Assembly: GCA_964365305.1 (NCBI GenBank)
Contig: CAYIPG010000001.1
Coordinates: forward strand, 2,214-66,213
Source: an uncultured Candidatus Saccharibacteria bacterium
GTDB lineage: Bacteria > Patescibacteriota > Minisyncoccia > JACQLN01
Length of the DNA stretch: 64,000 bases
Reading direction: 5' to 3'
The position numbers and the translations under genes are program-made. Below, piece by piece: positions 1 through 64,000 of the stretch. The notes under the pieces were generated by a model. It searched no databases. It was not told the origin of the DNA and saw only the letters and a list, made by a program, of their open reading frames with translations. The number at the start of each line of letters is the position of its first letter. Within the stretch, counting starts at the first letter, position 1.

Positions 1-421
1 TTTCCAATCATCTTCATCTAAAAGAGGCCTCCAAACCAACTTTTGACTCTTACTGATATAAGGCGGGTTTGAAACCCTGAAATACGGCTGTTGCCAACAA
101 TTTATAAAAATAACTTTGGGTCCCCAAAATCTTCCTATTCGCTCAAGCATTTTGTAATCACTAATGTGTAGCTCTGGATTCCAACGAAATTTAACCTCAA
201 CAAAAACAGGTTTGCCTTTTCTATCAATAACTATAAAATCAGGTATGGCGCGAATTTTTTCCCCAACATCACTATAGCGATCAAACTTTTCCTCCAGCTG
301 AGTGAGGTTTTGAACAAGCGCCTCATAACCAAAACGATAAATTATATTGCCGGAATGACGCATCATTTCTTCAAACAATGTTTCAGCCATTCGGCCTTTT
401 AACATATTCTCTGGGTTCATA
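1..421 (-). CDS. Hypothetical protein, 5' partial at window edge. The segment IPDFIVIDRKGKPVFVEVKF resembles a PD-(D/E)xK nuclease-fold core (D...EVK).
   Basis: Read directly from the minus strand, not in the ORF track: open frame from the ATG at 421-419 (MNPENMLKGRMAETLFEEMMRH...) running off the window start. The fold assignment rests only on a motif-like D-x(n)-E-V-K pattern. Confidence 0.35.
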
Positions 422-429
422 TTAAATTA

Positions 430-475
430 TCTATTCTCTACTACCTTACTTCGAAGTAAGGTAGTAGAGAATAGA
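430..475. promoter_or_regulatory. 46-nt perfect palindrome (23-bp arms) tctattctctactaccttacttcgaagtaaggtagtagagaataga; candidate operator or structured element.
   Basis: Checked base by base; centre ttcgaa at 450-455. Lies between the stop of the TrpR-like gene (510) and the start of the minus-strand gene at 421. No T-tract follows on either strand, so it is not a classic terminator. Confidence 0.4.
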
Positions 476-509
476 GAGGTAGAGTAGAAAGGAGGTAGAA
501 AAATGGAAA

Positions 510-935
510 CTATTTTTTAGAAAGAAGATTAAACAATAAAAAATGCAAGGGGTATTTCTTTTTTAACCAATTAAAAGAATATGCTATATCTTCACTCTTA
601 TTTGACTTGATAAATCTTTTACTTAAAACCTTTTGAAAGTTCTTTATCGCATTTTCATAACCGCCTAAACCAGAAATTAACCAACGATGGACATTAGCTA
701 TTGTGCCTTGGCTGGCCTTAAGTTCAGCGGCAATCTCACTGTAACCCTTGCCAGCTAGCAGGTGTTGGGCAATCATAATTCTTCTTGCTAACATAACCGC
801 CTCGGTTTCGCTAAGCAGTTCCTTGAAAAAATTCTTAACTTCTTCTCTGGAACGCAATTCAGTAATGCTTGTCCATAAAAGATCAAGATAATGCATTCTA
901 ACTTTTGAATCTAATCTCCTAGGACTAACTCTCAT
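510..935 (-). CDS. TrpR-like / YerC-YecD family small DNA-binding protein.
   Basis: 141 aa. The segment LLSETEAVMLARRIMIAQHLLAGKGYSEIAAELKASQGTIANVHRW matches the helix-turn-helix pattern of the Trp-repressor-like YerC/YecD family. Confidence 0.55.
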   Translation of the reverse strand: MRVSPRRLDSKVRMHYLDLLWTSITELRSREEVKNFFKELLSETEAVMLARRIMIAQHLLAGKGYSEIAAELKASQGTIANVHRWLISGLGGYENAIKNFQKVLSKRFIKSNKSEDIAYSFNWLKKKYPLHFLLFNLLSKK

Positions 936-940
936 AGCTA

Positions 941-974
941 TAATTCTATCATACTTCGAAGTAAGATAGAAATA
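941..974. promoter_or_regulatory. Imperfect palindrome taattctatcatacttcgaagtaagatagaaata sharing the core TACTTCGAAGTA with the 430-475 palindrome; candidate autoregulatory operator.
   Basis: Two mismatches in 17-bp arms. Located 6-40 nt upstream of the start codon of the TrpR-like gene, on its promoter side. Confidence 0.35.
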
Positions 975-1105
975 CTTTTGTATTGATATAAATAACTCAT
1001 GTCCTGAACAAAACTAACAGGCAAGAGCGAAGAAATCACAAATACCGAGGGATGAAGAACGAAAATACGAAGAGAATAAAAATACCAAAAAATTTGCTTT
1101 ATAAT

Positions 1106-2494
1106 TTAGCGACCGAGGCAGGAGAGAACGATATTAACGGTTTTAAGAGTTATACCGACATCAAAAATCAGCGAACGATTTTTTAGATAATAAAAATCGT
1201 AGGATAGTTTTTCTTTAGTGTCTTCCACCGAAGAACCGTAAGTATAATTTATCTGCGCCCAGCCGGTTAAGCCCGGTTTAACCAGATATCTTTTTTCATA
1301 GAAAGGAATTTCTTTAACCAATAGTTCGTGAAACTCCGGGCGCTCGGCGCGCGGCCCCACAAAAGACATCTCACCCTTAAGAATATTTATCAACTGCGGC
1401 AGTTCGTCTAGACGAATTTTTCTAATAAACCGGCCGACTTTAGTAATGCGGTTATCATCTTGAACGGTCCATTGAACACCTGTGGCCTCGGCATCAATGC
1501 GCATGGTTCTAAATTTTATTAAAGTAAATAATTTGCCCCTATGGCCTATTCTTATTTGTTTATAAAATATCGGCCCCCGACCTTCCAGTTTGATAAAAAT
1601 TGCAATAACAACGCCTAAAACTATTGCCAAGGGAAAGAAAATTAAACTGGCCAAAAAATCAACAGATCTTTTGGCAAATTCATAGCCCAATCTTCGGCCC
1701 GAAGAAAAATTGTTTAAGAACCATAAATTATTTACTCCGCTTATATCAACCTTTCTCCAAACCCGTTCGTTAAATTTGGTTAGATTAGTAATTTCTACTC
1801 TGTCGATAAAATCAGAAAGTGATGTTACCAAAACATCTTTATTAAAAAACTTATCATCAATGATAAAGGCCTTTACTTTACTGCTCTGCACTAAATCAAA
1901 AATACTTATTTTTTTAGACGGATTTAAAAACTCCGGCCAAAATTTATTTGACTCTCCAACAGGCCTAGGACCAACAAAAAATACCACCCTATAACCGACC
2001 TGGGGGTTTTGGTTTAATTTTAAGGCCAGCCGGAAACCGCGATCGTCATCAGACATAACCACAGCGTTAACTAAAAACCTTCTCTTAAAAACATTATTAA
2101 CCTGCCCCCGCCACAGCAAAAATAAAAAAGAAAATATGGCAAAGTAGATAAATAGGTTTGTCTTAGGCGCTATTTCGGTTAAACTGGCAAAATAAAAGAA
2201 CAGCACCGCCGCAAAGAAATTGATCATCAATGACCTAGCTAAACCGCTGTAAAATTCTAAAGTGTTCTTGGCCGAAGTAATATCGTAAAGATTATGGATG
2301 TAGAAAATAATCAACCATAAAAATATTAAAGGAGAAAAAGCCCAAACATGCAAAAAGAAAAGTTGATAAGTGGTAAAATTGGTATGCGCCGGATCAATGT
2401 TGTTGTACCTAAGATAAACTGTCAAAAATAAAGACAGGTATATCACAACTACATCTCCAACCAAAAGTAATATTTTTTTGGAATTAGAATTCAT
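1106..2494 (-). CDS. Polyprenyl-phosphate sugar-1-phosphate transferase (bacterial sugar transferase, WbaP/WcaJ-like initiating enzyme).
   Basis: 462 aa with several N-terminal TM segments. The C-terminal domain carries FVGPRAERPEF...VKPGLTGWAQIN...SYDFYYLKNRSL, the diagnostic Bac_transf motifs. Confidence 0.8.
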   Translation of the reverse strand: MNSNSKKILLLVGDVVVIYLSLFLTVYLRYNNIDPAHTNFTTYQLFFLHVWAFSPLIFLWLIIFYIHNLYDITSAKNTLEFYSGLARSLMINFFAAVLFFYFASLTEIAPKTNLFIYFAIFSFLFLLWRGQVNNVFKRRFLVNAVVMSDDDRGFRLALKLNQNPQVGYRVVFFVGPRPVGESNKFWPEFLNPSKKISIFDLVQSSKVKAFIIDDKFFNKDVLVTSLSDFIDRVEITNLTKFNERVWRKVDISGVNNLWFLNNFSSGRRLGYEFAKRSVDFLASLIFFPLAIVLGVVIAIFIKLEGRGPIFYKQIRIGHRGKLFTLIKFRTMRIDAEATGVQWTVQDDNRITKVGRFIRKIRLDELPQLINILKGEMSFVGPRAERPEFHELLVKEIPFYEKRYLVKPGLTGWAQINYTYGSSVEDTKEKLSYDFYYLKNRSLIFDVGITLKTVNIVLSCLGR

Positions 2495-2503
2495 ACCTTA
2501 AAA

Positions 2504-3430
2504 TCAAGATAGATAAATCTTTTTTAGTTCAGCAATCCCTTCTTCTAGTGTTATCCTTGACTCCCACCTTAAAAGTTTTTTAGCTAAAGAAGTATCTCCT
2601 TGGCTATATTTTATTTCACCGCCTCGCTCGGGCAAATAAATAATCGGACCGCCGATTATTTTAGCGATTTCGTTGACGCTATATGCTTTCTCGGAACAAA
2701 TATTAATTACCTCGCCTTGGCCAACTTTGTTTGATTGCATAGCTAAAATATTGGCCCGCACCACATCTTTAACATTGGTGAACGAACGCGTTTGTTTGCC
2801 GTCACCTACAATAGTTAGCGGCTGACCCTTATTTTTTTGATTCAAAAAAACAGCGAAGACAGCCAAATAACTGCCTTTGTCCGACATGCCCGGGCCATAA
2901 ACATTAAAATATCTAAGCGCCACGGTTTTTAGGCCGTAAACAGAACTGAAAATTCGGCAATAATGTTCGCCTATATGTTTTTGCAATCCATATGGGCTTA
3001 ATGGCATGGCGCTAAAGTTTTCCTTGAGAGGCAATTTGGTTTGATTTCCATAAGCCGAAGAAGATGCTGAATAAATTAATTTTTCAACCTGGGCTTCTTG
3101 GGCCGCCATTAAAACATTCAAAGTACCGGTGACATTGATATTGTTCGTGGTAATAGGATCATCAATAGAAAGTTGAACTCGTGGCAAAGCCGCTAAATGA
3201 AAAACAAACTTTGCTTCTCTAAATATAGGTTTTATTTTTTTGAGATCAGTTATATCGGCTTTATGGAATATGGCGCCAGCAGGAATTTTATTTTTATTGC
3301 CAGTAGAAAGATTATCTATAATATGAACATTAAAACCCCGATCAATTAATTCTCGGCTCAAATTAGACCCGATAAACCCGGCGCCGCCGGTGACTATTAC
3401 CTTGATTTTATTATCCATTTTGTTCTTCAT
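2504..3430 (-). CDS. NAD-dependent nucleotide-sugar epimerase/dehydratase (UDP-hexose 4-epimerase-like SDR).
   Basis: N-terminal VIVTGGAGFIGSNL Rossmann motif; about 308 aa extended-SDR architecture. Confidence 0.8.
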   Translation of the reverse strand: MKNKMDNKIKVIVTGGAGFIGSNLSRELIDRGFNVHIIDNLSTGNKNKIPAGAIFHKADITDLKKIKPIFREAKFVFHLAALPRVQLSIDDPITTNNINVTGTLNVLMAAQEAQVEKLIYSASSSAYGNQTKLPLKENFSAMPLSPYGLQKHIGEHYCRIFSSVYGLKTVALRYFNVYGPGMSDKGSYLAVFAVFLNQKNKGQPLTIVGDGKQTRSFTNVKDVVRANILAMQSNKVGQGEVINICSEKAYSVNEIAKIIGGPIIYLPERGGEIKYSQGDTSLAKKLLRWESRITLEEGIAELKKIYLS

Positions 3431-3466
3431 AAATCATCTATTATATAACCAAAATTCTATCCGAAA

Positions 3467-3501
3467 GTAACCAAAAACTCCACCTTTTTAAGGGTGGAGT
3501 T
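3467..3501 (-). terminator. Rho-independent terminator for the 3525-4979 gene.
   Basis: 9-bp stem aactccacc/ggtggagtt at 3476-3501 with a tttttaa loop, immediately 3' of the stop. On the minus strand it is followed by TTTGGTTACTTT. Confidence 0.45.
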
Positions 3502-3524
3502 GGGCTTATCAAGTGAACCAACCA

Positions 3525-4979
3525 TTACTGCAACGCCTTGATTTGATCCTGTATGGCTTTTATCTGGGCCTCAATTTGTTTGGTTAAATCATCCGTAGAG
3601 GTTGTAGCCGGGGTGGGGGCGGTCTTGACTGGCGCAACCGGAACACTTGGAGCCGTCAGAGTGTTTATCTGTCCTTGAATGGCTTTGATTTGATCCTCTA
3701 TTTGCTTAGTCAGATCATTATTAGAAGTCGCTGGAGCAACCATTGGAGTAGATGGGGCTACCACTGGAGTTGATACACTGCCCAACACTTCGTTGATTTT
3801 AGCCATAGTAGCCGGACCGACTCGGCCAACAGTTGAAATTCCATACTTGGCCTGGAATTTTTTAACTGCCGCTGTGGTCTTAGAGCCATAGAATCCGCTG
3901 ACAGTACCTTCAGGATAAACCTCTGGATCCTTGGCCAATAATTTTTGTAAATCTATAACCTCATCACTGCGAGTGCCGGGGTTGAGTTCGGTATCAATCA
4001 TAACAGCGCCAATGGCTAACGGTGTCTGAACTGAAACTCCAGATGTTAAGGCCTGAATTTGGGATTGGATTGCTTGAATTTGAGCTTGAATCTGATCAGC
4101 GGCCGTAGCGGCGACAGAAGGTGTTGTTGGAGCAACGGCCGAAACCTGAGCGCCCAACACCTCATTGATCTTAGCCAGAGTAGCTGGACCGACACGACCA
4201 ACTTGAGGCAAACCATATTTGGCTTGGAATTTTCTAACAGCTACAACTGTTTTGGGGCCATAAAGACCACTGACTATGCCTTCGGGGTAAATAGATGGAT
4301 CTCTAGCTAATAGTTTCTGTAGATCCATAACATCACTACTGCGAGTGCCGGGATTGAGTTCTTTAGTTATTACAACAGTCGGAACAACCACTGCCGGCGC
4401 CGATACAACAGGCGCGCTGGTAACTGGAGCAACTGTAGTTGTTGGAGCCGGAGTCGCAACGGTGGTGGTAGTAGTCGTAGGAGTCGCAGTGGTAGCTGTA
4501 GTTGTTGTGGTGGTTGTAGTCGTGCTAGGAGTGGAAGATGTCGTGCTAGTGGTTGACGATGATGATGAAGAAGAACTTCCAGTGCCGGTAGAACCCGCTA
4601 CCACGCAAGTACTTGATGTGGGAGTAACACCCACGGTCTCTGTGGCACCCGTTGACAAAGCAAGTTGTAGCACAGATGACGAGCTATTGCATTCAAAACT
4701 CGCAGTGACCTTATCTACATTATAGGTAAAATTCCTCTTACCCGCGGAAGTTATGTCAATACTGGAACCAGCGGCAAGTGTTATATCCAAAACGGTCTCA
4801 TTAACAGTTATGCTTTGGATGACTCCGCTAGTTACCGTCAGGTCAACTATTGTGCCGCTAATCGTTGTACGAATCGTTGTACCCGAAGATAAATTTACAT
4901 CATTATACGCTCCCAACACAATCATCGGAACCATGATGACGCTAATCGCCCCCAAAATAACACTAATATTAAATTTCAT
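3525..4979 (-). CDS. Secreted protein with two peptidoglycan-binding (PG_binding_1-like) repeats and a long Thr/Ser-rich linker.
   Basis: N-terminal signal/TM segment. Poly-S/T tract SSSSSSSSTTSTTSSTPSTTTTTTTTTATTATPTTTTTT. Two about 65-aa repeats ELNPGTRS.DV.DLQKLLA.DP..YPEG.VSG.YG.KT..AV.KFQAKYG, typical of PG-binding domain 1, plus short QIxAIQxQI heptad repeats. Confidence 0.65.
   Translation of the reverse strand: MKFNISVILGAISVIMVPMIVLGAYNDVNLSSGTTIRTTISGTIVDLTVTSGVIQSITVNETVLDITLAAGSSIDITSAGKRNFTYNVDKVTASFECNSSSSVLQLALSTGATETVGVTPTSSTCVVAGSTGTGSSSSSSSSTTSTTSSTPSTTTTTTTTTATTATPTTTTTTVATPAPTTTVAPVTSAPVVSAPAVVVPTVVITKELNPGTRSSDVMDLQKLLARDPSIYPEGIVSGLYGPKTVVAVRKFQAKYGLPQVGRVGPATLAKINEVLGAQVSAVAPTTPSVAATAADQIQAQIQAIQSQIQALTSGVSVQTPLAIGAVMIDTELNPGTRSDEVIDLQKLLAKDPEVYPEGTVSGFYGSKTTAAVKKFQAKYGISTVGRVGPATMAKINEVLGSVSTPVVAPSTPMVAPATSNNDLTKQIEDQIKAIQGQINTLTAPSVPVAPVKTAPTPATTSTDDLTKQIEAQIKAIQDQIKALQ
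4380..4600. repeat. Low-complexity (ACN/GTN)n tract encoding the poly-Thr/Ser linker.
   Basis: Runs of ggtggtagtagtcgt / gttgttgtggtggttgtagtcgt on the plus strand. They generate a spurious antisense ORF (4345-4725). Confidence 0.6.
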
Positions 4980-5014
4980 AGAGGTTTAATAAGATAAATT
5001 AGTTATTCTGGTAA

Positions 5015-5755
5015 TTATCTTGGGCAAGCGACAACTCTTGCTGATAACAGCTTAGCGATATCTTGAGTGCTTGCGGTGTCAGTAAGTGGATCAAGCGCGC
5101 CTGTCGTCGCCATCAACGAAACACAATTATTGCCATCCGTTGATTTTAATAAAATCTCACCACCACTGGCACCACCCCCTGCTACATAAGCAGTTCCTGT
5201 CGCTTGGTAAGCAGGGCCCACTCCCGAAACTGTAAATGACGGAGTAACTGTAGTATTACCGATATCGCCAGAATTTGGCACAGTTGAAGTTCCAATAGTT
5301 ACGGCTCCAGAATTACCATCAACAAAAAGAGATGTGGTGGCAACTTGCAAACCAAACCGAACAGTTGAGGTTGCTGTCGTAGAAGTAGCGGTAAAGGAAG
5401 AAGTATAAATAAAATCACCGATAATTGCCCCTCCTTCAACCGCTAATCCACCATCGCCATTTAGAGTCAATGAAGGTGTAGTAGTTCCAATACCAACTCT
5501 GCCCTTAAACCAGGAAACGCCCGTGGTTGAAGTGGCATTAAAAACACTGGCAGTTACGAAATCCTCAGCGATTATGCCGCCCGTAGCGCCAATGATAGCG
5601 CCGGGCGTGGAGGTACCACTACCCAAACCGGTACTGCTGATGGTCATAGTCGCGCCGTAAGCAACCACCGCCACCATAAAAATTGATAATAAAGAAGAAA
5701 CCGCGGTTGCTAAAAAGTACCGCTTGGAAATGAGAGATTTCATATTTTTACTCAT
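5015..5755 (-). CDS. Gly/Thr/Ala-rich secreted protein, function unknown.
   Basis: N-terminal hydrophobic segment (LATAVSSLLSIFMVAVVAYGA) followed by low-complexity G/T/S/A-rich sequence; no recognisable catalytic motif. Confidence 0.45.
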   Translation of the reverse strand: MSKNMKSLISKRYFLATAVSSLLSIFMVAVVAYGATMTISSTGLGSGTSTPGAIIGATGGIIAEDFVTASVFNATSTTGVSWFKGRVGIGTTTPSLTLNGDGGLAVEGGAIIGDFIYTSSFTATSTTATSTVRFGLQVATTSLFVDGNSGAVTIGTSTVPNSGDIGNTTVTPSFTVSGVGPAYQATGTAYVAGGGASGGEILLKSTDGNNCVSLMATTGALDPLTDTASTQDIAKLLSARVVACPR

Positions 5756-5886
5756 TAAACTTATTATTTATTAAGACCCGCGCGTTCCACTAGAAACGCC
5801 CAAACAGATCTTTAGGTTATAATTTTCCTGACTAATATAACTATTGTACTATAAATCTTAAAAAACATAGCAAGTGGGGTTATCCA

Positions 5887-5925
5887 CAAACAAAAAGGGT
5901 TAGTGATATAGAATCACTAACCCAT
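5887..5925 (-). terminator. Rho-independent terminator for the 5960-8185 gene.
   Basis: Perfect 11-bp stem gggttagtgat/atcactaaccc (5897-5923) with loop ataga. On the minus strand it is followed by TTTTTGTTTG. Confidence 0.6.
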
Positions 5926-5959
5926 TGAAATAAATAGGCGGTTTAAAAATTTCCGGCGT

Positions 5960-8185
5960 TTACCTTTTTAGCTTGCCTTCTTTAATTTGTTTGATAAAAA
6001 CCTCTCCTTGTTGTTTAAAGTCGGGCGCCAGTTCTATGGCCTTTTCTAATTGTTCAATGGCTTTTTTATCTTGAAAGATCTTGACATAAGCCGAAGCCAA
6101 ACTTAAACGATACTGGGCGTCACTGGGATTTTGGGCCACCAGCTTTTCCCAAATCAAAGCCACTTTATCAAACTTACCCAAGGCAATATAGGCATTTATA
6201 TATTTTGGATTAGCCACCACCTCGGCGCCGAAATGTTTTTTAAGCAAGGCCTCGGCCTCTTGCGGTCGGCCGGAAAAAATAAGCACGATAGCATAGTTAT
6301 GGATAGCGTCGGGATATTCAGGCGCGAGTTCATAGGCCTGTTTTAAGGTGTCCATCGCCAAGTCCTCCTCGCTCGCCCTAAAATAGGCCTCGCCCAACAA
6401 GAAATAAAACTGCTGCCTTTGGGAAGACACGCCTAAACCTTGCCGGGCTGTGAGGATGGCGTTAGGATAATCACCCGCCGTGCCGTAAAGAGTTGTCAAA
6501 AATGCCAGCGCTCGAATGTCATATGGAAATGCTTCCGCTTGTATTTTCATTTGTTCCAAGGCAAACTCGGTAACATTTTTTTTCTCTTCGGCTGGAGTGG
6601 CCGGATCATCATTGATCTTTTCCGAATAAAGCGCGAGTTGTTCTCTAATTTCCGGCGTGCCAAAAGTATTATACTCTATGCCGCGTTTTAAGGCCTGCAT
6701 ACCCCCATCTAAATCGCGCGCGCGGCTGCCGTCCCGGGAATAAGTTACCATCTGTAAAGCATTGATAATGCTCTTGGAAGCCAAAATCGGTTTAACATTA
6801 AAAGAATACAGCGAAAAAATCACTATGACTCCAACAACAGCCGTGATAACAGATCTGGCAATTTTAGGCACGGCCACCGTCTCCGATAAATTATTGCCCG
6901 ACAAATCCTGGTCGGATTTAACATATAACCAGTGTAAATACCCTAAGACGGCAAAGAAAATCATATAACTGGTGAAGTTATCAAAAACAAAAATGTTGTG
7001 GATAAAGTAAGCCACTAACAAACCCGCCATTACCGCCACTAATTTGGCTGACAATGTTTTTGATTTAAAAAGTTTCCACAAAACAAAACTAGCGGCGGCA
7101 AACATACTTAAGTAAGTCAGTAGGCCAACTATGCCTGTGGCGGTAAGCCAGTCCAGAAAAACATTGTGAGCCCGATCAAACCAGGGTTCTTGGCGCCACA
7201 TTCTGGAATCATAATATTTAGAAAAAATATAAACAAAATTTTCCGGACCCCAACCCAAAATCGGCCTTTCCTTCCAGGCCTGATAAGCCATGTTCCAAAT
7301 AAGAAAACGGGATTGGGTAGTGGTCTCGCTTAGCGAGATACTGGCAAAGCGGGTTAACACATCGCTGTTTCTAATAAAAGAAGTATCTTTAAGAGCAAGA
7401 AAACTCCCCACCATCAGCGCTATAACCAATAAACCAGATAACGCTAACTTGCGAGCCAAACCGCGCCCATACACGACATTTATTACAGCCCCTATAAATA
7501 AACCGGCGATAAGGCCGAGAATAGCGCCGCGCGTGGCCGTTTTATAAACAATGAAAAATTCAAACACGGCCGCCGCCAGCAAAATCAATCTCAAAAAAAT
7601 ACTCCGACCTTGAGACCTCAAAAAGAACCACAATAAAAGAAAAATATGGAAAACAAGATAGATGGCCAAATAAGTGGCATTGCCCATGGTGGCGTCTATG
7701 CGATCATCACCCTGATGAATATCAAATGAACCCAGCAATTGCAACAAAGCATAGAAACTCACGGTCAAACTGACTACCAGTGATACTCCAAAAAATACAA
7801 CCCAGTCCCGTTCCTTCCTGAAAACACTGGTTAGCATCAGAAAATAAATAAAATAATGCCAATAACCCCAGAACCCCTCCATCCGCTCAAAACCGGACCA
7901 AAAACTCTTGTAGGGGGAAACGCTAAAAATAGTGGCTAGAAACAGAACCAATGTCCATGTCACCACACTATATAAAATAACCGAGGAGCGCGGCCGATAT
8001 TGGGAGTCGCTCATCATCAACCACAACCAGAACACAAAAATGATTTCTATTATAATCCTAAAAATAAAATTACGGCCGGTGATAAAAGGGAAAAACAAAG
8101 ACCGGGTTACCACCAGCGACAAAATCGGCACTGCCAAAAGACCTATTTTTACCACCCAGGCAAATAATTTCTTGGTATCAAGCAT
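5960..8185 (-). CDS. O-antigen ligase-like (Wzy_C-type) polytopic membrane protein fused to a C-terminal TPR-repeat domain.
   Basis: 741 aa. About 10-12 predicted TM helices in the first 430 aa, then a soluble domain with repeated A..Y/LG.AY TPR-like helical pairs (YELAPEYPDAIHNYAIVL..., LAPDFKQQGEVF). Confidence 0.55.
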   Translation of the reverse strand: MLDTKKLFAWVVKIGLLAVPILSLVVTRSLFFPFITGRNFIFRIIIEIIFVFWLWLMMSDSQYRPRSSVILYSVVTWTLVLFLATIFSVSPYKSFWSGFERMEGFWGYWHYFIYFLMLTSVFRKERDWVVFFGVSLVVSLTVSFYALLQLLGSFDIHQGDDRIDATMGNATYLAIYLVFHIFLLLWFFLRSQGRSIFLRLILLAAAVFEFFIVYKTATRGAILGLIAGLFIGAVINVVYGRGLARKLALSGLLVIALMVGSFLALKDTSFIRNSDVLTRFASISLSETTTQSRFLIWNMAYQAWKERPILGWGPENFVYIFSKYYDSRMWRQEPWFDRAHNVFLDWLTATGIVGLLTYLSMFAAASFVLWKLFKSKTLSAKLVAVMAGLLVAYFIHNIFVFDNFTSYMIFFAVLGYLHWLYVKSDQDLSGNNLSETVAVPKIARSVITAVVGVIVIFSLYSFNVKPILASKSIINALQMVTYSRDGSRARDLDGGMQALKRGIEYNTFGTPEIREQLALYSEKINDDPATPAEEKKNVTEFALEQMKIQAEAFPYDIRALAFLTTLYGTAGDYPNAILTARQGLGVSSQRQQFYFLLGEAYFRASEEDLAMDTLKQAYELAPEYPDAIHNYAIVLIFSGRPQEAEALLKKHFGAEVVANPKYINAYIALGKFDKVALIWEKLVAQNPSDAQYRLSLASAYVKIFQDKKAIEQLEKAIELAPDFKQQGEVFIKQIKEGKLKR

Positions 8186-8222
8186 TTATTTATAGCCGCA
8201 CCCTAGCACAAAAGAAACCAAG

Positions 8223-8948
8223 CTACAACTTTTGACTCCGTAATTTTTCTACAGCCAATTCGGCCAAGAACCAATCTTCAGGACCATCAATGTTAACACT
8301 GTATTTTTCGGCCATGGGATATAGCGCCACCTTGTCGCCGTAAAAATTAGGACTTTGGGGATCAAACAACATTTCTGGTTTAAAAACATAAATGGCGCCA
8401 TTGTGGTAATAATTTTTTTTAGGAAAACTTTGCCGGCGGGGTATGCGATTTTTTATCGGCTCGCCGATAAAAAGTTCACCCCAGCCATTTTCATTTTCCA
8501 CCACCGCCCAATAGGGGCTAAAATGTCCTGGGATTTCGGAAACGCTAACCACCGAATCGGCTAATTTATTTTTGAATAAGACCATGGCCTCTTGGATATG
8601 CCAGGTCTGCCTTAACGGCGCGGTGGGTTGTAACAGCGCCACCACATCGGGCTGATAGTTCTCGTTTTCTTTTAACCAAGATATGGCATGTTGAAGCACC
8701 GGCAAATGCGGCGTGCCGTCTTGAGCCAGTTCAGCGGGACGGATAAAAGGAACTTCCACATTATACTTTTTGGCCACATCGGCGATTTTTTGATCATCAG
8801 TGCTTAAAATTAAACGATCAAAAACACCCGACTCTTGGGCGGCTTTAATCGTGTAAGCAATTAGTGGCTGGCCACATAAGTCCTTTATATTTTTACCGGG
8901 AATACCCTTAGAGCCGCCGCGCGCGGTTATAATGCCAAGTATTTTCAT
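8223..8948 (-). CDS. Acylneuraminate cytidylyltransferase family (CMP-nonulosonic acid synthetase, NeuA/LegF/PseF-like).
   Basis: N-terminal ILGIITARGGSKGIPGKNIK and LILSTDD motifs of the CTP_transf_3 family. Its start overlaps the upstream NeuC-like stop by 4 nt (translational coupling). Confidence 0.75.
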   Translation of the reverse strand: MKILGIITARGGSKGIPGKNIKDLCGQPLIAYTIKAAQESGVFDRLILSTDDQKIADVAKKYNVEVPFIRPAELAQDGTPHLPVLQHAISWLKENENYQPDVVALLQPTAPLRQTWHIQEAMVLFKNKLADSVVSVSEIPGHFSPYWAVVENENGWGELFIGEPIKNRIPRRQSFPKKNYYHNGAIYVFKPEMLFDPQSPNFYGDKVALYPMAEKYSVNIDGPEDWFLAELAVEKLRSQKL

Positions 8949-10207
8949 AAAGATAGAGTATTAAAAGATTTTTGCGGATCTGGATTTACACTCGCTAAAA
9001 TATCGGCAATTTTATTTCCAGCGTTGCCGTTGCCAAACATGGTATTACGGGGATACTTTCCAATTTTCAACTGGCGCTTAACCGCTGTTATAATTTCGCT
9101 TGAATCCATTTTTGTTTCAATAACATTATCTCCACGCTCCCGACTGTTTTGACGAGAACCGACTAGCACCACCGGCGTGCCAAAATAAGCCCCTTCTCTT
9201 ATAAAACTAGATGAATTGCCGATAGCGCAAGAGGACTTATTCAAAAGTCTATAAAAATCATCGGGCGGCAAGTGTTTGGTGAAAAAAACTTTAAACTTCT
9301 TTTCTTGATTGGCCCACTCCTTGATTATTCTGCCAAGTTCAGCCGAACCGGCGTCTATGTTTGAGCCCAACAGAACAACATTCATACCTAGTTCGTCCAA
9401 CGACCTTATCAAAACATTGGCCATTGTTTTATTTTCCTCTTTAGAAGCGGTGGTCACTGGATGCATAAGAACCAATAAAAAATTTTCACCTACTTTATCA
9501 ATAATATCAATATCCGAGACGGTGTTTTTATTTAATCGACAAACGGCGTCTATCGCCGGCGAGCCGACATTAAAAACAAATTCGGGATTCTCGCCCATTT
9601 GAATCACCCGTTTTCGGCTGGCTTCGGTGGAAGTAAAATGGAGATGAGCTAATTTAGTAATGGCATGGCGAACGCTTTCGTCCAAAGTGCCGCTTAAATC
9701 GCCGCCTTCGTTGTGGGCTATGGGCACATTAAGATAAGAAGCCGCAACCGCCACCGCTATCATTTCAAAGCGGTCGGCGTTTACAAAAACGATATCCGGT
9801 TTTAATTGTTTGAGTTTGTCCACCAATTTTATAATTCCCAATCCGGCCGACTTGGCCATGGTTTCTGAATTGCCGCCATCCAGAAAAAAAGAAACATAAC
9901 CGTTTACACTAAAACCGTCTTTCAATAAACTTTTTGCCAAAAAATCATTTTTAAGAACATAATCTTTTCCCAGAAACGATCTAAGGCGCCCCAAAACATA
10001 CCATGGCAACGCTAAAAGCCACGATCGGGGCCGACTATGTTTGATATTGGCAAAAAAATTGTCGTAGGCCGCCGGCACGCCCACGATTATTTGAAGTTCC
10101 AAACCCGGATGATTTTTAATAGCGCTAAGAACCGTTCTTAAGCGGCCATAATGCGCTCGGTTAAAAATCGGCACCAGGATTTTTCTTTTCCCGACCAATG
10201 TTGTCAT
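8945..10207 (-). CDS. UDP-N-acetylglucosamine 2-epimerase, hydrolysing type (NeuC-like).
   Basis: 420 aa. IAHNEGGD...RHAITKLAHLHF...GSPAIDA pattern of Epimerase_2 / NeuC-type enzymes. Confidence 0.75.
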   Translation of the reverse strand: MTTLVGKRKILVPIFNRAHYGRLRTVLSAIKNHPGLELQIIVGVPAAYDNFFANIKHSRPRSWLLALPWYVLGRLRSFLGKDYVLKNDFLAKSLLKDGFSVNGYVSFFLDGGNSETMAKSAGLGIIKLVDKLKQLKPDIVFVNADRFEMIAVAVAASYLNVPIAHNEGGDLSGTLDESVRHAITKLAHLHFTSTEASRKRVIQMGENPEFVFNVGSPAIDAVCRLNKNTVSDIDIIDKVGENFLLVLMHPVTTASKEENKTMANVLIRSLDELGMNVVLLGSNIDAGSAELGRIIKEWANQEKKFKVFFTKHLPPDDFYRLLNKSSCAIGNSSSFIREGAYFGTPVVLVGSRQNSRERGDNVIETKMDSSEIITAVKRQLKIGKYPRNTMFGNGNAGNKIADILASVNPDPQKSFNTLSL

Positions 10208-11313
10208 GATATAAATTCAACCGGAATCGGTTCGCCTTTCTTTAAGTCCGCCGCGGCTTTTTGGCCCAAAATCTCTTCGTATTTTTCCGATGGCAAACCG
10301 GCCAGATAGGCCTGCGGCCGCATCGCCCATAATTTTTCGGAACTGATAACTTCCCCTTTTTTAATATCACAAGCGGCCGCTAAGGTTTTTCTAAAAAACG
10401 GCCGAAATTGTTCCTCGCCGCTTTGCAAAATTTTATCGACTTGTCCCAGGCCGGCTTTTACAACTTCTTTGTTTAGATATTCTTCTTTCAGGCGCGGATC
10501 TGTTTCTATTTTCCTGACACCATCAACCAAAAACTTCAACTCATCCGGCGTCAGGGCAACTTTATGATCCGAACCCCACAGATCGCGGCTTAGCGAAAAA
10601 TGTTTTTCTATTATAGTGGCGCCCAAAGCCACCGACGCCAAAGCCGAATCAATGCCAATAGAGTGATCCGAAAAACCAACCGGAACATTGTATCTTTGTT
10701 TAAAAAATTCCACAGTGCGTAAATTCAAATCCTCGGTGGGGCAGGGATATTTTGAAACGCAGTGCATCAAAGCCAATGGGGTGCCGCGCCGTTTTAAAAA
10801 ATCAACCGAATTGTCAACTTCTGCCAAAGTGCTCATACCGCCCGAAATTATTATGGGCTTTTTTGTTGAAGCCAAATAATCCAGCATCACAAAATCCAAA
10901 ATATCGCCCGAGCCGACTTTCCATAATTCCACGCCCACTTCTTCGTTCAAAAGTTTAGCCGCGCCGCGAGTCATCGGCGTGGAAAAAAATAAAATGCCGA
11001 TTTCGTCGCAATATTTTTTTAATTCCCGCCAAAACCAAACCGGCGTGGCCAAAGTATTGCGCTTGACCCAGTTGTATCGGTCGGCGCCCTTAAAATGCGG
11101 CGCGACCACACTGATGTTGGCCTGTTCATCCTCTACGGTGTGGGTTTGAAATTTAACGGCGTCGGCCCCGGCTTCTTTAGCCAATTTCGCCAATTCTTTA
11201 GCATTCCGCAGATATGTTTCAACCGTCTGATCCGCTTCCGTTTGAATAAACCCCTTGCCCACTTCGGCCACCACCAATACGCCTTTAGAAATTTTGTCCC
11301 AAAAATTGCTCAT
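10204..11313 (-). CDS. N-acylneuraminate (nonulosonic acid) synthase, NeuB family, with a C-terminal SAF domain.
   Basis: VKFQTH, HCVSKYPCP, GFSDHS and EKHF motifs, with a C-terminal KKGEVISSEKLWAMRP antifreeze-like SAF domain. Confidence 0.8.
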   Translation of the reverse strand: MSNFWDKISKGVLVVAEVGKGFIQTEADQTVETYLRNAKELAKLAKEAGADAVKFQTHTVEDEQANISVVAPHFKGADRYNWVKRNTLATPVWFWRELKKYCDEIGILFFSTPMTRGAAKLLNEEVGVELWKVGSGDILDFVMLDYLASTKKPIIISGGMSTLAEVDNSVDFLKRRGTPLALMHCVSKYPCPTEDLNLRTVEFFKQRYNVPVGFSDHSIGIDSALASVALGATIIEKHFSLSRDLWGSDHKVALTPDELKFLVDGVRKIETDPRLKEEYLNKEVVKAGLGQVDKILQSGEEQFRPFFRKTLAAACDIKKGEVISSEKLWAMRPQAYLAGLPSEKYEEILGQKAAADLKKGEPIPVEFIS

Positions 11314-12281
11314 GATATTTTTTTATCTTCCCAATTATAAACCCAGTCGTTATTTATCAAACTGGCGAAGCGGCCGCGATAATAATCGCGGTTCAACATT
11401 TCAGTATGAGTCATCTCCCTTTGGGGCAAACCGACCATTTCTTTCCAATCAGGAATTTCTTTTTCAACTATATTTTTTTGTTCCTCTTTTGATAATTTAG
11501 CAAAATCGGATAAGTCCTTTAACAACTCCGGCGTTATGGAAACCGGACCGTCCTTGGTTTTATCGGCCGGCAGAATCGTAAAATGCCTTTCAATATAATC
11601 CGCCCCTAACATTATCGCCGCTTTGGATACCTTAATACCATCGCGAGAAATCAGAGTATGGTCCGACCAACCAATGCGGGGAGTAAATTGACGCAACCAA
11701 TCCAGACGAGCTAAGTTAGCCATGGCCAGAGTATTGGGATAATTGGTAACGCAGTGTAAAAAAACAAAGTCCTTATTTTTTGATTTTAAGATCTCGGCGG
11801 TTTTTTTAATTTCCTCGTCAAACGAAGCGCCGGTGGAAATTATCAAATTATCAAAATTATCCGATAGTTCCGAAACCATAGCATGACTGCCGCAATCATA
11901 ACTGGCCACCTTAACCATTTTTTGACTGGCGTAGGGCAAAGCAGCGGCCAATGGAATTCTGTTTCTGGAAAAAACTGTAAGCATCGGCGCTACACCGACT
12001 TTATTGCATTCGTCCACAAAAAACTTGTAGTCATCTGCCGTTAAATCAACACCCCGCAATCTTTCCAGTTCGGCCTGATATGGCCGCTTGATAGTTGTGC
12101 GAACACCGTTGTTTTCTTCGTGGCCTTCTTCAAACCGTTCGCGGCAAGTTAGATCCTCCGAGAATATAATTTGCCCCTTAACAATATCGGCGCCGTTTTC
12201 TTTAGCGGCATAAATCATATCTCTCAAAATTTGACGGTCGCCGTTGTGATTTTGGCAAATTTCAACGATTATTTTAGGCAT
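11310..12281 (-). CDS. Second NeuB-family (PEP-sugar aldolase) paralog, shorter and without a clear SAF domain.
   Basis: IVEICQNHNGD, HCVTNYP, GWSDHT and ERHFT motifs of the NeuB fold. Overlaps the downstream NeuB by 4 nt. Confidence 0.65.
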   Translation of the reverse strand: MPKIIVEICQNHNGDRQILRDMIYAAKENGADIVKGQIIFSEDLTCRERFEEGHEENNGVRTTIKRPYQAELERLRGVDLTADDYKFFVDECNKVGVAPMLTVFSRNRIPLAAALPYASQKMVKVASYDCGSHAMVSELSDNFDNLIISTGASFDEEIKKTAEILKSKNKDFVFLHCVTNYPNTLAMANLARLDWLRQFTPRIGWSDHTLISRDGIKVSKAAIMLGADYIERHFTILPADKTKDGPVSITPELLKDLSDFAKLSKEEQKNIVEKEIPDWKEMVGLPQREMTHTEMLNRDYYRGRFASLINNDWVYNWEDKKIS

Positions 12282-12482
12282 GTAATTCTACTTTTTTTGT
12301 ATAATAATATAACCCTAAAACTAGCAAATTTGTATCCGCTAGGCAAACCCCGTAAAGCAACTTTGGCCAATCAAAATAGCTGCGCTAATGGTGATATAAT
12401 GTCTATTAAAAAATAAGATTTTCCAAGATATAATAGTCCTAATGAAGTTTGATTGAGAAAGCAGCTGCCAAAGTTGTCTGAC

Positions 12483-12530
12483 GGGGCAAACAAAAAACCG
12501 CCCCGGGCTGTTGGCGAGGGGCGGGTTAAG
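12483..12530 (-). terminator. Rho-independent terminator for the 12542-13723 gene.
   Basis: GC-rich stem aaccgcccc / ggggcgggtt (12496-12527, one bulged G). On the minus strand it is followed by TTTTGTTTG. Confidence 0.5.
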
Positions 12531-12541
12531 AAAATCCAAGG

Positions 12542-13723
12542 CTAAGCCTTGGATGTAAGTTTTTCGGCTATCAACTTAGCTGCGTAACGATTGCCGTCTA
12601 AAGTCCCAAATTTTTCTAATAGTTCCTGATTGAACGCGCGGATGGCTGGTTTCATTTTTTCTGCCTCTGCGATCATTTCCCCCAGACCTTGGCCGCGATA
12701 CACAATGCCCAAGCCCAGTTTTTCAACACAGCGATTGTTAAAATAAATTTCGGGATCATCCTTGGGATCAAAATCAGGCACCACTAAGGGCGTTCCGGAA
12801 AGTTGCGACAACCAAACCGAGCCCCAGCCCGAACGGGCAAACTGGAAAATTATTTTGGGGTTGGAAACAACATGCGGCAAAAGTTTTTCCGACCCCGGCA
12901 CTGTTTTGGGATCGTTGCTGTAAATTTTTAAGCCCAATTGTTCGGCTTCTTTATACAACCGCTCCAAACCGGGAATGCCGGTTATGGTCACATAGATGCC
13001 TTCGGCAATATCGTCGTTGTTTGGAACTGGGGGATAAATCGTTGGCGGGATCAAAACCTCTTTAGGATAGGGCTGACGATTGGCCATATAAGAAAAAGTT
13101 CCGGGATGAGCCAAACCGATAAATTGGTATTGGGATTCAATTTCTTCGGCCAGCGGAATGACTCTTTTAACCAATTCCCGATCTACCGCAATTTCCTCTT
13201 TGGAAATAGTCAGAGTATTTTTCAATATTTCGGAAATATGCCCAAAACTAACCCCGAAACAAACCGACAGACCATATTTGACCCGGCCGGAGCGGGAAAG
13301 TTCTAAAACAATATCCCCGCCCGAAACAACTTTTTTATGGCCAGCCAAATCCTCTACTTCAATTTCTCCTTTTAAGTAGTCAGTGGCCGCCGAATTAACT
13401 TCGTTAAATTTGTCGGCCCAGATTTCCAACGCTTGCTGATAGGTATTATCGCCGTAAAAAATGGTTTTTAAAATTTCTCCCAACCGAGAGCACAACAATA
13501 TCTCGCCGGGATATTGTTGATTGGCGGCGCTAAACTCCTCCAGCATAATCCGCTTTTGTTTTTCGCCATAAACCCACGGCGCGATAATGCCAAAGCGTTC
13601 CCGACCCTGCGATTCCAACTCCTCATTGATGGCCAAAACCAGTTCGGTGGTTCTTAAATACGGCCCGGTGCCATAAGCAAAATTGGTGACAATAAACTTA
13701 TTTATTCTTGAAACCTTTTTCAT
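12542..13723 (-). CDS. Hypothetical protein; the C-terminal region resembles the GT-B nucleotide-sugar-binding half (MurG/PseG-like).
   Basis: 393 aa. The segment ARSGWGSVWLSQLSGTPLVVPDFDPKDDPEIYFNNRCVEKLGLGIV resembles the G-rich loop plus acidic motif of MurG/UDP-glycosyltransferase C-terminal domains. No other motif was recognised. Confidence 0.3.
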   Translation of the reverse strand: MKKVSRINKFIVTNFAYGTGPYLRTTELVLAINEELESQGRERFGIIAPWVYGEKQKRIMLEEFSAANQQYPGEILLCSRLGEILKTIFYGDNTYQQALEIWADKFNEVNSAATDYLKGEIEVEDLAGHKKVVSGGDIVLELSRSGRVKYGLSVCFGVSFGHISEILKNTLTISKEEIAVDRELVKRVIPLAEEIESQYQFIGLAHPGTFSYMANRQPYPKEVLIPPTIYPPVPNNDDIAEGIYVTITGIPGLERLYKEAEQLGLKIYSNDPKTVPGSEKLLPHVVSNPKIIFQFARSGWGSVWLSQLSGTPLVVPDFDPKDDPEIYFNNRCVEKLGLGIVYRGQGLGEMIAEAEKMKPAIRAFNQELLEKFGTLDGNRYAAKLIAEKLTSKA

Positions 13724-13806
13724 ATGAATTGAATACAGATTGACCCATTTAAAACACTTATATATACTAACTGCAAACCCAAATTTTAATCAAGAAAAAT
13801 TGTTAA

Positions 13807-14589
13807 ATGAACCAGCGAGAATATTATAATCTTTATAAAGTTGAAAAATTTTATTGGTGGTTCGTCGGCCGGCGATTTATCATAAAAAACATAATAAATA
13901 AATATATCTCCAAAACAACCTGCCTTAGAATTCTTGATTATGGTTCTGGAACAGGCGGTAATTTTTCTTTACTAAATGAGTTTGGTAATACGGTCGGCGC
14001 AGAGGTGTCAACTGTGGCAATAGAACTTTCAAAACAAAACTTTCCTAGTAATAAAGTTTACACAATAAATAAGGATCAAGCATTGCCATTTCCAGACAAC
14101 CACTTTGATTTGATAACACTATTGGATGTTTTAGAACATGTTAAAGATGACATAAAATTACTAAGCGAAATAAAAAGACACTTAAAGCCAAATGGAAACA
14201 TGTTAATAACTGTGCCGGCTTACCAATTTTTGTGGTCGGAACATGATGAGGCCTTAGGCCATTTCAGAAGGTACACCTTAAAAAATCTAACTAAAAAACT
14301 AGAAACTACTGGTTTCAAAGTTACCTACGCCACTTATACTATGTCTCTATTGTTTCCCCTAATGGTGTTTTACAGATTAATCCAGCAGTTAGTCAGTAAA
14401 AGTAAATCAACAGCACTTTTACACCCCACGGTTTCTTACCTCAATATTCCTACGCCTGTGAATTACCTATTAGTATCCATACTAAAACTGGAATCCTTGC
14501 TACTAGGGATTATGAAATTTCCTTTTGGGATGTCAGTTGCAATTTTAGCCCAAACACATAATGAACTGTCCAATTTGCCGCAGCGTTAA
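13807..14589 (+). CDS. Class I SAM-dependent methyltransferase.
   Basis: ILDYGSGTGGN motif I and LLDVLEHV motif; 260 aa. Confidence 0.7.
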   Translation: MNQREYYNLYKVEKFYWWFVGRRFIIKNIINKYISKTTCLRILDYGSGTGGNFSLLNEFGNTVGAEVSTVAIELSKQNFPSNKVYTINKDQALPFPDNHFDLITLLDVLEHVKDDIKLLSEIKRHLKPNGNMLITVPAYQFLWSEHDEALGHFRRYTLKNLTKKLETTGFKVTYATYTMSLLFPLMVFYRLIQQLVSKSKSTALLHPTVSYLNIPTPVNYLLVSILKLESLLLGIMKFPFGMSVAILAQTHNELSNLPQR

Positions 14590-15445
14590 AATAAGCAAAA
14601 AAAACCACATCCGCTATCGTAATTTATCAATCTGCCGACAATGCGGGGTTGTTTTTGTTTATCCTCAACCCCATAAAAAATCTATCGCCCAATTATACGA
14701 TTCTTCTTACTTTAAAAACGACCAATCACACCTGTGCGGGTATGAAAACTATGAAAAAGACAGAAAACTTATAATTAAAACGGCTCACCGACGATTAGAA
14801 TTTATAGAAAAAAACTGCCAACTCCGAGGTAAATTATTAGACATCGGTTGTTCTATGGGCTTCTTTCTAAAAGCAGCGGAGGATCGGGGCTGGAAAGTGC
14901 GCGGCATTGATATCTCAGAAAACGCTATAACAACCGCCCAAAAAGAGTTGATAGGTAAAGTCGCGGCAACCACTTTAGAAAAATCCAGCTTCCCCGACAA
15001 CCACTTCAACATAATCACGCTTTGGGATACTTTAGAACATGTCCCCGATCCAGTCCAAACAATATCTCAATGCTACCGCATTCTGAAACCTGGCGGGTGT
15101 TTGGTTCTGACCGTTCCCGCTATAAACAGCTGGCCTGCCAAAATAATGGGTACTAACTGGATGGGTTACAAAGACGAACATCTGTTCTATTTCACCAGTC
15201 GTTCCTTAAAAATACTTCTGTCTCAAGCTGGGTTTGAGGTAAAAAAAATCCGATATACCGGCAAGTATATTTATCTCAACATGTTCACTAAAAGATTATC
15301 TTTGTATAGTGTTCCTATGGCGGCTATTATACAAAAACTTATTAACCTCCTAAGATTAAACACTCACAGTATCTACATAAACCCATTGGATATTGTAATG
15401 GTCATGTCTCAAAAACAAATGCACACCGATAATCATTTGCAATAA
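14561..15445 (+). CDS. Class I SAM-dependent methyltransferase with an N-terminal Cys4 zinc-ribbon.
   Basis: CPICRS...CRQCG zinc-ribbon, then LLDIGCSMGFFL motif I and LWDTLEHV. Overlaps the previous methyltransferase by 29 nt. Confidence 0.65.
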   Translation: MNCPICRSVKISKKNHIRYRNLSICRQCGVVFVYPQPHKKSIAQLYDSSYFKNDQSHLCGYENYEKDRKLIIKTAHRRLEFIEKNCQLRGKLLDIGCSMGFFLKAAEDRGWKVRGIDISENAITTAQKELIGKVAATTLEKSSFPDNHFNIITLWDTLEHVPDPVQTISQCYRILKPGGCLVLTVPAINSWPAKIMGTNWMGYKDEHLFYFTSRSLKILLSQAGFEVKKIRYTGKYIYLNMFTKRLSLYSVPMAAIIQKLINLLRLNTHSIYINPLDIVMVMSQKQMHTDNHLQ

Positions 15446-15465
15446 AAAAACCTTCAGCCAAAAAA

Positions 15466-17868
15466 TCATCTAAAAAAATTGAGATCCGGCAAATAGTATG
15501 AATATTTAAAATCAACAATATGCTCACCCGGCGGAATAAAAACACCCATATAAACTGTGTTAACCTCATATATTTTTGCCTCTTTACCATCCACAAAAGC
15601 TTTCCAGCCGGGATAATTATTTTGAGAAAATATTAAAAACTGGTTATCGGCAGAATCTGTTTTGACTTTAAATAAAGTATTTTTCTTTTCCTGTAATTCA
15701 ATATTCCCCATCGCCGAAAAAACAGTAGAGTCACAATCGGCGCATTTTACAAAAATAGGATTTTCTTCCCCCGCCAATCCAGATTCTATGAAGTTTTGAA
15801 AAATATTATCATTATTCGCGCCGAAACCATTGATTTTTTTAACAAAATAAAACGTGGGTTTAGCGTCGCTGTTATCATATATTGATAATCCAACGGTTTC
15901 CCCAGTCTTCTTGCTTTGAACAAATGGTAAAATAAATGCCCGGCCCAGACCAAGGGGGCTAAAATCAACACTGCTAAGTATATAACGGACTCCCAGAAAA
16001 TTAAATATAAACAGACGCTTTTTTAGAATTTTTATCTTTTCATCAACAGCTATAGGCGCGGTGGCTAAATCGTAAGAAACAACCGAGGATAATCCGGAAT
16101 CCATTTCAAAAGATTTTATATCTTCTTTGGGATAGGGTGAAACAAAAAGTTCCCCGGACGGAACAAGAATCATCTTCCATAACCGACTAGTATTAAAACT
16201 AAGAAGCTTCTCATAATAACCGCCACTGTCTAATCCGTAAAAAAGATTCAAATTGGGTTTAATCCATAAAGTATTATTTTTTTCTTTTCTGATCTCATCA
16301 CCTCCCTCAGCTAACTGTTTATCTAATTCTTCGGGAAACAAAGTTATATAGCGCCCGGGATTTGCCCGCAAAAACCCTACGTTGGACAGTTCTTTGTATT
16401 TGTAAGATATGGGGTCATTCACATCAAACGAAAAAGCAGAAACCAAGACAAAATCAAAAACGGTAATAAAAATCAAAACCAGCAAGGGCAACCTGCTGTA
16501 TTTCTCTCCGTATAAAAACTTCATAGACAAATATCCTATAACCAAAAACAAAAAAGGAATCAGCATTTTCCCATAAACCACTACATTATTAAAATCCTTG
16601 ATGTACTTTATTCTAAAATAAAAAACAAACGCCAGTGTGACCAGAATGGCGCTAATCCCAATGACAGATAAAAGAATAAGTGCTGACTTCTTTTCGGGTT
16701 GTGATTCTTTTTTAATAAAAAAATCGGCAGCCAATCCTATTAGAATCGCTGAAGCAAAAGATCCTATTAGCATAAACCGGCTGGGAACTCTAAAAGCGTT
16801 AAGAATCGGGATTTTCGTTATTATCCAAAATAAGGGTGAATATTTAAGACCGATCGCAAGGGATGCCAAAAACAGCCACCGAAAAAATCTTAGAAAGGGA
16901 ACTCTGATAAAAAAAGAGGCTGCCAAAAACAAGAATGGAATGGCGCCCACATATAAGGACTCTTCAGACCCTTGGGTCGCGTTATCACGAGAAATATAAA
17001 TCGGCAGATCGGAATAGAAATCTGGGAGGAAAAAACGAGGCAGATCTACCGGACGAATTGAGTGCTCGGAAAGAAGATTATAAGGTATAGGCATCCCCCG
17101 TGAAGACATCTGCGCCACCCAGAAAGTTGGCCAGATTTGAACAGCCCCAATCATAATACCGACGATATTTATCAAAACAAAACTGAATAAAATCCTCTTT
17201 CTTTTTTCAGTATTTTTAATAGCCAAATAAATTGCAAAAAATCCAGCCGCGATAATTATCCAGAGAACAAAATGGGGCGTTATTGACAACCAACTTAAAC
17301 CTATTGCCAAGCCACCCCAAAAAACATACCACCGTGGACGCTCGGATTTATTTATTTTTAAAATTATTAGAAACAGCAGGGGTAAAAGAACTAATGAGTA
17401 AGCAACAGATGTTATGTGGCCAAAAAAGTATTGTTCACTGATAACAAAACTAAGACCACCAATAATAGAAGCATGGATGCCAAGTCCCAGTTCTTTTAAA
17501 AATAGAATAGTAAAAAATAGAGCAAAAACAGATGATAAGAAAATGAGCCAGTAGAAAGCCACCGTAGCAGAAAAAAAGATTATAAAAATCCAGTGTAGTG
17601 GAAAGAAAAAACCGCCTAAACTTGCGTAAATAGGAAACCCGCCAGCATTTTGAGGATTCCATAACATGCCAGAAAAAATATTCTCCTTCAAAAAATTCAG
17701 GTAAGGAATATTAAAAAGTAACGGATCACCACCTATTACCTTATCGGAAAATAAAAAAGGCCAATAGACCAGCATCATAATAAAAACAGATGCCGTCAAA
17801 CTACCCCACCATTTTTGCAAAAAATCCTCTAAAAACTTCATAGGTCGTCCTATTAGTTTATACACCAC
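15466..17868 (-). CDS. Large polytopic membrane protein, YfhO-like (putative extracytoplasmic GT-C-type glycosyltransferase).
   Basis: 800 aa. More than 12 TM helices over about 480 aa, followed by a large soluble C-terminal domain, which is the YfhO-family architecture. No sequence motif was confidently matched. Confidence 0.4.
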   Translation of the reverse strand: MVYKLIGRPMKFLEDFLQKWWGSLTASVFIMMLVYWPFLFSDKVIGGDPLLFNIPYLNFLKENIFSGMLWNPQNAGGFPIYASLGGFFFPLHWIFIIFFSATVAFYWLIFLSSVFALFFTILFLKELGLGIHASIIGGLSFVISEQYFFGHITSVAYSLVLLPLLFLIILKINKSERPRWYVFWGGLAIGLSWLSITPHFVLWIIIAAGFFAIYLAIKNTEKRKRILFSFVLINIVGIMIGAVQIWPTFWVAQMSSRGMPIPYNLLSEHSIRPVDLPRFFLPDFYSDLPIYISRDNATQGSEESLYVGAIPFLFLAASFFIRVPFLRFFRWLFLASLAIGLKYSPLFWIITKIPILNAFRVPSRFMLIGSFASAILIGLAADFFIKKESQPEKKSALILLSVIGISAILVTLAFVFYFRIKYIKDFNNVVVYGKMLIPFLFLVIGYLSMKFLYGEKYSRLPLLVLIFITVFDFVLVSAFSFDVNDPISYKYKELSNVGFLRANPGRYITLFPEELDKQLAEGGDEIRKEKNNTLWIKPNLNLFYGLDSGGYYEKLLSFNTSRLWKMILVPSGELFVSPYPKEDIKSFEMDSGLSSVVSYDLATAPIAVDEKIKILKKRLFIFNFLGVRYILSSVDFSPLGLGRAFILPFVQSKKTGETVGLSIYDNSDAKPTFYFVKKINGFGANNDNIFQNFIESGLAGEENPIFVKCADCDSTVFSAMGNIELQEKKNTLFKVKTDSADNQFLIFSQNNYPGWKAFVDGKEAKIYEVNTVYMGVFIPPGEHIVDFKYSYYLPDLNFFR

Positions 17869-17943
17869 TATTATATATCACTGCTACGATAGAAAAATCA
17901 AAGGAATATGGTAATTAATGAGCGTAAGGAAATAATTTTATAT

Positions 17944-18903
17944 CTATTTTTTTAGAAAATTAAAAACCGATTCAGCAATAAAATCTTGAGTAACTGCCAT
18001 CGCCTCATAAGTAGCGCCGCCGATATGGGGCGCGATGATTAAATTCTGATGAGTTTTGGTATATTTCCAAAGCTGGTCTTTTTTTAGATGACTACCATCA
18101 CTGCGTTCATCCCACATTACATCTATGCCCGCGCCGGCGATCCGTTTGTTTTTTAAGGCGTTATATAAAACATTTTTTTCTATCAACTCTGCCCGAGCGG
18201 TGTTTATCAAATAAGCCGATGGTTTCATGGAACGCAAATGTTTTTCTTTTATTAAATTTTGGGTTTGATCGGTTAGTAAAACATGAAGTGAAACAATATC
18301 TGATCTCTTAAATAGTCCATCCATATTAATCTTGACCACGCCCCGCGATTTCATAAACTTCTCTGAAACATTGGGGTCGCAGGCCATAACTTTCATATTA
18401 AAGGCCTTGGCGTAGCGAGCCATAATTTTGCCTAAACGACCGAAACCCAAAAGACCGACGCTTTTCCCTAAAAGTTGGTGCCCGCTCCAACTGGAACTGT
18501 TCCAACCACCTAATTTAACATCATCAAAAGCCGCGGGAATATTTCTAAGCAAAGATATTATCAATCCGAAAGTTAATTCGGCCGTTGAGGGAATATTTTT
18601 TAAAAAACTTTTTTGTCCGCGTAAAGAAATTATTTTTACGCCCTTAGCTTTGGCGTATTTTGTATCAATATGGTTAAGACCTGTGGTGGAAGTGGCGATA
18701 ATTTTTAGATTAGACATCTTGGCCATCAGTTCGCCGGAAACAGTAAGGCCAAGGCGCACAACCAAAATATTAATTTGAGGAAAAATTTTATTTTTTTCTT
18801 TAGAGCTTAAATTCTCCAAAAAATAAATCGACCCTAGTTTTTTATAAATAGCTAGGGCCTTAGACGAATAATTACTTTCGGCAATCAATATTTTTAATTT
18901 CAT
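17944..18903 (-). CDS. D-isomer-specific 2-hydroxyacid dehydrogenase family (NAD-binding).
   Basis: GLLGFGRLGKIMARYAKAFNMKV (GxGxxG) and the C-terminal HIGGAT motif typical of the family. Confidence 0.75.
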   Translation of the reverse strand: MKLKILIAESNYSSKALAIYKKLGSIYFLENLSSKEKNKIFPQINILVVRLGLTVSGELMAKMSNLKIIATSTTGLNHIDTKYAKAKGVKIISLRGQKSFLKNIPSTAELTFGLIISLLRNIPAAFDDVKLGGWNSSSWSGHQLLGKSVGLLGFGRLGKIMARYAKAFNMKVMACDPNVSEKFMKSRGVVKINMDGLFKRSDIVSLHVLLTDQTQNLIKEKHLRSMKPSAYLINTARAELIEKNVLYNALKNKRIAGAGIDVMWDERSDGSHLKKDQLWKYTKTHQNLIIAPHIGGATYEAMAVTQDFIAESVFNFLKK

Positions 18904-19622
18904 GATAACAACCCTTTAGAAATCATAAACTCGGCAAATTCCCAGTCCATAATAGAGTCAATATCAAAAACCTCGCCTTCCAAAAACAACGGCAAAATGT
19001 TTTCGCCGCACATGGATTTTTTATTCATTATGGTTTCGTAACGCGCCACATCTACTTGGCCATAATGATTATAGGCCTTCGGCAATTTTTGGCGCGGCCA
19101 ATTGAATATTTCTTTTTCGCCTTCAACAACCAAAATCGGTTTCAAAAAACCGGTCTCGCTGGCGTGAAACATTTTATAGGGAGTAACCGGCGGCTTACCC
19201 ACTGTCCAAACCGCGTCGGCGTCGGAATTATCGGCAATCATTTCAACCGCCTTATCAATATCGGCGGTTTTTCGAAACGGATGAGTGGGACGCAAATGAA
19301 CAATAAAATCTGGATGCCAATTATCGTTTTTTTCCAGCCACTCCAAGGCGTGAACAAAAACAGGATGGTCGAGCGTATCATCTTGGGCCAGTTCTTTCGG
19401 TCTGATAAAAGGAACTTCACAACCACACTCTCTGGCAACCTTAGCTATTTCTTCGTCGTCGGTAGATAAAATCAAGCGGTCAATATATTTGGCCGCTTTC
19501 GCCTTTTCTATGGTATGGGCGATTAAAGGTTTGCCGCCCAATAATTTGATGTTCTTTTTGGGAATTGATTTAGACCCGCCCCGGGCCATAATCAGGCCTA
19601 AAACTTTGTGATCTTTGTACAT
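18900..19622 (-). CDS. Second acylneuraminate cytidylyltransferase-family protein.
   Basis: VLGLIMARGGSKSIPKKNIK...LILSTDD; a paralog of the 8223-8948 gene. Overlaps the downstream dehydrogenase by 4 nt. Confidence 0.75.
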   Translation of the reverse strand: MYKDHKVLGLIMARGGSKSIPKKNIKLLGGKPLIAHTIEKAKAAKYIDRLILSTDDEEIAKVARECGCEVPFIRPKELAQDDTLDHPVFVHALEWLEKNDNWHPDFIVHLRPTHPFRKTADIDKAVEMIADNSDADAVWTVGKPPVTPYKMFHASETGFLKPILVVEGEKEIFNWPRQKLPKAYNHYGQVDVARYETIMNKKSMCGENILPLFLEGEVFDIDSIMDWEFAEFMISKGLLS

Positions 19623-21340
19623 TATAATCTTTTATATTCAACTCCTTTTATCTTTTTTATTTCGTCTTCTTTATATAAGCCCCAGGTGTCAAACAATAAA
19701 ACAGAATTATCAGCCAAAGCCAAAAGTTGACGCAGATTTAAATCCTCAAAAATAGGGTTGTTATTCATAACCACCACGGCGTCGGCGTTGGCAAAAGAAT
19801 CCTTCAAATCCTCTGTATATTTAACCCCTAAACGGGAAACCTCGTCACCATTAACCACCGGGTCGTGAACATGAATATTTTTTAGGCCGAATTTCTTTAA
19901 CCGGGCGATTAAACCGATTGTGGTTGAGCCCCTGATATCTGAAGTCGCGGGCCGACCCTTAAAAGCCGCGCCCAATATTAAGACCTTATTGTTATTTTTC
20001 TTTTTTGTTTTTAGAAAAGAATTAATTTCGTTCGCCACAAAATCAACCATGGTCTCGCTGATAGCCCGAGCGTTACTGGCCAACTTGGGAACATATTTTA
20101 CTTTCTTGGCGCTTTCAATAAATAAAAATGGATCTTTTTCCAAACAAATTCCGCCTACACCCGGACTGGGCAGAGGCACCTGGCCCCGTTCGTAACCCTT
20201 ATTGGCCGCCTCAATAACCCGGTGGGTGTTAATGCCGAATTTATGGCAGACCAACGAAAGCTCGTTGGCAAAAGCAAAAGTCACGTCGCGATAGACATTA
20301 TTTACCAACTTGACCATCTCGGCTTCCTCTAACGACTCCACCAAAACCACCGAGTGGGTTAAATGATTAAAAATACTGGCCACCAAATCCGCGCTGACCC
20401 AATTTATGCCGCCGACAACTTGAGGCAGTTTTTTTAGTTCTTCCAGCGCTTTGCCTTCTATTGTTCTTTCCGGCGCGAAAGCGACAAAAAAATCATCACC
20501 CGCTTTTAAGCCAGATTTTTTTTCTAAAATTGGAACAATAATTTCCCTGGTAGTACCTATCGGCACAGTTGATCTTAAGATAACTGCATCACCAGATTTA
20601 AGAACACTGCCAATATTTTCCGCCGCGAACTTGATATAACTTAAATCGGGCTTTTTGGTTTTTTTGTTTAAGGGCGTGCCAACGGCAATAAAATAAACAT
20701 CGCAATTGTTACCGTTCTTAAAATCATTGACGATATTTAGATTGGTTTTGAAATTATCTTTAAAAATTTGTTCCAAACCCTGCTCAAAAAAATGCGGGGC
20801 GCCCGAATTTAAAGAACTAACAACTTTAGCATCGGTATCATAACCGCACACCTTAAAACCAATATCGGCTAAAGTTACCGCCAGAGTCAAACCCACATAA
20901 CCCAACCCCACCACGCCAATTTGTTTGAACCTAACATCACTCTTTTGCCATAAATCGTAAAAAGAAACTAAATCAATCACTCGCCTATTTTTATCCACTA
21001 TAATAATTTTATTCAACCGATCTTTATGCCAATGTTCTTTTTTTATTTTTGAAGCAACTATGGATAAAATTTCATTAGAACTCTTGGGCCCTTCTATTAA
21101 AAAAGGATTTTTGTTCATCACTTTTTCAATAGGATCATCCAATGAAACCCCTTCGGATAAACCCCTCCGAATATCACCATCTGTGGCAATGCCCAACAAT
21201 TTATTTTTTGGATTTACAACCAAAATAACACCGGCGGGCAATAATGTTTGGCTTGATTTATTCAAAGTCAATAAAGACAAAGCCCGACCAATGCTTTCCT
21301 TTGGTTTTATAGAAATCTTTGAAAAATCTTTGATAATCAT
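19622..21340 (-). CDS. CBS-pair domain fused to a UDP-glucose/GDP-mannose dehydrogenase-family nucleotide-sugar dehydrogenase.
   Basis: The N-terminal ~130 aa contain two CBS-like motifs (GIATDGDIRRG, IIIVDKNRRVIDLVS). They are followed by IGVVGLGYVGLTLAV (NAD-binding), GGICLEKDP and GAAFKGRPATSDIRGS, which are characteristic of UDPG_MGDP_dh N, central and C domains. Confidence 0.75.
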   Translation of the reverse strand: MIIKDFSKISIKPKESIGRALSLLTLNKSSQTLLPAGVILVVNPKNKLLGIATDGDIRRGLSEGVSLDDPIEKVMNKNPFLIEGPKSSNEILSIVASKIKKEHWHKDRLNKIIIVDKNRRVIDLVSFYDLWQKSDVRFKQIGVVGLGYVGLTLAVTLADIGFKVCGYDTDAKVVSSLNSGAPHFFEQGLEQIFKDNFKTNLNIVNDFKNGNNCDVYFIAVGTPLNKKTKKPDLSYIKFAAENIGSVLKSGDAVILRSTVPIGTTREIIVPILEKKSGLKAGDDFFVAFAPERTIEGKALEELKKLPQVVGGINWVSADLVASIFNHLTHSVVLVESLEEAEMVKLVNNVYRDVTFAFANELSLVCHKFGINTHRVIEAANKGYERGQVPLPSPGVGGICLEKDPFLFIESAKKVKYVPKLASNARAISETMVDFVANEINSFLKTKKKNNNKVLILGAAFKGRPATSDIRGSTTIGLIARLKKFGLKNIHVHDPVVNGDEVSRLGVKYTEDLKDSFANADAVVVMNNNPIFEDLNLRQLLALADNSVLLFDTWGLYKEDEIKKIKGVEYKRL

Positions 21341-21343
21341 AAA

Positions 21344-22750
21344 TTAATTAAACTTGAACTTGCGCGCGGCAAACACAGTCATTTTTAGCAACAACCAGCC
21401 GTGTTTCCACCTTTGGATGTTGGTATTGCCGTAAGCGCGGGCGCCATAGCGTATTGGCATCTCAACAATTTTTAAATTTAGCTTGGCTGCCCCAAACAGT
21501 AAATCAAAATCGCCGAAAGGATCAAAATCACCAAAATAAGATCTATGGGCGGCTATCCTTTCATAGTCACTTTTAAACAACACCTTAGTGCCACATAAAG
21601 TATCTTTTAGACGCTGACCCAAAATCCAACTAAACATCATACTGAAAAATTTATTGCCTAAGATATTCAAAATCCTCATTGATTCTTTTTCCATCGGATA
21701 AACCAACCGTGAACCGTTTATAAATTCGCCCTTGCCAAAAACCAGGGCGCTATAGAACTTTGGCAAATCCTCTGGGGCTACCGTAAGATCAGCATCTAAA
21801 ATAATCAATACTTCTCCTTGGGCCATTTCAAAACCCAGTCGCACCGCATCCCCCTTGCCGGCCCCTTTCTGAACTGCGCAGCGAATATGGTTTTTATTGC
21901 TGTACTTATCTATAACCCGCCGAATCTCCTCTGGGGTACCGTCTTTAGAATGACCTTCAATAAAAATAATTTCTTGAGAACTTCCAAATTTCGGCAAACG
22001 CAAAATAGCATTTTCGATATTACCTTTTTCGTTTCTAGCTGGAATAATAATTGACACCGAATAGTCCTTTTCTTTTTGGGGCTGGGGTCGAGCCACTACA
22101 TAGTGAATCAAACCCAATTGTGAAAATATCGGCAAATTAGCAATAATTTTATTAAAAAAACTGGAAACTAAAGGTATCCAGATAGGTAAAAGCATTTTTT
22201 CGCCTTTCTTGATAACTTCAAAACCGGATAGATAAAGTAAATTTTCTATATCTTTTGGAGATAACCAATTCTGTATTGGCTGTCTGGCTTTTAGACCCAT
22301 AAATTCCGCCAAACGAAGAACGGGCTCCCACAAATAATTATAATAAGTAATAATAACTCTTGTTCGTTCATTGCTTACTTTTAGAAGGGCCGAAAAAGTT
22401 TTATGTACATCCTCTAAATAACCCAAAACATCGGACATAATTACATAATCAAACTTTTCTGTAACAAGCGTATTTTCAGCATCACCAACCCGCCATTCTA
22501 AATGAGGATATTTGGCTTGAGCAATTTCAATCATTTTAGAGCTGATGTCAATCCCGACACTGCACTTGGGTCTGAGCTCATTAAGCAAATCACCAGTTCC
22601 TGAACCTATTTCAACAACAGAACTATTTGGTGGAATGATAAATTTGCATAAATTTTCAACTACTTGGTGATAATACCAATTTATTTTTCTCCATTTATCC
22701 CGATCTTTGGCATGTTTATTAAAATAATCAATTAACTCGTGTTTGTTCAT
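21344..22750 (-). CDS. Bifunctional SAM-methyltransferase / family-2 glycosyltransferase fusion.
   Basis: N-terminal VVEIGSGTGDLLNEL methyltransferase motif I. C-terminal SIIIPARNEKGNIE...ILDADL GT2 (DPM1/GtrB-like) motifs with the DxD. Confidence 0.7.
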   Translation of the reverse strand: MNKHELIDYFNKHAKDRDKWRKINWYYHQVVENLCKFIIPPNSSVVEIGSGTGDLLNELRPKCSVGIDISSKMIEIAQAKYPHLEWRVGDAENTLVTEKFDYVIMSDVLGYLEDVHKTFSALLKVSNERTRVIITYYNYLWEPVLRLAEFMGLKARQPIQNWLSPKDIENLLYLSGFEVIKKGEKMLLPIWIPLVSSFFNKIIANLPIFSQLGLIHYVVARPQPQKEKDYSVSIIIPARNEKGNIENAILRLPKFGSSQEIIFIEGHSKDGTPEEIRRVIDKYSNKNHIRCAVQKGAGKGDAVRLGFEMAQGEVLIILDADLTVAPEDLPKFYSALVFGKGEFINGSRLVYPMEKESMRILNILGNKFFSMMFSWILGQRLKDTLCGTKVLFKSDYERIAAHRSYFGDFDPFGDFDLLFGAAKLNLKIVEMPIRYGARAYGNTNIQRWKHGWLLLKMTVFAARKFKFN

Positions 22751-22832
22751 ATAACATAGAGATAGTATACATAACTACAGTATAACCAATAAAAAAGAAG
22801 AGCTGTTTCAATAAATAACTCTTTTCTATTGA

Positions 22833-24710
22833 TTATTTGACAACTATTTTATAAATTTCCACGGATGGATTTTTATAGATTAATCTAAGATTTTTTTCTG
22901 CGCTAAAATTGGGATTGCTAAATTGTTTTTCTAATGGACCAAGATATACTAAACCGGAATTAAAATTCTCCCAATTTAATACAAGATTATTATAATTATC
23001 AATAGATTCCTTAAGGTTTTTATTAAAAACAAATTCTGAACGCCCAGCAGCGGTAAGATACCACATGCTTTTATCAAAATTTATTCCCGTATCTTTATAA
23101 CACTTTTCTTGACTGCAATCATATGGGATGATTGCCTTAAATCTTAAAGCCAGCATTTCTTTTGGTACATCAAATAACTTATTAACTATCAAAAATCTTC
23201 TTTCTAATTCTGAACTGGAAAGCGTAGACAAAAAACCGGTAGCCAAATATGGTCGAGATGAAGTATATGATCCAAGGTATAAAGAAGTCACTAAAGAATC
23301 AGAAATAACTGTGGATTCTGCAGATAAATTAGATTCAACCCACTTCCAGGAACTTATGATATCGCCCGGAAAAACATACGATATTATTTGGTCTTTGGGC
23401 GGGTACAGAAACCCAGAAAGATTCACAATGTGCTTTGTTACCAAAGAAACCGATAAAATAACAACAAACAAAATTATACCGCTCTTAAACATGGACTTGG
23501 TTGGAAAAAATGTCCTGAATAAATCGTAAAGCAAACTTGAAATTATAATAAAATAAACCAAACTAATCGGTTTGTTAAAATGAAAAAGGGCAAAACCAAA
23601 ACCGGTAATCATCGGTGTATACCAAACCAAAAAAGAAGTAACAATAAGGCCGATAAAGAAAACTCCTTTCTTTATTAAATCTGCCTGTTTTTTAAAATAA
23701 AATAAATAAACGGCAATTAATGTAATGAAATAAAATAAATAATTTACTAAAATGGTCCAGCCCATCGAAAAATTAGTTATATAGTCATTAACCAGGAACC
23801 TGCCAATTTCTTTGCCTAATCTAAGGGAGTAATCAGAACTGTAACCGGAAAAATTAAATCTTAGATAGTTAACGATATATGGTATTAAAACCAAAAAAAT
23901 AGTCGAGCATAATAAAAAAACTGGTTTAAATTTATAATCATTCGCAGTACGATTATATAAACTATAAATAAATACCAAACCGATAAAAACCATCATGAAC
24001 AACCAATAGTGTAAATAAACATAAGCCAACAGACCAATAGATAAACCGGCAAAAATAGCATTGATTTTGGTTGGTTTAATCCAAAATAAATAAGTTGTTA
24101 AAATAGCCAAGATCAAGAAACCTAGTGTAAGCATTGGATCATCTATCCTAGAAAAATACATCTTACTTATAGGAGTTCTGACCAAAGGAATAAACTTTTT
24201 TATAATCATTCCTAAATAATCATCATCAATATAACTATAACCAACCAACATTTGTGGAATTTGCGTTAAAGTGCCGACTAAACTAAAAAATAATGAGGGA
24301 ATCTTAGATCTAAGAAAAATCGTACCTAAATAATAAAAAAGAATAAAAAATATAATTGCGAATAAAAACTGCGCCGACAAATAAGCGATGTTTATATCAC
24401 CCCTAAATAATTTAATGAAAAAAGAAAACAATAATGGAGTAATAGGATTTAGTGGCGTAGGATTGTTGTCATTGGCATAAATACCACCAGGAGGAAAATG
24501 GCCATCATAAACTTCTCTGGCCCTAGGCATATATTGGAAAAACTCATCCCTATATACATTCTGCTGCATTAATAAAAAATCAGCGTTAGATTCATAAATA
24601 TTAATCCAAAGCAATATTTGCGGCATAACAAATAAAAAACCGACAAAAACGGCCAAAATAGCAACCATTAACCATATTTTATTATGTATATAAGAAATGA
24701 TGGGATTCAT
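22833..24710 (-). CDS. Large polytopic membrane protein of unknown family (paralog A).
   Basis: 625 aa, more than 12 TM helices. Shares the conserved motif MPRAREVYDGHFPP near the first extracytoplasmic loop and a conserved C-terminus (...EIYKI) with the 34053-36014 protein. Confidence 0.4.
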   Translation of the reverse strand: MNPIISYIHNKIWLMVAILAVFVGFLFVMPQILLWINIYESNADFLLMQQNVYRDEFFQYMPRAREVYDGHFPPGGIYANDNNPTPLNPITPLLFSFFIKLFRGDINIAYLSAQFLFAIIFFILFYYLGTIFLRSKIPSLFFSLVGTLTQIPQMLVGYSYIDDDYLGMIIKKFIPLVRTPISKMYFSRIDDPMLTLGFLILAILTTYLFWIKPTKINAIFAGLSIGLLAYVYLHYWLFMMVFIGLVFIYSLYNRTANDYKFKPVFLLCSTIFLVLIPYIVNYLRFNFSGYSSDYSLRLGKEIGRFLVNDYITNFSMGWTILVNYLFYFITLIAVYLFYFKKQADLIKKGVFFIGLIVTSFLVWYTPMITGFGFALFHFNKPISLVYFIIISSLLYDLFRTFFPTKSMFKSGIILFVVILSVSLVTKHIVNLSGFLYPPKDQIISYVFPGDIISSWKWVESNLSAESTVISDSLVTSLYLGSYTSSRPYLATGFLSTLSSSELERRFLIVNKLFDVPKEMLALRFKAIIPYDCSQEKCYKDTGINFDKSMWYLTAAGRSEFVFNKNLKESIDNYNNLVLNWENFNSGLVYLGPLEKQFSNPNFSAEKNLRLIYKNPSVEIYKIVVK

Positions 24711-24771
24711 TAAGATGTTAATTGAACTTAAATATTTTATAACTTATTAATTAAATATGCCAAATAAATGC

Positions 24772-26172
24772 TTACATATTAGACAATATAAAATTAGCCG
24801 TCCTTTCCCCCGCCCTGCCATCTAAAATAGAGCACTGTTCTTTAACTAACCTGGTTCTGGCATTTTCATCTATAGATGGATTCTCTAGATATTTATTAAT
24901 CCAACGAACCATCTCCTCCTTGTCGCTAACCAATTTTATTGCGCCGGTTTTTAACGCGTTTAAATAATGTGTCATTTTATAGAGTTCTGTGGGAGATCTA
25001 TATACCGATAAAGGTTCGGCTAATTCAAAATTAATATTTATTACCGGTTTGTTAAAAATAGAAGCATCAATGCACAAGCTAGAAGCGTAAGAAACTAAAA
25101 CATCGCAATGATATAAGCTATTTATAAGCATCTCTATATCTTTTGGGCTTAAATCCCAATCAATGCCGGCGCCTATCGGCATGTGATTTGAGAATCTTAT
25201 TCCAGGAATATCAAAAACTATGTTCTTTCTTTTTCTAACTTCGCCAATTTCGACAAAATCATTTGGCTGGAATCTCACAAACAACTGCGCGTTCTTAATA
25301 ACATTTTGTTCAATAAGCGCTTGTAAATAATCAATCATAAGCCATCTTGAGCTAATGAAACGTTTAGCCAAGGGAGCATAAAAAACAACTTTTTTGTTTG
25401 GATCTCCGCCTGTTTGTTTAAAAAAATCAGATCGACTTATTTTTTTCTGGTTAATATATTGATCATAATGGGGCACTCCGCCAATAAAAATATCCTTGCT
25501 TGGTAAATCTGCGTAATTAATAGCGTCTGTTTTTACCAAATCATTGTAGACAATTAATTTATCTGGCAATACCCTCAAAGCGCACCGACCGGTAATTTTA
25601 TCCCATGAATTTGCTAAAGCAAAAGTTTTAACGCCCCTTTTTCTAGCTTCCCTCAATAAAGACGCTTCTCTATCATCAAATGGATGGGCCGAGACGACGG
25701 CAATTGGCCTGTATTTATCAAAAAAAACATTGAATGCAGAATCATCAATCAGCAATATATCTAAAAAACGATACAATCTCCTAACAAGACGCCGGGCAAG
25801 TATACGATTCAGCAACCACCCGCCCCATAATCTAAAAAGATTTTTATGTGTTTCAAATGCCAACTTGCGTCTCCAATCTATGGTAGCTGTATTAATCATC
25901 TTAAATTTAAGGGAACCAAAAAACCGTTGCCATAAACTATGCTCGGTTTTGGAAACAATTTCATAAAATACTCTTGGATTGTTAAATTGCCGCTGATAAA
26001 AGTTTATTTTATTTTTTGTATTTACAAAAAAAACTATCTTAATAACCGGATTGGCAATCAGGGTTTTGAAAATATCCGTTCTTAAGATATTTTTAGCTTC
26101 CACTCCTTGAAAAATGGTTATAAATATGGTCTTAAAATCATTCATAAAAAACTGCGGAAAAATACCGCACAC
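24772..26172 (-). CDS. TagF-like CDP-alditol phosphotransferase family GT-B protein (paralog 1 of 4).
   Basis: VVFYAPLAKRF (cf. YAPTWR) and CDVLVSYASSLCIDASIFNKPVININFE...Y (cf. TagF DILITDYSS..FD...KP.IFY) motifs. 466 aa. Confidence 0.5.
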   Translation of the reverse strand: MCGIFPQFFMNDFKTIFITIFQGVEAKNILRTDIFKTLIANPVIKIVFFVNTKNKINFYQRQFNNPRVFYEIVSKTEHSLWQRFFGSLKFKMINTATIDWRRKLAFETHKNLFRLWGGWLLNRILARRLVRRLYRFLDILLIDDSAFNVFFDKYRPIAVVSAHPFDDREASLLREARKRGVKTFALANSWDKITGRCALRVLPDKLIVYNDLVKTDAINYADLPSKDIFIGGVPHYDQYINQKKISRSDFFKQTGGDPNKKVVFYAPLAKRFISSRWLMIDYLQALIEQNVIKNAQLFVRFQPNDFVEIGEVRKRKNIVFDIPGIRFSNHMPIGAGIDWDLSPKDIEMLINSLYHCDVLVSYASSLCIDASIFNKPVININFELAEPLSVYRSPTELYKMTHYLNALKTGAIKLVSDKEEMVRWINKYLENPSIDENARTRLVKEQCSILDGRAGERTANFILSNM

Positions 26173-26258
26173 TGAATAAATATGTATATTTTTATAACTT
26201 ACTGAATAATGGAGCGGTTTTATGGGTTAATGTTTATTCTAAAAAATACTTGGATAAA

Positions 26259-27458
26259 TCACCAACTTATTTGAATTGAAGTTGTTTTTTTATCATTAAG
26301 TTTAGTCAAAAAATCAGGATTTAATTTATAATAATCATTCTTTGTGTTCCATTCTAAAAAATTGGAGATATTAAAAAGAATTTTGCCCATAGTAACTTCT
26401 GTAGAATGCATCCCATCAAACATATAAAGATCGTTCAAACCTAAAGATGCTAAATCGGAATAATCAAAAAACTGAAACCCAAACTCATCAAATAATAATG
26501 GAATCCTGGCTTGAAAATTGTTAAATAAATCCCGCTGATAAACAGAACTTTTCAACTCTTTTATTACTTCTGATGAAAACGGCGTTGCTAAACCTACAAC
26601 TTTTATACCTTTTTTTTTGCTAATCTCTAGAAATTCAGCCAAAAGATTGAATCTATCTTCGCTAAAAAAACTACCCTGTTCAAATGGATCCGTACCATTA
26701 TTAATCCGATCCAAAACTTTTTCGCCGTCAATAAACTTAATTTCATTCGCCATCTCTTGAATATTGTGCCCATATTGATAACTGCCATCCGAACGAAAAC
26801 CGTCCCCAAACAACAACGCATTCAAACCGATAGCCGACTTACTTTCAATAGGTTCTTGCTCGTCAACTACTTTTTTAAAGATGTATATCGGATTTTTTGC
26901 TATTTGTAAAAACAAATACCTAGCAACATAAAGATGCGCTTTCCACTGATACGCTTCTTCTTTTTTACTTAAATCTTCCGATAATCCATAAATCAAGTCA
27001 TTTTTCTCGCCAAGCCAATAAAAATCAACACCTAAAATTATTGTCTTGGGTTTGGCTTCGTCTGGCAGTAATTTTATAAAATCAATCAGGTCAGCAATAT
27101 TATGAATTAAGCCGCCGGCATTATAGAATTTTTCACTGTCGTCAAACATTTCTTGGCGAATTTGCATAACGCGCGAAGAACCAAGAACTAAAACATCCGG
27201 CTTTTTTGATAAAATAGTTAAGTATTTATATGTCCTCAAAGATTGATCGGCTATTTTGCGACCAAAAAGAATATCCTGCCTACTCTTGGTCTGCAAACTA
27301 ATAACCCTTTTTATCGGCAAGAGTTCTCCCGAATAAAAAATAACCGCTTCAAGAATAAAAAAAATAATCACAAGCGGCAACCAAAACAAAAAGATATTTT
27401 TCAAAAAAAGTTTGAGAGTTTTCGGATATTTAGCCATAAACAAACCTCCGCACAACAA
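26259..27458 (-). CDS. DltD-like membrane-anchored SGNH-type acyl-transfer protein.
   Basis: 399 aa. An N-terminal TM helix is followed by VLVLGSSRVMQ, closely matching the DltD catalytic-serine motif LLVLGSSEL. Size and topology match DltD (about 390 aa). Confidence 0.55.
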   Translation of the reverse strand: MLCGGLFMAKYPKTLKLFLKNIFLFWLPLVIIFFILEAVIFYSGELLPIKRVISLQTKSRQDILFGRKIADQSLRTYKYLTILSKKPDVLVLGSSRVMQIRQEMFDDSEKFYNAGGLIHNIADLIDFIKLLPDEAKPKTIILGVDFYWLGEKNDLIYGLSEDLSKKEEAYQWKAHLYVARYLFLQIAKNPIYIFKKVVDEQEPIESKSAIGLNALLFGDGFRSDGSYQYGHNIQEMANEIKFIDGEKVLDRINNGTDPFEQGSFFSEDRFNLLAEFLEISKKKGIKVVGLATPFSSEVIKELKSSVYQRDLFNNFQARIPLLFDEFGFQFFDYSDLASLGLNDLYMFDGMHSTEVTMGKILFNISNFLEWNTKNDYYKLNPDFLTKLNDKKTTSIQISW

Positions 27459-27478
27459 ACTGTCGCGAAGTTATTAAA

Positions 27479-27886
27479 TTAAAATTGAAAATAAATAAAG
27501 GGATTATAATTATACACGCCGAACAATAAGATCACAGCAACAACAAGATAATAAATCAACCACCTAAGCCAAGATGGATAATCATCTATCTGTAAAGGAT
27601 GCTCTTTTCTTCTCTGTATCCATTCCACCACAATGAAACCCGCAATAATAAATAATCTTTTTGGATAAATTGTCCCGATATTAAATAGATTAAATTCCAA
27701 AGCTATTTTTTTTACCACATAAAACGCTTCATTTATTGTGTTGGCTCTGAAAAATATCCATCCAAACAAAACAAGAATAAATGTAAATAATATAGCTGGG
27801 ATATCTTTAAGCGAAGCAACGGTATTTGATTCAAATTTATTAATTAATTCTTCTGACTTTGACGCGGAATGTTTGTTTCCATCCAT
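27479..27886 (-). CDS. Small integral membrane protein (3 TM), possibly DltX-like.
   Basis: 135 aa. The C-terminus PFIYFQF resembles the conserved C-terminal aromatic FIYxQF-type motif I recall for DltX. This is weak evidence. Confidence 0.3.
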   Translation of the reverse strand: MDGNKHSASKSEELINKFESNTVASLKDIPAILFTFILVLFGWIFFRANTINEAFYVVKKIALEFNLFNIGTIYPKRLFIIAGFIVVEWIQRRKEHPLQIDDYPSWLRWLIYYLVVAVILLFGVYNYNPFIYFQF

Positions 27887-27925
27887 AATATTAAGTTAGT
27901 TATTTTAGTATTAAATTTATTATAT

Positions 27926-28690
27926 TCACATCATATGCAACCCACCGTCAATTGGAATATTCAAACCGGTAAGATATTCCGCATTGTCGCTTAATAAAAA
28001 TTTGGCTAAACAAGCCACATCCTTATTATTTACCAGCCGTTTTAATGGGGTTTGTGATTCTATCAATTTAATAAAGGTTTCTGGATATATCGTGGAAATA
28101 CCCTCTCCACTAACACCAGGAGATATCATATTAACCCTTATTTTTCTAGAAGCAAGCTCATTTGCTAAACAACGAACTAGACCAAATTGCCCATATTTTC
28201 CAACCGTGTAACTAAACAAACGGGCCGGAGGAACATTAAATAAACACGCTGAACCAATTACTAAAACACTTTTCAATGGATGGTCTTCCTCAATAAGCTT
28301 TGTAATTGTAAGCCATAAACCTTTTATCTGGACAGCAAACTGTATCTCAAAATTATTCCAATCGTCTTTATTGATTGTTCTAAATTCCGTTGAAACGCCG
28401 ACTGTGTAAACCAAGTTATTAAATTTTATTTGACTTGAACCAATAATTTTTTTAACTTGCGACTCATTGGTGATGTCTAATTGCGCGGTAATTAATGTGC
28501 TTTTTTTGGATTTTGATAATTTAATTAATTCTAAAAGACAACTTTCTTTTTCTTGACGAAAAAAAGTAAGAAATAGATTATGCCCGGCAAGCAGTAACTC
28601 ATGAGCTATTGTTTTGCCAAAAGTGCTGGTGCCGCCAATTATTAGTGTGTTGGGCTTGATCATAGTTTTAAATATATTTAACCTTGGCAA
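27926..28690 (-). CDS. Short-chain dehydrogenase/reductase (FabG-like ketoreductase).
   Basis: TLIIGGTSTFGKTIA glycine-rich NAD(P)-binding motif; 254 aa classical SDR length. Confidence 0.7.
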   Translation of the reverse strand: MPRLNIFKTMIKPNTLIIGGTSTFGKTIAHELLLAGHNLFLTFFRQEKESCLLELIKLSKSKKSTLITAQLDITNESQVKKIIGSSQIKFNNLVYTVGVSTEFRTINKDDWNNFEIQFAVQIKGLWLTITKLIEEDHPLKSVLVIGSACLFNVPPARLFSYTVGKYGQFGLVRCLANELASRKIRVNMISPGVSGEGISTIYPETFIKLIESQTPLKRLVNNKDVACLAKFLLSDNAEYLTGLNIPIDGGLHMM

Positions 28691-29096
28691 TACCGTTAAC
28701 CACTTCTTCGTTATTTTGATTTATGATGACAGTTTCAATTTCTAATAAATAAACCGAATTAATCTTATTTTTTATCTTACCCCTAACAGTGACAGTTTCA
28801 CCAATAAAAACCGGCTTTTTAAAATTAATATTTTGCGATAAATACAAATTATGATTTTTAAAAAACTTGCCTACTAAGGTTGAAAAAAATGCCGCTAAAA
28901 GCATCCCATGCACGACAGGTTCTAAAAAATCCTTACTTTTAGCAAATTTTTTATCGCGATGAAGTAAATTTTTATCTCCCGATAGAGAAATAAAATCCAT
29001 TACCTTGTTTTTACTAATAGTCGTTTTGAAAAACGCGACATCCCCGACTTTTATTTTTTCCCAAATATCTTTCTGGGGTATTTTTTTAACATACAT
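28668..29096 (-). CDS. MaoC-like hotdog-fold dehydratase/hydratase.
   Basis: 142 aa. SGDKNLLHRDKKFAKSKDFLEPVVHGML resembles the MaoC/(R)-hydratase hotdog active-site region (D/H...H-G). Confidence 0.6.
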   Translation of the reverse strand: MYVKKIPQKDIWEKIKVGDVAFFKTTISKNKVMDFISLSGDKNLLHRDKKFAKSKDFLEPVVHGMLLAAFFSTLVGKFFKNHNLYLSQNINFKKPVFIGETVTVRGKIKNKINSVYLLEIETVIINQNNEEVVNGIAKVKYI

Positions 29097-29325
29097 ATTT
29101 TACATTATATTTATCTAAAACTTTTTTAATATCTCCCACATTTTTAACCGCCATAAGATCATCCATATCAAATCTGACACCACTAGCTTTTTCCAGCTCA
29201 ACCATCATCATTATAGCATTAAAAGAATCCCATGTTGGCGTGTTGGTTGGAGAAATTTCATCATTTATTTTGTTGCTGGGGATTTCCAATATTTTTGCCA
29301 GTATATCGTATAATTTTTCTTTCAT
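29086..29325 (-). CDS. Acyl/peptidyl carrier protein (DltC/ACP-like).
   Basis: 79 aa. WDSFNAIMMMVELE contains the phosphopantetheine-attachment Ser in a DS(L/F) context followed by the helix-II acidic patch. Confidence 0.7.
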   Translation of the reverse strand: MKEKLYDILAKILEIPSNKINDEISPTNTPTWDSFNAIMMMVELEKASGVRFDMDDLMAVKNVGDIKKVLDKYNVKYVC

Positions 29326-29327
29326 AT

Positions 29328-31115
29328 TTAATGTTTATTGATTTCTATAAAACCATATTGATTAAACACATAATCATCCAAATCACGCTCCCAAATGTCT
29401 TCAGTTTCGGATGATTTTATTTTATGGAAATTAAAAATTTTATAAAAATCTTTAACCTGATTGTTTTTTAGCGTTGGTTTGTAACAGGCGCGTACTTTTT
29501 TCGGGTTTAATTTCTTAAGCTCGCTTAAGATAAACCCAAAAAACTGCTCTTCTACTTTCTTCCCCAAAACCCTACAACTAAGCAACATGGAATCTATCTC
29601 CCACCTATCCGGCATATCTTTGACCATACAAAATCCGGTAATACCGTATTCTCCAAATTTATCAACAACATCTAGCGCCCAAAGTTTATGGCCTGATTCA
29701 ATAAATTTTTTGATATCATCTTCTTGATAACGATGTGTGGTTAAATTAAATTGGTTTGTTTTTTGTGTTAATTGAGCGCTGCGCGGTATCAAAAAATCAT
29801 CAACTGCTTTTATCGAAATACATAAATTTAAATTATTTAAAAAAGTATCTAAATCTATAATTGCATCTTTATATTCTATTCTTTGTTTTTCTTGTAAATA
29901 CATCGCGCTCCGTTTCTTATCCTCTCCAGTAAACTCAAATGTATTGAATCCTTTATAATCCAGCAGAGTTTGGATATATTTCGTTGAATCGGTGGGCAAG
30001 TCCAAAACTGTGACATCCGGCAATGTTTGTTTTATTAACTCGCGGTTAGTCAGATCGTCATCAATAAACACCAAACTGTCCAAACCGACATTTAATTCTC
30101 TGGCTATTTCCTGCATATTCTTTGCTTTATTGTCCCAATTTATCTTGCTTACTATAATATCGTCTTTTCGCAAAACCATATACGGATGATGTAAAAATAC
30201 TTCTTCTACATCTTCTTGATTATTCTTGCTGTTAATCGCCAGCAATATGCCTCTTTTGCTTAAACTCAATAACAATTTCTGGAAATAATAAAACTGCTGC
30301 CCTTCGCCTGCTGGCGCTAATTTTATTCCGGCTAATCCATCTTCACCAATAACACCTCCCCATAATGTATTATCTAGATCAAGTACAATACATTTCTTCT
30401 TTTTGAAAGCCAGAGGCACAAGGTAAGATGTCAATTCTTCTGCTAACATTGGAATTGCTTCGGGAGATAATTTCATATCAGCCGTAAAAGAATATTTATC
30501 ATACCAAAAATCTTTTTTGCCTATGTATCCTAACCATTCATTAAAATTAAAAATGAAAACTTGTTTATCATTTTGATAAGTATTCAGTAAATTATTATTA
30601 TAGTCATCAATTATTCTATACCATCCATTATTGAGTTTGCTGTCAAAAATTCCAGTTACCGGCGGCCAAATTTTACTGGCATTGCTAATAATAATTTTTG
30701 CTTTAGTTTTACTTTTTATGTAACTTACAAGCTGTAATAATCCATCCTCCGTTTCATATTTAAATTTATTGAGTTCTTCATTAGTAATTTCATGGTGGCG
30801 ATATAAAATATCTTGATTTAAACCATGCAAATCGAGTAACAAAAAAATAATGTCTGGTTTAAATTCGTAAAGTTCACTACCCAGTATCTCTTGCTTCCAC
30901 TGTCCATATTTACCTTCGTAAACATCTAAAAAAATATCTTGAACAAATGATTTGGTTTTTAGGCATTCTGCCAATCCCTTAATAGTAAAGCTTGACAAAA
31001 GAGCTACATTTTTTGCTTCTTTATCTTTAGATATTTTATCAATTTCTTTGGCCCACCCAATGCATGATGCTATGGCATTTGACTCTAATTTTATTTTTTC
31101 TTTTGATATGTTCAT
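29328..31115 (-). CDS. FkbH-like HAD-superfamily (subfamily IIIC) protein, putative glyceryl-ACP-forming loading enzyme.
   Basis: 595 aa. The central CIVLDLDNTLWGG HAD motif I sits about 235 aa from the N-terminus with a downstream INSKNNQEDVEEVF (HAD IIIC). The C-terminal GNAT-like region (WEIDSMLLSCRVLGKKVEE) matches FkbH/OzmB-type domain order. Confidence 0.6.
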   Translation of the reverse strand: MNISKEKIKLESNAIASCIGWAKEIDKISKDKEAKNVALLSSFTIKGLAECLKTKSFVQDIFLDVYEGKYGQWKQEILGSELYEFKPDIIFLLLDLHGLNQDILYRHHEITNEELNKFKYETEDGLLQLVSYIKSKTKAKIIISNASKIWPPVTGIFDSKLNNGWYRIIDDYNNNLLNTYQNDKQVFIFNFNEWLGYIGKKDFWYDKYSFTADMKLSPEAIPMLAEELTSYLVPLAFKKKKCIVLDLDNTLWGGVIGEDGLAGIKLAPAGEGQQFYYFQKLLLSLSKRGILLAINSKNNQEDVEEVFLHHPYMVLRKDDIIVSKINWDNKAKNMQEIARELNVGLDSLVFIDDDLTNRELIKQTLPDVTVLDLPTDSTKYIQTLLDYKGFNTFEFTGEDKKRSAMYLQEKQRIEYKDAIIDLDTFLNNLNLCISIKAVDDFLIPRSAQLTQKTNQFNLTTHRYQEDDIKKFIESGHKLWALDVVDKFGEYGITGFCMVKDMPDRWEIDSMLLSCRVLGKKVEEQFFGFILSELKKLNPKKVRACYKPTLKNNQVKDFYKIFNFHKIKSSETEDIWERDLDDYVFNQYGFIEINKH

Positions 31116-31122
31116 ACTTAAA

Positions 31123-31461
31123 TTATCTCTTAAACGCTATAGCTATTCCAAAACTACTATCATGACTTATGCTTATTTGTATATCCTGTTTTGGCAAACC
31201 TTTTATTTTCACGCATGGCTGTCCACATACTTTATGCTTAATTTCAATTTGACCATGGTTATTTATTTCTTTTTTACCACATGCTTTAATCACAGCTTCT
31301 TTTGCGGCAAAAATTCCAGACAAATGTTCAGAAAATCTTACATTTGAAAAGCAATATTCCCATTCTTTCTTTGTATAAAATTTATCCCAAAATGGATAAT
31401 CTTTTTTCTTTATATTTTTAAACCTACTAATAGAGACAATATCTATTCCAATTCCAATCAT
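31123..31461 (-). CDS. acpS: Holo-ACP synthase (4'-phosphopantetheinyl transferase, AcpS type).
   Basis: 112 aa. MIGIGIDIVSISRF and AAKEAVIKA motifs of AcpS. Confidence 0.75.
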   Translation of the reverse strand: MIGIGIDIVSISRFKNIKKKDYPFWDKFYTKKEWEYCFSNVRFSEHLSGIFAAKEAVIKACGKKEINNHGQIEIKHKVCGQPCVKIKGLPKQDIQISISHDSSFGIAIAFKR

Positions 31462-31569
31462 AATTATTCCGCCTTAAAATAAACTACTTAACAATACCAT
31501 ACCATTATCAATCGGCTCTGTCAAAAAGCCAAGGTTTGGTTGCCATTCGTAGAAAAATATCTTGCTAAA

Positions 31570-32649
31570 CTAAAAAATTTTAATCTTTTTCCTAATATTT
31601 TTAATTATTGAACCCATGACTAAATAAAATCCAAATATGACTCCCATAAATATATAATTCCATCCAGCTCCATGCCATAAACCTATAAGCATAAAAGTAA
31701 TAAAGGTACTTGCATATATCCAGCTTTTTGTTTTGTTTTTCCGACTAAATACCAGGGGATAATAAAGATAATCTCTTAACCAAGTTGATAGTGAAATATG
31801 CCAGCGGCGCCAAAATTCTTCTATATTTCTTGAAAAGTAAGGATAGGAAAAATTTCTCATTAACTTAAAACCGAACAGTTTGGCCGTGCCAATCGCAATA
31901 TCAGAATATCCAGAAAAATCAGCATAAAGCTGGAAAGCAAAAAAGAAAGTGGCAATTAACAACTGATTGCCAGAAACATTTGATAAATTACTATATGTAT
32001 TATTTACAGCAATCGCTAACATGTCCGCTATAAATATTTTCTTAAAAAAACCCCATAGCATTTGCCGACAACCGTCAATAGCTTCTTCCATTTTAAATAC
32101 TCTTTCTCGCGCGAACTGCGTTAAAAAACTTTGCGCTCTATCTATTGGTCCAGCGATAAGTTGGGGAAAAAATGAAACAAATGCTAAAAACTCTGTAAAA
32201 TTACCGGCCGCAGGAATCTTGCGCCGATAAACATCAATGGCGTAACTTAATTCTTTAAAAGTATAAAAACTGATACCGACCGGTAAAATAATGTTAAGCG
32301 TAGTAACCGAAGTTAAAGCCATACCAGCAGACAAAAATAATCCCTGCAACGAACTAATAAAAAAGTTAAAGTATTTAAAAAAACCAAGGATGCCAAGGCT
32401 TGAAATTATAGTTATTGTTAAATAAATTTTGCGCCTTTGTGTATCGTCTGTGTTATGAATTTTCTTTCCCAAAAGAAAACTTATCGTGCTTGATATAAAA
32501 ATTAAAAATAGAAAACGCCAATCCCACCAACCATAAAAAATATAACTAACTATAAGAATAAATAAATTCTGCCTTGCTCTGTTCAATTTCCAGTAAATCA
32601 GGAAAACAAACGCTAAAAAAATTATAAATTCCAAAGAGTTAAAAAGCAT
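31570..32649 (-). CDS. MBOAT-family membrane-bound O-acyltransferase (DltB/AlgI-like).
   Basis: FWRRWHISLSTWLRDYLYYPL contains the invariant MBOAT His motif; multi-TM, 359 aa. Confidence 0.8.
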   Translation of the reverse strand: MLFNSLEFIIFLAFVFLIYWKLNRARQNLFILIVSYIFYGWWDWRFLFLIFISSTISFLLGKKIHNTDDTQRRKIYLTITIISSLGILGFFKYFNFFISSLQGLFLSAGMALTSVTTLNIILPVGISFYTFKELSYAIDVYRRKIPAAGNFTEFLAFVSFFPQLIAGPIDRAQSFLTQFARERVFKMEEAIDGCRQMLWGFFKKIFIADMLAIAVNNTYSNLSNVSGNQLLIATFFFAFQLYADFSGYSDIAIGTAKLFGFKLMRNFSYPYFSRNIEEFWRRWHISLSTWLRDYLYYPLVFSRKNKTKSWIYASTFITFMLIGLWHGAGWNYIFMGVIFGFYLVMGSIIKNIRKKIKIF

Positions 32650-32694
32650 TGTTTAAAATATAAAAATAATCTTGTGTTTCAAACAAATATGGCA

Positions 32695-34056
32695 TTATTG
32701 TAAAACCAGTTCGGATAACAAATCAGCTATCCTGGAAGCCGATTTACCATCCAGTTTCCCAATTTGTTCAACAACTAAACTATTACGCCCAGACCTATCC
32801 AGGCCAGAATCATTAAGATATATATTGATAGTGCGTATCATTTCGTCTGGGTCTTTAGCAACAAAACAAGCCCCAGTTTTAAGCATTTTCTTGGTATGCT
32901 CATAATATTCCGCAAAACGCGATACGCTTCCAAAAACAGGCTTTTGCTCTTGTCCGTCAAAAGATACCAGAACAATAGGTCTATCAAGCGCTGCCGCGTC
33001 AAGAACCAAACTGGAAGCATAAATAACAACCAAATCGCTATGATATAACGAATCAGCTAACGGTAAATCTTCATCCATGGTAACCTCCCAATCTGAATAA
33101 ATATCTTTTCTAAATGGAATGCCTGGTTTATATATAAAAAAATTATTATCCGGAGTAAAACCATCGAAAGAAACATAATCATTCGGCGGTAATCTTACTA
33201 AAAACTTAACACTGCCTGGTATTTTTTTATCCAAAAGAGACCTTTTCAATATATCCAGTAGCTGCCCATCTGTGTTGGCAAAACGCCGGCCAAGCGGACC
33301 GACAAAAATTAATCTGTCTGAAGGATTAAAACCAAGCTTTTTCAAAAAAATGTCTCTAGAACAATATTCTCTCCTGACATAATGATCCAGCTGAGGCAAT
33401 CCTGACACAAAAATGTTCCCCTCTTTCATGTCTTCATGCTCTAATGCCTCTTTTTTAATAACATTGTTTTGAACTATAAGTTTATCCGGCTTAATTCTAA
33501 AAAGGCCTTTGTTGGTAATGTTATCCCAAGATCTAACCATACCTACAGTTAGCACACCGCTTTTTTTGCTTGCGGCCAAAAGATAAACATCCATGTCATG
33601 AAAAATATCAGTGGAAAATAATAAAAATGGAGAATATTTGTTTAAATATTTCTCCATCAAACCGATATCCATAAAAATAAGATCCAACCAACGAACAAAC
33701 TTCTTAACAAAACCAAAATTGCCAAAAAACTTACCCAATATCCTTGAAAAATAAAAATGGATTGCGTTTTGGTCGGAAAGATACTTTTTCTTTTGATGAA
33801 AAAAACGAGTTGTGGTGTTTACTAATGACCCGCCCAGGTATCTAAATAAAATATCTTTTCTGCTTAATTTTAAACTCGGTATTCCTTCTATGACTATATT
33901 TCCAAACTCAAATTTTTTCTTAAAATATTCTTCCTTATAGTCCGGCACCAATACAACCACCCTAATTCCGCTATTGACCAATAAACTAGCGATCCCGGTT
34001 TCCAAAATATTTCTAGATATAAAAGGATTAAAACTTGTAATAAATATTGTTTTCAC
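32695..34056 (-). CDS. TagF-like CDP-alditol phosphotransferase family GT-B protein (paralog 2).
   Basis: LIFVGPLGRRF and DLVVIYASSLVLDAAALDRPIVLVSFD motifs. Overall colinear with the 24772, 41207 and 49603 proteins. Confidence 0.5.
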   Translation of the reverse strand: MKTIFITSFNPFISRNILETGIASLLVNSGIRVVVLVPDYKEEYFKKKFEFGNIVIEGIPSLKLSRKDILFRYLGGSLVNTTTRFFHQKKKYLSDQNAIHFYFSRILGKFFGNFGFVKKFVRWLDLIFMDIGLMEKYLNKYSPFLLFSTDIFHDMDVYLLAASKKSGVLTVGMVRSWDNITNKGLFRIKPDKLIVQNNVIKKEALEHEDMKEGNIFVSGLPQLDHYVRREYCSRDIFLKKLGFNPSDRLIFVGPLGRRFANTDGQLLDILKRSLLDKKIPGSVKFLVRLPPNDYVSFDGFTPDNNFFIYKPGIPFRKDIYSDWEVTMDEDLPLADSLYHSDLVVIYASSLVLDAAALDRPIVLVSFDGQEQKPVFGSVSRFAEYYEHTKKMLKTGACFVAKDPDEMIRTINIYLNDSGLDRSGRNSLVVEQIGKLDGKSASRIADLLSELVLQ

Positions 34057-36014
34057 GGTTTCGTTATTTTATAAATTTCCACTAAAGAGTTACGATAAAC
34101 CAAACTCAAATTTTTATCCGCCGCTAGATTAATCCGACTGCCCAATTGCCTTTCCCATGGGCCAAAATAGACATAATCAGACGGCATATTGCTTATAACG
34201 CCTATCGAGGTGCTATTATAACGCTCTGTAAGTTCGTCTATTTTGCCCATCGGCAAGCCGGTTTTGCCGTCAAAATACTCCGCGAATGTTTTTTTAAATC
34301 CATCTCCATAAAGTTGAAACTGTGTTTTATTCAAATTAATACTCATATCCGGGAAACAGCCGGCATCAAAACAATTTTGAGGCGCTTTACCTTCCAGTTG
34401 CTGTCTAAAAAGATCAGATGGGACATTGAATAGTTTCCGAGCTATAAGCAGCCGTTCTTCCAATTCAAAATTAGAAGCCAAAGAAAGATGCGCCCGAGGT
34501 AAGAAGGGGCGGGCCGAAGTATATGCCATTAAATAGATGGAGGTTACATAGGAAGGTGAAATAATTTTGGGTTCTGGCTCAAGATTATGATTAATCCAAT
34601 CCCAAGAATCAACAACTTCATTGGAGAATTTATAGTAAAGCAAGGTTTCTTTATTGGGACTTTTCCATAAAGAGACGGTGTTTATGGCGTATTTGGAAAA
34701 AACTAGCAGACCTAGCACAGCTACTCCAATTTTTATTACCTTCTTTATTCTAAACGAATTTCTAAAACTATAAATCCAATCAAACAACAGCGTTATCCAT
34801 ATAATATAAAGAGTAACCGCCACAGGATAACGCCATTTGCTTGGCACCGTTGACTGCCCGATAAACAGCTGTAAATTCCACACCAATATAGCCGCTATTA
34901 TAAATCCAAAAAACAATAAACCTTTTTTATATTTATTTGTGAATTTGCCATCAGCAACCACGGTGTTTCTAAAGTATGTCGCCCCAATAGCCAAAATGGT
35001 TATAAAATAAAACAAATAATCCAATAGGTTCTTTTTATGAAACCCCCAGTCCCGGCCGGTCAGCACCGCCGAGCGATAAGATATGTCTTCAGCGTCCGGC
35101 AACGCCTTAAACATGAAATAATTGATAAAATAGGGCAACAATAGAATACCAAAAACAACAAAAAGAACTCCGAAATTTTTAAGCAGTTGCCGGTCTTTCG
35201 GATAAAACAGCGCCGCGGCTATGGCCATAACAGCCATGACCGCTGTCCAATATATCCAAGTGGTAAAATAAATATAGGCCAATAGCGCCGCCGGCAAAGC
35301 CGCCGCTACGGCAAGAGAATATTTCGGCTTCATCCAAAACCGGATAAAAGTAATTATCGCCGTAAGATAAAATGGATAGACCAGTAAAGGATGGTCAATT
35401 CTGGCTATACGAAGTTTATCAATCTGGGTTCTGATGATTGGAATAAACTGCTTGAAGGTATAATCAAACAGTGTTTTGAGATCATTGCGGAAATCAAATG
35501 AAAAGACATTGGGAAGAATCGGGGTTAAAGCGCCGGTTGCGGCAAAAAATAATGACCAGCTTTTGGATTTGAACAACAACCGTCCAACTATATAAAGAAA
35601 AACAAATATAACCGCCGAGAATAAGAATTGAATAAATAAATATGCTGATGTAACATCGCCCTTAAAAAGAGTTATGGCCAACCCGAATACCAAAGAAGGC
35701 AGGGCGTTGCGGGGAGACGGCCTTTGTTGGTCCAAAGAAAGTTCGGTTGGAGGAAAATGCCCGTCATATACTTCCCGAGCCCGTGGCACATACATATAAA
35801 GCTCGTCGCGGTAGGTTTTTAGTTGAGCCAATACAAACCTATCTTCATGAATATTAAAATAATCCCTAATGGCTAAAGGCGGACCAATAAATAAAAAACC
35901 CACCGCGGCCGCGGCGCAGCTAATCAAAAGGAATTCCTTTCTTGAAAATCTTGAAAACAAATTGGCTATTTTATTTGTTGCGTAACCGAAAATCACCCTT
36001 AAACTGTTTTTCAT
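34053..36014 (-). CDS. Large polytopic membrane protein of unknown family (paralog B).
   Basis: 653 aa. Shares YVPRAREVYDGHFPP and the C-terminus ...LVEIYKI with the 22833-24710 protein. The 5' end overlaps the RmlB-like gene by 44 nt, so the true start may be an internal Met. Confidence 0.4.
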   Translation of the reverse strand: MKNSLRVIFGYATNKIANLFSRFSRKEFLLISCAAAAVGFLFIGPPLAIRDYFNIHEDRFVLAQLKTYRDELYMYVPRAREVYDGHFPPTELSLDQQRPSPRNALPSLVFGLAITLFKGDVTSAYLFIQFLFSAVIFVFLYIVGRLLFKSKSWSLFFAATGALTPILPNVFSFDFRNDLKTLFDYTFKQFIPIIRTQIDKLRIARIDHPLLVYPFYLTAIITFIRFWMKPKYSLAVAAALPAALLAYIYFTTWIYWTAVMAVMAIAAALFYPKDRQLLKNFGVLFVVFGILLLPYFINYFMFKALPDAEDISYRSAVLTGRDWGFHKKNLLDYLFYFITILAIGATYFRNTVVADGKFTNKYKKGLLFFGFIIAAILVWNLQLFIGQSTVPSKWRYPVAVTLYIIWITLLFDWIYSFRNSFRIKKVIKIGVAVLGLLVFSKYAINTVSLWKSPNKETLLYYKFSNEVVDSWDWINHNLEPEPKIISPSYVTSIYLMAYTSARPFLPRAHLSLASNFELEERLLIARKLFNVPSDLFRQQLEGKAPQNCFDAGCFPDMSINLNKTQFQLYGDGFKKTFAEYFDGKTGLPMGKIDELTERYNSTSIGVISNMPSDYVYFGPWERQLGSRINLAADKNLSLVYRNSLVEIYKITKP

Positions 36015-37035
36015 AATGGTTACGAAATTCTCGTTGAGATTTAATTTTTTGCCACCAACCCTTATTATCCAAATACCACTTTACTAGATCTTTTAACGAG
36101 TTATCAAATGAAATACTGCATTTCCAGCCAAGTTCCTTTTTAATCTTGGCGGAGTTGGGGGAGTAACGGGCATCAGAATAAGGACGGTCATTGATATATT
36201 TTATGTACTTTTCCGGCTTAACTCCCAATGTCTTGGCTAACAAGTAGATAACTTCCAAATTGCTTTTTTCCTCGCCATTAATGTTATAAATTTTAAAGTC
36301 CTCGGCTTTATGAATCATCACATCCACGGCCTTGCAAAAATCCAAAACATGCACCCAACTGCGAATTTGCTTGCCATCGCCGTGTATTGGAATTTTTTTG
36401 CCTTCAATAATACTGGTTATAATTACCGGAATTAATTTTTCCGGATATTGATAAGGCCCAAAATTATTAGAACTCCGAATAATCAAAGCCGGTGTCTTGT
36501 GTGTTTTTATGTAGGCCTGAACCATCACATCCGCCGCCGCCTTAGAAGCGGCATAGGGATTAGTCGGGCTAATCGGGTGGGACTCGGATGTTTTAACCCC
36601 CAACGGCACATCGCCATAAATTTCATCAGTGGAAATATAAACAAAGCGAGGCACCTTGCGCCGATGCGCGGCATCTAACAAAACATGAGCGGCCTTTATA
36701 TTGGTATCAATAAACCGGGAAGAATCAATAATAGAGCGATCCACATGGCTTTCGGCCGCAAAATTTATAACGACATCAAATTTATATTTTTTTAGAACCC
36801 TATTTATTAATTTACTATCGCCAATATCTCCGTGAATAAAATTATAACGCTTACTGGAATCCAAATCCGATAAATTATCCTTGTTGCCGGCATAGGTCAG
36901 CAAATCCAAATTAGCCAAATAATAATTTGGATACTTGTTATGCAAATATCGAACAAAATTAGAGCCCATAAAACCACTACCACCGCATATTAATATTTTT
37001 TTAGATATCTTCATAAACCAATCATATTTCAACAA
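35971..37035 (-). CDS. rfbB: dTDP-glucose 4,6-dehydratase-like (RmlB-type extended SDR).
   Basis: ILICGGSGFMGSNFV, DLLTYAGN (cf. DKLTYAGN) and YISTDEIYGD motifs. Confidence 0.75.
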   Translation of the reverse strand: MLKYDWFMKISKKILICGGSGFMGSNFVRYLHNKYPNYYLANLDLLTYAGNKDNLSDLDSSKRYNFIHGDIGDSKLINRVLKKYKFDVVINFAAESHVDRSIIDSSRFIDTNIKAAHVLLDAAHRRKVPRFVYISTDEIYGDVPLGVKTSESHPISPTNPYAASKAAADVMVQAYIKTHKTPALIIRSSNNFGPYQYPEKLIPVIITSIIEGKKIPIHGDGKQIRSWVHVLDFCKAVDVMIHKAEDFKIYNINGEEKSNLEVIYLLAKTLGVKPEKYIKYINDRPYSDARYSPNSAKIKKELGWKCSISFDNSLKDLVKWYLDNKGWWQKIKSQREFRNHYEKQFKGDFRLRNK

Positions 37036-37045
37036 TTAAACTGGA

Positions 37046-37729
37046 TTAACCAATAAAACGATACTTGATAGTGGTCCATAATATTATAAGGCCATGCTTC
37101 ATGTTGATTTTCTTGCCTTCTTTATAACTTCTGGGGTTATATTTAATCGGCACTTCCACGCTTTTGTAACCGCGTCCCCAGGCCTTGCAAACAAGTTCTG
37201 TGTCAAAATCAAAATCATCGGTCTTAACTTCAATGGCATCCGTCACCCTCTTGGAAAAAACTTTGTAACCACCCAGATATTCCTTAGCCCTGCGACCATA
37301 AAATAAGTTTGTTGTCCAAGTGATGAGATTATTACCAAGAAGATTTATTTGGTATACCGACCCAAACTTAGGCACATCCCGAACTCCCAAAACCATATCT
37401 ACTTTACCATCTATTATTGGCTTCATTAAGGCAGGATAATCTGTGGGACTGTATTCTAGATCAGCGTCTTGGATTATCATCATATCCCCGGTGGCAACTT
37501 TTAAGCCAGTTTTCATAGCACCGCCTTTGCCTTTGTTTTTCTCGTGATAAATAACCTTACAACTATCCTCCAGACCCTTTAAGATATCTCGCGTGCCATC
37601 GGTTGAGCCATCGTCCACAATAATAATTTCCTTTTCAATCAACCCCAAGTCAACGGCTTTAACCGTGTCAACAACCTGCTGAATTGTATTCTTCTCATTA
37701 AACGCGCAAATAATTATTGATAATTTCAT
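37046..37729 (-). CDS. Family-2 glycosyltransferase, polyprenyl-phosphate sugar synthase type (GtrB/ArnC/DPM1-like).
   Basis: LSIIICAFNE...IIVDDGSTDGT...QDAD motifs; 227 aa with no C-terminal TM domain. Confidence 0.75.
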   Translation of the reverse strand: MKLSIIICAFNEKNTIQQVVDTVKAVDLGLIEKEIIIVDDGSTDGTRDILKGLEDSCKVIYHEKNKGKGGAMKTGLKVATGDMMIIQDADLEYSPTDYPALMKPIIDGKVDMVLGVRDVPKFGSVYQINLLGNNLITWTTNLFYGRRAKEYLGGYKVFSKRVTDAIEVKTDDFDFDTELVCKAWGRGYKSVEVPIKYNPRSYKEGKKINMKHGLIILWTTIKYRFIG

Positions 37730-37906
37730 AAGTAAAAACGCTAAAACATATAATTTTATATAGTGATATTATACTATAACTTAGATAATCCCTTCTTGGC
37801 AACCACCACCAATATTAAAGTTTAGACGGAAACAATTTAAACGGCTATTCTTGAAAAAAAAACGCATAGATGGAATAATAAATGCTGTAACAATAAACTT
37901 TGATTT

Positions 37907-39118
37907 ATGATTAAAAACAATAAAACCCAATTAAGAGTCCCTTATGCCTTTACAGTTTTCGGAGAGGAAGAGCGTAAAGCCGTCGCTGAAGTATTAAAAT
38001 CGCCTCAAATTGTAGCAGGAAAAAGGGCGGAAGAATTTGAAACCAAAATTGCCGGTCTTTTCGGTAAAAAGTTCGGTCTTTTGGTAAATTCCGGCTCCTC
38101 GGCTAATCTGTTGGCTTTTGAGGTCTTGAATTTGCCAGCCGGTTCGGAGGTAATCACACCTGTTCTTACTTTTGCCACGACTGTGGCTCCTATTATCAAA
38201 AAAGGTCTAGTACCGGCTTTTGTTGATGTAGAGTTGGGAAAATATACTCTGGATATTGATCAAGTTGAAAAAATGATTAATTCCAAAACACGGGCTTTAA
38301 TGGTGCCATCGCTTTTTGGAAATGTGCCCGACTTGCCCCGACTTCAGCGCTTAGCCAAAAAACATAATTTATTTCTAGTGGAAGATTCCTGCGATACGCT
38401 CGGCGCCACAATAAATGGGAAACCCACTGGTGTTTATTCTGATATTTCCACAACCAGTTTTTACGCTTCCCATATTGTTACGGCCGCCGGCGAAGGCGGT
38501 ATGATCTGCCTGAATAATCCAGAGTGGTATAGGCGGGTTCGTGTTTTAAGCGGATGGGGTAGGCGTTCGGCTCTCAATGAATCCGAAGATATAGCCGTAA
38601 GATTTCAAACAAAACTCGACGGCCAACCCTATGATTCCAAATTTATTTTTGAGGAAATCGGCTATAACTTTAGAACCACTGATATCGCCGCGGCTTTCGC
38701 GTTGGCCCAGTTAAAAAAACTGGATAAGTTTTCCGAAATCAGAATAAAAAATTTCCAAGAACTGCTGGATTTTTTTCGGAATTACCAAAATTTTTTTATT
38801 CTACCCGAACAATTAAAAACAGTCCGAACCAATTGGCTTTCTTTCCCGCTGCTAATCAAAGACAGAGCGCCTTTTTCCCGAATGGAAATCGTGACCCATT
38901 TGGAAAAAAACAATATTCAAACCCGCCCGATGTTTACCGGAAATATTCTAAAACAACCCGGTTTTTTGAATATCAAAAAAAGAACAAGAAAAGGCGGATA
39001 TCCCAACGCTGATTTAATTATGAAAAATTCTTTCGTAATCGGTTGTCACCATGGTTTGGAAAAACGGCACTTGGATTATCTTAAAAAGATTTTCTCGGAT
39101 TTTTTGGGACGATTTTAA
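37907..39118 (+). CDS. DegT/DnrJ/EryC1/StrS-family PLP-dependent sugar aminotransferase/dehydratase.
   Basis: DSCDTLGATINGKPTGVYSDISTTSFYASHIVT; Lys-containing PLP region typical of the family. Confidence 0.8.
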   Translation: MIKNNKTQLRVPYAFTVFGEEERKAVAEVLKSPQIVAGKRAEEFETKIAGLFGKKFGLLVNSGSSANLLAFEVLNLPAGSEVITPVLTFATTVAPIIKKGLVPAFVDVELGKYTLDIDQVEKMINSKTRALMVPSLFGNVPDLPRLQRLAKKHNLFLVEDSCDTLGATINGKPTGVYSDISTTSFYASHIVTAAGEGGMICLNNPEWYRRVRVLSGWGRRSALNESEDIAVRFQTKLDGQPYDSKFIFEEIGYNFRTTDIAAAFALAQLKKLDKFSEIRIKNFQELLDFFRNYQNFFILPEQLKTVRTNWLSFPLLIKDRAPFSRMEIVTHLEKNNIQTRPMFTGNILKQPGFLNIKKRTRKGGYPNADLIMKNSFVIGCHHGLEKRHLDYLKKIFSDFLGRF

Positions 39119-39183
39119 TAACCCCAATAAAAAAGGGGGCGCTTACGCGGGCTCCCTCTGTGTAGAATAGCCAACTCAACCGG

Positions 39184-39993
39184 CTATTGTTTAAGTTTAA
39201 GCGTTTTCCCCACTACACGAAAAGTATGGGTCAATTCTTCTAGTTGCTGTTGCCGTTTCTCACGCATGATTTCAAAAAGTGTCGTCTCTTCTTCGGTCTT
39301 TTGCGCCGGCGGATATAAAAAATCAATCGGTACGGAAACTATTTTATAACCGGCGGCCATCACTTCTAAGCGTGCCGTGTCTTGAATATAGTTATCAGAA
39401 ACTCCAAATCGTTTAGCCGGATAACATTCCGCAAAATAAGAGAGTAATCCTCGCCTAAATGCCACCGGACCAAAAGCCACATCAAAACATTTACCGGTAG
39501 TATCAGCAAAAACAGCGTTGATCTGCTTTTCGGATTTTATCTGGAACATCGGGTAGCTGGCATAACTGGTTGGGGTGCGTTCAGGAATCACAAGATCGGC
39601 CTCACCGCGCTGAATCGGCGCGATGATTTGCGGAACCCAGCGAATTATATCCGCTTTCTCCGGTTCGGTCCAAAGAAAAATATCCGCTTTATTATCATCA
39701 TTGGCAACCATGCTGAATAATTCTCTCTTTTGATTACCCATACCCTTCTCACCCGCCTGTCGGTGAACCTTAGCTCCGACTTTGGCCAAGGCGCGGCTAA
39801 CAGTAGCATCAATTGATCCATCCACCACTACAACATCATAACCAACAGCTATAGCTTTCCCAATAAGCTGGCAAGCTAACTGGAAACGGGTCTCAGTGGT
39901 CCTTTTATATAAAGTTGCCGTGAGTATTGTGATATTGTTCATATTATTAGCTGTTTGTAGATAGAAATATAATTTTGAACAACTTTTTGCCAA
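39184..39993 (-). CDS. Putative GT-A-fold glycosyltransferase-like protein. The true start is probably the internal Met near 39942.
   Basis: ITILTATLYKR...YDVVVVDGSID...GEKGMGNQ resembles GT2/GT81-like N-terminal Rossmann plus acidic motif. The annotated 5' end overlaps the upstream GT4 by 55 nt. Confidence 0.35.
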   Translation of the reverse strand: MAKSCSKLYFYLQTANNMNNITILTATLYKRTTETRFQLACQLIGKAIAVGYDVVVVDGSIDATVSRALAKVGAKVHRQAGEKGMGNQKRELFSMVANDDNKADIFLWTEPEKADIIRWVPQIIAPIQRGEADLVIPERTPTSYASYPMFQIKSEKQINAVFADTTGKCFDVAFGPVAFRRGLLSYFAECYPAKRFGVSDNYIQDTARLEVMAAGYKIVSVPIDFLYPPAQKTEEETTLFEIMREKRQQQLEELTHTFRVVGKTLKLKQ

Positions 39994-41042
39994 TCCATAG
40001 TCCTGGCAAAATTTAAGGACTCTCGCGAAAATGACTCTCTTAACATACTATCGGACAAAATTTTCTCCATAGCATCGGCCGCCTCCAAATGATCTGATGG
40101 TGAAACCAGCGTACCATTTTCGCCATCCAAAACCGCATCTTCAGCACTAGTCCCGCGCGAAGAAACGATTGGCAATCCGCACGCCGCCGCTTCTAAAAAG
40201 ACCAGTCCGAAACCCTCTATATCTTTGTTAATATCTTGCGGCAACAAAATAAACAACTCGGCGTTTTTATACAGTCCAACCAGTTCCTCCTCGGATAAAT
40301 CTTTCAGAAATATTACCCGATCCTGCAATTTGAGATGTGAGATTTGTGACTTGAGATTTTGATATTCTGGACCACTGCCAACAATCACATACTTAAGATC
40401 GGGAAACTTCGGCGCGATTTGGGCAAACACCTTGATAGAGTATTCATAACCCTTGCGTTTTTTTAGTGTGCCCACGCTTAAAATATAGGGCTTAAGTTTT
40501 TGAACTTTAGCATCACTTTGATATTTGCCTGCCCCGTAGCGAGCTTGCTCTGCTTCGGGGATATTTGATATTTGATACTTATCAAAATCCACCCCATGGT
40601 TAATCACTTCAATCTTTAAATCAGGAATTACCCTTAGTATCTCTCTTTTTGTATTATTGCTGATAGCTGTAATTTGGTCGGCCTTTCGATAAGCCCAAAT
40701 CAAAAGTTGTTTTTTGATCGGTTGATATAACGGCTGAACCGCGCCAGTGCCAATAGTTGTTATTACAATCTTTTTGCCAAGACCCAAAGAAAAAACTGCG
40801 GCTATCACACCATATGGCCAACCATCTAAAGCGTGAACTATATCGCAACTCTTAAAAACCGACCTTATTTTAAATAATCGAAAAATAATCCTTAAAAAAC
40901 CTCCAGACAATAGATTATCCGAAGTTAAAATTTCATACTGATAATGGGATTCTGCTTTCTTTAAAGCGCTTGAAAACGACAAAAAAAACCGCCCTGATCC
41001 TGTATTCGATGATAAATCATTGTTCAAAAAGCACACTTTCAT
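39939..41042 (-). CDS. GT4-family (group 1) glycosyltransferase.
   Basis: GLVFLEAAACGLPIVSS...DGENG (EX7E region). Contains a 7-nt-periodic repeat tract at 40328-40362. Confidence 0.75.
   Translation of the reverse strand: MKVCFLNNDLSSNTGSGRFFLSFSSALKKAESHYQYEILTSDNLLSGGFLRIIFRLFKIRSVFKSCDIVHALDGWPYGVIAAVFSLGLGKKIVITTIGTGAVQPLYQPIKKQLLIWAYRKADQITAISNNTKREILRVIPDLKIEVINHGVDFDKYQISNIPEAEQARYGAGKYQSDAKVQKLKPYILSVGTLKKRKGYEYSIKVFAQIAPKFPDLKYVIVGSGPEYQNLKSQISHLKLQDRVIFLKDLSEEELVGLYKNAELFILLPQDINKDIEGFGLVFLEAAACGLPIVSSRGTSAEDAVLDGENGTLVSPSDHLEAADAMEKILSDSMLRESFSRESLNFARTMDWQKVVQNYISIYKQLII
40328..40362. repeat. Degenerate heptanucleotide tandem repeat (tttgaga/tgtgaga/tttgtga/cttgaga/ttttgat) inside the GT4 gene.
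   Basis: Read directly. Shares the 18-19-nt string tttgtgacttgagatttt with the repeat at 60508-60535 in another GT4 gene. Confidence 0.7.
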
Positions 41043-41206
41043 TTTTTATTTATAAGCACATAGACAATATTATATACCCAACGCTCGGCTAAATATGAAT
41101 ATTGTTTTTTGATGTTCCGTTCTTTCAATTGACTTAACAAATATTATATTATAACTTATTATCAATATATAAAGTTACACTAGAGTTGTCACTTTAATAT
41201 ACAAAA

Positions 41207-42562
41207 ATGAAAATGATATTTCTGTTTATACCGCATTATGTTTATACATCAGATTTGCTCCACACAAAATATATAAATCACCTGGCAAGCAAATATCGTG
41301 TAATGGTGTTCGGGCCAGTTTTTGATCCTGTCAACATAGAATCGTATCCTAAGTTAGACAATGTTGAGTATGTTTATATGGAAGCGCAACACCCCAATCT
41401 TTGGCTACTTTTTAACAAAACCTTACGTTTTTCCTTAATAAAAGAATTTGACAATCTGGAATACCATAAATTAATAGCCCGAACGGGCCGGAATTTAAAC
41501 TGGCAAAGAAAATTATTAAAAAATATAGCTGTGCTATTGCCTAATTTTCTTGTTAAAGTCAATAGCTTCACTAAGCTAGAAAGTATACTGTTAGACAACT
41601 CGGGACTGATTAAAGATTATATCGATAAATACCAGCCCGAACTTATTCTAACATCCACACCCGGTTTTACCGGCCTGGAGGCTGAAGCTGTGCTTATGGC
41701 CAAAAAAAATAATATAAAAACCGTGGCCATAAACTTTAGTTGGGACAACATTTTTAATACCGCTAAACAAATAAGAAAAACGGATTATTTAATAGTTTGG
41801 AACAATCGGGTCAAAAATGCCGCCTGTGAAATTCATGGCTATCTCCCAAAAAACATTTGTGTTTCCGGTACAATGAGATTTGATCATCATTTTAACGATG
41901 AATTTAAATCTAAGAACATGTCTGGACGCACAAGTTTTTTGACCGAGAAAAATTTGAACCCTAATCTAAAAACTATATTTTTCACCACTGTACCGCCGCA
42001 CACATATCCTTTCCAAACCAAGTTTTTAGAAAATTTGATAAACTTAAGGGATAACGGCGTATTTAAAGAGAACTTAAACATAATAACCCGATTGCATCCC
42101 CGAGATGAAATAGCTAACTACAAACATATTATTGGCGCAAAAAATCTTCATATAGAGGAAGCGGGTCAATTAAAAAATCAAAGACCGGGAGATTTGCATA
42201 AAATAGAAATGAATGAAAGCGATTTGGAAAATTTGCGGCGGTCTCTGCTTTACTCAAATGTAGCGGTCAATTTTCGCTCCAGTATGACTTTGGAAACATG
42301 CCTCTATGATCTACCCACCATAAACTTGGCTTACCACGATTACGATATTTATTACCAAATGGATCATTACATACCTATACTGGCATCAGGGGCGGTTAAA
42401 CTGGTTAAAAATCAGGAAGAGTTTATAAATGCGATGAAAAATTATTTAGCAAACCCTAGATTGGATAGCGAAAAAAGAACAAAAATATCTAAAGAACTCG
42501 TCCCTTTCCAAGACGGCCTAGCTTACAAAAGAAATGTTGATTTTCTAGAAAGAATTATCTAA
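41207..42562 (+). CDS. TagF-like CDP-alditol phosphotransferase family GT-B protein (paralog 3).
   Basis: FSWDNIFNTAKQIRKTDYLIVWN and SNVAVNFRSSMTLETCLYDLPTINLAYHDYD motifs, colinear with the other three paralogs. Confidence 0.5.
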   Translation: MKMIFLFIPHYVYTSDLLHTKYINHLASKYRVMVFGPVFDPVNIESYPKLDNVEYVYMEAQHPNLWLLFNKTLRFSLIKEFDNLEYHKLIARTGRNLNWQRKLLKNIAVLLPNFLVKVNSFTKLESILLDNSGLIKDYIDKYQPELILTSTPGFTGLEAEAVLMAKKNNIKTVAINFSWDNIFNTAKQIRKTDYLIVWNNRVKNAACEIHGYLPKNICVSGTMRFDHHFNDEFKSKNMSGRTSFLTEKNLNPNLKTIFFTTVPPHTYPFQTKFLENLINLRDNGVFKENLNIITRLHPRDEIANYKHIIGAKNLHIEEAGQLKNQRPGDLHKIEMNESDLENLRRSLLYSNVAVNFRSSMTLETCLYDLPTINLAYHDYDIYYQMDHYIPILASGAVKLVKNQEEFINAMKNYLANPRLDSEKRTKISKELVPFQDGLAYKRNVDFLERII

Positions 42563-43377
42563 TGAGAACGATACCCACAACAAAATCCGGTAATTATACA
42601 AGCGATGCCAACCTATTAAAAAGAAAAAAATTTGCCAAACTATTCCAACCAAAAATAAATCTGGTTAAAGAAATAGTTTTCTTGTTAAAATTGAAAGGTG
42701 GCGAATGTATTCTGGATGCGGGTTGTGGTAATGGCGATTTGCTTATAGAGATAAGAAATAAGTACAAACACCGTGGTGATTTATATGGTGTGGATATTGC
42801 CGAAGGAATATTGCAACAAGCTATCTTTTTAAATAAGAAAACGAAATCAAAAATAAACTTTCAGAGAGCGGATGTCAAAAACTTAAAACTGCCTTCCGAG
42901 CATTTTGATATAGTGATACTCAAACATGTCCTTCATAATGTAGCTAAACCCACACAGGCAATTGAGGAGTGCCGCCGAGTTCTTAAAACAAATGGCCGAT
43001 TGGTTATAGTTGTAACCGGCAAAAAATCAAGATTGCTATTAAGACAGCTAAAACAAAAAATTGCCGCCATTCTTGGCTTAGATTTTTTCCCAGACGCCGA
43101 GAAAGATATTAACCTGGAGAGTATTTCCGACTATCTGAAATCTTCACTTTGGAACTTTAGAATTAAACAACTTAAAAGCGTCCTGCGCTTAAAAAATCCC
43201 AAGCCATACGTTGATTATGTGGATAGTGGCCGGGATTTTTGGGCTAGCGGAATAAAAGATGAGAAATGGCAGGAAATATTAAGTTTTTCTCAAAAATATT
43301 TTGATCAGATCATTAAAAAGAAAGGACAGATATCAGATCAAAGCATTTTAGGAATTGTGATTGCCATTAAAAAATAA
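42562..43377 (+). CDS. Class I SAM-dependent methyltransferase.
   Basis: ILDAGCGNGDLL motif I and VILKHVLHNV motif. Confidence 0.65.
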   Translation: MRTIPTTKSGNYTSDANLLKRKKFAKLFQPKINLVKEIVFLLKLKGGECILDAGCGNGDLLIEIRNKYKHRGDLYGVDIAEGILQQAIFLNKKTKSKINFQRADVKNLKLPSEHFDIVILKHVLHNVAKPTQAIEECRRVLKTNGRLVIVVTGKKSRLLLRQLKQKIAAILGLDFFPDAEKDINLESISDYLKSSLWNFRIKQLKSVLRLKNPKPYVDYVDSGRDFWASGIKDEKWQEILSFSQKYFDQIIKKKGQISDQSILGIVIAIKK

Positions 43378-43386
43378 TTTATAGGT

Positions 43387-44310
43387 TTATAGGTTTCTAT
43401 CTTTCAACCAATTTAGATATATCCGCGCCACCTTTTCATTGCCACGCAAAATCATCCCCACATGGGAAAAGCCCTTTACATATTTTACCGAAACATCTTT
43501 TTGATACTTCTTAAGCCAATTTATTAATATTTTTTCTTTGGCTGGTTGATGGCCTTGATCCCGCGCGCCGTTAACTAATAATATAGGCGGCATTTTTTTT
43601 GGATTTTTTATTGTAAGCAACTTCCAATATTTTTTAACAATCGGATGTTTTGATTGAATAGCCGCCATCAAGGACGAGAAGAGAACTAAATATTCTCGCA
43701 TATACTTTTTTAGATATTTTTTAGGAAAAAAAGGAGAGTCGGAAATTCTTAAAACCGCCTCTCGCGATATTTCGAGAGGTTTGTTCAAATCAATGGGTTT
43801 CCGTATTTGATCTGACTGTGGTTCAAAACAATTTAATGGTCCAGTGGCGCCATAGCCCGAAATAGCAACAGTGCGTTTGGGCATAATATCCGTCGCCAAC
43901 TTAAAAACCTGGGGCCCACCCATACTCCATCCCAAAAAAACCACTTTGCGATTTTTATCCGTAACTTTTTCAATGACTTTTTTAATAAGCTTCATGTTTT
44001 CTTCTTGAGTCAACCGGCACAATTCTTGAGCTGAACATCTATAAACATCACCTGAATTACAAGCCCATTCCACCGTAATAACTTCTCGTCCTTTTTCGGC
44101 AAACAATGGCGCCCAGCCCTTTCTGCCATCTGGCGTAATTTCCCAAATTTTCATCAAATGCCCGCCGCCGCCAATAAGCGCAATAACTGCCTCACCCGAT
44201 AATTTAGCCGGTATATAATGCTTGTACTTCATGTGGTAGGGTTGGCGACCTACTACACCCTCTTTGGTGTTATAATTTGTGGTCTTGGATTTATTTATAT
44301 TGACGCCCAT
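43387..44310 (-). CDS. Alpha/beta-hydrolase fold protein (esterase-like).
   Basis: VVFLGWSMGG nucleophile-elbow (GxSxG); 307 aa. Confidence 0.5.
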   Translation of the reverse strand: MGVNINKSKTTNYNTKEGVVGRQPYHMKYKHYIPAKLSGEAVIALIGGGGHLMKIWEITPDGRKGWAPLFAEKGREVITVEWACNSGDVYRCSAQELCRLTQEENMKLIKKVIEKVTDKNRKVVFLGWSMGGPQVFKLATDIMPKRTVAISGYGATGPLNCFEPQSDQIRKPIDLNKPLEISREAVLRISDSPFFPKKYLKKYMREYLVLFSSLMAAIQSKHPIVKKYWKLLTIKNPKKMPPILLVNGARDQGHQPAKEKILINWLKKYQKDVSVKYVKGFSHVGMILRGNEKVARIYLNWLKDRNL

Positions 44311-44400
44311 GATTTAATGTTTTAGAATAAAGACGAAGCAAATCTGTTCTTTGATATCAAAACATATTGTATCTGGTAAATCCAGAAAGGAGATGTTGCC

Positions 44401-45939
44401 GTGATCAATGATTTTCGAGTGCTGATGCTCTATCCCAACTATCAACACGAGATGATGGTACCGCCGGCCTTGGCGTTATTTTCCTCTCTGTTGAAGTGGG
44501 AGGGCTTTAAGGTGGATCTGTTTGACACCACCAATTACAAGATTGACACCGGTGGGGTGGATTCGGAGAAAAGTAAAATGGCCAACTTAACGGTGCGGCC
44601 GTTTAAGTCGACAACCTTGATCAAAAAGGATGATGTCTACACTGATTTTCGCCAAAAGATCAACTCCTTCAGCCCCGATCTACTTTTGGTAACCGCTACC
44701 GAAAACATGTTTTTGGTGGCCATGAAGTTGCTCAACTCGGTTGAGGACACTGGCGTGCCTGTTGTTCTAGGCGGGGTTTTTGCTACTTTCGCCCCGGACT
44801 TAGCCATGCGCTGGCGGGAAGTGGACATGTTGTGCGTGGGCGAGGGAGAGCAGGTCATTGTGGAATTATGCCGCCGCATGAACCGGGGTGAGGATTCTTC
44901 CAGCATTCCCGGACTCTGGGTTAGAGGAAAAGATGGCCTGATTAAAAAAAATCCCCTGGGTCCTCGAGTGAATATGGATGAAAACCCGTTGCCCGATTTT
45001 ACTCTTTTTGAGGATTCTAGATTCTACCGTCCTATGGCCGGTAAGATTTTGAGAATCTTTCCCGCAGAAACTCATCGGGGCTGTCCCTTTACTTGCGCTT
45101 TTTGCAATTCGCCCGATCAGGACAGATTATACGGTCAAGCCACCGGGCAAAAATTCTTTCGCAAGAAAAGGTTTGATAAGATTCACGAGGAACTTTTGTT
45201 TTGCCGCGATGTCTGGCGGGCCCAGTATATCTTTTTCTGGGCGGATACTTTTTTCGCCTGGAGCGAAGAAGAGTTCGATCAGTTCTGCGAAATGTACGCC
45301 GACATCAAACTGCCTTTCTGGTGTCAAACCCGACCCGAAACAGTAGTGGAGCGCCGCATCAAAAAACTAAAAGATGTTGGCATTCACAGAATGGGTTTTG
45401 GCATTGAGCATGGCAACTTTCAATTCAGAAAGGATGTGGTTGATCGCCGCTATACTAATGAACTGGTGATAGCAAGAATGAGAATTCTGGTGGAGCAGGG
45501 TGTTGAATTTAGCGTCAATAACATCATCGGCTTCCCCGACGAAACGCGGGAATTGTCTTTTGATACTATTGAACTAAATCGGCATATTCCGAGCGACACC
45601 ATGAGCTGTTCAATCTTTGTTCCTTTTCATGGGACAAGATTGAGGGAATTGTGTGTCGAAAAGGGCTACATCCATCCTGATGTTATCTGCCCCACCAACT
45701 CCGACGATACGGTTTTAATTATGCCGCCGCCTTTTATGAGCAAAGAACAAATGAAGGGTTTGCGGCGGGTGTTCGCCATGTATGTTAAATTCCCCAAAGA
45801 ACGCTGGCCAGAAATTCGGCAGGCCGAAGAGCTGACTCCTGAGGGGGATGAGGTTTGGGAGAAGTTAAGAAAGGAGTTTGTTAAAACCTTCTTTGCTCCG
45901 CCCGAAACCGACATCGAAAAGATCAATAATGCTGTTTAA
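44401..45939 (+). CDS. B12 (cobalamin)-binding radical SAM protein, putative class B radical-SAM methyltransferase.
   Basis: GTG start. N-terminal B12-binding-like domain (RVLMLYPNYQ...), then CPFTCAFC (CxxxCxxC) radical-SAM cluster motif; 512 aa. Confidence 0.8.
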   Translation: MINDFRVLMLYPNYQHEMMVPPALALFSSLLKWEGFKVDLFDTTNYKIDTGGVDSEKSKMANLTVRPFKSTTLIKKDDVYTDFRQKINSFSPDLLLVTATENMFLVAMKLLNSVEDTGVPVVLGGVFATFAPDLAMRWREVDMLCVGEGEQVIVELCRRMNRGEDSSSIPGLWVRGKDGLIKKNPLGPRVNMDENPLPDFTLFEDSRFYRPMAGKILRIFPAETHRGCPFTCAFCNSPDQDRLYGQATGQKFFRKKRFDKIHEELLFCRDVWRAQYIFFWADTFFAWSEEEFDQFCEMYADIKLPFWCQTRPETVVERRIKKLKDVGIHRMGFGIEHGNFQFRKDVVDRRYTNELVIARMRILVEQGVEFSVNNIIGFPDETRELSFDTIELNRHIPSDTMSCSIFVPFHGTRLRELCVEKGYIHPDVICPTNSDDTVLIMPPPFMSKEQMKGLRRVFAMYVKFPKERWPEIRQAEELTPEGDEVWEKLRKEFVKTFFAPPETDIEKINNAV

Positions 45940-45948
45940 CAGCTTCAC

Positions 45949-45980
45949 AAGCCACCCTCAAGGGTGGCTCTTTTTTTGTT
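45949..45980 (+). terminator. Rho-independent terminator after the radical-SAM gene.
   Basis: Stem agccaccct/agggtggct followed directly by CTTTTTTTGTTT. Confidence 0.7.
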
Positions 45981-46048
45981 TGGACCATAATTTGGATCTC
46001 AAAAAAATAAGGTTTCATTATATCGTGGTTTAAAAAACAAATTTTCAT

Positions 46049-46786
46049 CTATTTCCCAAGGACATAAACTATTTTAGATCCCCATCTCTTCCTAAGTTTA
46101 CCATCCAATCCGAATCCGGAAGCTAAATTTAATATAAATCTTCTGGCTCTGCCTTTTACACCCATAAAAATCCCCTCATTTACAAAATATTTTTTATCAA
46201 TCAACTTGAAATATTTAAGTACGGTCTTATTGAAAATAGCGGGAGTAAAAATTGAGATATGATTATTTTTTTCATGGAAACCAGAAATCTCGCCATATTT
46301 ATAAAAATACCTCCGACTCAAAAAAGAATCAGTATTAACTAAAGTAAAAATAAATATTCCTCGTTTTTTTAATATTCTATGCACTTCCCTTATAAAATTA
46401 TGGGGATTCTCCAAGTGAGGCAGAACGCACCACGCTGTAATAATGTCAAAAAAAGAATCGCCATGCGGGATTTTGTCGTAATTTAGGTCAACAATTTTAA
46501 AATCTTTTAAAAAACGGCGATTCTCATCATTAATATAATCATCAACATCCAAACCATAAACATTTTTTATACCAACATCTACAACTAATTGCCTAATAAA
46601 ATCGCCGCTGGCCGTCCCGCAATCTAAAACATTTACATCACCGCTGTTTCCAAAAAAAAACCTCTTATAATCAAAAACTATGCCTGAACAAAACTTATTC
46701 CTAACAGTCGGCCCTTTATAAGTCCTGAGCCTGTCTTTTAAAACTTGGTCGGAACGTATTTCTTCCGTGGTTAAATATTTGGCCAT
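46049..46786 (-). CDS. Class I SAM-dependent methyltransferase (paralog of 48879-49619).
   Basis: VLDCGTASGDF motif I and ITAWCVLPHLENP, shared with the paralog. Confidence 0.55.
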   Translation of the reverse strand: MAKYLTTEEIRSDQVLKDRLRTYKGPTVRNKFCSGIVFDYKRFFFGNSGDVNVLDCGTASGDFIRQLVVDVGIKNVYGLDVDDYINDENRRFLKDFKIVDLNYDKIPHGDSFFDIITAWCVLPHLENPHNFIREVHRILKKRGIFIFTLVNTDSFLSRRYFYKYGEISGFHEKNNHISIFTPAIFNKTVLKYFKLIDKKYFVNEGIFMGVKGRARRFILNLASGFGLDGKLRKRWGSKIVYVLGK

Positions 46787-46789
46787 AGA

Positions 46790-47842
46790 TTAATATAAAT
46801 CCTCAAGTTTTATTTGTTCATCCTCTTCTATCATTTTTCTGATTTTTTTGCCAACCACCCTATCAATCATGGCGGGAGACAAACCGCCCTTGCCCGGCCG
46901 CTTAAAATCTATCATGTCTTTTTTCAAAACTGTGCCGACAGAGAGATCGCGGTTTGCCACGATACTCTGACCAGCCCAATTCCTGCCTTTCTCTAAGGTC
47001 TTTATTCTTTTTTTTTCAGTGTGTTGCTTTAAGGCAGTCTCGATATCCCTTATTTGTTTGACCATCAGTTTAAACTCTTGAGGCAACAACGCGCCTGGAT
47101 TATCCAAAGATCGGGGATCTGTTTTATCAAAAGTCAAATGCTTTTCTACTATACAAGCTCCCCTGGCCACGGCGGCTAGCGGTATATGCCAACCAACGCT
47201 GTGATCCGAAATACCGACCGGAACATTATACTTATCCCTAAAATATTCCATTCTTTTTAGGTTGGCGTGCTCATACGGGGTGGGATAAATAGAAACACAA
47301 TGTAGTATGATAATATCCTTAACACCATTTTTTCGTAAAGTATTAATGGCCTTATCAACTTCTTCGTTGGTCTGCACGCCAAAAGATATAATCACCGGCT
47401 TTTTTCTTTTGGCGATATTCTTTAAAAACTCATAGTTATGCGCCTCGCCCGAACCAACTTTAAAGTAAGGTTGCTTGATGATGTTGTCCAGAAAATCCAA
47501 GCTTTCGTTGTCATGCGCGGTTGCAAAAACTGGAATACCGATATTCTGGGCGTGGTTAAAAATTTTTTCCATCTGAACATCCGAAAATTCTTTATACTTC
47601 ATTCGCTCAAACCAATTATAACCAAGCTCTTTCTCTAACCTGTTGCTAACCTTTTTGCTCACCAATTTTTCGGTTTTGGTCGCTTGAAATTTAACTATAT
47701 CCGCTCCGGCTTCAAAAGCGGCTTCAATTTGTTTTTTAGCTAAATCAATCTGACCATAATTAGTGACTCCACCCTCGCAAATTATAAAACATGGCTTACC
47801 TTCTCCAACAATCATCTTGCCTAATTTTATTTTATTTTCCAT
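46790..47842 (-). CDS. Third NeuB-family nonulosonic acid synthase, with SAF domain.
   Basis: VKFQA, LHCVSIYPTP, GISDHS and EKHLT motifs, with C-terminal GTVLKKDMIDFKRPG. Confidence 0.8.
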   Translation of the reverse strand: MENKIKLGKMIVGEGKPCFIICEGGVTNYGQIDLAKKQIEAAFEAGADIVKFQATKTEKLVSKKVSNRLEKELGYNWFERMKYKEFSDVQMEKIFNHAQNIGIPVFATAHDNESLDFLDNIIKQPYFKVGSGEAHNYEFLKNIAKRKKPVIISFGVQTNEEVDKAINTLRKNGVKDIIILHCVSIYPTPYEHANLKRMEYFRDKYNVPVGISDHSVGWHIPLAAVARGACIVEKHLTFDKTDPRSLDNPGALLPQEFKLMVKQIRDIETALKQHTEKKRIKTLEKGRNWAGQSIVANRDLSVGTVLKKDMIDFKRPGKGGLSPAMIDRVVGKKIRKMIEEDEQIKLEDLY

Positions 47843-48810
47843 TTTTTTATTTCTTTTAACACTAATTCGCTTATATATACTTGCGTTCTCTCATTAGCTT
47901 CCTTGGTTGAACCGCCAAGATGAGGAACTATTATCAAATTACTGTTTTTCTTGGCGTACTCAACCAAGGGATTACTTCTTATATGGCCGCCATCCGGCAT
48001 TTCATTGCTTAGAGTGTCCAGAGCCGCGCCGGCTATACCCCCATCATTTAACGCATTAAACAGAGCCGCTTCGTCCGTAATTTCTCCCCGGGCAGTATTT
48101 ATAAAAATAGCGCTCGGCTTCATCATTTTAAAATGTTTTTCTTTAATCATCCCGAAAGTTGAATCATTGTAAACCGAGTGCAAGGAAACAATATCTGATT
48201 TTCTCAAAACATCCGCCAAACCCGCCTTACGAACACCATATTCTTTCATCTCCTTGCGACTAATAAAAGGGTCGTGGGCTAAAACCTTCATACCAAAGGC
48301 CATGCTGTATTTAGACACCATTTTACCCAAACGGCCAAAACCGATAAGACCGATAGTTTTGTTATAAAGTTCAACCCCGGCATATTTTTTTCTATCCCAT
48401 TCGCCTTTTTTAATTGAGTCAAAAGCTGCCGGTATATTCCTTAACAGAGCCAACACCAAAGCAATAGTTTCCTCGGCTGTGGAGTAAGTTTTTTTAAGAA
48501 CGGGAGAACCGGCCTTAATATTAATTATATTAATACCTCTCCTGCGACATTCATCCAAATCAATATAACGCAGTTGTGTTGTCCTGGAACCCACCAATTT
48601 CAAGTTGATGGCTTTGTCCAAAACATCCTTACTAAGCTTAACTTCAAGCCCGGTGACTAATACATCAGCTGATGCGAGATTACTAAAAAATGTTTTATTT
48701 GAAACAAAATCAATAACCCTGCCTCCTTTGGCAAGAATGTTTTTAGCTCTTAAATTGAAATCTTTTTCAGCAATTAGTATTGTAAGCATGGCCCATGTAT
48801 AATTTCTCAT
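47827..48810 (-). CDS. D-isomer-specific 2-hydroxyacid dehydrogenase family (second copy).
   Basis: IGLIGFGRLGKMVSKYSMAFGMKV and HLGGST motifs. Confidence 0.75.
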   Translation of the reverse strand: MRNYTWAMLTILIAEKDFNLRAKNILAKGGRVIDFVSNKTFFSNLASADVLVTGLEVKLSKDVLDKAINLKLVGSRTTQLRYIDLDECRRRGINIINIKAGSPVLKKTYSTAEETIALVLALLRNIPAAFDSIKKGEWDRKKYAGVELYNKTIGLIGFGRLGKMVSKYSMAFGMKVLAHDPFISRKEMKEYGVRKAGLADVLRKSDIVSLHSVYNDSTFGMIKEKHFKMMKPSAIFINTARGEITDEAALFNALNDGGIAGAALDTLSNEMPDGGHIRSNPLVEYAKKNSNLIIVPHLGGSTKEANERTQVYISELVLKEIKKWKIK

Positions 48811-48878
48811 ATACTATAACATCTAGCAACCATGTCTTGTTTTTGGATGTTATAGTAATAGATTAACATAAAATAAAA

Positions 48879-49619
48879 ATGCGCTATTTTACAGCTGATG
48901 AAATAAAAAACACAAATAGAAAAGAGGTCACAGAAGTATTAAAAGGGTGCGCCGGAAAAAATGTAAAATATTATTTTGGAATAAAGGTGTTTAAAAAATA
49001 CTCCGATTTTGCATTGATAACGCACGATGCCAAAATATTAGACCTCGGAACAGCCAGCGGAGCTTTTACAAAACAGCTATACAATTTGGGCTATAAAAAT
49101 ATATTCGCGCACGATATAGACAATTACCTCCCTAATGAGGTGAAAGAAATTGTGAAAGAATACAAACTATCGGATCTAAGCACAGAAAAAAACCCTTGGG
49201 ATGATAACTTTTTTGACGCTATAACCGCTTGGTGTGTTTTACCGCATTTAGAAAATCCGTTCCATTGCGCTAGAGAGCTCTGGCGTGTTCTAAAACCCGG
49301 TGGAATATTTATGTTCACAACTCCTCATATTCTTTCAAAACCAAGCATGGCTTTCTTTCTAAAAAAGAAATATTTCGCGGGGTACAGACCAACCAATAAC
49401 CATATAGCGTTGCTTCCTTTAAGTATTTTGGAGAAAACTATTTTTAGAGGTTTTGAGCTTATTGGAATAGAATATCTGGTTACACCAAAAGTAAACCGGG
49501 GCGCTAAGGGTAAATTAAGGAAATTACTGATTGACTTAAGTAAGTATAATAAATGGCTAAAAAAATTTCTTGAAAAAAGATGGGCTTATAATATCTGCTA
49601 TATCATACGCAAAATTTAA
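48879..49619 (+). CDS. Class I SAM-dependent methyltransferase (paralog of 46049-46786).
   Basis: ILDLGTASGAF and ITAWCVLPHLENP. Confidence 0.55.
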   Translation: MRYFTADEIKNTNRKEVTEVLKGCAGKNVKYYFGIKVFKKYSDFALITHDAKILDLGTASGAFTKQLYNLGYKNIFAHDIDNYLPNEVKEIVKEYKLSDLSTEKNPWDDNFFDAITAWCVLPHLENPFHCARELWRVLKPGGIFMFTTPHILSKPSMAFFLKKKYFAGYRPTNNHIALLPLSILEKTIFRGFELIGIEYLVTPKVNRGAKGKLRKLLIDLSKYNKWLKKFLEKRWAYNICYIIRKI

Positions 49620-50973
49620 GCATGATTTTAGCCAATCTTTCGGCCGATTTTCCATCCCTTTTCCAGCAAATATCCTCGGCAACTTTTTTTCTTTCATCCA
49701 TGTCTAAATCAGGATCTGAAAGATAACCCTTTAGATATTGGGATAACTCGTTTTCGTTATAAGCAATTTTAACTCCCTTACTTTTTATTAACGGCTGTAA
49801 GTGTTCCAGTTTAAAGAATTTTCTAATACTTTCCTTCTCACTAACACTTTTTATCTTATCAAAACCTATAAGAATGACGGGTTTATCAAAAAATAACGCG
49901 TCCATAGCTATGGTTGATGGACCAGGCAACACAACATCGCTATTACAAATTAAATTCATAAGATGTTGATCCGCGTTTTTATCAAGCTCGCCCTTGCCAA
50001 AAAGCGTCTTTGGATAATCTAACTTAAAATTAGAAGGGAGTTTCAAACTACTTATATCTACTTGACCTATCACGGGCAATCTGATTAAAACTTGAACTTT
50101 GTTCGGATCCAAACATCTCAATAATTCAAGAACATACTCATTATAACTAACACTGTCTTTGCTAAATTGTTTCTGTAAGAAACTATCGGCAATAGTTATA
50201 AACAGTACGGTTTTTTTGCTTGGATCCAGACCAATTTTATTAAAAAAAACATCTCGAGGTGTTACCGCTATATTCAAGTAGTTATCATAGTGGGGAATAC
50301 CAACTATTTCTATGTTTTTCTCTGCTACTCTATTGTATTTTTCGCATTCCTCTTTCATAATCTCATTCTGTACAATAATCCTATCTGGAATTTCCCTAAT
50401 TATTCCCCGTCCGGTCAAATTATCCCACGATCTGACCATACCTACGACAAAAATACCTCTTTTTTTGGACTCTCTGATTAAGTCCAGATCGCTTTCCCCC
50501 TCGCTCCTATCAGTTATATCGGTTGAGAAAACTAAAACTGGATTATACTGGTCAAAATAAACGCCAAACCGGTTTTTAGGCAGAAAACAATAATCCAAAG
50601 TCCTTAGCGCGCCCTTAGCTAACTTAGAATTACCGAATAAGACCGTTAAAACACGGCTCATAAAATACTGAACCATTCCAGAAAATGTGTTTAGTTTTAA
50701 TCTTAATCTAAGAAAAATTTTAACAGTGTTGGTATTGAGTAAAGCGCGAGACAAAAAACCAAAAAAAATCTTAACCGTGGATAATGGCGGAACTATTACT
50801 CCTTCAATAATTAGATTGGCATGCCCAAAATTTTTCTCTAAGTAATTTTTTTCGCTCACCGGCGCCAATATCACTATCCTGACACTCCCAGAAGAGAGAA
50901 TCTTTAAAAAATCGGTGGCCAAGATATTTCTGACCACGAAATTAGAAAAAACGCTAACAAAAACTGTTTTCAT
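49603..50973 (-). CDS. TagF-like CDP-alditol phosphotransferase family GT-B protein (paralog 4).
   Basis: RSWDNLTGRGIIREIPDRIIVQN and SDVVLPGPSTIAMDALFFDKPVILIGFD motifs. Confidence 0.5.
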   Translation of the reverse strand: MKTVFVSVFSNFVVRNILATDFLKILSSGSVRIVILAPVSEKNYLEKNFGHANLIIEGVIVPPLSTVKIFFGFLSRALLNTNTVKIFLRLRLKLNTFSGMVQYFMSRVLTVLFGNSKLAKGALRTLDYCFLPKNRFGVYFDQYNPVLVFSTDITDRSEGESDLDLIRESKKRGIFVVGMVRSWDNLTGRGIIREIPDRIIVQNEIMKEECEKYNRVAEKNIEIVGIPHYDNYLNIAVTPRDVFFNKIGLDPSKKTVLFITIADSFLQKQFSKDSVSYNEYVLELLRCLDPNKVQVLIRLPVIGQVDISSLKLPSNFKLDYPKTLFGKGELDKNADQHLMNLICNSDVVLPGPSTIAMDALFFDKPVILIGFDKIKSVSEKESIRKFFKLEHLQPLIKSKGVKIAYNENELSQYLKGYLSDPDLDMDERKKVAEDICWKRDGKSAERLAKIMLKFCV

Positions 50974-50980
50974 TGGTTAG

Positions 50981-51691
50981 TTATAGTATTAGGAATGATC
51001 GGGCGATTTCCAAGTCAAAGGGATCGTTTATATCATGAGCGCTTTTCGTGTCTATCTCAAAACCCACCGCTTGGCCTAATTCAATCTTTTTTTCCTTCAA
51101 AAACAAATCTCGTTTAAACCACCATAAATTACCATGAGCGTATCTTTTAGGATCAAGTTGCCTGCTGGGATGAGCATAATGCAATTCTGGATTATCAAAT
51201 CGTAAATAACCGTTAGAATCAATATGACGAACATGGTAAGGATGAAAAACACGGGGCACGGCTATAACAGTTTTTCCCGAATCCGCCTTTTTGGATATAA
51301 TTAAGTCAAGTGTTTTATCTATTTGTTCAGGTTTTATAAAAGGAGTGGTAGGTTCAATCAGTAGAATATATTCAGGTTTATAATTCTGGTTTTGTTCTAA
51401 CCATAAAAGAGCGTGCTCAATAACCGGTATGGTCGGCGTGTTGTCTTGGGCTAATTCCTGGGGGCGCAGGAATGGTATTTCGGCTCCCCACTGCTGGGCC
51501 ACATCAGCAATTTCTTTATCATCGGTGGTAACAATTAATCGTTTAACCGAATTACTGCTCTTTATCGCTTCGAGACAATACGCCATCAGCGGCTTTCCGC
51601 CAAGATCCGCGATGTTTTTACGGGGGATGGATTTGGATCCGCCTCTAGCGGGAACAATCGCTAATGTTTCAATTTTATTATAAACATTCAT
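50981..51691 (-). CDS. Third acylneuraminate cytidylyltransferase-family protein.
   Basis: LAIVPARGGSKSIPRKNI...LIVTTDD. The track ORF extends to 51805. I place the start at the internal ATG (51691-51689, MNVYNKIETLAIV) by comparison with the paralogs and to avoid overlapping the sqdB-like stop. Confidence 0.7.
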   Translation of the reverse strand: MNVYNKIETLAIVPARGGSKSIPRKNIADLGGKPLMAYCLEAIKSSNSVKRLIVTTDDKEIADVAQQWGAEIPFLRPQELAQDNTPTIPVIEHALLWLEQNQNYKPEYILLIEPTTPFIKPEQIDKTLDLIISKKADSGKTVIAVPRVFHPYHVRHIDSNGYLRFDNPELHYAHPSRQLDPKRYAHGNLWWFKRDLFLKEKKIELGQAVGFEIDTKSAHDINDPFDLEIARSFLIL

Positions 51692-51761
51692 AGATAAAAC
51701 TATATATAATTGTAACCCAAAAATAAAGCCGGCGGTTTTTTGCCGATGGCTGTGTGTGATC

Positions 51762-53000
51762 CTATACAAAACGAACTTTTTCCCTACGCCCATCCCACTG
51801 GACATCGGGGATCAATACATCCTTTTTGGCCTCAATGCGATCTCGGCACTTCATTAGATCTAGAAGCATAACCTCCATCTCGGTTTCTATGTCATGGGTG
51901 GGTCGGTATCCCAAATCAAGAAGATGTCTATGGTCGGGGTTGTAATAATGTTCCTCCATTTCTTTGCGCGGATTCTCGAGATTGCGCACTTCCACCGGCA
52001 ATCCCAACCCACCGGCCACTTTCTTGATTTTCAGAGCCAACTCGGTGATATCATAGACCTCCTCGAACTGGTTGAAAACCCGATACTCACCGTTCCTAGA
52101 TGGGTTCTCAAGCGCGAGAGTCAGACACTGCATGGAATCCCGCAGGGGAAGGAAACCTCTTTTCTGATGTCCCTTCCCAAACGGCGTCAGCGGGTGTCCA
52201 ATGACGGCCTGACAGCAGAAACGGTTGATGGCTGTACCGAAGGCCTGATCAAAGTCCAGTCGTGTCAACAACTGTTTGTCATTGCCCATGGCATCGATGC
52301 GAGTACCAAAAACAACGCCCTGCATAATATCCGTGGCCCGCAGGCCCCAGATTTTGCAGGCAAACATAATGTTGTTAGAACTATGAACTTTGCTCCAGTG
52401 GTACCAACTTCCCGCTTGTCGTGGAAAAACCGCCTTGGGATATTTCTTCCCACGAAATTCGGCATCAAAGAAACCCTCTGGGATATCAACCGGTGGCGTG
52501 CCGTACTCACCCATTGTCCCCAACTTGACCAGATGGGCCTGTGGGCAAATATCCCGCATAGCAAAGATCAAATTGAGAGTTCCAACAATGTTGTTGGTCT
52601 GGACGAACGCAGCGTGTTTGGCGCTCATCATAGAATACGGCGCCGATGGGCATTCACCCAAATGCACCACAGCATCGGGTTGGAACTCGCGAAAAACCCG
52701 TTCAACCAGATCGTAATCACGGAGATCCCCTTCCCAAAAACGCAATTCTCTCCCAAAACGCTTTTTGAAAGCTGGTAATCGTTCTTTCATTAAACAGATA
52801 GGTATGGCACTCCAGGAACCCATTTCTTCCACCCACACCCGGCGGGAAAAATTATCCACCCCCGCCACCTTATGACCTCTAGCCGTTAAATGCTGCGCCA
52901 AAGACCAACCTAAATACCCGTCCACTCCAGCAATCAAAATTTTCATTTTATGGTCTCCTTTTTTAGAGATTGATGAAGGTTGCTTGATCGTTTTTTTCAT
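51762..53000 (-). CDS. sqdB: UDP-sulfoquinovose synthase (SQD1/SqdB).
   Basis: Near-colinear match to remembered SQD1 signature blocks: HLVKLGTMGEYGTP, WYHWSKVHSSNNIMFACKIWGLRATD, QGVVFG, RLDFDQAFGTAINRFCCQAVIGHPLT.FGKGHQKRG, RVFNQFEE and EEHYYNPDH. The gene is visibly more GC-rich than its neighbours. Confidence 0.85.
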   Translation of the reverse strand: MKKTIKQPSSISKKGDHKMKILIAGVDGYLGWSLAQHLTARGHKVAGVDNFSRRVWVEEMGSWSAIPICLMKERLPAFKKRFGRELRFWEGDLRDYDLVERVFREFQPDAVVHLGECPSAPYSMMSAKHAAFVQTNNIVGTLNLIFAMRDICPQAHLVKLGTMGEYGTPPVDIPEGFFDAEFRGKKYPKAVFPRQAGSWYHWSKVHSSNNIMFACKIWGLRATDIMQGVVFGTRIDAMGNDKQLLTRLDFDQAFGTAINRFCCQAVIGHPLTPFGKGHQKRGFLPLRDSMQCLTLALENPSRNGEYRVFNQFEEVYDITELALKIKKVAGGLGLPVEVRNLENPRKEMEEHYYNPDHRHLLDLGYRPTHDIETEMEVMLLDLMKCRDRIEAKKDVLIPDVQWDGRREKVRFV

Positions 53001-53049
53001 AAAAAGAGCAAAAATAACCTTAACATTTGTATAAACTTAAGTAAAGACA

Positions 53050-53730
53050 TCAAATTTTGGTGTGCAAACCGCATTCACCGCCAATATGGGCTGTGCCGCT
53101 AAATCGACCTGCTCTTTCAAATTGTCCTTGTCTACCGCCACCCTCTCGGGTTTTACCAGATGTAGTGCATGGCTTACAACCCAAGGAAAGGTAACCTTGA
53201 CCGTAAAGAGGGTGGTGTCTTAAATTATTTTCTTTTATGTATTGCCACACATCCTCTTTAGTCCAAAAAGCAATTGGATTTATCTTGGCAATTTTACCAT
53301 CTTCAACCAGTGGAGTATTTTTTCTGTATTCTGTTTCATCCCTCCGCAATCCAGTAATCCATGCATCATAATTACCCAAAACAGCATTTATTGCTGGTAT
53401 CTTCATTTCACAACATTTATACTGATCATTTTTTATGAAAGAAGCGCCATAATACTCATTTATTTTTTTCTCGTCCTCTTCACTGGGACGAGTCCATTTA
53501 AAATTCATCTTTAAGTCGCTCACTAGAGAAGCGGCGAAAGATAGGGTTTCTTCAAACTCGTATCCCGTATCTATACCCACAAACTGAAAATCCGGATTTA
53601 TCTGCCTTACCAAATCCACTATAACTACCGAGTCCTTACCAAAAGAGCAGGCCGCAAAAATATGTGGATACGCTTTGGCCGCCAATGTTATTAGGCCTTT
53701 GGAAACATCTGTTTTCTCTTTGAGAGTCAT
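53050..53730 (-). CDS. cysH: Assimilatory APS/PAPS reductase (CysH family, Fe-S type).
   Basis: SFGKDSVV (PP-loop, cf. SGGKDS), KCCEMK (CC pair), SLGCKPCT (CxxC) and the C-terminal ECGLH motif. Confidence 0.8.
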   Translation of the reverse strand: MTLKEKTDVSKGLITLAAKAYPHIFAACSFGKDSVVIVDLVRQINPDFQFVGIDTGYEFEETLSFAASLVSDLKMNFKWTRPSEEDEKKINEYYGASFIKNDQYKCCEMKIPAINAVLGNYDAWITGLRRDETEYRKNTPLVEDGKIAKINPIAFWTKEDVWQYIKENNLRHHPLYGQGYLSLGCKPCTTSGKTREGGGRQGQFERAGRFSGTAHIGGECGLHTKI

Positions 53731-53763
53731 ATAGATTTAATTATTTGGTTAATTATAATATTT

Positions 53764-54921
53764 TTAACTCAACCTTTTCTCCAAAAGTTTCCTGTTTATT
53801 TTTACTGACTTTAAAATCTTCACTATCCTTTCCGAAGCCCGACCATCGCCCAAATGCGGCTTGATATTTTTAAGTTTTTGCCTAAAAATCTTATTTGCCA
53901 AAACATATCTTATCTTTTCGATTACATCGGTTTTATTATGATTTGAATCAACCACATTACTGGATCTAGATCGGCCGGTTTGACGATGACCGATATTCAC
54001 CGCCGGCAATTTTAGGTAAGGGGCTTCTACCAAAGCTCCAGAGGAATTACCAATCATAGCTTTAGCCGCGGCCATCAAACCCAAAAAATCCAAATTTTCT
54101 ATATTCTTATAAATTTTGAAATTAGAGTCGTGATCAACTTCATGGATGGCCTTGATAATTCCTTCGTAACCCGGATCGGAACAAGGATAAAGCAGAACTG
54201 ATTTAAAATCTAACGATTTGATCGCGCCAAGAATTAACTTCATATCTTCATAGTTCTCTCGGCTAGTTTTCATTGTTTCAGGATGGTAAATGGTAATAAA
54301 AAAATCTTCACCGGGCCAAGCGTATTTAGCCGCAGCCGCCTTAGGAACAGTAAATATTCTCTTAATAATACGATCTATATAAACCGAACCGACTGTGTGA
54401 ATGCGCCACGACTCTTCGCCCAACGACCTAACAATTTGGGCCGCTCTTTTAGTTTCCGGAAAATGAATGTGAGCTAACTTAGTAATAGCGTGCCGTTGAA
54501 CATCGTCTACATTACCGGACGACTCACCACCTTGGGTGTGAGCAATGGGTATATTCAAAGACAAAGCCGCAAAGGCAATCATCAAATGTTCCCCGCGGTC
54601 GGCGTGCACCAAAACAATATCAGGCCTTAATTTATTAAGAACCGACACGCTCCTAGTCAGACACAAACCCAAATTCTCGGCCCTGATGACCGCCGAATCT
54701 CCACGGCCAGTGCCTATATCAATAACCTCTATTTTTGACTTTGGGAAAAGATTATTTGCCTCGTCGACAGTTTTTCCAAACTGCGGTGAGGCATGCATAT
54801 CAGAAAGAAGAAGCTGTAATTCCAAACCCGGGTCTTTTTCAATTAGTTTTATAAGTTCAGAATAAGCGCCTAGGCCACCCCTCTTGCCCGAAAAAACACA
54901 GATTTTTCTTTTTTTTTTCAT
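53764..54921 (-). CDS. Second UDP-N-acetylglucosamine 2-epimerase, hydrolysing type (NeuC-like).
   Basis: IAHTQGGE...RHAITKLAHIHF...VGSVYIDR, colinear with the 8945-10207 protein. Confidence 0.75.
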   Translation of the reverse strand: MKKKRKICVFSGKRGGLGAYSELIKLIEKDPGLELQLLLSDMHASPQFGKTVDEANNLFPKSKIEVIDIGTGRGDSAVIRAENLGLCLTRSVSVLNKLRPDIVLVHADRGEHLMIAFAALSLNIPIAHTQGGESSGNVDDVQRHAITKLAHIHFPETKRAAQIVRSLGEESWRIHTVGSVYIDRIIKRIFTVPKAAAAKYAWPGEDFFITIYHPETMKTSRENYEDMKLILGAIKSLDFKSVLLYPCSDPGYEGIIKAIHEVDHDSNFKIYKNIENLDFLGLMAAAKAMIGNSSGALVEAPYLKLPAVNIGHRQTGRSRSSNVVDSNHNKTDVIEKIRYVLANKIFRQKLKNIKPHLGDGRASERIVKILKSVKINRKLLEKRLS

Positions 54922-54927
54922 TATTTT

Positions 54928-56328
54928 TTATTTATATAACTTTAATTTAAAAAGATAATCTTTAAAGAGAATTATGATATTTTTATAAAGGCCGACTGCA
55001 AAAAAAACATCATCGCGATTAAATACAAAAATCTCTTTAACTCTTATTTTTAAATAAGGACGCGCCTTAACTAACCAGTAATAAAACAGGATCGTTGTAA
55101 TAGCATAGGTTATAACATACTCTAACGCCGCGCCCCACACTCCAAGAATAGGCAAAAGCAAAGCCAATAAGCCAATAGATAAAAAAGTATTATCAAATGA
55201 GCGAATAAATAATATGCGCTGTTCTTGTAAAGCTATTATCATCATACGCAAAACCTTGTAAAAACCATACAAGAAAAAAACAACTGACATGAGCTTAATG
55301 AGGGATACCGCCTCGCTATATTTTGGGAAAAAGTAATGTATAACCATAGGCACAAAAATAAAAAAACAGATACCCAGTAAAAGACCCAAAAAAGAAGAAT
55401 ATTTCAACATTCTAGCAAAAATATGCCTTAATCTTTTATGATCATCTAACTCTCTAGGCAATAAAAGACCCATGGTTCCTATCGGAAATAAAGTAATTAT
55501 AAAGGCCAGCGCAGATCTGGCTAAACTGTATATAGCCACGGCCTCTGTGTTCAGAAAAAACTTTACTAGCCATAACCTGGTGCTACTGGATAACTTAGAT
55601 AAAATATTTCTAAGCAACACCCATAAACCATGTGCTTTTACAAGCGGCCATAAAATGCCATTACTTGCAAGCGCTGATTGAGCGAAAAGTTTAAAGTAGG
55701 CCTTTATAAAATAAAAACTGGAAAATGCCAAAGCGCAGAATTGAGAAACAATGTGAATAATTAAAACAGTTTTTATGTTTAAACCCTGCTTGGTAATAAA
55801 CAGAGTGACTATAATTAAAGTTTTTACAAGCTCACCCGCTAATGGAACCGATAAATTTAAAAAAGAAATTTTAGATCTAAAAAAAGAATCCTGCACCGAC
55901 TGCATGCTCTCAATAAGTATCATTATGCTGGCGATTTTAATATAAATCCCCAGACCCTGGCTATAATAGTTAGAAATAATATCTGCTCCCAAAAAAACCA
56001 AAATCGCAAGTATTACCCCCAAAACCGTTTTAGCTCCAGCATATTCCAAAAACAACCGTTTAGCTGACCTTATATTTAACTGTCCAATAAACCTGCTTAA
56101 GCTAACTTCCACAATAGAATCTATTCCACCCGAAGTCAGACTGCTGGCTATGGTTATAAAAGAAATCACTAGCTGATATAAACCAAAATCATAAACGGTC
56201 AGCAAAGTCAAAATCATGGCGGAATTTATCAAAACAACAAATTTTACGGATAAATTCCAAAAACCGGAAATGACTTCCCCTTCTATCAAATTTCTTGCCA
56301 AAGAATGTCCTTTTATTTCCATATTCAA
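54928..56328 (-). CDS. Wzx-like polysaccharide flippase (MOP superfamily).
   Basis: 466 aa, about 12-14 TM helices, no soluble domain; sits in the operon between glycosyltransferases and NeuC. Confidence 0.5.
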   Translation of the reverse strand: MNMEIKGHSLARNLIEGEVISGFWNLSVKFVVLINSAMILTLLTVYDFGLYQLVISFITIASSLTSGGIDSIVEVSLSRFIGQLNIRSAKRLFLEYAGAKTVLGVILAILVFLGADIISNYYSQGLGIYIKIASIMILIESMQSVQDSFFRSKISFLNLSVPLAGELVKTLIIVTLFITKQGLNIKTVLIIHIVSQFCALAFSSFYFIKAYFKLFAQSALASNGILWPLVKAHGLWVLLRNILSKLSSSTRLWLVKFFLNTEAVAIYSLARSALAFIITLFPIGTMGLLLPRELDDHKRLRHIFARMLKYSSFLGLLLGICFFIFVPMVIHYFFPKYSEAVSLIKLMSVVFFLYGFYKVLRMMIIALQEQRILFIRSFDNTFLSIGLLALLLPILGVWGAALEYVITYAITTILFYYWLVKARPYLKIRVKEIFVFNRDDVFFAVGLYKNIIILFKDYLFKLKLYK

Positions 56329-57378
56329 CTAAAAAGCGAGAGCGATACTTAATTTCTCCATCAAATAGTTTAAGCTATGGTGGTTAACAACAATATCTCT
56401 TAACTCACTTGTTAATCTAATCTCCTCGTTGCTTTCCAATTTTAGCAAATTAATTATCTTTGACCCTAAATTATCAGAATCCCCTTCATTAAAAATAAAA
56501 AGGTTGACCAATTTTGAGGGTAAGATATCTTTATAAGATAAATTAGAAACTAATATCATGGTTTCGCAGGACATTGCTTCCAAAGTAGTTTTATCTAAAC
56601 TTCCGGTTGGGGTTAAATTTATGAAAATACGGCTCTCATTGTAAGCTAAAACCGCCTCTGAATTTGGAATAGATGATCTAAAAATTATTTTACCGTCTTT
56701 TATTAATTTTAGAGACATGGTCTTCAACTTATTCTTGTAAAATTCATCAGCTCTAGAAGAGGGAGAACCAATAATATAAATTTGAAAATCAATTTTCTGC
56801 CTATCTAGTAACTCAGCCGCCGAGATTAGCACTTCTATTTTTTTAATGGGCGAGATACGGCCTAGAAATAAAATTTGATTATGATTTTTTGCGACAGGGA
56901 CCTTCTTAAAAAGATCAACATCAATTCCAGCCGGCATTAAATTTGTTTTGCTAAACTTGGCCGCAAAAGAATATTTTGAGGTGCAAAAAACTCTACCTGA
57001 AAAAAAAATCCCTACTCTATCTATAACATTACCCATAGGATGGTTATACCACAATGAAGTTTTCTTATCATAAAGTTTCCAAAATAAACCGCCCAGCACA
57101 ATATAGATAGGATTCATATGCACAAACACTACATCATAATCATGCCTTAATTTCCAAATATACTTATAAAAATTAAATATATATTTGAGCCGAGACGGAC
57201 CTGATTCTTTGCCTAACGAAAAAACCCCGACATTGTTTGGCAATTCGGTTTTACCTTGATAGAGACAGACCACCGAGATCTTAGTGAATTTTTGAGCTAA
57301 TTTGCTTATCCAACTATGATAAACGCCCAAAATATCATCATCCAGGTCTACTTTTTGAGTTATAAACAAAAGTTTCAT
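56329..57378 (-). CDS. GT4-family glycosyltransferase (divergent).
   Basis: C-terminal LEAMSCETMILVSN (EX7E-like region); 349 aa GT-B size. Confidence 0.5.
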   Translation of the reverse strand: MKLLFITQKVDLDDDILGVYHSWISKLAQKFTKISVVCLYQGKTELPNNVGVFSLGKESGPSRLKYIFNFYKYIWKLRHDYDVVFVHMNPIYIVLGGLFWKLYDKKTSLWYNHPMGNVIDRVGIFFSGRVFCTSKYSFAAKFSKTNLMPAGIDVDLFKKVPVAKNHNQILFLGRISPIKKIEVLISAAELLDRQKIDFQIYIIGSPSSRADEFYKNKLKTMSLKLIKDGKIIFRSSIPNSEAVLAYNESRIFINLTPTGSLDKTTLEAMSCETMILVSNLSYKDILPSKLVNLFIFNEGDSDNLGSKIINLLKLESNEEIRLTSELRDIVVNHHSLNYLMEKLSIALAF

Positions 57379-57412
57379 GTGGTTTCTGTATCTTCTACTT
57401 CTAAAAAGGAGC

Positions 57413-58282
57413 TTAGATAAGCTCCTTGTAGTGTTCCTTGTACCAATCCACCGTTCGTTTCATGCCTACTTCTATAGGAGTAAATTCAAACTTCCCTAAC
57501 CAGCGTTCTAGAGTTGAGATGTCACCCTGAATAACCGCTTTCGATGTTTCACCTGGGCGCATAGGTAAAAACTCTATTTTTGCTCCCAACATATCCGCTA
57601 TCAACTTGGCCACTTTAATCAAGGGTTCACCCCTGCCACTGCCGGAATCAATTACTTCTGTAGCGACTTTGTCCAACTCCAAAGCCCGAACTAGAATCTC
57701 TGCCGTATCGCCAGCGTAAACCAAATCAACTAATTGGCTACCATCACCATAAACCTGTAGCGGTTGGCCCTGTAGGGCTCTGATGATAAAACTGGGAGCA
57801 AACTTTCTAACCGGTTTGAATTTCTGGCCTTCGCCATAAACATTAAACCCTCTAACAACATTTATATGAGTGCTAAATTCTTTATTGTACAAAAAAGCAA
57901 AGTCCTTGGCTGTTCTTTTGGTTAAAGCATAGGGGTTGTACCAAACATCCGGCAGTGTTATATAAACGCATTTCTTGTTATATTTTTTAACTGCCTCAAA
58001 AACATTAAGCGTGCCCAATATATTGACCTCGTTGGTCTCAATAATATGCTGAAGGGTTTCCGCTGTGCCAAGAATACCGGCTAAGTGGATAACCCCATCG
58101 CATTCAAAAACGGCCTGGTCCACAGCATTCTTATCGCGAATATCGGCTGTAAAACTTTTAACTCCTGGCACCGGATCAATCATACGACGATCAAAACTTA
58201 AAACCTGATGCCCATGAGACAAAAGCGTTTTTATCACATGACCGCCAATAAAACCCTGCCCGCCAGTTACTAAAACTTTCAT
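57413..58282 (-). CDS. NAD-dependent nucleotide-sugar epimerase/dehydratase/reductase.
   Basis: VLVTGGQGFIGGHV Rossmann motif; 289 aa. Confidence 0.75.
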   Translation of the reverse strand: MKVLVTGGQGFIGGHVIKTLLSHGHQVLSFDRRMIDPVPGVKSFTADIRDKNAVDQAVFECDGVIHLAGILGTAETLQHIIETNEVNILGTLNVFEAVKKYNKKCVYITLPDVWYNPYALTKRTAKDFAFLYNKEFSTHINVVRGFNVYGEGQKFKPVRKFAPSFIIRALQGQPLQVYGDGSQLVDLVYAGDTAEILVRALELDKVATEVIDSGSGRGEPLIKVAKLIADMLGAKIEFLPMRPGETSKAVIQGDISTLERWLGKFEFTPIEVGMKRTVDWYKEHYKELI

Positions 58283-58335
58283 ATTTTTACTTATTTTATT
58301 TATATATAAATTAACACTTGTTTATTAAGACAATA

Positions 58336-59505
58336 TTAAAATATAACATTAATTAAGGCAATTTTGTAACGTTCTATATATTCTTTTTTGGATATAAAAT
58401 TCTGGGATGTCTCTAAAGCATTTTGGGCGAATTCTTTACATTTTTTTTTGTCAATAATTAATTCAATCATTCTACTGGCAAGTATATGACTATTGCCTAC
58501 AGGCACAACAAACCCGTTAATATTATTAATCACTATTTCGTTTGCCGGAGCAACATCCGTCATAATGACAGGCAGTCCGGAAGCGATGGCCTCTGAAGGA
58601 GACCGCGCGCCGCCCTCATAGTTGGATGTTAAAATAAAAAAATCAGCTGTTTTGTAATACGATATTATATCGTTGGTCCATGATTCAAAAATAACATAAT
58701 TTTGTAACTTGTAACTTGTAACTTGTAACTTTAAACCATCCAATTCGGGGCCGTCACCAACAATAAGCAATAATGTTTTTGGATAATCAGTAATTATATC
58801 TTTCATGGCCTTGATAGCCATACCAACATTTTTTTCTTTAGTTAGGCGAGAGGCCATTAATATAATAGGTTCATGTTTTTTATATTTTGTATGGAGATTT
58901 ATTTTGACAGAACCATTTGTAAAACGATCCATATCATATACTATAGGCAAAACAGTAATAGGGTTTAGGGTATGGGGTTTAGGGTATAGCGACAATAAAG
59001 AGTTTTTAATTCGTTCGGAAACTACCCGAAGACAATTTGCTTTCTTTACTAATCGTTGAGCCATTAAAACACGGACTTTATTCTTCAATGATTCTCGCCA
59101 AAAATACGGGCTTAAAAAATCGGTGTGGATCTGGATTTGCAGTGGTAATTTAAATTTTTTCTTTAATAGATAACCCACCCAACCGGTTTCAAAAGGATCC
59201 TGGGTGGTGATTACACAATTTCTAATTTCCCCACCTTCGCTAAAACTTCGGCGGGCGAGTAATTTTAAATTTCTAAGTATACCGCTAGAAATTTTGTAAG
59301 CGTCCCAAAAGTAAAATAGGTTGATCTTGGTATTGGTGGGATATAAAAAAACATTACTAAAGTTTTGCGTTTTTAGTTTTGCGTTTTTAGTTTTTATTAC
59401 TATATGTAGCTCTTCCACCAAACCGCCATAGTCCGCCATTCTTTGGCGGACTTCTGATCCTTCAACAAATATATTCTTATCAGTAGACAACATTAAGACC
59501 TTCAT
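58336..59505 (-). CDS. GT4-family glycosyltransferase carrying several in-gene tandem repeats.
   Basis: GGARSPSEAIASGLPVIMTD...NGFVVP (EX7E). Repeats at 58702-58729, 58962-58988 and 59362-59391. Confidence 0.75.
   Translation of the reverse strand: MKVLMLSTDKNIFVEGSEVRQRMADYGGLVEELHIVIKTKNAKLKTQNFSNVFLYPTNTKINLFYFWDAYKISSGILRNLKLLARRSFSEGGEIRNCVITTQDPFETGWVGYLLKKKFKLPLQIQIHTDFLSPYFWRESLKNKVRVLMAQRLVKKANCLRVVSERIKNSLLSLYPKPHTLNPITVLPIVYDMDRFTNGSVKINLHTKYKKHEPIILMASRLTKEKNVGMAIKAMKDIITDYPKTLLLIVGDGPELDGLKLQVTSYKLQNYVIFESWTNDIISYYKTADFFILTSNYEGGARSPSEAIASGLPVIMTDVAPANEIVINNINGFVVPVGNSHILASRMIELIIDKKKCKEFAQNALETSQNFISKKEYIERYKIALINVIF
58702..58729. repeat. (ttgtaac)x4 heptanucleotide tandem repeat inside the GT4 coding sequence.
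   Basis: Counted base by base. It encodes the duplicated KLQVTSYKLQ in the protein. Confidence 0.85.
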
Positions 59506-60140
59506 TTTTCTAAAATAAAAAACAATCTATAACCATCCAAAACCGGCCGTATTTTTTTAACCGATTTAAAATTATTTTTTAAAATTTTTACTATTCTACC
59601 CAGCCGATATTTATAACCGTCTATTTCCCAGTAATGTTGGCCAGAACTGGCAAAACCCCTAAAAAACCAAGGAAATCTAAGGAAAAACACCAAAAAATTA
59701 CTTTTAAAAATTGTTCTAATTCCAGGAAACTTAAAAACAAATTCAAAACCGGAAGAACGGTAGGGTAAAGAAATAATTACATTTTTTTTACTGACCCTTT
59801 TTAATTCCATAAGAGTTCTCTCAAAGTCCTCCCACGGCAAATGTTCAAGAACTTCAAAAGTAGTCACAACATCAAAACTACTGCTTTCAAACGGCAAGTT
59901 TCTAACATCCGCGATAACATCTGAATTCAAATCTTTGTCTATATCGCAAGTAATAACTTCCAAACCAGTGGATTTTAAATAAGCCGAAGTGATATTTACC
60001 CCAACTCCAACTTCTAAAACTTTACCAGAATTTCCAACCAAATCGGACACTAAACTGGTCTGATAATAATACGAAATAAATCTTTCCAAAGAGTTATATT
60101 TTTTTCTAAAATAGTGTGACTTTTTAACTTGTGTGTCCAT
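59502..60140 (-). CDS. Class I SAM-dependent methyltransferase.
   Basis: VLEVGVGVNITSAYL motif I-like and FEVLEHLP; 212 aa. Confidence 0.5.
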   Translation of the reverse strand: MDTQVKKSHYFRKKYNSLERFISYYYQTSLVSDLVGNSGKVLEVGVGVNITSAYLKSTGLEVITCDIDKDLNSDVIADVRNLPFESSSFDVVTTFEVLEHLPWEDFERTLMELKRVSKKNVIISLPYRSSGFEFVFKFPGIRTIFKSNFLVFFLRFPWFFRGFASSGQHYWEIDGYKYRLGRIVKILKNNFKSVKKIRPVLDGYRLFFILEK

Positions 60141-60141
60141 C

Positions 60142-62370
60142 TTATTTATTTAATATCTCTAGCAAATTACTAATAGTTCTTTCTATGGAAAAATCTCTGG
60201 ATCTAACCAAGGCATTCTGGGACAATTTCTCTCTTAAAAAATTGTTCTCGTTTATCTTTTTAATAGCGTCCACAAACTCTTCTTTATTATTTGGAGCAAG
60301 TAATATCCCATCAAAACCGTTAGTGATGATTTCTGATATGTTGCCGATATTAGTGGTTACAACCGGCAAACCCAGACCCATCGCCTCTACTATTTGAAAC
60401 GAAAAACTCTCAAAAGAAGTATTGAGAACAAATATGCTGGTCTGTTCTAAATACTCTAAAACTTTTTCTCTAGGAACTGCCCCTGTGAGTTCAACACGGT
60501 TCTCCAATTTGTGACTTGAGATTTGTGACTTGAGATTTTCATGCTCTGGTCCATCTCCGATAATTATCAACTTCCACTCCGGCAGATCCAGCATCATGCT
60601 TATAACCATATCAAACCCCTTCCACGGCACAAGCCGACCAACTGAAACAATGATCTTGTTCTCTCGATGATTTGAGGTTTGAGATTTGAGGTTTGAGGTT
60701 TTCACGCCATTGTATATCGTTATTACTTTGTCTGGATTCTTGACCCAACCCGATACTAGTTTTCTAAAATACTGGCTCGGGGTAATAACCGTGTCGGCGT
60801 GACCAACCACAAATTTCTGAACCTTTCTTAAAAATTCAACCCTAAAACCATATTTATTTTTTTGAAAATCATCAATGGAGTCATTTACACCAAAACGCTG
60901 AACCGATTGCTCCCACACATAATCGCCCGGCACGCGAATAATGAATTTCTTTCGCGCTAATCTGGTTGCAACAAGAGCCGGCAAGCCGGCGCTGATAGTA
61001 TCTTGCGCCAAAATAACATCGCTAATCAAGGCCTTTTTGAAGCATACCCAAAAATAAACTAGATGCCGTATCCCCTTAGGCAGACCCCTAGAGACCCCAG
61101 ACGGGCCATAAGTGACCACCTTAACCCCCACACCGCGCCGGGGTAACTCTTTAACCAATAGCGAAGCATATGTGGCTGGACCGCCGATATCGGGCGGATA
61201 AATTCCGGTGGCCAAAAGCAGACGAATATCAAAAATTTGTGATTTTAAAAGTTCGCCCATTCTTTTGGAAATACTGTTCCAAGAATAGTTCGAGATAACC
61301 AATTCCCGACCATTTTTAGAAAGTTTCTCCGATAAACCAACATCTGATAATAAAAGTTTTATCTTTTCCGCAAGATCGTTATGATTTTCAATCTCGCAAA
61401 ACAAACCGGTCTCGCCGTCTTTTAGAAAGTCAGTTATACCTCCTACCGGCGTGCCAATGACCGGCAACCCCGCCGCCATGGCTTCTAAAAAAGAGTTGCC
61501 TAAACCTTCGGAACGGGATGGCCGAACAAATATATCGGCTTGAGACAAGTATTGAGGAATTAAGTCGGGGTCAACATGGCCGATAAATTTGACTCTGTCG
61601 GCAACACCTAAGTCAGTGACCAATTTTTCTAGTTTAGACCTGTCGGGACCGTCGCCAATAATTTGTAATTTGTAATTTGTAATTTGTAATTTAGCGCAGG
61701 CCCGAATCAGAATATCAACACCGTTTTTATAAACCAACCGCGAAGTCGTAATAACCGTATAAGCCCCATTGGACTTATAGGTCTTATTGGACTTATAGGC
61801 ATCTAAATTGACTCCATTCGGCACCACTTCTATTGGACATCTAGCGCCGTGCCGTTTAGCAAAATCAACTAGGTGATTGCTGATGGCTTGTATATAATCG
61901 GCTTTCTTGAATATCATCTTCCAGAACGGATAAAATATCCCAATTTTTTTTAGTATATGTTTTTCCGAATCTCCTTCCTGCAAAGTCAACAACATCGGCA
62001 CTCGTGGATACAACAATTTAAAAAACAAAACCCCCAAACCAGCGTAAGCGGCCATGATAGACCACGAAATTTTATATTGATTTTTTCTGTGCAACTTCCC
62101 AGCTAAAAATGCCGATTTAATCGGGAAGGATATTTTACTGCCATCAATTCTAAAAATGCGGACTCTGCCCATAGTTTCTCTGGAGAGGCGGCTCTTATCA
62201 AAACGCAAGGTTATCAAATCAAAATCAAAAGAATCACCCAGACGATCGGTGATTTCTTTAACAGCTATTTCCGCCCCGCCCACCAACGGAAAATAGGCCA
62301 GAGAAAAAATTAAAACCCGCGGCTTTTTTGCCATACCTATAAAACTCTTAGGTCGCGGATTAGATAACAT
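60142..62370 (-). CDS. Tandem double GT4 glycosyltransferase (two complete GT-B modules in one 742-aa protein).
   Basis: Two EX7E regions: LEAMAAGLPVIGTPVGGITDFLKDGETG in the N-terminal half and VEAMGLGLPVVTTNIGNISEIITNGFDG in the C-terminal half. Several in-gene repeat tracts. Confidence 0.8.
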   Translation of the reverse strand: MLSNPRPKSFIGMAKKPRVLIFSLAYFPLVGGAEIAVKEITDRLGDSFDFDLITLRFDKSRLSRETMGRVRIFRIDGSKISFPIKSAFLAGKLHRKNQYKISWSIMAAYAGLGVLFFKLLYPRVPMLLTLQEGDSEKHILKKIGIFYPFWKMIFKKADYIQAISNHLVDFAKRHGARCPIEVVPNGVNLDAYKSNKTYKSNGAYTVITTSRLVYKNGVDILIRACAKLQITNYKLQIIGDGPDRSKLEKLVTDLGVADRVKFIGHVDPDLIPQYLSQADIFVRPSRSEGLGNSFLEAMAAGLPVIGTPVGGITDFLKDGETGLFCEIENHNDLAEKIKLLLSDVGLSEKLSKNGRELVISNYSWNSISKRMGELLKSQIFDIRLLLATGIYPPDIGGPATYASLLVKELPRRGVGVKVVTYGPSGVSRGLPKGIRHLVYFWVCFKKALISDVILAQDTISAGLPALVATRLARKKFIIRVPGDYVWEQSVQRFGVNDSIDDFQKNKYGFRVEFLRKVQKFVVGHADTVITPSQYFRKLVSGWVKNPDKVITIYNGVKTSNLKSQTSNHRENKIIVSVGRLVPWKGFDMVISMMLDLPEWKLIIIGDGPEHENLKSQISSHKLENRVELTGAVPREKVLEYLEQTSIFVLNTSFESFSFQIVEAMGLGLPVVTTNIGNISEIITNGFDGILLAPNNKEEFVDAIKKINENNFLREKLSQNALVRSRDFSIERTISNLLEILNK
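60508..60535. repeat. (tttgtgacttgaga)x2 tandem repeat in the double-GT4 gene.
   Basis: Shares tttgtgacttgagatttt with 40342-40362. Confidence 0.8.
60671..60698. repeat. (tttgagg/tttgaga)x4 heptanucleotide repeat in the double-GT4 gene.
   Basis: tttgagg tttgaga tttgagg tttgagg, counted directly. Confidence 0.85.
61659..61692. repeat. (taatttg)x4.8 heptanucleotide repeat in the double-GT4 gene.
   Basis: It encodes KLQITNYKLQI at the junction region of the N-terminal GT4 module. A second 18-nt in-frame duplication (attggacttatagg...) lies at 61769-61800. Confidence 0.85.
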
Positions 62371-62379
62371 TCCAAAAAG

Positions 62380-63177
62380 CTATTTTAAGCGGTCTATTTC
62401 TGCCTGTATACCGGCCTGATCGGGCGCTATTTTTAGAACTTCTTGGTAGTACTTTAAAGCATTGGTTTTATCACCTTCATCGCGGTAATAAGAGGCCAGA
62501 TAAAGAACTAAATTAACATCTTTGATTATGTTCATACCCTCCAATAAAACCTTGGGCGTTTCTGATTTTTTGGCCATATAAACATTCTTATAAAAATCAG
62601 CTAATCCCAAGTAATAACCCGGCTGATAAGCATCATTGCTTATGGCTTTTTTAAAACTTGCCTCGGCTTTTTCATTATCATGCAAATAAAAGCCGTAGAG
62701 ATTGCCCAAATTAGCAAAAGATAGACCATTGGAAGGATATAAAATATTGGCATACTCCCAGGCGTCCCGCGCGCCTTCGTAATCGTTAAATGATTTTTTA
62801 ATAACTCCCACCGCGATCCAGTTATCCACCCCGCCAACGCTTATTGGATTTTTATTTAAAACAGAATCCAAAAGAGCCAGGTCTTTTTTTTGCTTGGCAA
62901 TATATTCCTCGGGAGCGCTAAAACCCTGGCCAAAACGAACTTCACCAATGGGGCGGCCGGCGTATCTAGGCAAATCAGGTCCATTGTAGGCGGCAGGGGC
63001 CTGTTGTTTATTGTTTTGATTTAGTTCTTTTTCGTTCGTCGCAGACGCGTCTTTGGAGTTAGGCCCGGAATTCGGAATCGGCGGTGATTTTTTAAATATC
63101 AAGTCCAAAAAAATAATAATCAACACAACCAATATTAATCCAATTCCAATAACAATCTTTTTATTTAATCTAAACAT
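62380..63177 (-). CDS. Membrane-anchored TPR-repeat protein.
   Basis: N-terminal TM (IVIGIGLILVVLIIIFL), then TPR-like helical repeats (ALKYYQEVLKIAPD, AEASFKKAISNDAYQPGYYLGLADFY). The start is placed at ATG 63177 (MFRLNKK) because the longer track ORF (to 63204) would begin inside the upstream gene's terminator T-tract. Confidence 0.55.
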   Translation of the reverse strand: MFRLNKKIVIGIGLILVVLIIIFLDLIFKKSPPIPNSGPNSKDASATNEKELNQNNKQQAPAAYNGPDLPRYAGRPIGEVRFGQGFSAPEEYIAKQKKDLALLDSVLNKNPISVGGVDNWIAVGVIKKSFNDYEGARDAWEYANILYPSNGLSFANLGNLYGFYLHDNEKAEASFKKAISNDAYQPGYYLGLADFYKNVYMAKKSETPKVLLEGMNIIKDVNLVLYLASYYRDEGDKTNALKYYQEVLKIAPDQAGIQAEIDRLK

Positions 63178-63196
63178 GGAATCAATAATAACAAAC

Positions 63197-63237
63197 ATGA
63201 CCAAAAAAACAACCCCGCCTCTTAAAGAGGCGGGGTT
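63197..63237 (-). terminator. Rho-independent terminator for the 63288-63986 gene.
   Basis: Perfect 11-bp stem aaccccgcctc / gaggcggggtt (63211-63237) with loop ttaaa. On the minus strand it is followed by GTTTTTTTGG. Confidence 0.6.
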
Positions 63238-63287
63238 GTCCTAACCCTCCGACCGAAGCATCGCATCGGAGCACAAGGTGGTTAGAT

Positions 63288-63986
63288 TTAGTTACTTAAG
63301 GTTAAGGTTTCAGTCACACTAGAGTCCGAATTGGACAGACCCGGGACCAAGAAACCATTAAACCAGTCAATGGCCTGCACACTCATAGCGGTATTGGTCG
63401 CGTTATCAGACCAAATAAAGTCGTCGTCGTCCCAAGCATCCACATTGGCCGCCGTGGTAGCAAACACATAGTTTTTGCCACCGGTCCAGTTATCGCCCGC
63501 CGTCGCTTGCGAAATTGCTGTGTCAGCAGAAGCTGACTGATTCTCGCCATCCTCCGCATTATTCAAACTAGCAAACTGCGCATCGCCCTGCATCTTCACA
63601 GTAATAGCTGGTGTGGAACTAGCTCCCGTAATATCGCCTTTTAACACAAAGTATCTGGTTACACCTGCCGGAATAGATATGGATTCAGTCGTAGCGCTGG
63701 TGGGATTAGTTGGGTTAAAGGTAATGCGAACTTCTTGATCATTCGTGTTGTCTGCCGTGGTGCTGGCGATAGAGGAGAAATCAGACACACCCGAATCATT
63801 CAACAAACCGGAGTTATTGGCATTGCCGCATGAGGCGCTGCTAAAGAGAGCATCGTCGTAGCAGTAGACCTGATAGTTAGATACCCTGAAATCCGATACT
63901 AATGGATCACTCTCACTAATACCATTCTGGAATTCTTGCAGATAACCGCTCACAGATGTTGAAACCAAGAAAGTGAACTTATACAA
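63288..63986 (-). CDS. Ser/Thr/Asn/Asp-rich hypothetical secreted or surface protein; may extend beyond the window end.
   Basis: The track ORF has a low-complexity S/T/N/D-rich composition (SASADTAISQATAGDNWTGG...) and no recognisable domain. The first Met is 14 nt from the window edge, so the 5' end is uncertain. Confidence 0.35.
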   Translation of the reverse strand: MYKFTFLVSTSVSGYLQEFQNGISESDPLVSDFRVSNYQVYCYDDALFSSASCGNANNSGLLNDSGVSDFSSIASTTADNTNDQEVRITFNPTNPTSATTESISIPAGVTRYFVLKGDITGASSTPAITVKMQGDAQFASLNNAEDGENQSASADTAISQATAGDNWTGGKNYVFATTAANVDAWDDDDFIWSDNATNTAMSVQAIDWFNGFLVPGLSNSDSSVTETLTLSN

Positions 63987-64000
63987 GCTAATGCCATTCG

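Follow-up and report, generated by a model that had tools for sequence, protein, structure and literature searches.

An eight-gene operon on the minus strand of a groundwater Patescibacteria (CPR) genome runs from an MBOAT core protein to a DltD-like SGNH protein (Table 1). From the AcpS gene to the SGNH gene, neighbours either overlap or are separated by 2–41 nt; the gene of the MBOAT core is 108 nt upstream. The initial annotation had reported the AcpS, FkbH-like and ACP genes at 29086–31461, and these positions were confirmed: the genes nearly abut and their products score above curated cut-offs. While this trio was correctly identified, the adjacent genes for the MBOAT, MaoC, SDR, 135-aa and SGNH proteins, which would carry the mechanism, had been missed. 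With these added, an AcpS-FkbH-ACP-MaoC-SDR donor cassette is seen to sit physically between the two halves of an MBOAT gene. The family identities of the eight proteins, their catalytic residues, the MBOAT split and the conserved gene order can be read directly from the sequence. A promoter scan gave 47 sites (45.9 expected) and was at chance level, as was a terminator scan.

Table 1. Genes of the operon and of its flanks (context)
Feature	Position	Strand	Evidence
MBOAT core, 359 aa	31570..32649	-	Pfam MBOAT 77.7 bits; TIGR04091 DltB E = 3.6e-48, below cut-off
AcpS-type phosphopantetheinyl transferase, 112 aa	31123..31461	-	Pfam ACPS and TIGR00556
Long-form FkbH, 595 aa	29328..31115	-	FkbH_N, then HAD-IIIC phosphatase, then C-terminal acyl-transfer domain
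Stand-alone ACP, 79 aa	29086..29325	-	Pfam PP-binding
MaoC-type hot-dog dehydratase, 142 aa	28668..29096	-	Pfam MaoC_dehydratas 64.7 bits
FabG-like SDR reductase, about 245 aa	27926..28663	-	Pfam adh_short_C2 107 bits, KR 26.8 bits
135-aa membrane protein, detached MBOAT C-terminal module	27479..27886	-	Alignment to unsplit MBOATs; FIYFQF end
DltD-like membrane-anchored SGNH-fold protein, 392 aa	26259..27437	-	GSSR and D341-x-x-H344
TagB/TagF-like GT-B transferase, 466 aa (context)	24772..26172	-	Pfam Glyphos_transf 41 bits; NCBIfam BFO_1060 domain E = 7e-14, below cut-off
Paralog of the 466-aa GT-B transferase, 453 aa, 31% identity (context)	32695..34056	-	BLASTP E = 2e-77; BFO_1060 domain E = 6e-8
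Polytopic membrane protein, 625 aa (context)	22833..24710	-	35% identity with its 653-aa paralog
Polytopic membrane protein, 653 aa, paralog of the 625-aa protein (context)	34053..36014	-	

Surrounding glycan locus

The window (the whole 64-kb stretch of DNA that was analysed) amounts to a single large glycan locus with an abundance of nonulosonic-acid genes, in agreement with the setting first described for the trio. Pfam matches include four NeuB-family genes, four CTP_transf_3, two UDP-GlcNAc 2-epimerases, Bac_transf, Wzy_C and a flippase, together with many glycosyltransferases and methyltransferases. The 625-aa membrane protein gave no family match in Pfam or NCBIfam. The 466-aa GT-B transferase is a candidate nonulosonic-acid or polyol-phosphate transferase; the BFO_1060 family is represented by the Tannerella transferase of Pse/Leg derivatives (PMC5420450). 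A teichoic-acid reading, with the flanking Glyphos_transf proteins as poly(glycerol-phosphate) synthases, was dropped because all four match the BFO_1060 domain, and these matches, along with the abundant NeuB and CTP_transf_3 genes, make the acceptor lean to a nonulosonic-acid glycan. A Pfam scan of every ORF of at least 100 aa, except those nested on the opposite strand inside longer ORFs, detected no ketosynthase, acyltransferase, PKS or FAS family in the window, in keeping with the initial annotation. Nor did Pfam detect an AMP-binding enzyme (DltA-type adenylating ligase) in the 64 kb.

The donor cassette

The FkbH protein matches the TIGR01686 FkbH domain with 291.5 bits (cut-off 146.65; residues 240–563, profile positions 3–319 of 323), Pfam FkbH_N spans residues 37–229, and PDB 3slr (BF1531) is matched at E = 1e-54. 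The HAD motif residues D246/D248 (motif I), T250, S296, K330 and D352/D353 do not vary among 35 homologs or in two further homologs from PKS/NRPS contexts. The C-terminal catalytic Cys, to which attention had been drawn earlier, has a candidate counterpart: S513-C514-R515 (the S-C-R-V motif) is invariant in all aligned sequences, including the two from PKS/NRPS clusters, and Cys514 is probably the catalytic residue carrying the glyceryl thioester. A review names the glyceryl-S-OzmB intermediate and gives no particular Cys. The protein is a predicted loader of glyceryl from 1,3-bisphosphoglycerate onto the ACP. The long-form FkbH subfamily is mostly found outside PKS clusters; the earlier placing of FkbH next to PKS genes was overstated.

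The ACP (PP-binding 28.4 bits, cut-off 20.8) has Ser34 within a DSF motif. An ACP homolog occurs no more than 4 kb from FkbH in 69 of 80 genome loci with FkbH homologs, an ORF of more than 1500 aa is nearby in only two of the 80, and the closest FkbH relatives all lie among nonulosonic-acid or glycosyltransferase genes. These observations support the original suggestion that FkbH chemistry was recruited to glycan modification. FkbH genes in glycan loci are not new per se, as an fkbH-domain gene (cj1302) has already been noted in the flagellar glycosylation locus of C. jejuni (PMC7099621). The AcpS protein scores 57.5 bits with Pfam ACPS (cut-off 25) and 66.2 bits with TIGR00556 (cut-off 45.35), and its 112 aa agree with the length of about 110–130 aa expected of this type. 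Its gene is directly upstream of FkbH in CPR and archaeal loci, the linkage being found in 14 of 19 CPR or archaeal loci versus only 2 of 61 loci from other bacteria (Fisher p = 8e-10). This pattern fits hosts without a housekeeping PPTase and lends weight to the private role first proposed for AcpS; a dedicated enzyme would be needed because the host probably lacks the housekeeping one.

Both tailoring enzymes retain their catalytic motifs: the MaoC dehydratase has the hydratase-2 residues D41 and H46 (read from the translation), and the SDR reductase has a GGTSTFG glycine motif and Y161-x3-K. Their genes, between those of the ACP and the MBOAT C-terminal module, are conserved in the related loci L007 and L090.

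The split MBOAT, its partners and related loci

The MBOAT core has its catalytic His326 in a WHGAGW motif that aligns with the WHG of DltB (PDB 6bug, E = 7e-29), and scores 164.7 bits against the DltB equivalog (cut-off 375). Its residues 1–350 are colinear with 4–364 of the full-length MBOAT of L090 and 6–367 of that of archaeal L020, but it ends about 20 residues past the His helix and the C-terminal module is missing. That module is found in the 135-aa protein, residues 32–135 of which align to 376–483 of the unsplit L090 protein (E = 1e-23) and residues 16–135 to 375–496 of the L020 protein. It terminates in F130-I-Y132-F-Q-F135, and FIYFQF is invariant in 19 of 19 aligned homologs. The acyl-shuttle motif is FXYXXF, and the Tyr shuttle works in DltX and PatA (PMC12148441). 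On sequence grounds, the 135-aa protein is functionally analogous to DltX. Both halves are intact ORFs down to 49–57% identity, with the His and FIYFQF invariant, and are under purifying selection (dN/dS 0.08–0.32; 0.19 for the 135-aa protein versus L094). The SGNH protein has an invariant GSSR (S87/S88) and D341-x-x-H344, giving a Ser/Asp/His triad behind an N-terminal membrane anchor, and its best structural match is DltD.

The nested cassette is also found in L007 (FkbH 71% identical) and, up to MaoC, where the contig ends, in L004 (67% identical). With an unsplit MBOAT, the order is MBOAT-SGNH-AcpS-FkbH-ACP-MaoC-SDR in L090. The archaeal versions read SGNH-like-MBOAT-FkbH-ACP-MaoC in L020 and SGNH-like-MBOAT-AcpS-FkbH-ACP in L030, which may be a separate case of MBOAT splitting. 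MBOAT adjacency to the cassette is seen in four gene orders, in CPR bacteria and two archaeal phyla; among distant FkbH loci, an MBOAT is nearby in only 2 of 80. Synteny is kept in seven other related contigs, none of which shows a PKS. Two distant small matches (P0202 and P0213) considered as stand-alone shuttle proteins proved to be fragments of MBOAT genes that carry frameshifts and lie on error-prone contigs, and the true split is therefore limited to the clade of the window. When metagenomes were scanned with the 135-aa protein, a single short contig was all that came back. Relatives without an MBOAT have a GNAT-like protein of roughly 340–375 aa after the donor cassette, accompanied in four of them (L005, L008, L097 and L098) by a deacetylase. 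Full-length MBOAT-SGNH pairs of the same families also occur without any ACP (L089 and L091), so the MBOAT clade is not intrinsically carrier-dependent.

Proposed pathway and comparison with known systems

With a probability of roughly 0.55, we read the eight genes as a Dlt-like pathway for acylating a surface glycan, in which the AcpS-FkbH-ACP trio forms the donor half. AcpS would convert apo-ACP to holo-ACP. FkbH would take 1,3-bisphosphoglycerate, its HAD domain removing the 3-phosphate, and hold the product as a glyceryl thioester, probably on Cys514, before passing it to the ACP. MaoC would then remove the 3-hydroxyl to give an enol-pyruvoyl and then a pyruvoyl-ACP, which the FabG-like SDR would reduce to lactyl-ACP. 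The MBOAT core (His326) is envisaged to take the acyl group from the ACP and deliver it across the membrane to Tyr132, in the FIYFQF tail of the 135-aa protein, from which the Ser of the DltD-like SGNH protein would accept it and then esterify the glycan made by the surrounding locus. This acceptor probably contains a nonulosonic acid. Acyl-ACP as the MBOAT donor is inferred from the gene nesting and from the pattern of alternative outputs, and lactyl formation by DH plus KR is proposed by analogy; the transferred group could instead be glyceryl or pyruvoyl. We know of no citable precedent for O-lactyl esters on bacterial glycans, which counts against the pathway, as do the ACP-less MBOAT-SGNH pairs and the scarcity of MBOATs near distant FkbH loci.

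It is possible, though rather unlikely, that the operon joins two independent neighbours, the cassette providing the C3 acyl group with which a nonulosonic-acid or amino-sugar precursor is N-acylated in the cytoplasm (N-glyceroyl-Pse and dimethylglyceroyl-Pse being examples) and the MBOAT and SGNH proteins O-acetylating the glycan from acetyl-CoA. In CPR relatives the cassette is indeed more often partnered by the cytoplasmic GNAT-like protein, beside CTP_transf_3 and NeuB genes such as are plentiful in the window; N-glyceroyl and dimethylglyceroyl nonulosonic acids are known (PMC5378307; PMC7099621), and MBOAT-SGNH pairs of the same families exist without an ACP. However, HMM searches at E <= 10 gave no match to a GNAT-like or deacetylase homolog in the window, the operon encodes no other acyltransferase, and both the nesting of the cassette inside the MBOAT gene pair and the repeated MBOAT adjacency across CPR bacteria and archaea count against this reading.

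Less probable again is the same architecture with glyceryl or pyruvoyl as the transferred group, MaoC and SDR working on another substrate or at another stage. FkbH-ACP is linked to MaoC in 27 of the 80 loci, being without MaoC in 53 and without SDR in 62; L020 and L005 have MaoC and no SDR, with a methyltransferase in its place in L005, and glyceroyl decorations on glycans are documented (PMC7099621; PMC5378307). Against this cargo are the position of the MaoC and SDR genes and its conservation, the retained motifs of both enzymes, and MaoC-SDR fusions adjoining FkbH-ACP in seven bacterial loci. We give very little credence to the remaining explanations, that the ACP and AcpS serve a PKS or FAS outside the window or that the split MBOAT is an insertion-broken, non-working gene. 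About 5.6 kb of the source contig (estimated from L001 coordinates) lies beyond the window, to which the scan was confined, and FabG-like and MaoC proteins occur in FAS too, but the 64 kb hold no KS or AT and the syntenic contigs are likewise free of PKS genes; the intactness of the MBOAT halves and their purifying selection argue against a broken gene.

More tentatively than the pathway itself, we suggest that this is a second family of carrier-protein-dependent MBOAT-SGNH envelope acylation, independent of Dlt and present in thaumarchaeal and DPANN archaea as well as CPR bacteria, which would add a glycolysis-derived C3 hydroxy-acyl ester (lactyl or glyceryl) to surface glycans. In the clade of the window, insertion of the cassette would have divided the MBOAT between a core resembling DltB and a shuttle resembling DltX, recreating the Dlt architecture by a traceable route. 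Searching the literature for FkbH in combination with MBOAT, polysaccharide or capsule turned up no account of such a system; the two co-mentions of FkbH and MBOAT concern the gene clusters for suomilide and aeruginosin, in which the enzymes catalyse unrelated steps. What would be new is a carrier protein feeding an MBOAT-SGNH pair, together with the split MBOAT, a carrier-fed layout that appears so far to have been described only for teichoic-acid D-alanylation. A mechanistic paper of 2025 presents non-Dlt bacterial MBOAT-SGNH pathways as having neither a carrier protein nor a shuttle protein of the DltX kind (PMC12148441). Since the operon has both, carrier-fed MBOAT acylation may extend beyond D-alanylation. 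Split and unsplit MBOATs in close relatives offer a natural experiment, indicating that a Tyr-shuttle module may be able to act as a separate polypeptide and suggesting one possible origin of the DltB/DltX arrangement. The genetic basis of glycerate- and lactate-type acyl groups on nonulosonic acids has been called a major challenge (PMC5378307), and the AcpS-FkbH-ACP-dehydratase-reductase cassette could explain them. It also provides a testable prediction of surface chemistry for uncultured CPR and archaeal cells, whose episymbiotic attachment is surface-dependent.

Among known systems, the C. jejuni (cj1302; dimethylglyceric-acid-modified pseudaminic acid) and T. forsythia (Pse5Am7Gra) pathways share an FkbH-family gene or a glycerate-derived acyl group in the company of nonulosonic-acid glycans. 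Their decorations differ in being at sugar N-acyl positions and in arising in the cytoplasm, when the sugar is in its CMP-activated form; the reports describe no MBOAT/SGNH export route, and a role of cj1302 was not demonstrated there (PMC7099621, PMC5378307). The FkbH/OzmB/ZmaN systems (methoxymalonyl- and hydroxymalonyl-ACP, tetronates) agree in their HAD-IIIC and C-terminal domains, in the invariant residues (S-C-R-V among them) and in having their own stand-alone ACP alongside. In contrast, the FkbH of the window is only about 26% identical to the two PKS/NRPS-context homologs and has an extra FkbH_N domain that the 366-aa OzmB lacks, the window has no FkbK/FkbI-type dehydrogenases, KS or AT, and the predicted output is a glycan acyltransferase rather than an assembly line.

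The trans-AT PKS loading modules also combine FkbH and ACP with a dehydratase and a reductase or methyltransferase. The loading module of BryA is DH-KR-FkbH-ACP. That of OocJ is DH-MT-FkbH-ACP, a PKS loading module (PMC4552970), and the D-lactyl-ACP tabulated as a product of FkbH loading (PMC7901079) is the predicted product of the operon, the activities of which differ in being free-standing (MaoC hot-dog, FabG-like SDR) and without a downstream KS. The PatA/PatB and AlgI/AlgJ/AlgX systems resemble the operon in MBOAT sequence type (GWIFFRA, terminal FIYFQF) and in SGNH gene adjacency, and the unsplit relatives L089, L090 and L091 look exactly like such O-acetylation systems. These use acetyl-CoA as donor and are described as having neither a carrier protein nor a separate shuttle protein (PMC12148441), whereas the operon has genes for both and a split MBOAT.

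The nearest likeness in layout is to Dlt (DltX, DltA, DltB, DltC and DltD; teichoic-acid D-alanylation in Firmicutes), with which the operon shares a carrier protein for a thioester-linked acyl group, an MBOAT about the size of DltB in which the conserved His is kept, a further small membrane protein with a terminal FXYXXF, and an SGNH partner anchored by one N-terminal helix and structurally closest to DltD. The acyl donor of DltB is likewise a carrier protein (PMC12148441). As no DltA-type ligase occurs in the window, the operon is Dlt-like in architecture only and is not a Dlt operon; loading would instead be by FkbH from a glycolytic acyl-phosphate. Where Dlt transfers D-alanine, the operon is predicted to transfer a C3 hydroxy-acyl group that the dehydratase and reductase modify while it is bound to the carrier. 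The shuttle, with 135 aa and some three helices, can be demonstrated to be the C-terminus of an MBOAT that has become detached, and apart from FXYXXF no sequence homology to DltX was detected. The operon also differs from Dlt in its CPR host and in its likely acceptor, a glycan made by the same locus.

The AcpS-FkbH-ACP genes and their operon

The three genes reported in the initial annotation, encoding an FkbH-like loader, a stand-alone ACP and an AcpS, are present on the minus strand where it had placed them, and all three products score above the curated family cut-offs. They are part of a larger operon with the order MBOAT core, AcpS, FkbH, ACP, MaoC, SDR, a 135-aa protein and a 392-aa protein, in which neighbouring genes overlap or are separated by 2-41 nt, the exception being 108 nt past the MBOAT core. 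This gap contains the region's best sigma-70-like match (TTGACA, 17 nt, TATGGT, with an upstream TG), in a scan that was as a whole at chance level.

Features of the window (operon genes in operon order, followed by other features)
Feature	Position (nt)	Strand	Remarks
MBOAT core	31570-32649	minus	359 aa, first in operon
Sigma-70-like match	31496-31524	minus	MBOAT core/AcpS gap
AcpS	31123-31461	minus	112 aa
FkbH-family protein	29328-31115	minus	595 aa
ACP	29086-29325	minus	79 aa
MaoC dehydratase	28668-29096	minus	after ACP
FabG-like SDR	27926-28663	minus	after MaoC
135-aa membrane protein	27479-27886	minus	after SDR
392-aa protein	26259-27437	minus	one N-terminal helix, last in operon
Flanking pair	32695-36014		653-aa polytopic membrane protein, 453-aa TagB/F-like transferase
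Flanking pair	22833-26172		466-aa transferase, 625-aa membrane protein
NeuB-type/cytidylyltransferase regions	10204-12281, 46790-47842, 8223-8948, 18900-19622, 50981-51805		
B12-binding radical SAM protein	44401-45939		
PAPS-reductase-domain protein	53050-53730		within glycan locus
Trp-repressor-family protein	510-935		glycan-locus edge

The FkbH-family protein matches TIGR01686 with 291.5 bits (cut-off 146.65) across its HAD and C-terminal domains, and its N-terminal 230 residues form an FkbH_N domain that is also found in PDB 3slr. Enzymes of this family convert 1,3-bisphosphoglycerate to a glyceryl-S-enzyme and then load the ACP (PMC9057759, a review of OzmB). All HAD motifs are retained, and the conserved C-terminal-domain cysteine, for which a check had been proposed, is Cys514 in an S-C-R-V motif and is invariant, even in two homologs from PKS/NRPS contexts (L092, L093) with about 26% identity. 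Identical copies of the protein occur in a Patescibacteria MAG and in Hainich groundwater contigs. The MaoC protein retains the hydratase-2 residues Asp41 and His46, and the SDR its glycine motif and Y161-x3-K.

The MBOAT is split in two, with the 135-aa protein as the C-terminal piece to the core. His326 of the core, the predicted catalytic residue, lines up with WHG in the structure of DltB (6bug), and the core ends about 20 residues past the His326 helix. The C-terminus of the 135-aa protein is FIYFQF, a form of the FXYXXF "acyl shuttle" motif; in DltX, and in PatA at its C-terminus, it is the Tyr of this motif that bears the acyl group (PMC12148441). FIYFQF is invariant in 19/19 aligned homologs, several of which reach N-terminally into the MBOAT His region. 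Both pieces are colinear with full-length MBOATs: residues 4-364 and 376-483 of the protein from a Parcubacteria locus (L090) correspond to the core (E = 7e-116) and to the 135-aa protein (E = 1e-23), respectively, as do residues 6-367 and 375-496 of a thaumarchaeal protein (L020). The five donor genes (AcpS to SDR) therefore lie between the halves of one MBOAT gene. The same split layout is seen in a close relative (L007, FkbH 71% identical), while in another (L004, 67%) a truncated core is followed by AcpS-FkbH-ACP-MaoC and the contig stops before the expected site of the C-terminal piece. Both halves are under purifying selection, with dN/dS values of 0.19 (at dS 0.38) for the 135-aa gene against L094, and of 0.14 and 0.08 for the core against L007 and L004, respectively. 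Small orthologs of the C-terminal piece were found down to 49% identity; more distant small matches were rejected as stand-alone proteins, being fragments of frameshifted genes. On a Micrarchaeota contig (L030, 707-1879), a 390-aa MBOAT without FXYXXF adjoins AcpS-FkbH-ACP. It ends one helix beyond the window core, is similar in extent to DltB, and may represent an archaeal case in which the shuttle module was independently lost or split off; the contig is too short on that side to show a downstream shuttle gene.

The 392-aa protein is the predicted SGNH partner of the MBOAT. Its family shows invariant G-S-S-R and D341-x-x-H344 motifs, its AF2 model is confident (pLDDT 94.5), and homologs in Berkiella (L089), L090 and L091 are each encoded directly after an MBOAT gene.

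FkbH neighbourhoods and the proposed use of the acyl-ACP

Neighbours within 4 kb of FkbH were counted across at least 80 genome loci from many bacterial and archaeal phyla. Among the matches listed, an ACP was near FkbH in 69/80 loci, MaoC in 27/80, an SDR in 18/80 (7 of these fused to MaoC), AcpS in 16/80 and an MBOAT in 2/80. ORFs of >1500 aa were equally rare (2/80 of the matches listed), so that the long-form FkbH subfamily lies mostly outside PKS clusters. Linkage of AcpS to FkbH was found in 14 of the 19 CPR or archaeal loci listed versus 2 of the 61 other bacterial loci (Fisher p = 8e-10), a pattern that fits the suggestion, made in the initial annotation, of a host without a housekeeping PPTase. 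To our knowledge, FAS is generally absent from CPR bacteria and archaea.

The donor cassette is found with two kinds of output. One is an MBOAT with an SGNH protein (the window, L004, L007 and L090); the archaeal L020 and L030 also have an MBOAT output, with an SGNH-like gene upstream. The other is a GNAT-like protein of ~340-375 aa, accompanied by a polysaccharide deacetylase in L005, L008, L097 and L098 and found by sequence in about ten further loci; in L008 and L097 this cluster adjoins NeuB and CTP_transf_3 genes. Searches of the window for homologs of the GNAT-like protein and the deacetylase returned none. The MBOAT-SGNH pair of the window may use acetyl-CoA, as pairs of the same families occur without an ACP. 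Consumption of the acyl-ACP by this pair is nevertheless the reading we infer, mainly because the two outputs alternate and the window carries neither GNAT-like protein nor deacetylase.

Several other arrangements were observed among the compared loci. Single ORFs apparently fuse FkbH, ACP and GNAT-like transferase (L087, 1771-5154) or ACP and GNAT-like transferase (L043, 11748-13130), supporting a direct functional link from carrier to GNAT-like transferase. In L090 (9511-11035) the FkbH gene occupies two overlapping frames and part of the N-terminal domain is missing, reflecting either an assembly error or a decayed loader. B12-binding radical SAM proteins, one of which is also encoded in the window, recur in related loci, where they directly precede the MBOAT or the AcpS-FkbH module (L004, 3315-8549; L007, 4705-8238; L008, 7504-9573).

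The surrounding glycan locus

A Pfam scan of all window ORFs of >=100 aa not nested on the opposite strand of a longer ORF bears out the earlier description of the trio as embedded in a glycan locus free of PKS, KS and AT domains. The window as a whole is a single large glycan locus, and no KS, AT, PKS or FAS match was returned within these 64 kb, beyond which lie about 5.6 kb of the contig (estimated from L001 coordinates) and the rest of the genome. It specifies four NeuB-family proteins, four CTP_transf_3 proteins, two UDP-GlcNAc 2-epimerases, Bac_transf, Wzy_C, a flippase and many glycosyltransferases and methyltransferases. Three of the NeuB-type synthases are full and one more is shorter; together with at least four CMP-sugar cytidylyltransferase genes and four BFO_1060-like transferases, they suggest several distinct nonulosonic acids in one small CPR genome. 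PAPS-reductase-domain and Trp-repressor-family proteins are also encoded (see table).

On either side of the acyl operon lies one copy of a duplicated gene pair, the two copies mirroring each other in gene order and their paralogs being 31-35% identical. Neither membrane protein matched a Pfam or NCBIfam family. The TagB/F-like proteins match the BFO_1060 domain, the family of a Tannerella Pse/Leg-derivative transferase (PMC5420450), and for this reason we lean towards a nonulosonic-acid glycan, over teichoic acid, as the probable acceptor. The G+C content is 31-34% over nt 22000-34000 (operon and flanking paralogs) versus 36-46% in most of the remaining window, which could reflect horizontal acquisition or simply the composition that a glycan locus has in its variable part.

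Proposed pathway and comparison with known systems

Beyond family assignment, the roles proposed for the operon are drawn from gene order and conservation. FkbH would load the ACP with glyceryl from 1,3-bisphosphoglycerate, the dehydratase would give enol-pyruvoyl- and thence pyruvoyl-ACP, and the reductase would convert this to lactyl-ACP. The acyl group would then pass from the carrier to the MBOAT His, the shuttle Tyr, the SGNH Ser and the polymer, as in Dlt.

The lactyl identity of the group rests on analogy. The FkbH loading modules of trans-AT PKSs have the same set of activities as the window operon, BryA being DH-KR-FkbH-ACP. The OocJ loading module is DH-MT-FkbH-ACP (PMC4552970), and FkbH loading has been tabulated as yielding D-lactate-ACP (PMC7901079). 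In a Sungbacteria locus (L005, 12464-13402) a methyltransferase takes the place of the SDR after MaoC, paralleling OocJ, and by the same analogy a methoxyacryloyl-type group, instead of lactyl, is predicted for the L005 group.

The route from carrier through MBOAT His, shuttle Tyr and SGNH Ser to polymer is established for Dlt (PMC12148441). The window operon differs in having no DltA and an MBOAT that falls below the DltB cut-off, and is not a Dlt operon. Other MBOAT/SGNH pathways are stated to work without a carrier protein and without a DltX-like shuttle (PMC12148441). Literature searches returned no description of a carrier protein that supplies an MBOAT-SGNH pair in a system other than Dlt, or of a split MBOAT with a detached tail acting like DltX, and FkbH and MBOAT appeared together only in unrelated co-mentions. 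N-glyceroyl pseudaminic acid is known from Tannerella, its genetic basis being unknown (PMC5378307). The annotation of FkbH-family genes in glycan loci has a precedent: cj1302 belongs to the flagellar glycosylation locus of C. jejuni, the glycans of which carry dimethylglyceric acid (PMC7099621).

Follow-up and report, generated by a model that had tools for sequence, protein, structure and literature searches.

CDP-ribitol systems are defined by fusions between a reductase and a cytidylyltransferase (CT) together with TagF-family transferases, and some 2-hydroxyacid dehydrogenases (2-HADHs), GhrB for example, reduce 2-keto sugar acids (see also the 2HADH review). In A. baumannii, NMR has shown that the 8-epimer of Pse5Ac7Ac arises from it through EpaA, in which a CTP_transf_3 CT and an aldo-keto reductase are fused, and the SDR EpaB (PMC12053666), and the same pair is present in a Vibrio Pse cluster (PMC7371886). 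Moreover, a fusion between NeuB and a PGDH domain has been noted in Leptospira santarosai (PMC4758666). We report that the window, i.e. the whole analysed stretch of 64,000 nucleotides from an uncultured Candidatus Saccharibacteria bacterium (a Patescibacteria/CPR MAG), carries two D-2-hydroxyacid dehydrogenase genes, HADH A and HADH B, among genes for sialic-acid-like sugars (nonulosonic acids, NulOs). Judged from their sequences, both belong to a distinct clade of SERA-like D-2-hydroxyacid dehydrogenases that appears to be previously undescribed; our literature search found no published description of it. Since clade members adjoin, or are fused to, enzymes that make and activate sialic-acid-like sugars, the clade most likely adds a so far unstudied chemical step to these sugars.

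The genes of the module around HADH B (module 3) were found as open reading frames on the minus strand and match the NCBI gene calls (GCA_038055065.1, JBBUIZ010000030.1). Specifically, a NeuB-family NulO synthase with a SAF domain (46790..47842; Pfam NeuB 241 bits) scores 300 bits with NeuB_NnaB (below the cut-off of 400) and 239 bits with PseI. Its ATG is at 47842 and the stop codon of HADH B (47827..48810; Pfam PF02826 and PF00389) ends at 47827, which gives an overlap of 16 nt; the residues following the ATG (MENKIKLGKMIVGEGKP) resemble what we take to be the usual NeuB N-terminus, and the same junction recurs in the L005, L089 and L090 loci. CT#3 (50981..51691, ORF to 51805; CTP_transf_3; 236 aa in the NCBI call) is a CMP-NulO-type CT that matches PseF best (153 bits; cut-off 206). 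Beside it, towards higher coordinates, are an enzyme of the UDP-sulfoquinovose-synthase family, referred to as SqdB-like (51762..52946, ORF to 53000; 394 aa in the NCBI call; NF041015 547 bits, cut-off 575), a CysH-type (P)APS reductase (53050..53730; PAPS_reduct 150 bits; NF002537 179 bits, cut-off 154) and NeuC, a hydrolysing UDP-HexNAc 2-epimerase (53764..54921; TIGR03568 320 bits, cut-off 236). The CysH-type reductase could plausibly supply the SqdB-like enzyme with sulfite locally; it was found in no other clade locus. A TagF-like/BFO_1060-like protein (49603..50973; Glyphos_transf; BFO_1060 family domain matched in part, with 52 bits) is the candidate for transferring or polymerising the NulO in module 3. 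Finally, class I SAM methyltransferase genes are positioned directly downstream of NeuB (46049..46786; Methyltransf_11/23) and, on the plus strand, divergent from HADH B (48879..49619; Methyltransf_11/23/25); these two cluster as one family, with homologues in L002, L003 and L005.

In module 2, also on the minus strand, the stop codon of CT#2 (18900..19622; CTP_transf_3, CMP-NulO-type, best model PseF with 156 bits, below cut-off) overlaps the start of HADH A (17944..18903; 2-Hacid_dh and 2-Hacid_dh_C) by 4 nt (ATGA). The open reading frames, the domain matches and a reading of the sequence thus bear out the genes and the 16-nt and 4-nt overlaps named in the initial annotation. CT#2 is abutted by a nucleotide-sugar 6-dehydrogenase (19622..21340; N-terminal, central and C-terminal UDPG_MGDP_dh domains; TIGR03026 386 bits), which is nearest to UDP-ManNAc dehydrogenase (259 and 227 bits with the two models, both below cut-off) and has an N-terminal extension of ~135 aa with a weak CBS match. 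This UDP-HexNAc 6-dehydrogenase is the counterpart of sqdB in module 3. The module 2 TagF-like/BFO_1060-like transferase (24772..26172; Glyphos_transf, BFO_1060 domain 52 bits) is 29% identical to that of module 3 over the full length, and the window holds two diverged, paralogous copies of the HADH, CT and TagF-like set (43%, 39% and 29% identity, respectively). Because the set is duplicated in the window and the linkage of HADH, CT and NeuB/NeuC recurs in unrelated genomes, the gene arrangement is more than coincidence.

The HADH B model (AF2, pLDDT 91.6) has the PHGDH fold (TM 0.82-0.84), and PGDHs are the closest solved structures. With the NCBIfam PGDH model HADH B and HADH A score 248 and 219 bits, respectively, against a cut-off of 454. 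Of the PGDH phosphate-binding motifs (for their roles see PMC6303947), the Arg-Ser motif "VRS" is replaced by "TGL" in the B-type and by "VRL" in the A-type HADHs, while "GRAGxGxDN" corresponds to "SRTTQLRH" (B-type) and "ATxTTGLNH" (A-type); the loop reads SRTTQLRYID in HADH B itself and ATSTTGLNHID in HADH A. B-type HADHs gain R76 and R81. Insertions of 5 and 4 residues are specific to the clade, both lacking in true PGDHs. The catalytic R241/E270/H297 and the NAD-specifying D180 (HADH B) as well as the GxGxxG motif are invariant among 28 diverse clade members. In the NJ tree a single clade unites all NulO-linked HADHs with the fusion proteins, to the exclusion of 1wwk, human PHGDH and a type I PGDH that carries an ACT domain; its bootstrap backing is moderate, with 60 of 100 replicates for the 23-sequence group that includes the unlinked L018 and 34 of 100 for the 22 sequences without it. 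Given the PGDH scores far under the cut-off, the remodelled phosphate motifs, the clade-specific insertions and the separate clade, HADH A and B are predicted not to be housekeeping SerA. Neither clustering with SerA nor unlinking in relatives, which together would have spoken against the initial annotation, was seen: the HADHs fall outside SerA and are linked to NeuB/NeuA.

Where 6 kb or more of flank is available, a NulO CT, NeuB or NeuC is present at 26 of 29 in-clade loci vs 1 of 78 loci that lie outside it (Fisher p = 2e-20, a value that overstates the evidence because the loci were sampled by similarity and are not phylogenetically independent). The coupling of PGDH-like dehydrogenases to NeuB and NeuA, which had been pointed out as non-canonical, is accordingly real, it is conserved in other genomes, and gene fusions are part of it. 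Three in-clade loci with adequate flank have no NulO genes. The NulO-linked clade is spread over at least eight bacterial phyla, with loci in Patescibacteria, Actinomycetota, Vibrio, Enterovibrio, Micavibrio, Pelagibacteraceae, Desulfonatronum, Gemmatimonadota, Nitrospirota, Leptospirales and Prochlorococcus. Of 41 clade loci, 27 have a member of the NeuC family. Minimal cassettes consist of NeuB, NeuC, CT and HADH only (L087, with a methyltransferase interposed, L088, L171 and L172), and no further conserved partner was found among the clade loci. NeuB was not found within 10 kb in L002, L003, L009 and L013. In L002 the HADH, SHMT and FolD genes overlap, and L003 has SHMT, FolD and a formyltransferase near the HADH, which could hint at serine or one-carbon metabolism.

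Two cassettes recur, SqdB-like–CT–HADH–NeuB and UDP-HexNAc-6-dehydrogenase–CT–HADH. SqdB-like homologues occupy the same position in L005, L007, L008, L011 and L090 (L008 and L089 are the same contig) and are found nearby in L002 and L003; the five that were scored with NF041015 (L005, L089, L090, L002 and L003) gave 436-479 bits, all below cut-off. All nine B-type loci have an SqdB-like gene; sqdB, which the initial annotation mentioned only as flanked, is an integral and conserved member of the cassette. The extended UDP-HexNAc dehydrogenase accompanies the A-type modules of the window, L017 (where the order dehydrogenase-CT-HADH(-NeuB) is kept) and L013 (a full-length homologue with 41% identity near the HADH). 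HADH subtype thus follows the putative C6-modifying partner. Likewise, the CTs adjoining B-type HADHs, with which CT#3 clusters, are united in one clade, mirroring the HADH tree. CT and HADH are fused in both orders, HADH-CT in P0121 and CT-HADH in P0155 and 10 more clusters (55-88% identity); P0388 has an added N-terminal NeuC domain, possibly a NeuC-CT-HADH fusion, and in P0187 the HADH is fused to a methyltransferase.

Because the coupling is real, conserved in relatives and backed by fusions, and the HADHs are not SerA, a modified product, as proposed from the window alone, is a reasonable reading. We favour, with a probability of roughly 55%, that the HADH is a dedicated fourth enzyme, an NAD-dependent oxidoreductase, of NeuC/NeuB/CT-type NulO pathways that acts between synthesis and CMP activation. 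NeuC would free a ManNAc-type hexose from UDP-HexNAc, the precursor possibly being modified at C6 beforehand by the SqdB-like enzyme (module 3) or the UDP-HexNAc 6-dehydrogenase (module 2), and NeuB would join the hexose with PEP to give a free NulO. The HADH, with NAD(H), would then oxidise or epimerise a carbinol of this NulO, and the adjacent, co-inherited CT would convert the modified NulO to its CMP derivative, for use by the TagF-like transferases, with O-methyl groups added by the methyltransferases. We infer the NulO itself as substrate, the direction and site of the reaction and any connection between C6 and C9; our best guess for the site is C8 of the exocyclic chain, beside a variable C9 group. 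As a counterpoint, 2-HADHs normally need a carboxylate next to the carbon acted on, which C8 of an ordinary NulO does not have; for a true 2-hydroxy acid at the C9 end, the NulO would have to carry a 9-carboxy group.

Other roles have to be weighed against this. FkbH uses 1,3-bisphosphoglycerate, therefore no HADH is needed, and the link to the FkbH module suggested in the initial annotation is not supported: FkbH of the window has its own ACP, AcpS-like gene and MBOAT. The HADH might instead make a small alpha-hydroxy acid (D-glycerate from hydroxypyruvate, or D-lactate) that, with or without O-methylation, ends up on the NulO as an N- or O-acyl group. NulOs with alpha-hydroxy and alpha-methoxy acyl groups have been described, and in T. 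forsythia and V. vulnificus no genes have been assigned to them (PMC6120980, PMC5378307, PMC13439194); examples of acyl NulOs are Pse5Am7Gra, 2,3-di-O-methylglyceroyl-Pse and the 2-methoxy-trihydroxyhexanoyl-Pse of Treponema denticola. A clade member in a V. vulnificus-group strain (L016), the loss of the phosphate-binding Arg-Ser motif (suited to a non-phosphorylated substrate), the methyltransferases on either side of HADH B together with the HADH-methyltransferase fusion, and the SHMT in L002, which could give serine and then hydroxypyruvate, all fit such a role. We nevertheless regard it as unlikely, since the clade loci have no co-occurring acyl-activating enzyme, carrier protein or N-acyltransferase, the minimal cassettes contain nothing beyond NeuB, NeuC, CT and HADH, FkbH, by which glyceryl units are known to be made, is missing from 41/41 other clade loci, C5 is already N-acetylated in NeuC-type pathways, and repeated fusion to a CT is hard to reconcile with a supplier of a free C3 acid. 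Quite improbable, in our judgement, is that the C2 keto group of the NeuB product, or else another keto acid, is the substrate for reduction by the HADH and that the reduced compound is handled like a teichoic-acid alditol (TarJ/TarI/TarL, Bcs1). The reductase-CT fusions, the TagF-like genes (13/41 clade loci, four in the window) and the activity of enzymes such as GhrB on 2-keto sugar acids are reminiscent of this. However, the CTs are of the CTP_transf_3 type (NeuA/KdsB/PseF-like), forming CMP-glycosides via the anomeric C2 hydroxyl, and reduction at C2 would strip the sugar of this hydroxyl, which the invariably adjacent or fused CT needs; the reduced 2-keto-3-deoxy acid offered as an example in the initial annotation is for this reason unlikely. 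Furthermore, a kinase that would make the phosphate of a CDP linkage is lacking, many of the clade loci are of Gram-negative Wzx/Wzy or Wza/Wzc type and have no TagF-like genes, and BFO_1060-type enzymes are reportedly implicated in NulO transfer in T. forsythia.

That the nearest solved structures are PGDHs could also mean a true but divergent 3-phosphoglycerate dehydrogenase, or a hydroxypyruvate reductase, that boosts serine and one-carbon units (SHMT, FolD) for methyl and formyl groups of the glycan. Amino-acid biosynthesis is reduced in CPR genomes, SAM methyltransferases are abundant in the clade loci, and the L002 and L003 gene orders would agree. This is less probable still: SHMT and FolD are limited to 2 of about 41 clade loci, neither SerC nor SerB was seen nearby, the PGDH phosphate-binding residues are not conserved, the PGDH model scores are far too low, and the constant partner, also as a fusion, is the CT. 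Least probable of all is a non-catalytic or NAD(H)-sensing domain that regulates or scaffolds the CT, in the manner of CtBP, a redox sensor from the 2-HADH family (CTBP is listed as a subfamily in the 2HADH review). Fusion or adjacency to the CT in both orders would be compatible with this, but neither the catalytic triad nor the NAD site varies among the 28 diverse members, and the substrate loops are remodelled and yet conserved within each subtype, which argues for selection on substrate binding.

Compared with known systems, the HADH acting on the finished NulO would be a non-homologous analogue of the Acinetobacter EpaA/EpaB 8-epimerisation module (see also AciE). What they have in common is an oxidoreductase that is physically tied to a CTP_transf_3 CT (adjacent or overlapping in the window, fused in relatives) and a module that is added onto an otherwise standard NulO pathway, with the modified NulO being CMP-activated. 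They differ in that EpaA/EpaB are an aldo-keto reductase and an SDR in Pse pathways, whereas the HADHs have the 2-HADH fold and belong to NeuC-type (Neu/Leg-like) pathways; as a counterpoint, EpaA/EpaB are two redox enzymes and the HADH cassettes have one, no conserved second reductase being found among the clade loci. Type IIIH PGDHs (SerA; P. horikoshii 1wwk, the human PHGDH core) share the fold (32-34% identity), the catalytic Arg/Glu/His, the NAD-specifying Asp and the lack of an ACT domain; in contrast, the HADH clade has the lost or remodelled Arg-Ser and GRAG motifs, the two insertions, scores of about half the family cut-off, a separate place in the tree and a context of NulO biosynthesis, not serC/serB. 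The T. forsythia O-glycosylation locus (BFO_1060/Tanf_01245-type) likewise has TagF-like transferases, many methyltransferases and a Wzx flippase around a NulO pathway, but the BFO_1060 match here is weak (52-71 bits vs a cut-off of 200), the host is a CPR bacterium and no mention of a 2-HADH was found for that locus (PMC6120980, PMC6388019, PMC5378307). TarI/TarJ and Bcs1 also combine a redox enzyme and a CT, with fusions in both, to feed a Glyphos_transf-family transferase; there, however, the CT is IspD-like, not NeuA/KdsB-like, the redox family is another and the donor is a CDP-alditol, while a CMP-ketoside is expected here. Finally, the CMP-Neu5Ac/CMP-legionaminic acid pathway (NeuC/LegG, NeuB/LegI, NeuA/LegF) is matched by NeuC above its trusted cut-off, NeuB with SAF and a CTP_transf_3 CT, and departed from by the NeuB and CTs of the window being under the equivalog cut-offs, by the SqdB-like enzyme or UDP-HexNAc 6-dehydrogenase within the cassettes and by the extra, obligatory HADH.

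All open reading frames of the initial annotation were found at the same coordinates, on the minus strand, and were assigned using Pfam and NCBIfam: NeuB with a SAF domain (46790-47842), the D-2-hydroxyacid dehydrogenases HADH B (47827-48810) and HADH A (17944-18903), the CTP_transf_3 cytidylyltransferases (CTs) CT#2 (18900-19622) and CT#3 (50981-51691), both with PseF-like best matches, a UDP-sulfoquinovose-synthase-like (SqdB-like) protein (51762-53000; 547 bits, cut-off 575), the PAPS/APS reductase cysH (53050-53730) and NeuC (53764-54921), which lies above the trusted cut-off (320 vs 236 bits). Read on the sequence, HADH B overlaps NeuB by 16 nt and CT#2 overlaps HADH A by 4 nt (ATGA). HADH B corresponds to MEK7078174.1, named 'NAD(P)-dependent oxidoreductase [Patescibacteria group bacterium]' in the database. 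The whole window is a single very large glycan locus with three CTs, three full NeuB-family genes or fragments, two NeuC genes (the second at 8945-10207, 330 bits and also above the equivalog cut-off of 236), approximately ten SAM methyltransferases, a flippase, several glycosyltransferases and an FkbH module.

Four TagF-like (Glyphos_transf) proteins with weak BFO_1060 matches were also detected (24772-26172, 32695-34056, 41207-42562 and 49603-50973), i.e. four such genes in one CPR locus whose host is probably monoderm; they would be compatible with a teichulosonic-acid-like polymer. The HADH, CT and TagF-like set is present twice (identities 43%, 39% and 29%, respectively), the two sets being old paralogues. 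Other genes in the window include a short NeuB-family protein of 323 aa without the SAF domain (11310-12281), followed by a protein of approximately 393-400 aa without Pfam or NCBIfam match (12542-13723); this pair occurs again in L005 (18702-20954; L numbers denote the compared loci around HADH homologues), and the unmatched protein alone also in L013 (14239-14559). Two paralogous large proteins of 625 and 653 aa (22833-24710 and 34053-36014) match no family and have homologues in L003 (16375-18213) and L010 (7995-9974), mostly beside TagF-like or GT2 genes, while an ORF in L005 (14884-16845), also of 653 aa and without Pfam hit, resembles them in length only. A B12-binding radical SAM enzyme on the plus strand (44401-45939), a candidate C- or P-methyltransferase, recurs in L002 (6561-8672) and L003 (20121-20963).

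HADH A and HADH B belong to the D-isomer-specific 2-hydroxyacid dehydrogenase superfamily on the basis of both fold and catalytic residues. They have the two-domain fold PF00389 plus PF02826, with NAD domains scoring 178 and 170 bits in Pfam; the AF2 model (pLDDT 91.6) gave Foldseek TM values of 0.82-0.84 to PHGDH, and among solved structures the nearest are those of PGDHs, namely 1wwk and human PHGDH (32-34% identity, TM about 0.83). All 28 sequences compared, both window HADHs included, share the catalytic triad R241, E270 and H297, the GxGxxG glycines G157/G159/G162 and the NAD-specifying D180. On the PGDH equivalog TIGR01327 (cut-off 454 bits), HADH B and HADH A score 248 and 219 bits, respectively. 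Two features define SERA enzymes, an Arg-Ser motif of the beta3-alpha3 loop that binds phosphate and an arginine of the beta4-alpha4 loop (PMC6303947). The PGDH 'VRS' is replaced by TGL in the B-type, where Arg is lost, and by VRL in the A-type, where Ser is lost, and 'GRAGxGxDN' is replaced by SRTTQLRH and ATxTTGLNH, respectively (ATSTTG vs GRAGxG in the A-type). The B-type HADHs, which have lost the arginine of the RS motif, have gained R76 and R81, and two insertions common to HADHs linked to nonulosonic acid (NulO) genes are missing from true PGDHs. In a neighbour-joining tree of 87 sequences all NulO-linked HADHs and fusion proteins form one clade, apart from 1wwk, PHGDH and an ACT-bearing type I PGDH (bootstrap 60/100 for 23 sequences including the unlinked L018, and 34/100 for the 22 that remain when it is excluded). 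The HADHs thus do not cluster with housekeeping SerA, and the result that would have spoken against the initial annotation did not occur; a housekeeping SerA function was rejected on the scores below cut-off, the motif loss, the tree position and the genomic context, which unlike that of SerA consists of NulO genes at 26 of 29 loci.

Genomic contexts were sampled from the encoding contigs and by scanning metagenomes as well as 185,579 species genomes. Because bit score alone fails to separate the groups near 170-200 bits, and because a regex signature for the second insertion failed, the clade was defined by the tree as the most recent common ancestor of HADH A, HADH B, a Leptospirales member and a Pelagibacteraceae member. 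With a flank of at least 6 kb, a CT, NeuB or NeuC gene is present at 26 of the 29 in-clade loci compared with one of 78 outside (Fisher p = 2e-20, a value inflated by the non-independence of the loci), and within the clade the HADH is co-conserved with NeuB/NeuA-type genes. The CT is usually directly upstream of, or overlapping, the HADH gene. A sister group, with the motif TTGxxHID, has no NulO genes. Metagenome loci such as L098 and L100-L107 carry 2-HADHs with TTG(L/I)(N/D)HID that score 170-200 bits vs HADH A, most of them without the first insertion and without NulO genes nearby; L098 and L102 fall within the tree-defined clade and lack NulO genes. Clade members were found in Patescibacteria, Actinomycetota (Gaiellaceae), Vibrio, Enterovibrio, Micavibrio, Pelagibacteraceae, Desulfonatronum, Gemmatimonadota, Nitrospirota, Leptospirales and Prochlorococcus; a tblastn search of plasmids gave no clade members, only Streptomyces serA-like genes (approximately 31% identical).

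Minimal cassettes with only NeuB, NeuC, CT and HADH are present in Desulfonatronum lacustre (L087, with a methyltransferase interposed), Enterovibrio (L088), L171 and L172. All-against-all clustering of the neighbours at 41 loci gave NeuC at 27, NeuB at 25, TagF-like at 13, methyltransferase and nucleotide-sugar dehydrogenase at 12 each and AsnB-like at six, and no further universal partner. The AsnB-like amidotransferases beside CT-HADH in Vibrio sp. IRLE0018 (L016, 7453-9249) and a Parcubacteria MAG (L005, 12997-14877), are consistent with an acetamidino-type NulO modification.

The association extends to gene fusions, which emerged when 1.84 billion representatives were searched with a profile and from a follow-up search. 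One protein is an HADH-CT fusion (P0121), another an HADH-methyltransferase fusion (P0187), and a CT-HADH lineage comprises P0155 and 10 further clusters (55-88% identity). The two-domain CT-HADH fusion is known from independent sources. A NeuC-CT-HADH protein of 969 aa (P0388) is encoded in L171 (5414-9340) and L172 (8118-11698). NeuB is in frameshifted pieces on both contigs, so that indel errors in the assemblies, and with them an artefactual triple fusion, are possible. The fusion genes sit in glycan loci, and the CTs beside B-type HADHs group in one clade, mirroring the HADH tree. Fouts et al. reported a NeuB carrying a PGDH domain in Leptospira santarosai (PMC4758666).

These data fit an HADH acting on the metabolites that NeuB and the CT also handle, since its constant partner is a CMP-forming cytidylyltransferase, since it is fused to CT, methyltransferase, possibly NeuC and (in the literature) NeuB, and since no acyl-activating or acyl-transfer partner was found. 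A precedent exists in Acinetobacter baumannii, where EpaA (CTP_transf_3 plus aldo-keto reductase) and EpaB (an AciE-related SDR) convert Pse5Ac7Ac to 8-epi-Pse, as determined by NMR (PMC12053666); the same pair is present in a Vibrio Pse cluster (PMC7371886). On this precedent, together with the evidence for the shared stream of metabolites, our proposal is that the HADH clade represents a non-homologous analogue of EpaA/EpaB. The HADH would tailor the NulO as an NAD-dependent oxidoreductase, and a CT of its own would activate the product. NAD, not NADP, is the cofactor indicated by the invariant Asp, and relatives in the SERA group work as dehydrogenases (PMC6303947); oxidation or epimerisation by transient oxidation would be favoured. 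Our best guess for the site of action is C8, because it adjoins the C9 group that differs between the two cassette flavours.

The HADH might alternatively supply an alpha-hydroxy acyl unit, e.g. glyceroyl, which is attractive as the genes for such NulO groups are unknown and methyltransferases are adjacent, but attachment machinery is missing and the CT fusions would be left unexplained. A contribution to serine or one-carbon supply is suggested by SHMT-FolD beside the HADH in L002 and L003, an arrangement limited to these two loci. A CDP-alditol-like route conflicts with the family to which the CTs belong, and a regulatory, non-catalytic HADH conflicts with the conserved active site. Reduction of the NulO at C2 is unlikely because it would destroy the hydroxyl that the CT must activate.

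Genes for SHMT, FolD, formyltransferase and polysaccharide deacetylase are present in the CPR loci L002 (10956-12975), L003 (5095-7138 and 10951-14167) and L005 (4704-6657), with SHMT overlapping the HADH gene in L002. For these loci the gene content would predict de-N-acetylation of a sugar followed by N-formylation, with formyl-THF made locally.

The HADH is found in two cassette flavours. Every B-type HADH is accompanied by an SqdB-like gene, and in its packed form the cassette is a four-gene operon, SqdB-like-CT-HADH-NeuB, with 4-nt overlaps and NeuC nearby (L005, L007, L008, which is on the same contig as L089, L011 and L090). The SqdB-like homologues in L005 (8019-9206), L089 (8110-9285), L090 (8110-9288), L002 (8751-9905) and L003 (1027-2184) score 436-479 bits on the UDP-sulfoquinovose synthase model NF041015; they are, like the higher-scoring window copy, full-length on the model and below its cut-off. 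In CPR and Actinomycetota the B-type cassette always includes the SqdB-like gene, whose scores suggest a sister subfamily, possibly using UDP-GlcNAc and feeding NeuC and NeuB. Among the clade loci compared, cysH is next to the SqdB-like gene in the window only, where it supports the use of sulfite. The HADH A order is nucleotide-sugar 6-dehydrogenase-CT-HADH, in which the dehydrogenase is UDP-ManNAc-dehydrogenase-like and extended N-terminally by 135 aa; L017 has this order too, and in L013 these proteins are near one another. The UDP-ManNAc dehydrogenase beside the Enterovibrio cassette (L088) was left out of the case for a 9-carboxy NulO, being a standard WecC (740 bits) in a pair with WecB.

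Both the SqdB-like and the 6-dehydrogenase families modify C6 of a nucleotide hexose, and we infer that this carbon becomes C9 of the NulO after NeuC and NeuB, which would link it to the HADH flavours; the C6-modifying partners serving ordinary donor synthesis instead is an alternative that keeps some weight. In a tentative scheme, to which we assign a low probability, B-type cassettes would give a CMP-9-deoxy-9-sulfo NulO and the paralogous A-type cassettes, through their UDP-HexNAc 6-dehydrogenase, a 9-carboxy 'nonulosaric' acid, the HADH would oxidise or epimerise C8, and the TagF-like proteins would polymerise the products into a teichulosonic-acid-like CPR wall polymer. The sulfo cassette would comprise NeuC, SqdB-like, CT, HADH B and NeuB, with cysH beside it in the window, and its product, an analogue of sialic acid, would carry a sulfonate joined by a carbon-sulfur bond; in both cassettes the HADH would act at C8 adjoining the new acid group.

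The initial annotation had also tied the HADH/NeuB/NeuA coupling to the FkbH module. This module (27926-32649, minus strand) encodes an MBOAT protein (31570-32649), an AcpS-like phosphopantetheinyl transferase of 112 aa (31123-31461), FkbH (29328-31115), a carrier protein (ACP) of 79 aa (29086-29325), a putative hotdog/MaoC-like ORF of 142 aa read by eye (28668-29096) and an SDR (27926-28690). It resembles a Dlt-like system and could place a glyceryl-derived acyl group onto an extracytoplasmic polymer. It is self-contained and was not found in the other clade loci, so that the tie finds no support. The coupling of PGDH-like dehydrogenases with NeuB/NeuA is, on the other hand, real and non-canonical, and the HADH-containing pathway likely yields a modified product, as had been proposed.

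NulOs, a group made up of sialic, legionaminic and pseudaminic acids with their isomers, shape bacterial surfaces, recognition by phages and the immune system, and capsule typing, and few of the enzymes behind their diversity are known. In the searchable literature we came across no description of the HADH clade; on 2-hydroxyacid or phosphoglycerate dehydrogenases with NulO genes we found only the passing mention of the L. santarosai fusion, and papers on teichulosonic acids did not treat a 2-HADH at the level of genes. Clade members carry generic oxidoreductase names or are called 'D-3-phosphoglycerate dehydrogenase', a systematic mis-annotation that can now be corrected. The clade is widespread, recognisable by its signature motifs, fusions and fixed synteny, and serves as a marker of a variant NeuC/NeuB/CT pathway that spans at least eight phyla. 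It includes cultivable Vibrio, Enterovibrio and Desulfonatronum, making the missing chemistry directly testable, and it hints that CPR bacteria and Actinomycetota may have acidic NulOs that are new, either sulfonated or 9-carboxylated.

Compared with known systems, the window CTs are of the CTP_transf_3 family (NeuA/PseF/KdsB-type) and not IspD-type as in the TarI/TarJ-TagF CDP-alditol route. The locus shares with the canonical CMP-Neu5Ac pathway a NeuC above the equivalog cut-off but differs in NeuB (300 vs 400 bits) and in the CTs (best match PseF, 153-156 vs 206 bits), which belong to their families without being assignable as equivalogs. The likeness to EpaA/EpaB is the coupling of an oxidoreductase to a CTP_transf_3 CT, by the 4-nt overlap of CT#2 and HADH A and by fusion in relatives, whereas the redox enzyme here is a 2-HADH rather than an AKR plus an SDR; the window has no AKR, and its sole SDR belongs to the FkbH module. 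With sulfonated or 9-carboxylated NulOs as the more radical possibility, the HADH clade is best classed as a variant of an already known kind, the CT-coupled tailoring oxidoreductase of a NulO pathway.

Follow-up and report, generated by a model that had tools for sequence, protein, structure and literature searches.

Our analysis of a 64-kb stretch of DNA (referred to as a whole as 'the window') suggests that its genes cysH and sqdB very probably constitute a two-gene sulfonation module in a surface-glycan locus of a CPR bacterium, a module that is ancestral and widespread and whose sqdB was later replaced in the lineage of the window. From the family assignments and motifs, the gene neighbourhood, and the co-location with cysD and cysN (including a CysN-CysH fusion) in relatives, we infer that CysH, as an Fe-S, thioredoxin-dependent reductase, would convert APS rather than PAPS to free sulfite, and that SqdB, as an SQD1-type NAD-dependent SDR, would oxidise a UDP-hexose at C4, remove water to yield the 5,6-ene, add the sulfite at C6 and re-reduce C4. 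The predicted product is a UDP-6-deoxy-6-sulfo-hexose, by default read as UDP-sulfoquinovose, which the products of the co-clustered NeuC/NeuB/NeuA, transferase and flippase genes would use to decorate the cell surface. The sulfosugar may serve as a glycan residue such as sulfoquinovose, or as a precursor of a 9-sulfo nonulosonic acid. Neither of these two arrangements, nor any clustering of sqdB with cysH, is described in the literature searched.

The maximal open reading frame of sqdB spans positions 51762-53000 (412 aa). Translation almost certainly begins with the ATG at 52946 (Table 1), because an AAGGAG ribosome-binding site lies 8 nt 5' of this codon, all homologues start with MKILIAG or MRILILG, and gene callers applied to the same public contig likewise call a protein of 394 aa. 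SqdB aligns end to end with Arabidopsis SQD1 (PDB 1qrr; E = 2e-118; query residues 2-385, chain residues 3-383), which bears out the block-for-block match to the plant enzyme described in an earlier, sequence-only reading of this DNA. With 547.5 bits the protein falls narrowly short of the equivalog cutoff of 575 for NCBIfam NF041015 (UDP-sulfoquinovose synthase), for which Chloroflexi relatives score 573 and 535, and CPR-type SqdB proteins 481 and 457. The motifs GTMGEYGTP and YHWSKVH (TMGEY and YHxSK) are kept, bar minor variation, in all 47 aligned sequences, and T145, M146, G147, E148, Y149, Y182, H183 and K186 are conserved in the window protein. It thus carries the [ST]-M-G...Y-x3-K pattern, with Glu and Tyr following TMG and His following the catalytic Tyr, and a review of dehydratases gives [ST]MG...Yx3K as the signature of SQD1 and Agl3 (PMC8987622). 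Arg101, which SQD1, Agl3 and S. meliloti SqdB all have and whose exchange for Ala (R101A) inactivates Agl3 (PMC4388408), is Pro in the window protein, its whole clade and the CPR-type clade. The surrounding region reads GECPSAPYS in the window and AEQPSAPYS in the CPR type, and EQR[SA]AP in SQD1, S. meliloti SqdB and a Pseudonocardia plasmid homologue. Hence, the active site does not fully match that of the characterised enzymes.

CysH matches Pfam PAPS_reduct (E = 7.6e-44) and exceeds the cutoff of NCBIfam NF002537 (179.5 versus 154), while CysD models give it only 55-62 bits; the cutoffs of the narrower CysH subfamily models TIGR02055 (148.2 versus 235.3) and TIGR00434 (159.1 versus 165.1) are not reached. 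The protein contains SFGKDS, C106-C107, C185xxC188 and ECGLH. The four Fe-S cysteines (CC...CxxC), by which APS-type enzymes are told apart from PAPS reductases of the E. coli type, do not vary across the CPR alignment and align with those of the Fe-S APS reductase of M. tuberculosis (7lhr), the best solved relative, and E219-C220-G221-L222-H223 is likewise invariant. The earlier assignment of a CysH-type reductase with PP-loop, CC...CxxC and ECGLH motifs, encoded on the same (minus) strand as sqdB, is confirmed, and the NF002537 score, the Fe-S cysteines, ECGLH and the match to 7lhr identify a genuine reductase-type protein rather than a DndC-like one.

The genes around the pair are specifically those of a nonulosonic-acid (NulO) module, which the sequence-only reading did not mention; two further NulO gene sets are located in the window at 8223-12281 (set A) and 17944-21340 (set B). 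The reading frame of the type-C neuA gene reaches 51805, with M39 as its likely start. NeuA stays below the cutoff of PseF model TIGR03584 (153.3 versus 205.7), and NeuB below those of TIGR03569 (300.5 versus 399.65) and PseI (238.7 versus 340.25), although the Pfam NeuB, SAF and CTP_transf_3 domains are clear; both represent an uncharacterised subtype within their families. SqdX and SQD2, the known SQDG synthases, belong to GT4, the family of the glycosyltransferase listed in Table 1; a conserved, evidently sulfosugar-specific glycosyltransferase was not found in the loci. Within the 64-kb window there is no sat, cysD, cysN, cysC, thioredoxin or sulfate-transporter gene.

Table 1. Features at and around the cysH-sqdB pair, with positions in the window. 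Fractions refer to 18 analysed loci; L007 is a sister lineage and L100 a syntenic relative.
Feature	Position	Strand	Remarks
neuB (type C), nonulosonate synthase	46790..47842	minus	Pfam NeuB plus SAF
D-2-hydroxyacid dehydrogenase (PGDH-like)	47827..48810	minus	in 4/18 loci, also L100
SAM-dependent methyltransferase	48879..49619	+	family in 11/18 loci
Glyphos_transf / BFO_1060-like transferase	49603..50973	minus	candidate transferase for CMP-activated sugar; family in 14/18 loci
neuA (type C), CMP-nonulosonate synthetase	50981..51691	minus	Pfam CTP_transf_3; L007 orthologue 236 aa
sqdB, UDP-sulfoquinovose-synthase-family SDR	51762..52946	minus	394 aa; probable Chloroflexi-type xenologue
Shadow ORF	51894-52778	+	294 aa; antisense to sqdB
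Shadow ORF	52265-52564	sqdB strand, other frame	not antisense
Shadow ORF	52390-52716	+	108 aa; antisense to sqdB
cysH-sqdB spacer	52947..53049	minus	103 bp; GC about 0.31; carries sqdB ribosome-binding site
cysH, Fe-S-type thioredoxin-dependent APS/PAPS reductase	53050..53730	minus	226 aa; apparently CPR-native
neuC (type C), hydrolysing UDP-GlcNAc 2-epimerase family	53764..54921	minus	TIGR03568 320.6 (cutoff 235.9); beside cysH-sqdB in 16/18 loci
Polysaccharide flippase (Polysacc_synt_3)	54928..56328	minus	syntenic in L007 and L100
GT4 glycosyltransferase	56329..57378	minus	candidate for UDP-sulfosugar transfer; syntenic in L007 and L100
Extended SDR, GalE/4,6-dehydratase-like	57413..58282	minus	289 aa; similar SDR right after sqdB in many other loci

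Starting from CysH (at least 50% identity), a scan of GTDB species representatives yielded 29 loci, two of which end at cysH and are uninformative. SqdB is encoded within 5 kb in 16 of the 29, and directly downstream of cysH in 12; the 16 are other CPR species in which cysH accompanies sqdB inside a NeuC/NeuB/NeuA locus. All 18 loci analysed sit among NeuC, NeuA, NeuB and Glyphos_transf-like genes, and although the gene order is shuffled between lineages, the genes nevertheless remain together. The module appears to be ancestral and widespread in CPR. Three relatives encode sulfate activation at the same place: two loci (L036 and L044) have the order cysH-cysD-cysN-sqdB-neuB, and a third (L037) the order sqdB-neuB-cysD-cysN::cysH, with a CysN-CysH fusion protein of 655 aa. 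CysD in these loci scores 442 and 427 bits against TIGR02039 (cutoff 396.6), and CysN 494 and 482 bits against TIGR02034 (cutoff 336.1). APS kinase is absent from all three, which fits APS as the direct substrate, and the presence of cysD and cysN together with the fusion suggests a dedicated route from sulfate via APS and sulfite to the sulfosugar. The proposal of the sequence-only reading that CysH provides a sulfite supply dedicated to a sulfosugar is therefore strengthened. Adjacency of sqdB and cysH is also seen outside CPR, once in a Chloroflexi-type locus (L092) and once in a Bathyarchaeia MAG (L075). In L100, where CysH is only 35% identical, the cysH slot was refilled by another CysH.

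The composition of sqdB is indeed as conspicuous as had been noticed by eye: GC is 0.488 and GC3 0.533, compared with means of 0.382 (sd 0.050) and 0.369 (sd 0.070) for 55 ORFs of the window (z about +2.1 and +2.3). Among these ORFs it ranks highest in GC and second-highest in GC3; a radical-SAM/B12 gene (44401-45939) has a GC3 of 0.556, so that sqdB is not the sole outlier. GC rises sharply at the 5' end of sqdB, from 0.31 in the spacer to 0.47-0.56 within the gene. Two of the three long ORFs previously described as antisense to sqdB are indeed antisense, and the third lies on the sqdB strand; at 294 aa, one of the two antisense ORFs exceeds every other shadow ORF of the window, none of which is longer than 137 aa.

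Horizontal acquisition, which had been suggested from these features, is supported by identity and phylogeny, but what was acquired is apparently not a new capability, since it replaces a resident sqdB. The window protein is 80-82% identical to Chloroflexi/Anaerolineae MAG proteins and only 45-49% to its CPR-type positional orthologues in two other CPR loci (L008 and L009). In neighbour-joining trees (one gene each, midpoint-rooted), SqdB of the window and L007 falls within the Chloroflexi-type clade in 100/100 replicates, the CPR-type clade having a support of 92/100. L100, from the same aquifer, shares with the window the order GT4-flippase-NeuC-CysH-SqdB-NeuA-2HADH-NeuB and a NeuB of 73% identity, yet its SqdB is of the CPR type. 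The foreign placement and the persistence of the CPR type in syntenic L100 support the view that, in the window and its sister lineage, the resident CPR-type sqdB was swapped in its own slot for a GC-rich Chloroflexi-type xenologue. Donor-type sqdB genes have a GC of 0.60-0.63 and a GC3 of 0.77-0.88, compared with 0.49 and 0.53 for the window copy and 0.38 and 0.37 for the host background, which suggests that this copy is by now partly ameliorated; in L008, L009 and L100, sqdB has the GC of its locus. Among the CPR loci for which called-gene coordinates were read, the cysH-sqdB spacer of the window, at 103 bp (109 bp in L007), is about three times as long as in L008 (31 bp) and L009 (30 bp) with their native sqdB. 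CysH, in turn, is 100% identical to a Patescibacteria MAG protein, 68-76% to the L008/L009 orthologues and 60-77% to many CPR proteins, and its tree nests it in a CPR clade, far from the CysH accompanying a Chloroflexi-type sqdB. It thus appears that cysH and the Neu genes stayed native while sqdB changed.

We accord a modest but appreciable probability to a more specific reading, in which SqdB takes the place of the PseB/LegB 4,6-dehydratase as the first committed step of the type-C NulO pathway, CysH supplies the sulfite, and the product is a C-sulfonated NulO, e.g., 9-deoxy-9-sulfo-Neu5Ac or a relative. SqdB, possibly as a Pro101 subtype accepting UDP-GlcNAc, would then convert UDP-GlcNAc and sulfite to UDP-6-deoxy-6-sulfo-GlcNAc; type-C NeuC would remove UDP and epimerise C2; type-C NeuB would condense the sugar with PEP to a 9-deoxy-9-sulfo-nonulosonic acid, the sulfonate being carried to C9; type-C NeuA would form the CMP-sugar; and the Glyphos_transf/BFO_1060-like enzyme would transfer it. 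The conserved core of the 18 loci consists of exactly CysH, SqdB, NeuC, NeuA, NeuB and one transferase-like family, with no second conserved glycosyltransferase, and the cohesion of these genes despite shuffled order points in the same direction. In metagenomes, type-C NeuB is accompanied by SqdB in 15/15 loci that have 5 kb or more of flanking sequence on each side and in 22/24 loci of at least 9 kb, compared with 0/27 loci for other NeuB types, and where a genome (the window included) has several NulO sets, only type-C NeuC and NeuB adjoin sqdB. SQD1/Agl3 chemistry shares 4-keto/5,6-ene intermediates with NulO-pathway dehydratases, and Pen provides a known example of a 5,6-dehydratase in a pseudaminic acid pathway (PMC8987622); in addition, the sub-cutoff scores of NeuB and NeuA set them apart from known NulO synthases and synthetases, and Pro101 marks an altered active-site wall in both SqdB clades. 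However, characterised members of the SqdB family use UDP-glucose, none being known to take UDP-GlcNAc, and the donor Chloroflexi-type clade resides mostly in GT2/GT4 glycan loci devoid of Neu genes, which suggests direct sulfosugar transfer there. For a xenologue to stand in for the CPR type, the two must perform the same reaction, and this counts against the sulfonated NulO. Moreover, sqdB and cysH occur together without Neu genes in L075 and L092, the association of NeuB with SqdB may in part reflect shared ancestry of the whole locus in one CPR subgroup, and a C-sulfonated NulO has not been reported in the searched literature.

Could SqdB instead act without sulfite, as a UDP-sugar 5,6-dehydratase feeding a deoxy-NulO pathway, with CysH a mere neighbour such as a remnant of sulfur assimilation? 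Agl3 makes UDP-glucose-5,6-ene without sulfite (PMC4388408; PMC8987622), and the replacement of Arg101 would be compatible with such a role. Among the 15 sqdB/type-C-neuB loci found from the NeuB side, cysH lies within 10 kb in seven, about half thus being without it; the dedicated reductase is frequent but not obligatory. We nevertheless consider this reading very improbable in view of the 12 species representatives with cysH directly upstream of sqdB, the cysD/cysN genes and the fusion between or beside these genes in three loci, the refilled cysH slot of L100, and the recurrence of the adjacency in Chloroflexi-type and archaeal loci. A further point is that no NIR_SIR-type sulfite reductase or cysteine synthase was found in the window or the CPR loci examined, and this also weighs against CysH being an enzyme of ordinary assimilatory sulfate reduction that lies next to sqdB by coincidence. 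For such a housekeeping role one may cite that a close CysH relative in Acidobacteriota (L022) is encoded directly after an assimilatory sulfite reductase, and that in a CPR-like MAG (L030) cysH lies among ribosomal and housekeeping genes; with the company of sqdB kept across 16 further species in shuffled orders, adjacent in 12, it is likewise highly unlikely to explain the position of cysH. Least probable of all is that the high GC of sqdB reflects amino-acid composition or strong conservation and not transfer. GC1 of sqdB is also high (0.554), and the conserved N-terminal part of neuA reaches a GC of 0.46-0.49, but the excess is greatest at synonymous third positions, equally conserved CPR-type sqdB genes remain at locus GC, and the phylogeny independently places the window gene in a foreign clade.

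Most CPR/Patescibacteria live as episymbionts; they are ultra-small and metabolically very reduced, and their cell surface, the interface with the host, is chemically almost unknown. Our preferred reading, the two-gene sulfonation module, implies that many of these organisms have retained, for a single purpose, a self-contained route that leads from cysDN (in some species) via cysH to sqdB. The route, which is tied to a particular sialic-acid-like pathway, would place a permanently charged C-sulfonate on a surface sugar, a structural prediction which can be checked by mass spectrometry, and it would explain why a sulfate-reduction gene persists where sulfate assimilation is otherwise not apparent. 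It would also make non-photosynthetic groundwater bacteria producers of sulfosugars, and hence add them to the sources of sulfoquinovose-type compounds in the sulfur cycle. That sqdB was exchanged in place in the window, and cysH in L100, suggests that selection acts on the function and not on a particular gene. It is tempting to speculate further that a sulfonated NulO, if real, would define a novel class of sialic-acid-like sugars and put the SQD1 reaction to a new use, in ultra-small symbionts that devote some of their tiny genomes to activating sulfate solely to decorate their surface.

With SQD1 (1qrr), S. meliloti SqdB and Sulfolobus acidocaldarius Agl3, the window protein shares fold, length, the GxxGxxG NAD site, TMGEY and YHxSK and, presumably, the chemistry (NAD-dependent oxidation, 5,6-dehydration and sulfite addition), whereas it has Pro at residue 101, where each of these enzymes has Arg. 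In S. meliloti, a glycosyltransferase gene comes after sqdB; the window gene has no SQDG synthase gene (sqdX, sqdD or SQD2) beside it and is flanked by cysH on one side and Neu genes on the other, its host being a non-photosynthetic CPR bacterium. In plant plastids, APS reductase makes the sulfite consumed by SQD1, which is the same logic as that of cysH-sqdB, and relatives of the locus encode together CysD, CysN and CysH, the enzymes of the bacterial assimilatory cysDN-cysH route. In plants and typical bacteria, however, sulfite comes from general assimilation encoded elsewhere, while here the reductase, and in relatives also ATP sulfurylase, is physically coupled to the sulfosugar synthase.

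C-sulfonated hexoses in surface glycans, rather than in a thylakoid lipid, are known from archaeal N-glycans, namely sulfoquinovose of Sulfolobus, made via Agl3, and 6-C-sulfofucose of Thermoplasma (PMC8987622; 10.1101/2023.08.01.551581), although the present host is a CPR bacterium and the locus architecture is different. The biosynthesis of sulfofucose is unknown (10.1101/2023.08.01.551581); the GalE-like SDR often encoded after sqdB could make this 4-epimer. As in the PseB/LegB and the Pen/Pal (Bacillus thuringiensis) NulO pathways, an extended SDR predicted to act at C4/C5/C6 of a UDP-sugar is clustered with an ensuing NeuC-like epimerase, NeuB-like synthase and CMP-synthetase. The conserved core described here, however, is devoid of a Pse/Leg-type aminotransferase or acetyltransferase, and its SDR belongs to the sulfite-adding SQD1 family and is accompanied by its own putative sulfite generator.

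The sqdB gene of the window, encoding a protein of the UDP-sulfoquinovose synthase family, stands out from its surroundings as a GC island with a sharp boundary at its 5' end. Its GC content (0.488) and GC3 (0.533) compare with means of 0.382 ± 0.050 and 0.369 ± 0.070 across 55 ORFs, so that the claim of a sequence-only reading that sqdB is richer in GC than its neighbours holds on computation. Three 'antisense' ORFs had also been assigned to this gene; one, of 294 aa, is antisense and is the longest shadow ORF of the window, but that at 52265-52564 shares the strand of sqdB. The best start of the gene is at 52946, which yields 394 aa: AAGGAG is located 8 nt 5' of it, an equivalent Met starts every homologue, and public gene calls likewise give 394 aa. 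Residues 2-385 align with Arabidopsis SQD1 (structure 1qrr; E = 2e-118), in agreement with the earlier likening of the gene to SQD1, and this identity to a solved structure is decisive for the predicted fold; the score on the NCBIfam UDP-sulfoquinovose synthase model is 547.5 bits, below the cutoff of 575. Scans for tRNA genes and Rfam families found no match in the window, and hence no integration-site or RNA feature accounts for the GC island. A scan of 50900-55100 for promoters and terminators gave 13 and 6 hits, compared with 9.8 and 4.2 in shuffled sequence and not above expectation, and a terminator-like hairpin just 3' of the sqdB stop (5-bp stem and T-run) is a weak lead.

The neighbouring CysH scores 179.5 on the NCBIfam phosphoadenylyl-sulfate reductase equivalog (cutoff 154) and exhibits the nucleotide-binding motif SFGKDS, the Fe-S cysteines CC...CxxC and a C-terminal ECGLH; among solved structures it comes closest to the M. 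tuberculosis Fe-S APS reductase. Its earlier assignment to the true Fe-S APS/PAPS reductases is confirmed, and a DndC-like or CysD-like identity is ruled out by model scores and motifs. CysH is 100% identical to a protein from a 'Patescibacteria group bacterium' MAG, and its gene is also found on Hainich groundwater contigs (Hain_H41/H43; ENA ERZ1292632 and others) with a gene order matching the window, which identifies the window as part of a CPR/Patescibacteria genome. In the phylogeny, CysH nests inside the CPR clade, far from the CysH accompanying a Chloroflexi-type sqdB, and is native; joint transfer of cysH and sqdB is thereby ruled out. The CysH proteins of Acidobacteriota (L018, L019, L022, L029, L034) are 66-70% identical to CPR proteins and nested within the CPR clade, which suggests a cross-phylum exchange of this cysH type.

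A different history emerges for sqdB. All 16 other CPR species carry, as positional orthologue, an SqdB of the resident CPR type that is only 45-49% identical to that of the window; for comparison, the orthologues of other window proteins are 68-76% (CysH), 47-57% (NeuC) and 44-62% (NeuB) identical. The copy on the syntenic sister contig L007 is 90% identical, and next nearest are proteins of Chloroflexi/Anaerolineae MAGs (80-82%). In a neighbour-joining tree the CPR-type clade is recovered in 92/100 replicates, and in 100/100 the window and L007 proteins are nested among those of the Chloroflexi type. The GC content of CPR-type sqdB genes equals that of the loci around them; in rounded figures, GC and GC3 are 0.60-0.63 and 0.77-0.88 for donor-type sqdB genes, 0.49 and 0.53 for the window gene, and 0.38 and 0.37 for the window background. 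Contig L100, which shares its aquifer of origin with the window, matches it in gene order (GT4-flippase-NeuC-CysH-SqdB-NeuA-2HADH-NeuB) and has a NeuB 73% identical to the window's, and since its SqdB is still of the CPR type, the replacement is bracketed to the window/L007 lineage. The GC island, a foreign-clade sqdB in a CPR-type slot beside a native cysH, thus marks a xenologous replacement within an existing slot and not the gain of a new trait. The horizontal acquisition originally proposed thus stands in that the gene is of the Chloroflexi type, but a resident copy was swapped and no trait added. In L100, the nearest syntenic relative to retain a CPR-type sqdB, a different type of CysH, only 35% identical to that of the window, occupies the cysH slot, and this is a second, independent in-place gene replacement within the module; this reinforces the view that it is the function of the module, rather than a particular gene, that would be under selection.

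The pairing of the two genes was assessed in a GTDB scan (one genome per species, with the CysH alignment as query), each locus then being searched with a reference-protein panel; the window's species is absent among the scanned representatives, where the best CysH match is 76%. Among 29 loci with a CysH at least 50% identical to that of the window, SqdB is encoded within 5 kb of cysH in 16, directly downstream in 12 of them; two are uninformative as the contig ends at cysH, and 11 have no SqdB nearby. The latter are mostly from Acidobacteriota, where cysH follows an assimilatory sulfite reductase (e.g., L022), and the others are CPR loci with cysH alongside APS kinase. The order NeuC-CysH-SqdB is repeated in three unrelated CPR contigs (L007, L008, L009), and adjacency of cysH and sqdB is also encountered outside CPR, in a Chloroflexi-type locus (L092) and a Bathyarchaeia MAG (L075). 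When all ORFs of 18 loci were clustered, the conserved core comprised CysH and SqdB (18/18 each), NeuC and the CMP-synthetase NeuA (16/18 each), NeuB (15/18) and a Glyphos_transf/BFO_1060-like transferase (14/18).

In L032 (automatically labelled 'uncultured Gammaproteobacteria') and in L033 and L035 (Magasanikiibacteriota), a CysH homologue, aligned only to residue 209 so that the C-terminal ECGLH is not within the aligned part, adjoins an APS-kinase motif; in L035 cysD and cysN are adjacent as well, and sqdB is absent. The Microgenomates locus L010/L031 is Pse/Leg-like and has no sqdB within 8 kb of cysH, a case that sulfite supply for SqdB does not explain. TauE/SafE-family (sulfite exporter-like) membrane proteins are encoded two genes after sqdB in an Uhrbacteria-like locus and immediately after cysH on a Pacearchaeota contig, and may be sulfite or sulfonate transporters tied to the module.

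In three relatives, L036, L044 (Falkowbacteria) and L037, the same gene string includes cysD and cysN, encoding ATP sulfurylase, and in L037 a 655-aa protein fuses CysN (GTPase subunit, residues 1-420) to CysH (447-655), its gene having cysD, sqdB, neuB and neuA as neighbours. Judged by gene content, such an operon would provide a complete route from sulfate via APS and sulfite to the sulfosugar. The operon contains neither APS kinase nor sulfite reductase in any of the three loci, which argues that the Fe-S CysH takes APS and that the resulting sulfite is meant for SqdB. The conserved pairing in CPR as well as in L092 and L075, its place in the core of the Neu loci, and cysDN with the CysN-CysH fusion in relatives make the role of cysH as a dedicated sulfite source for SqdB, as the sequence-only reading had it, a well-supported prediction. 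The 64-kb window itself yielded no ATP sulfurylase, APS kinase or thioredoxin (motif searches and Pfam), no match to CysD or CysN (tblastn) and no sulfate transporter, Pfam returning only glycan, acyl-carrier and methyltransferase genes. The APS source may be encoded in another part of the genome, cysDN being present in relatives, or APS may be supplied by a host.

The window has 55 ORFs of 100 aa or more, and Pfam annotation of 54 of them assigns almost the whole 64 kb to glycan biosynthesis, with glycosyltransferases, flippases, a Wzy-like polymerase, methyltransferases and an FkbH/ACP-type acylation cassette, a hint that the glycan carries acyl or glyceryl groups of an unusual kind. Three gene sets for nonulosonic acids (NulOs) are present, two of them (A and B) in addition to that beside sqdB, and the organism appears to produce two or more distinct NulOs.

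Coordinates of features in the window and in comparison loci
Source	Position (strand)	Feature	Remarks
Window	3525-5755	Two ORFs	Second-position GC unusually high (0.52, 0.58); peptidoglycan-binding domains in one; probably low-complexity secreted proteins
Window	8223-12281	NulO set A	NeuA, NeuC, NeuB, second NeuB-like gene; GC 0.42-0.46
Window	17944-21340	NulO set B	2-hydroxyacid dehydrogenase, NeuA, UDP-sugar dehydrogenase
Window	27926-32649	Acyl-modification cassette	SDR, MaoC dehydratase, FkbH-like protein, 4'-phosphopantetheinyl transferase, MBOAT O-acyltransferase
Window	30952-31347	Overlapped ORF	Left out of Pfam annotation
Window	44401-45939 (+)	B12-binding radical-SAM gene	Composition like sqdB: GC 0.474, GC3 0.556 (highest GC3 of window); kept in L007; may be second foreign gene of glycan locus
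Window	46790-54921	NulO set C	NeuC, NeuB, NeuA genes beside sqdB
Window	51692-51805	38-codon N-terminal extension of neuA ORF	Overlaps sqdB end; L007 orthologue starts at M39 equivalent; probably untranslated
Window	51746-51729	Terminator-like hairpin	
Window	51762-52946 (-)	sqdB	Maximal ORF 51762-53000
Window	53050-53730 (-)	cysH	
Window	56329-57378	GT4 enzyme	
Window	57413-58282	GalE/4,6-dehydratase-like SDR	
L008	11005-11751	TauE/SafE-family protein	Equals L012 12999-13742
L057	10773-11444	Second TauE/SafE-family protein	
L037	8684-10651	CysN-CysH fusion	
L100	4540-5169	cysH of different type	
L010/L031	7293-9848	cysH region	cysH between CMP-NulO synthetase and 369-aa BFO_1060-like transferase

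The sulfosugar genes are tied to one of these sets only. In every locus with two NulO sets, the NeuB and NeuC nearest SqdB are the orthologues of set C. For the reverse comparison, metagenome contigs were scanned with an alignment of type-C NeuB (type C being at least 42% identity) and SqdB was sought within 10 kb: it was present for 15/15 type-C NeuB genes with at least 5 kb on both sides and for 22/24 in loci of at least 9 kb, the two exceptions having NeuB at a contig edge, versus 0/27 for other NeuB types overall and 0/10 in loci of at least 9 kb. Of the 15 well-flanked type-C loci, 7 also have a CysH close by.

Two fates of the sulfosugar may be considered. UDP-sulfoquinovose, or its 4-epimer sulfofucose, might be transferred unchanged to a NulO-bearing glycan, which fits the GT4 enzymes located near sqdB in the window (that in the table and others) and the finding that the donor (Chloroflexi-type) clade is encoded mostly in glycan loci with GT2/GT4 genes but no Neu genes. 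Likewise, a GalE/4,6-dehydratase-like SDR, of which the window has one, is often encoded 3' of sqdB, directly after it or after sqdB-cysH in L014, L016, L017, L021, L091, L092 and L094, and might act as an epimerase on the UDP-sulfosugar, with UDP-sulfofucose as one conceivable product. Alternatively, SqdB might open a NulO pathway in place of the PseB/LegB dehydratase, with a 9-sulfo nonulosonic acid as the product, a tentative proposal that we hold to be possible rather than probable. It would account for the dedicated NeuC/NeuB/NeuA subtype with SqdB at every well-flanked type-C NeuB and for a minimal conserved core with one transferase family only; the NeuB and NeuA scores do not reach the cutoffs set for known NulO types, and SqdB chemistry is related to that of known pathways (PMC8987622). 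However, use of UDP-GlcNAc is known for no member of the SqdB family, and the association of NeuB with SqdB may partly reflect shared ancestry.

Taken singly, the enzymes belong to well-known families and are ordinary members of them, the caveats being sub-cutoff scores (SqdB, NeuB, NeuA) and residue 101 of SqdB. This position, which we take as the counterpart of Lys84 in E. coli GalE and Gly102 in WbpP, is Pro in the window SqdB clade (codon near 52650 in the window), and the CPR-type clade and the Bathyarchaeia homologue share this Pro, which may affect cofactor handling or substrate range; the catalytic motifs TMGEY and YHxSK are intact in the window SqdB. The characterised enzymes SQD1, Agl3 and S. 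meliloti SqdB, in contrast, keep Arg101 in the alignment, and this residue is essential in Agl3, where R101A is inactive (PMC4388408).

What appears to be new is (i) the physical linkage of an SQD1-type synthase to an APS reductase and, among relatives, also to ATP sulfurylase, (ii) the retention of this linkage in many CPR lineages, (iii) its strict tie to a single NulO-synthase subtype, and (iv) the in-place xenologous replacements within the module. No paper in the searched literature dealt with sqdB and cysH together, linked sulfoquinovose to CPR/Patescibacteria or connected NulOs to either sulfoquinovose or sulfonates, and there was nothing relevant on NulOs in Patescibacteria or on sulfoquinovosamine. 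A sulfonated NulO, if real, would constitute a new sugar class.
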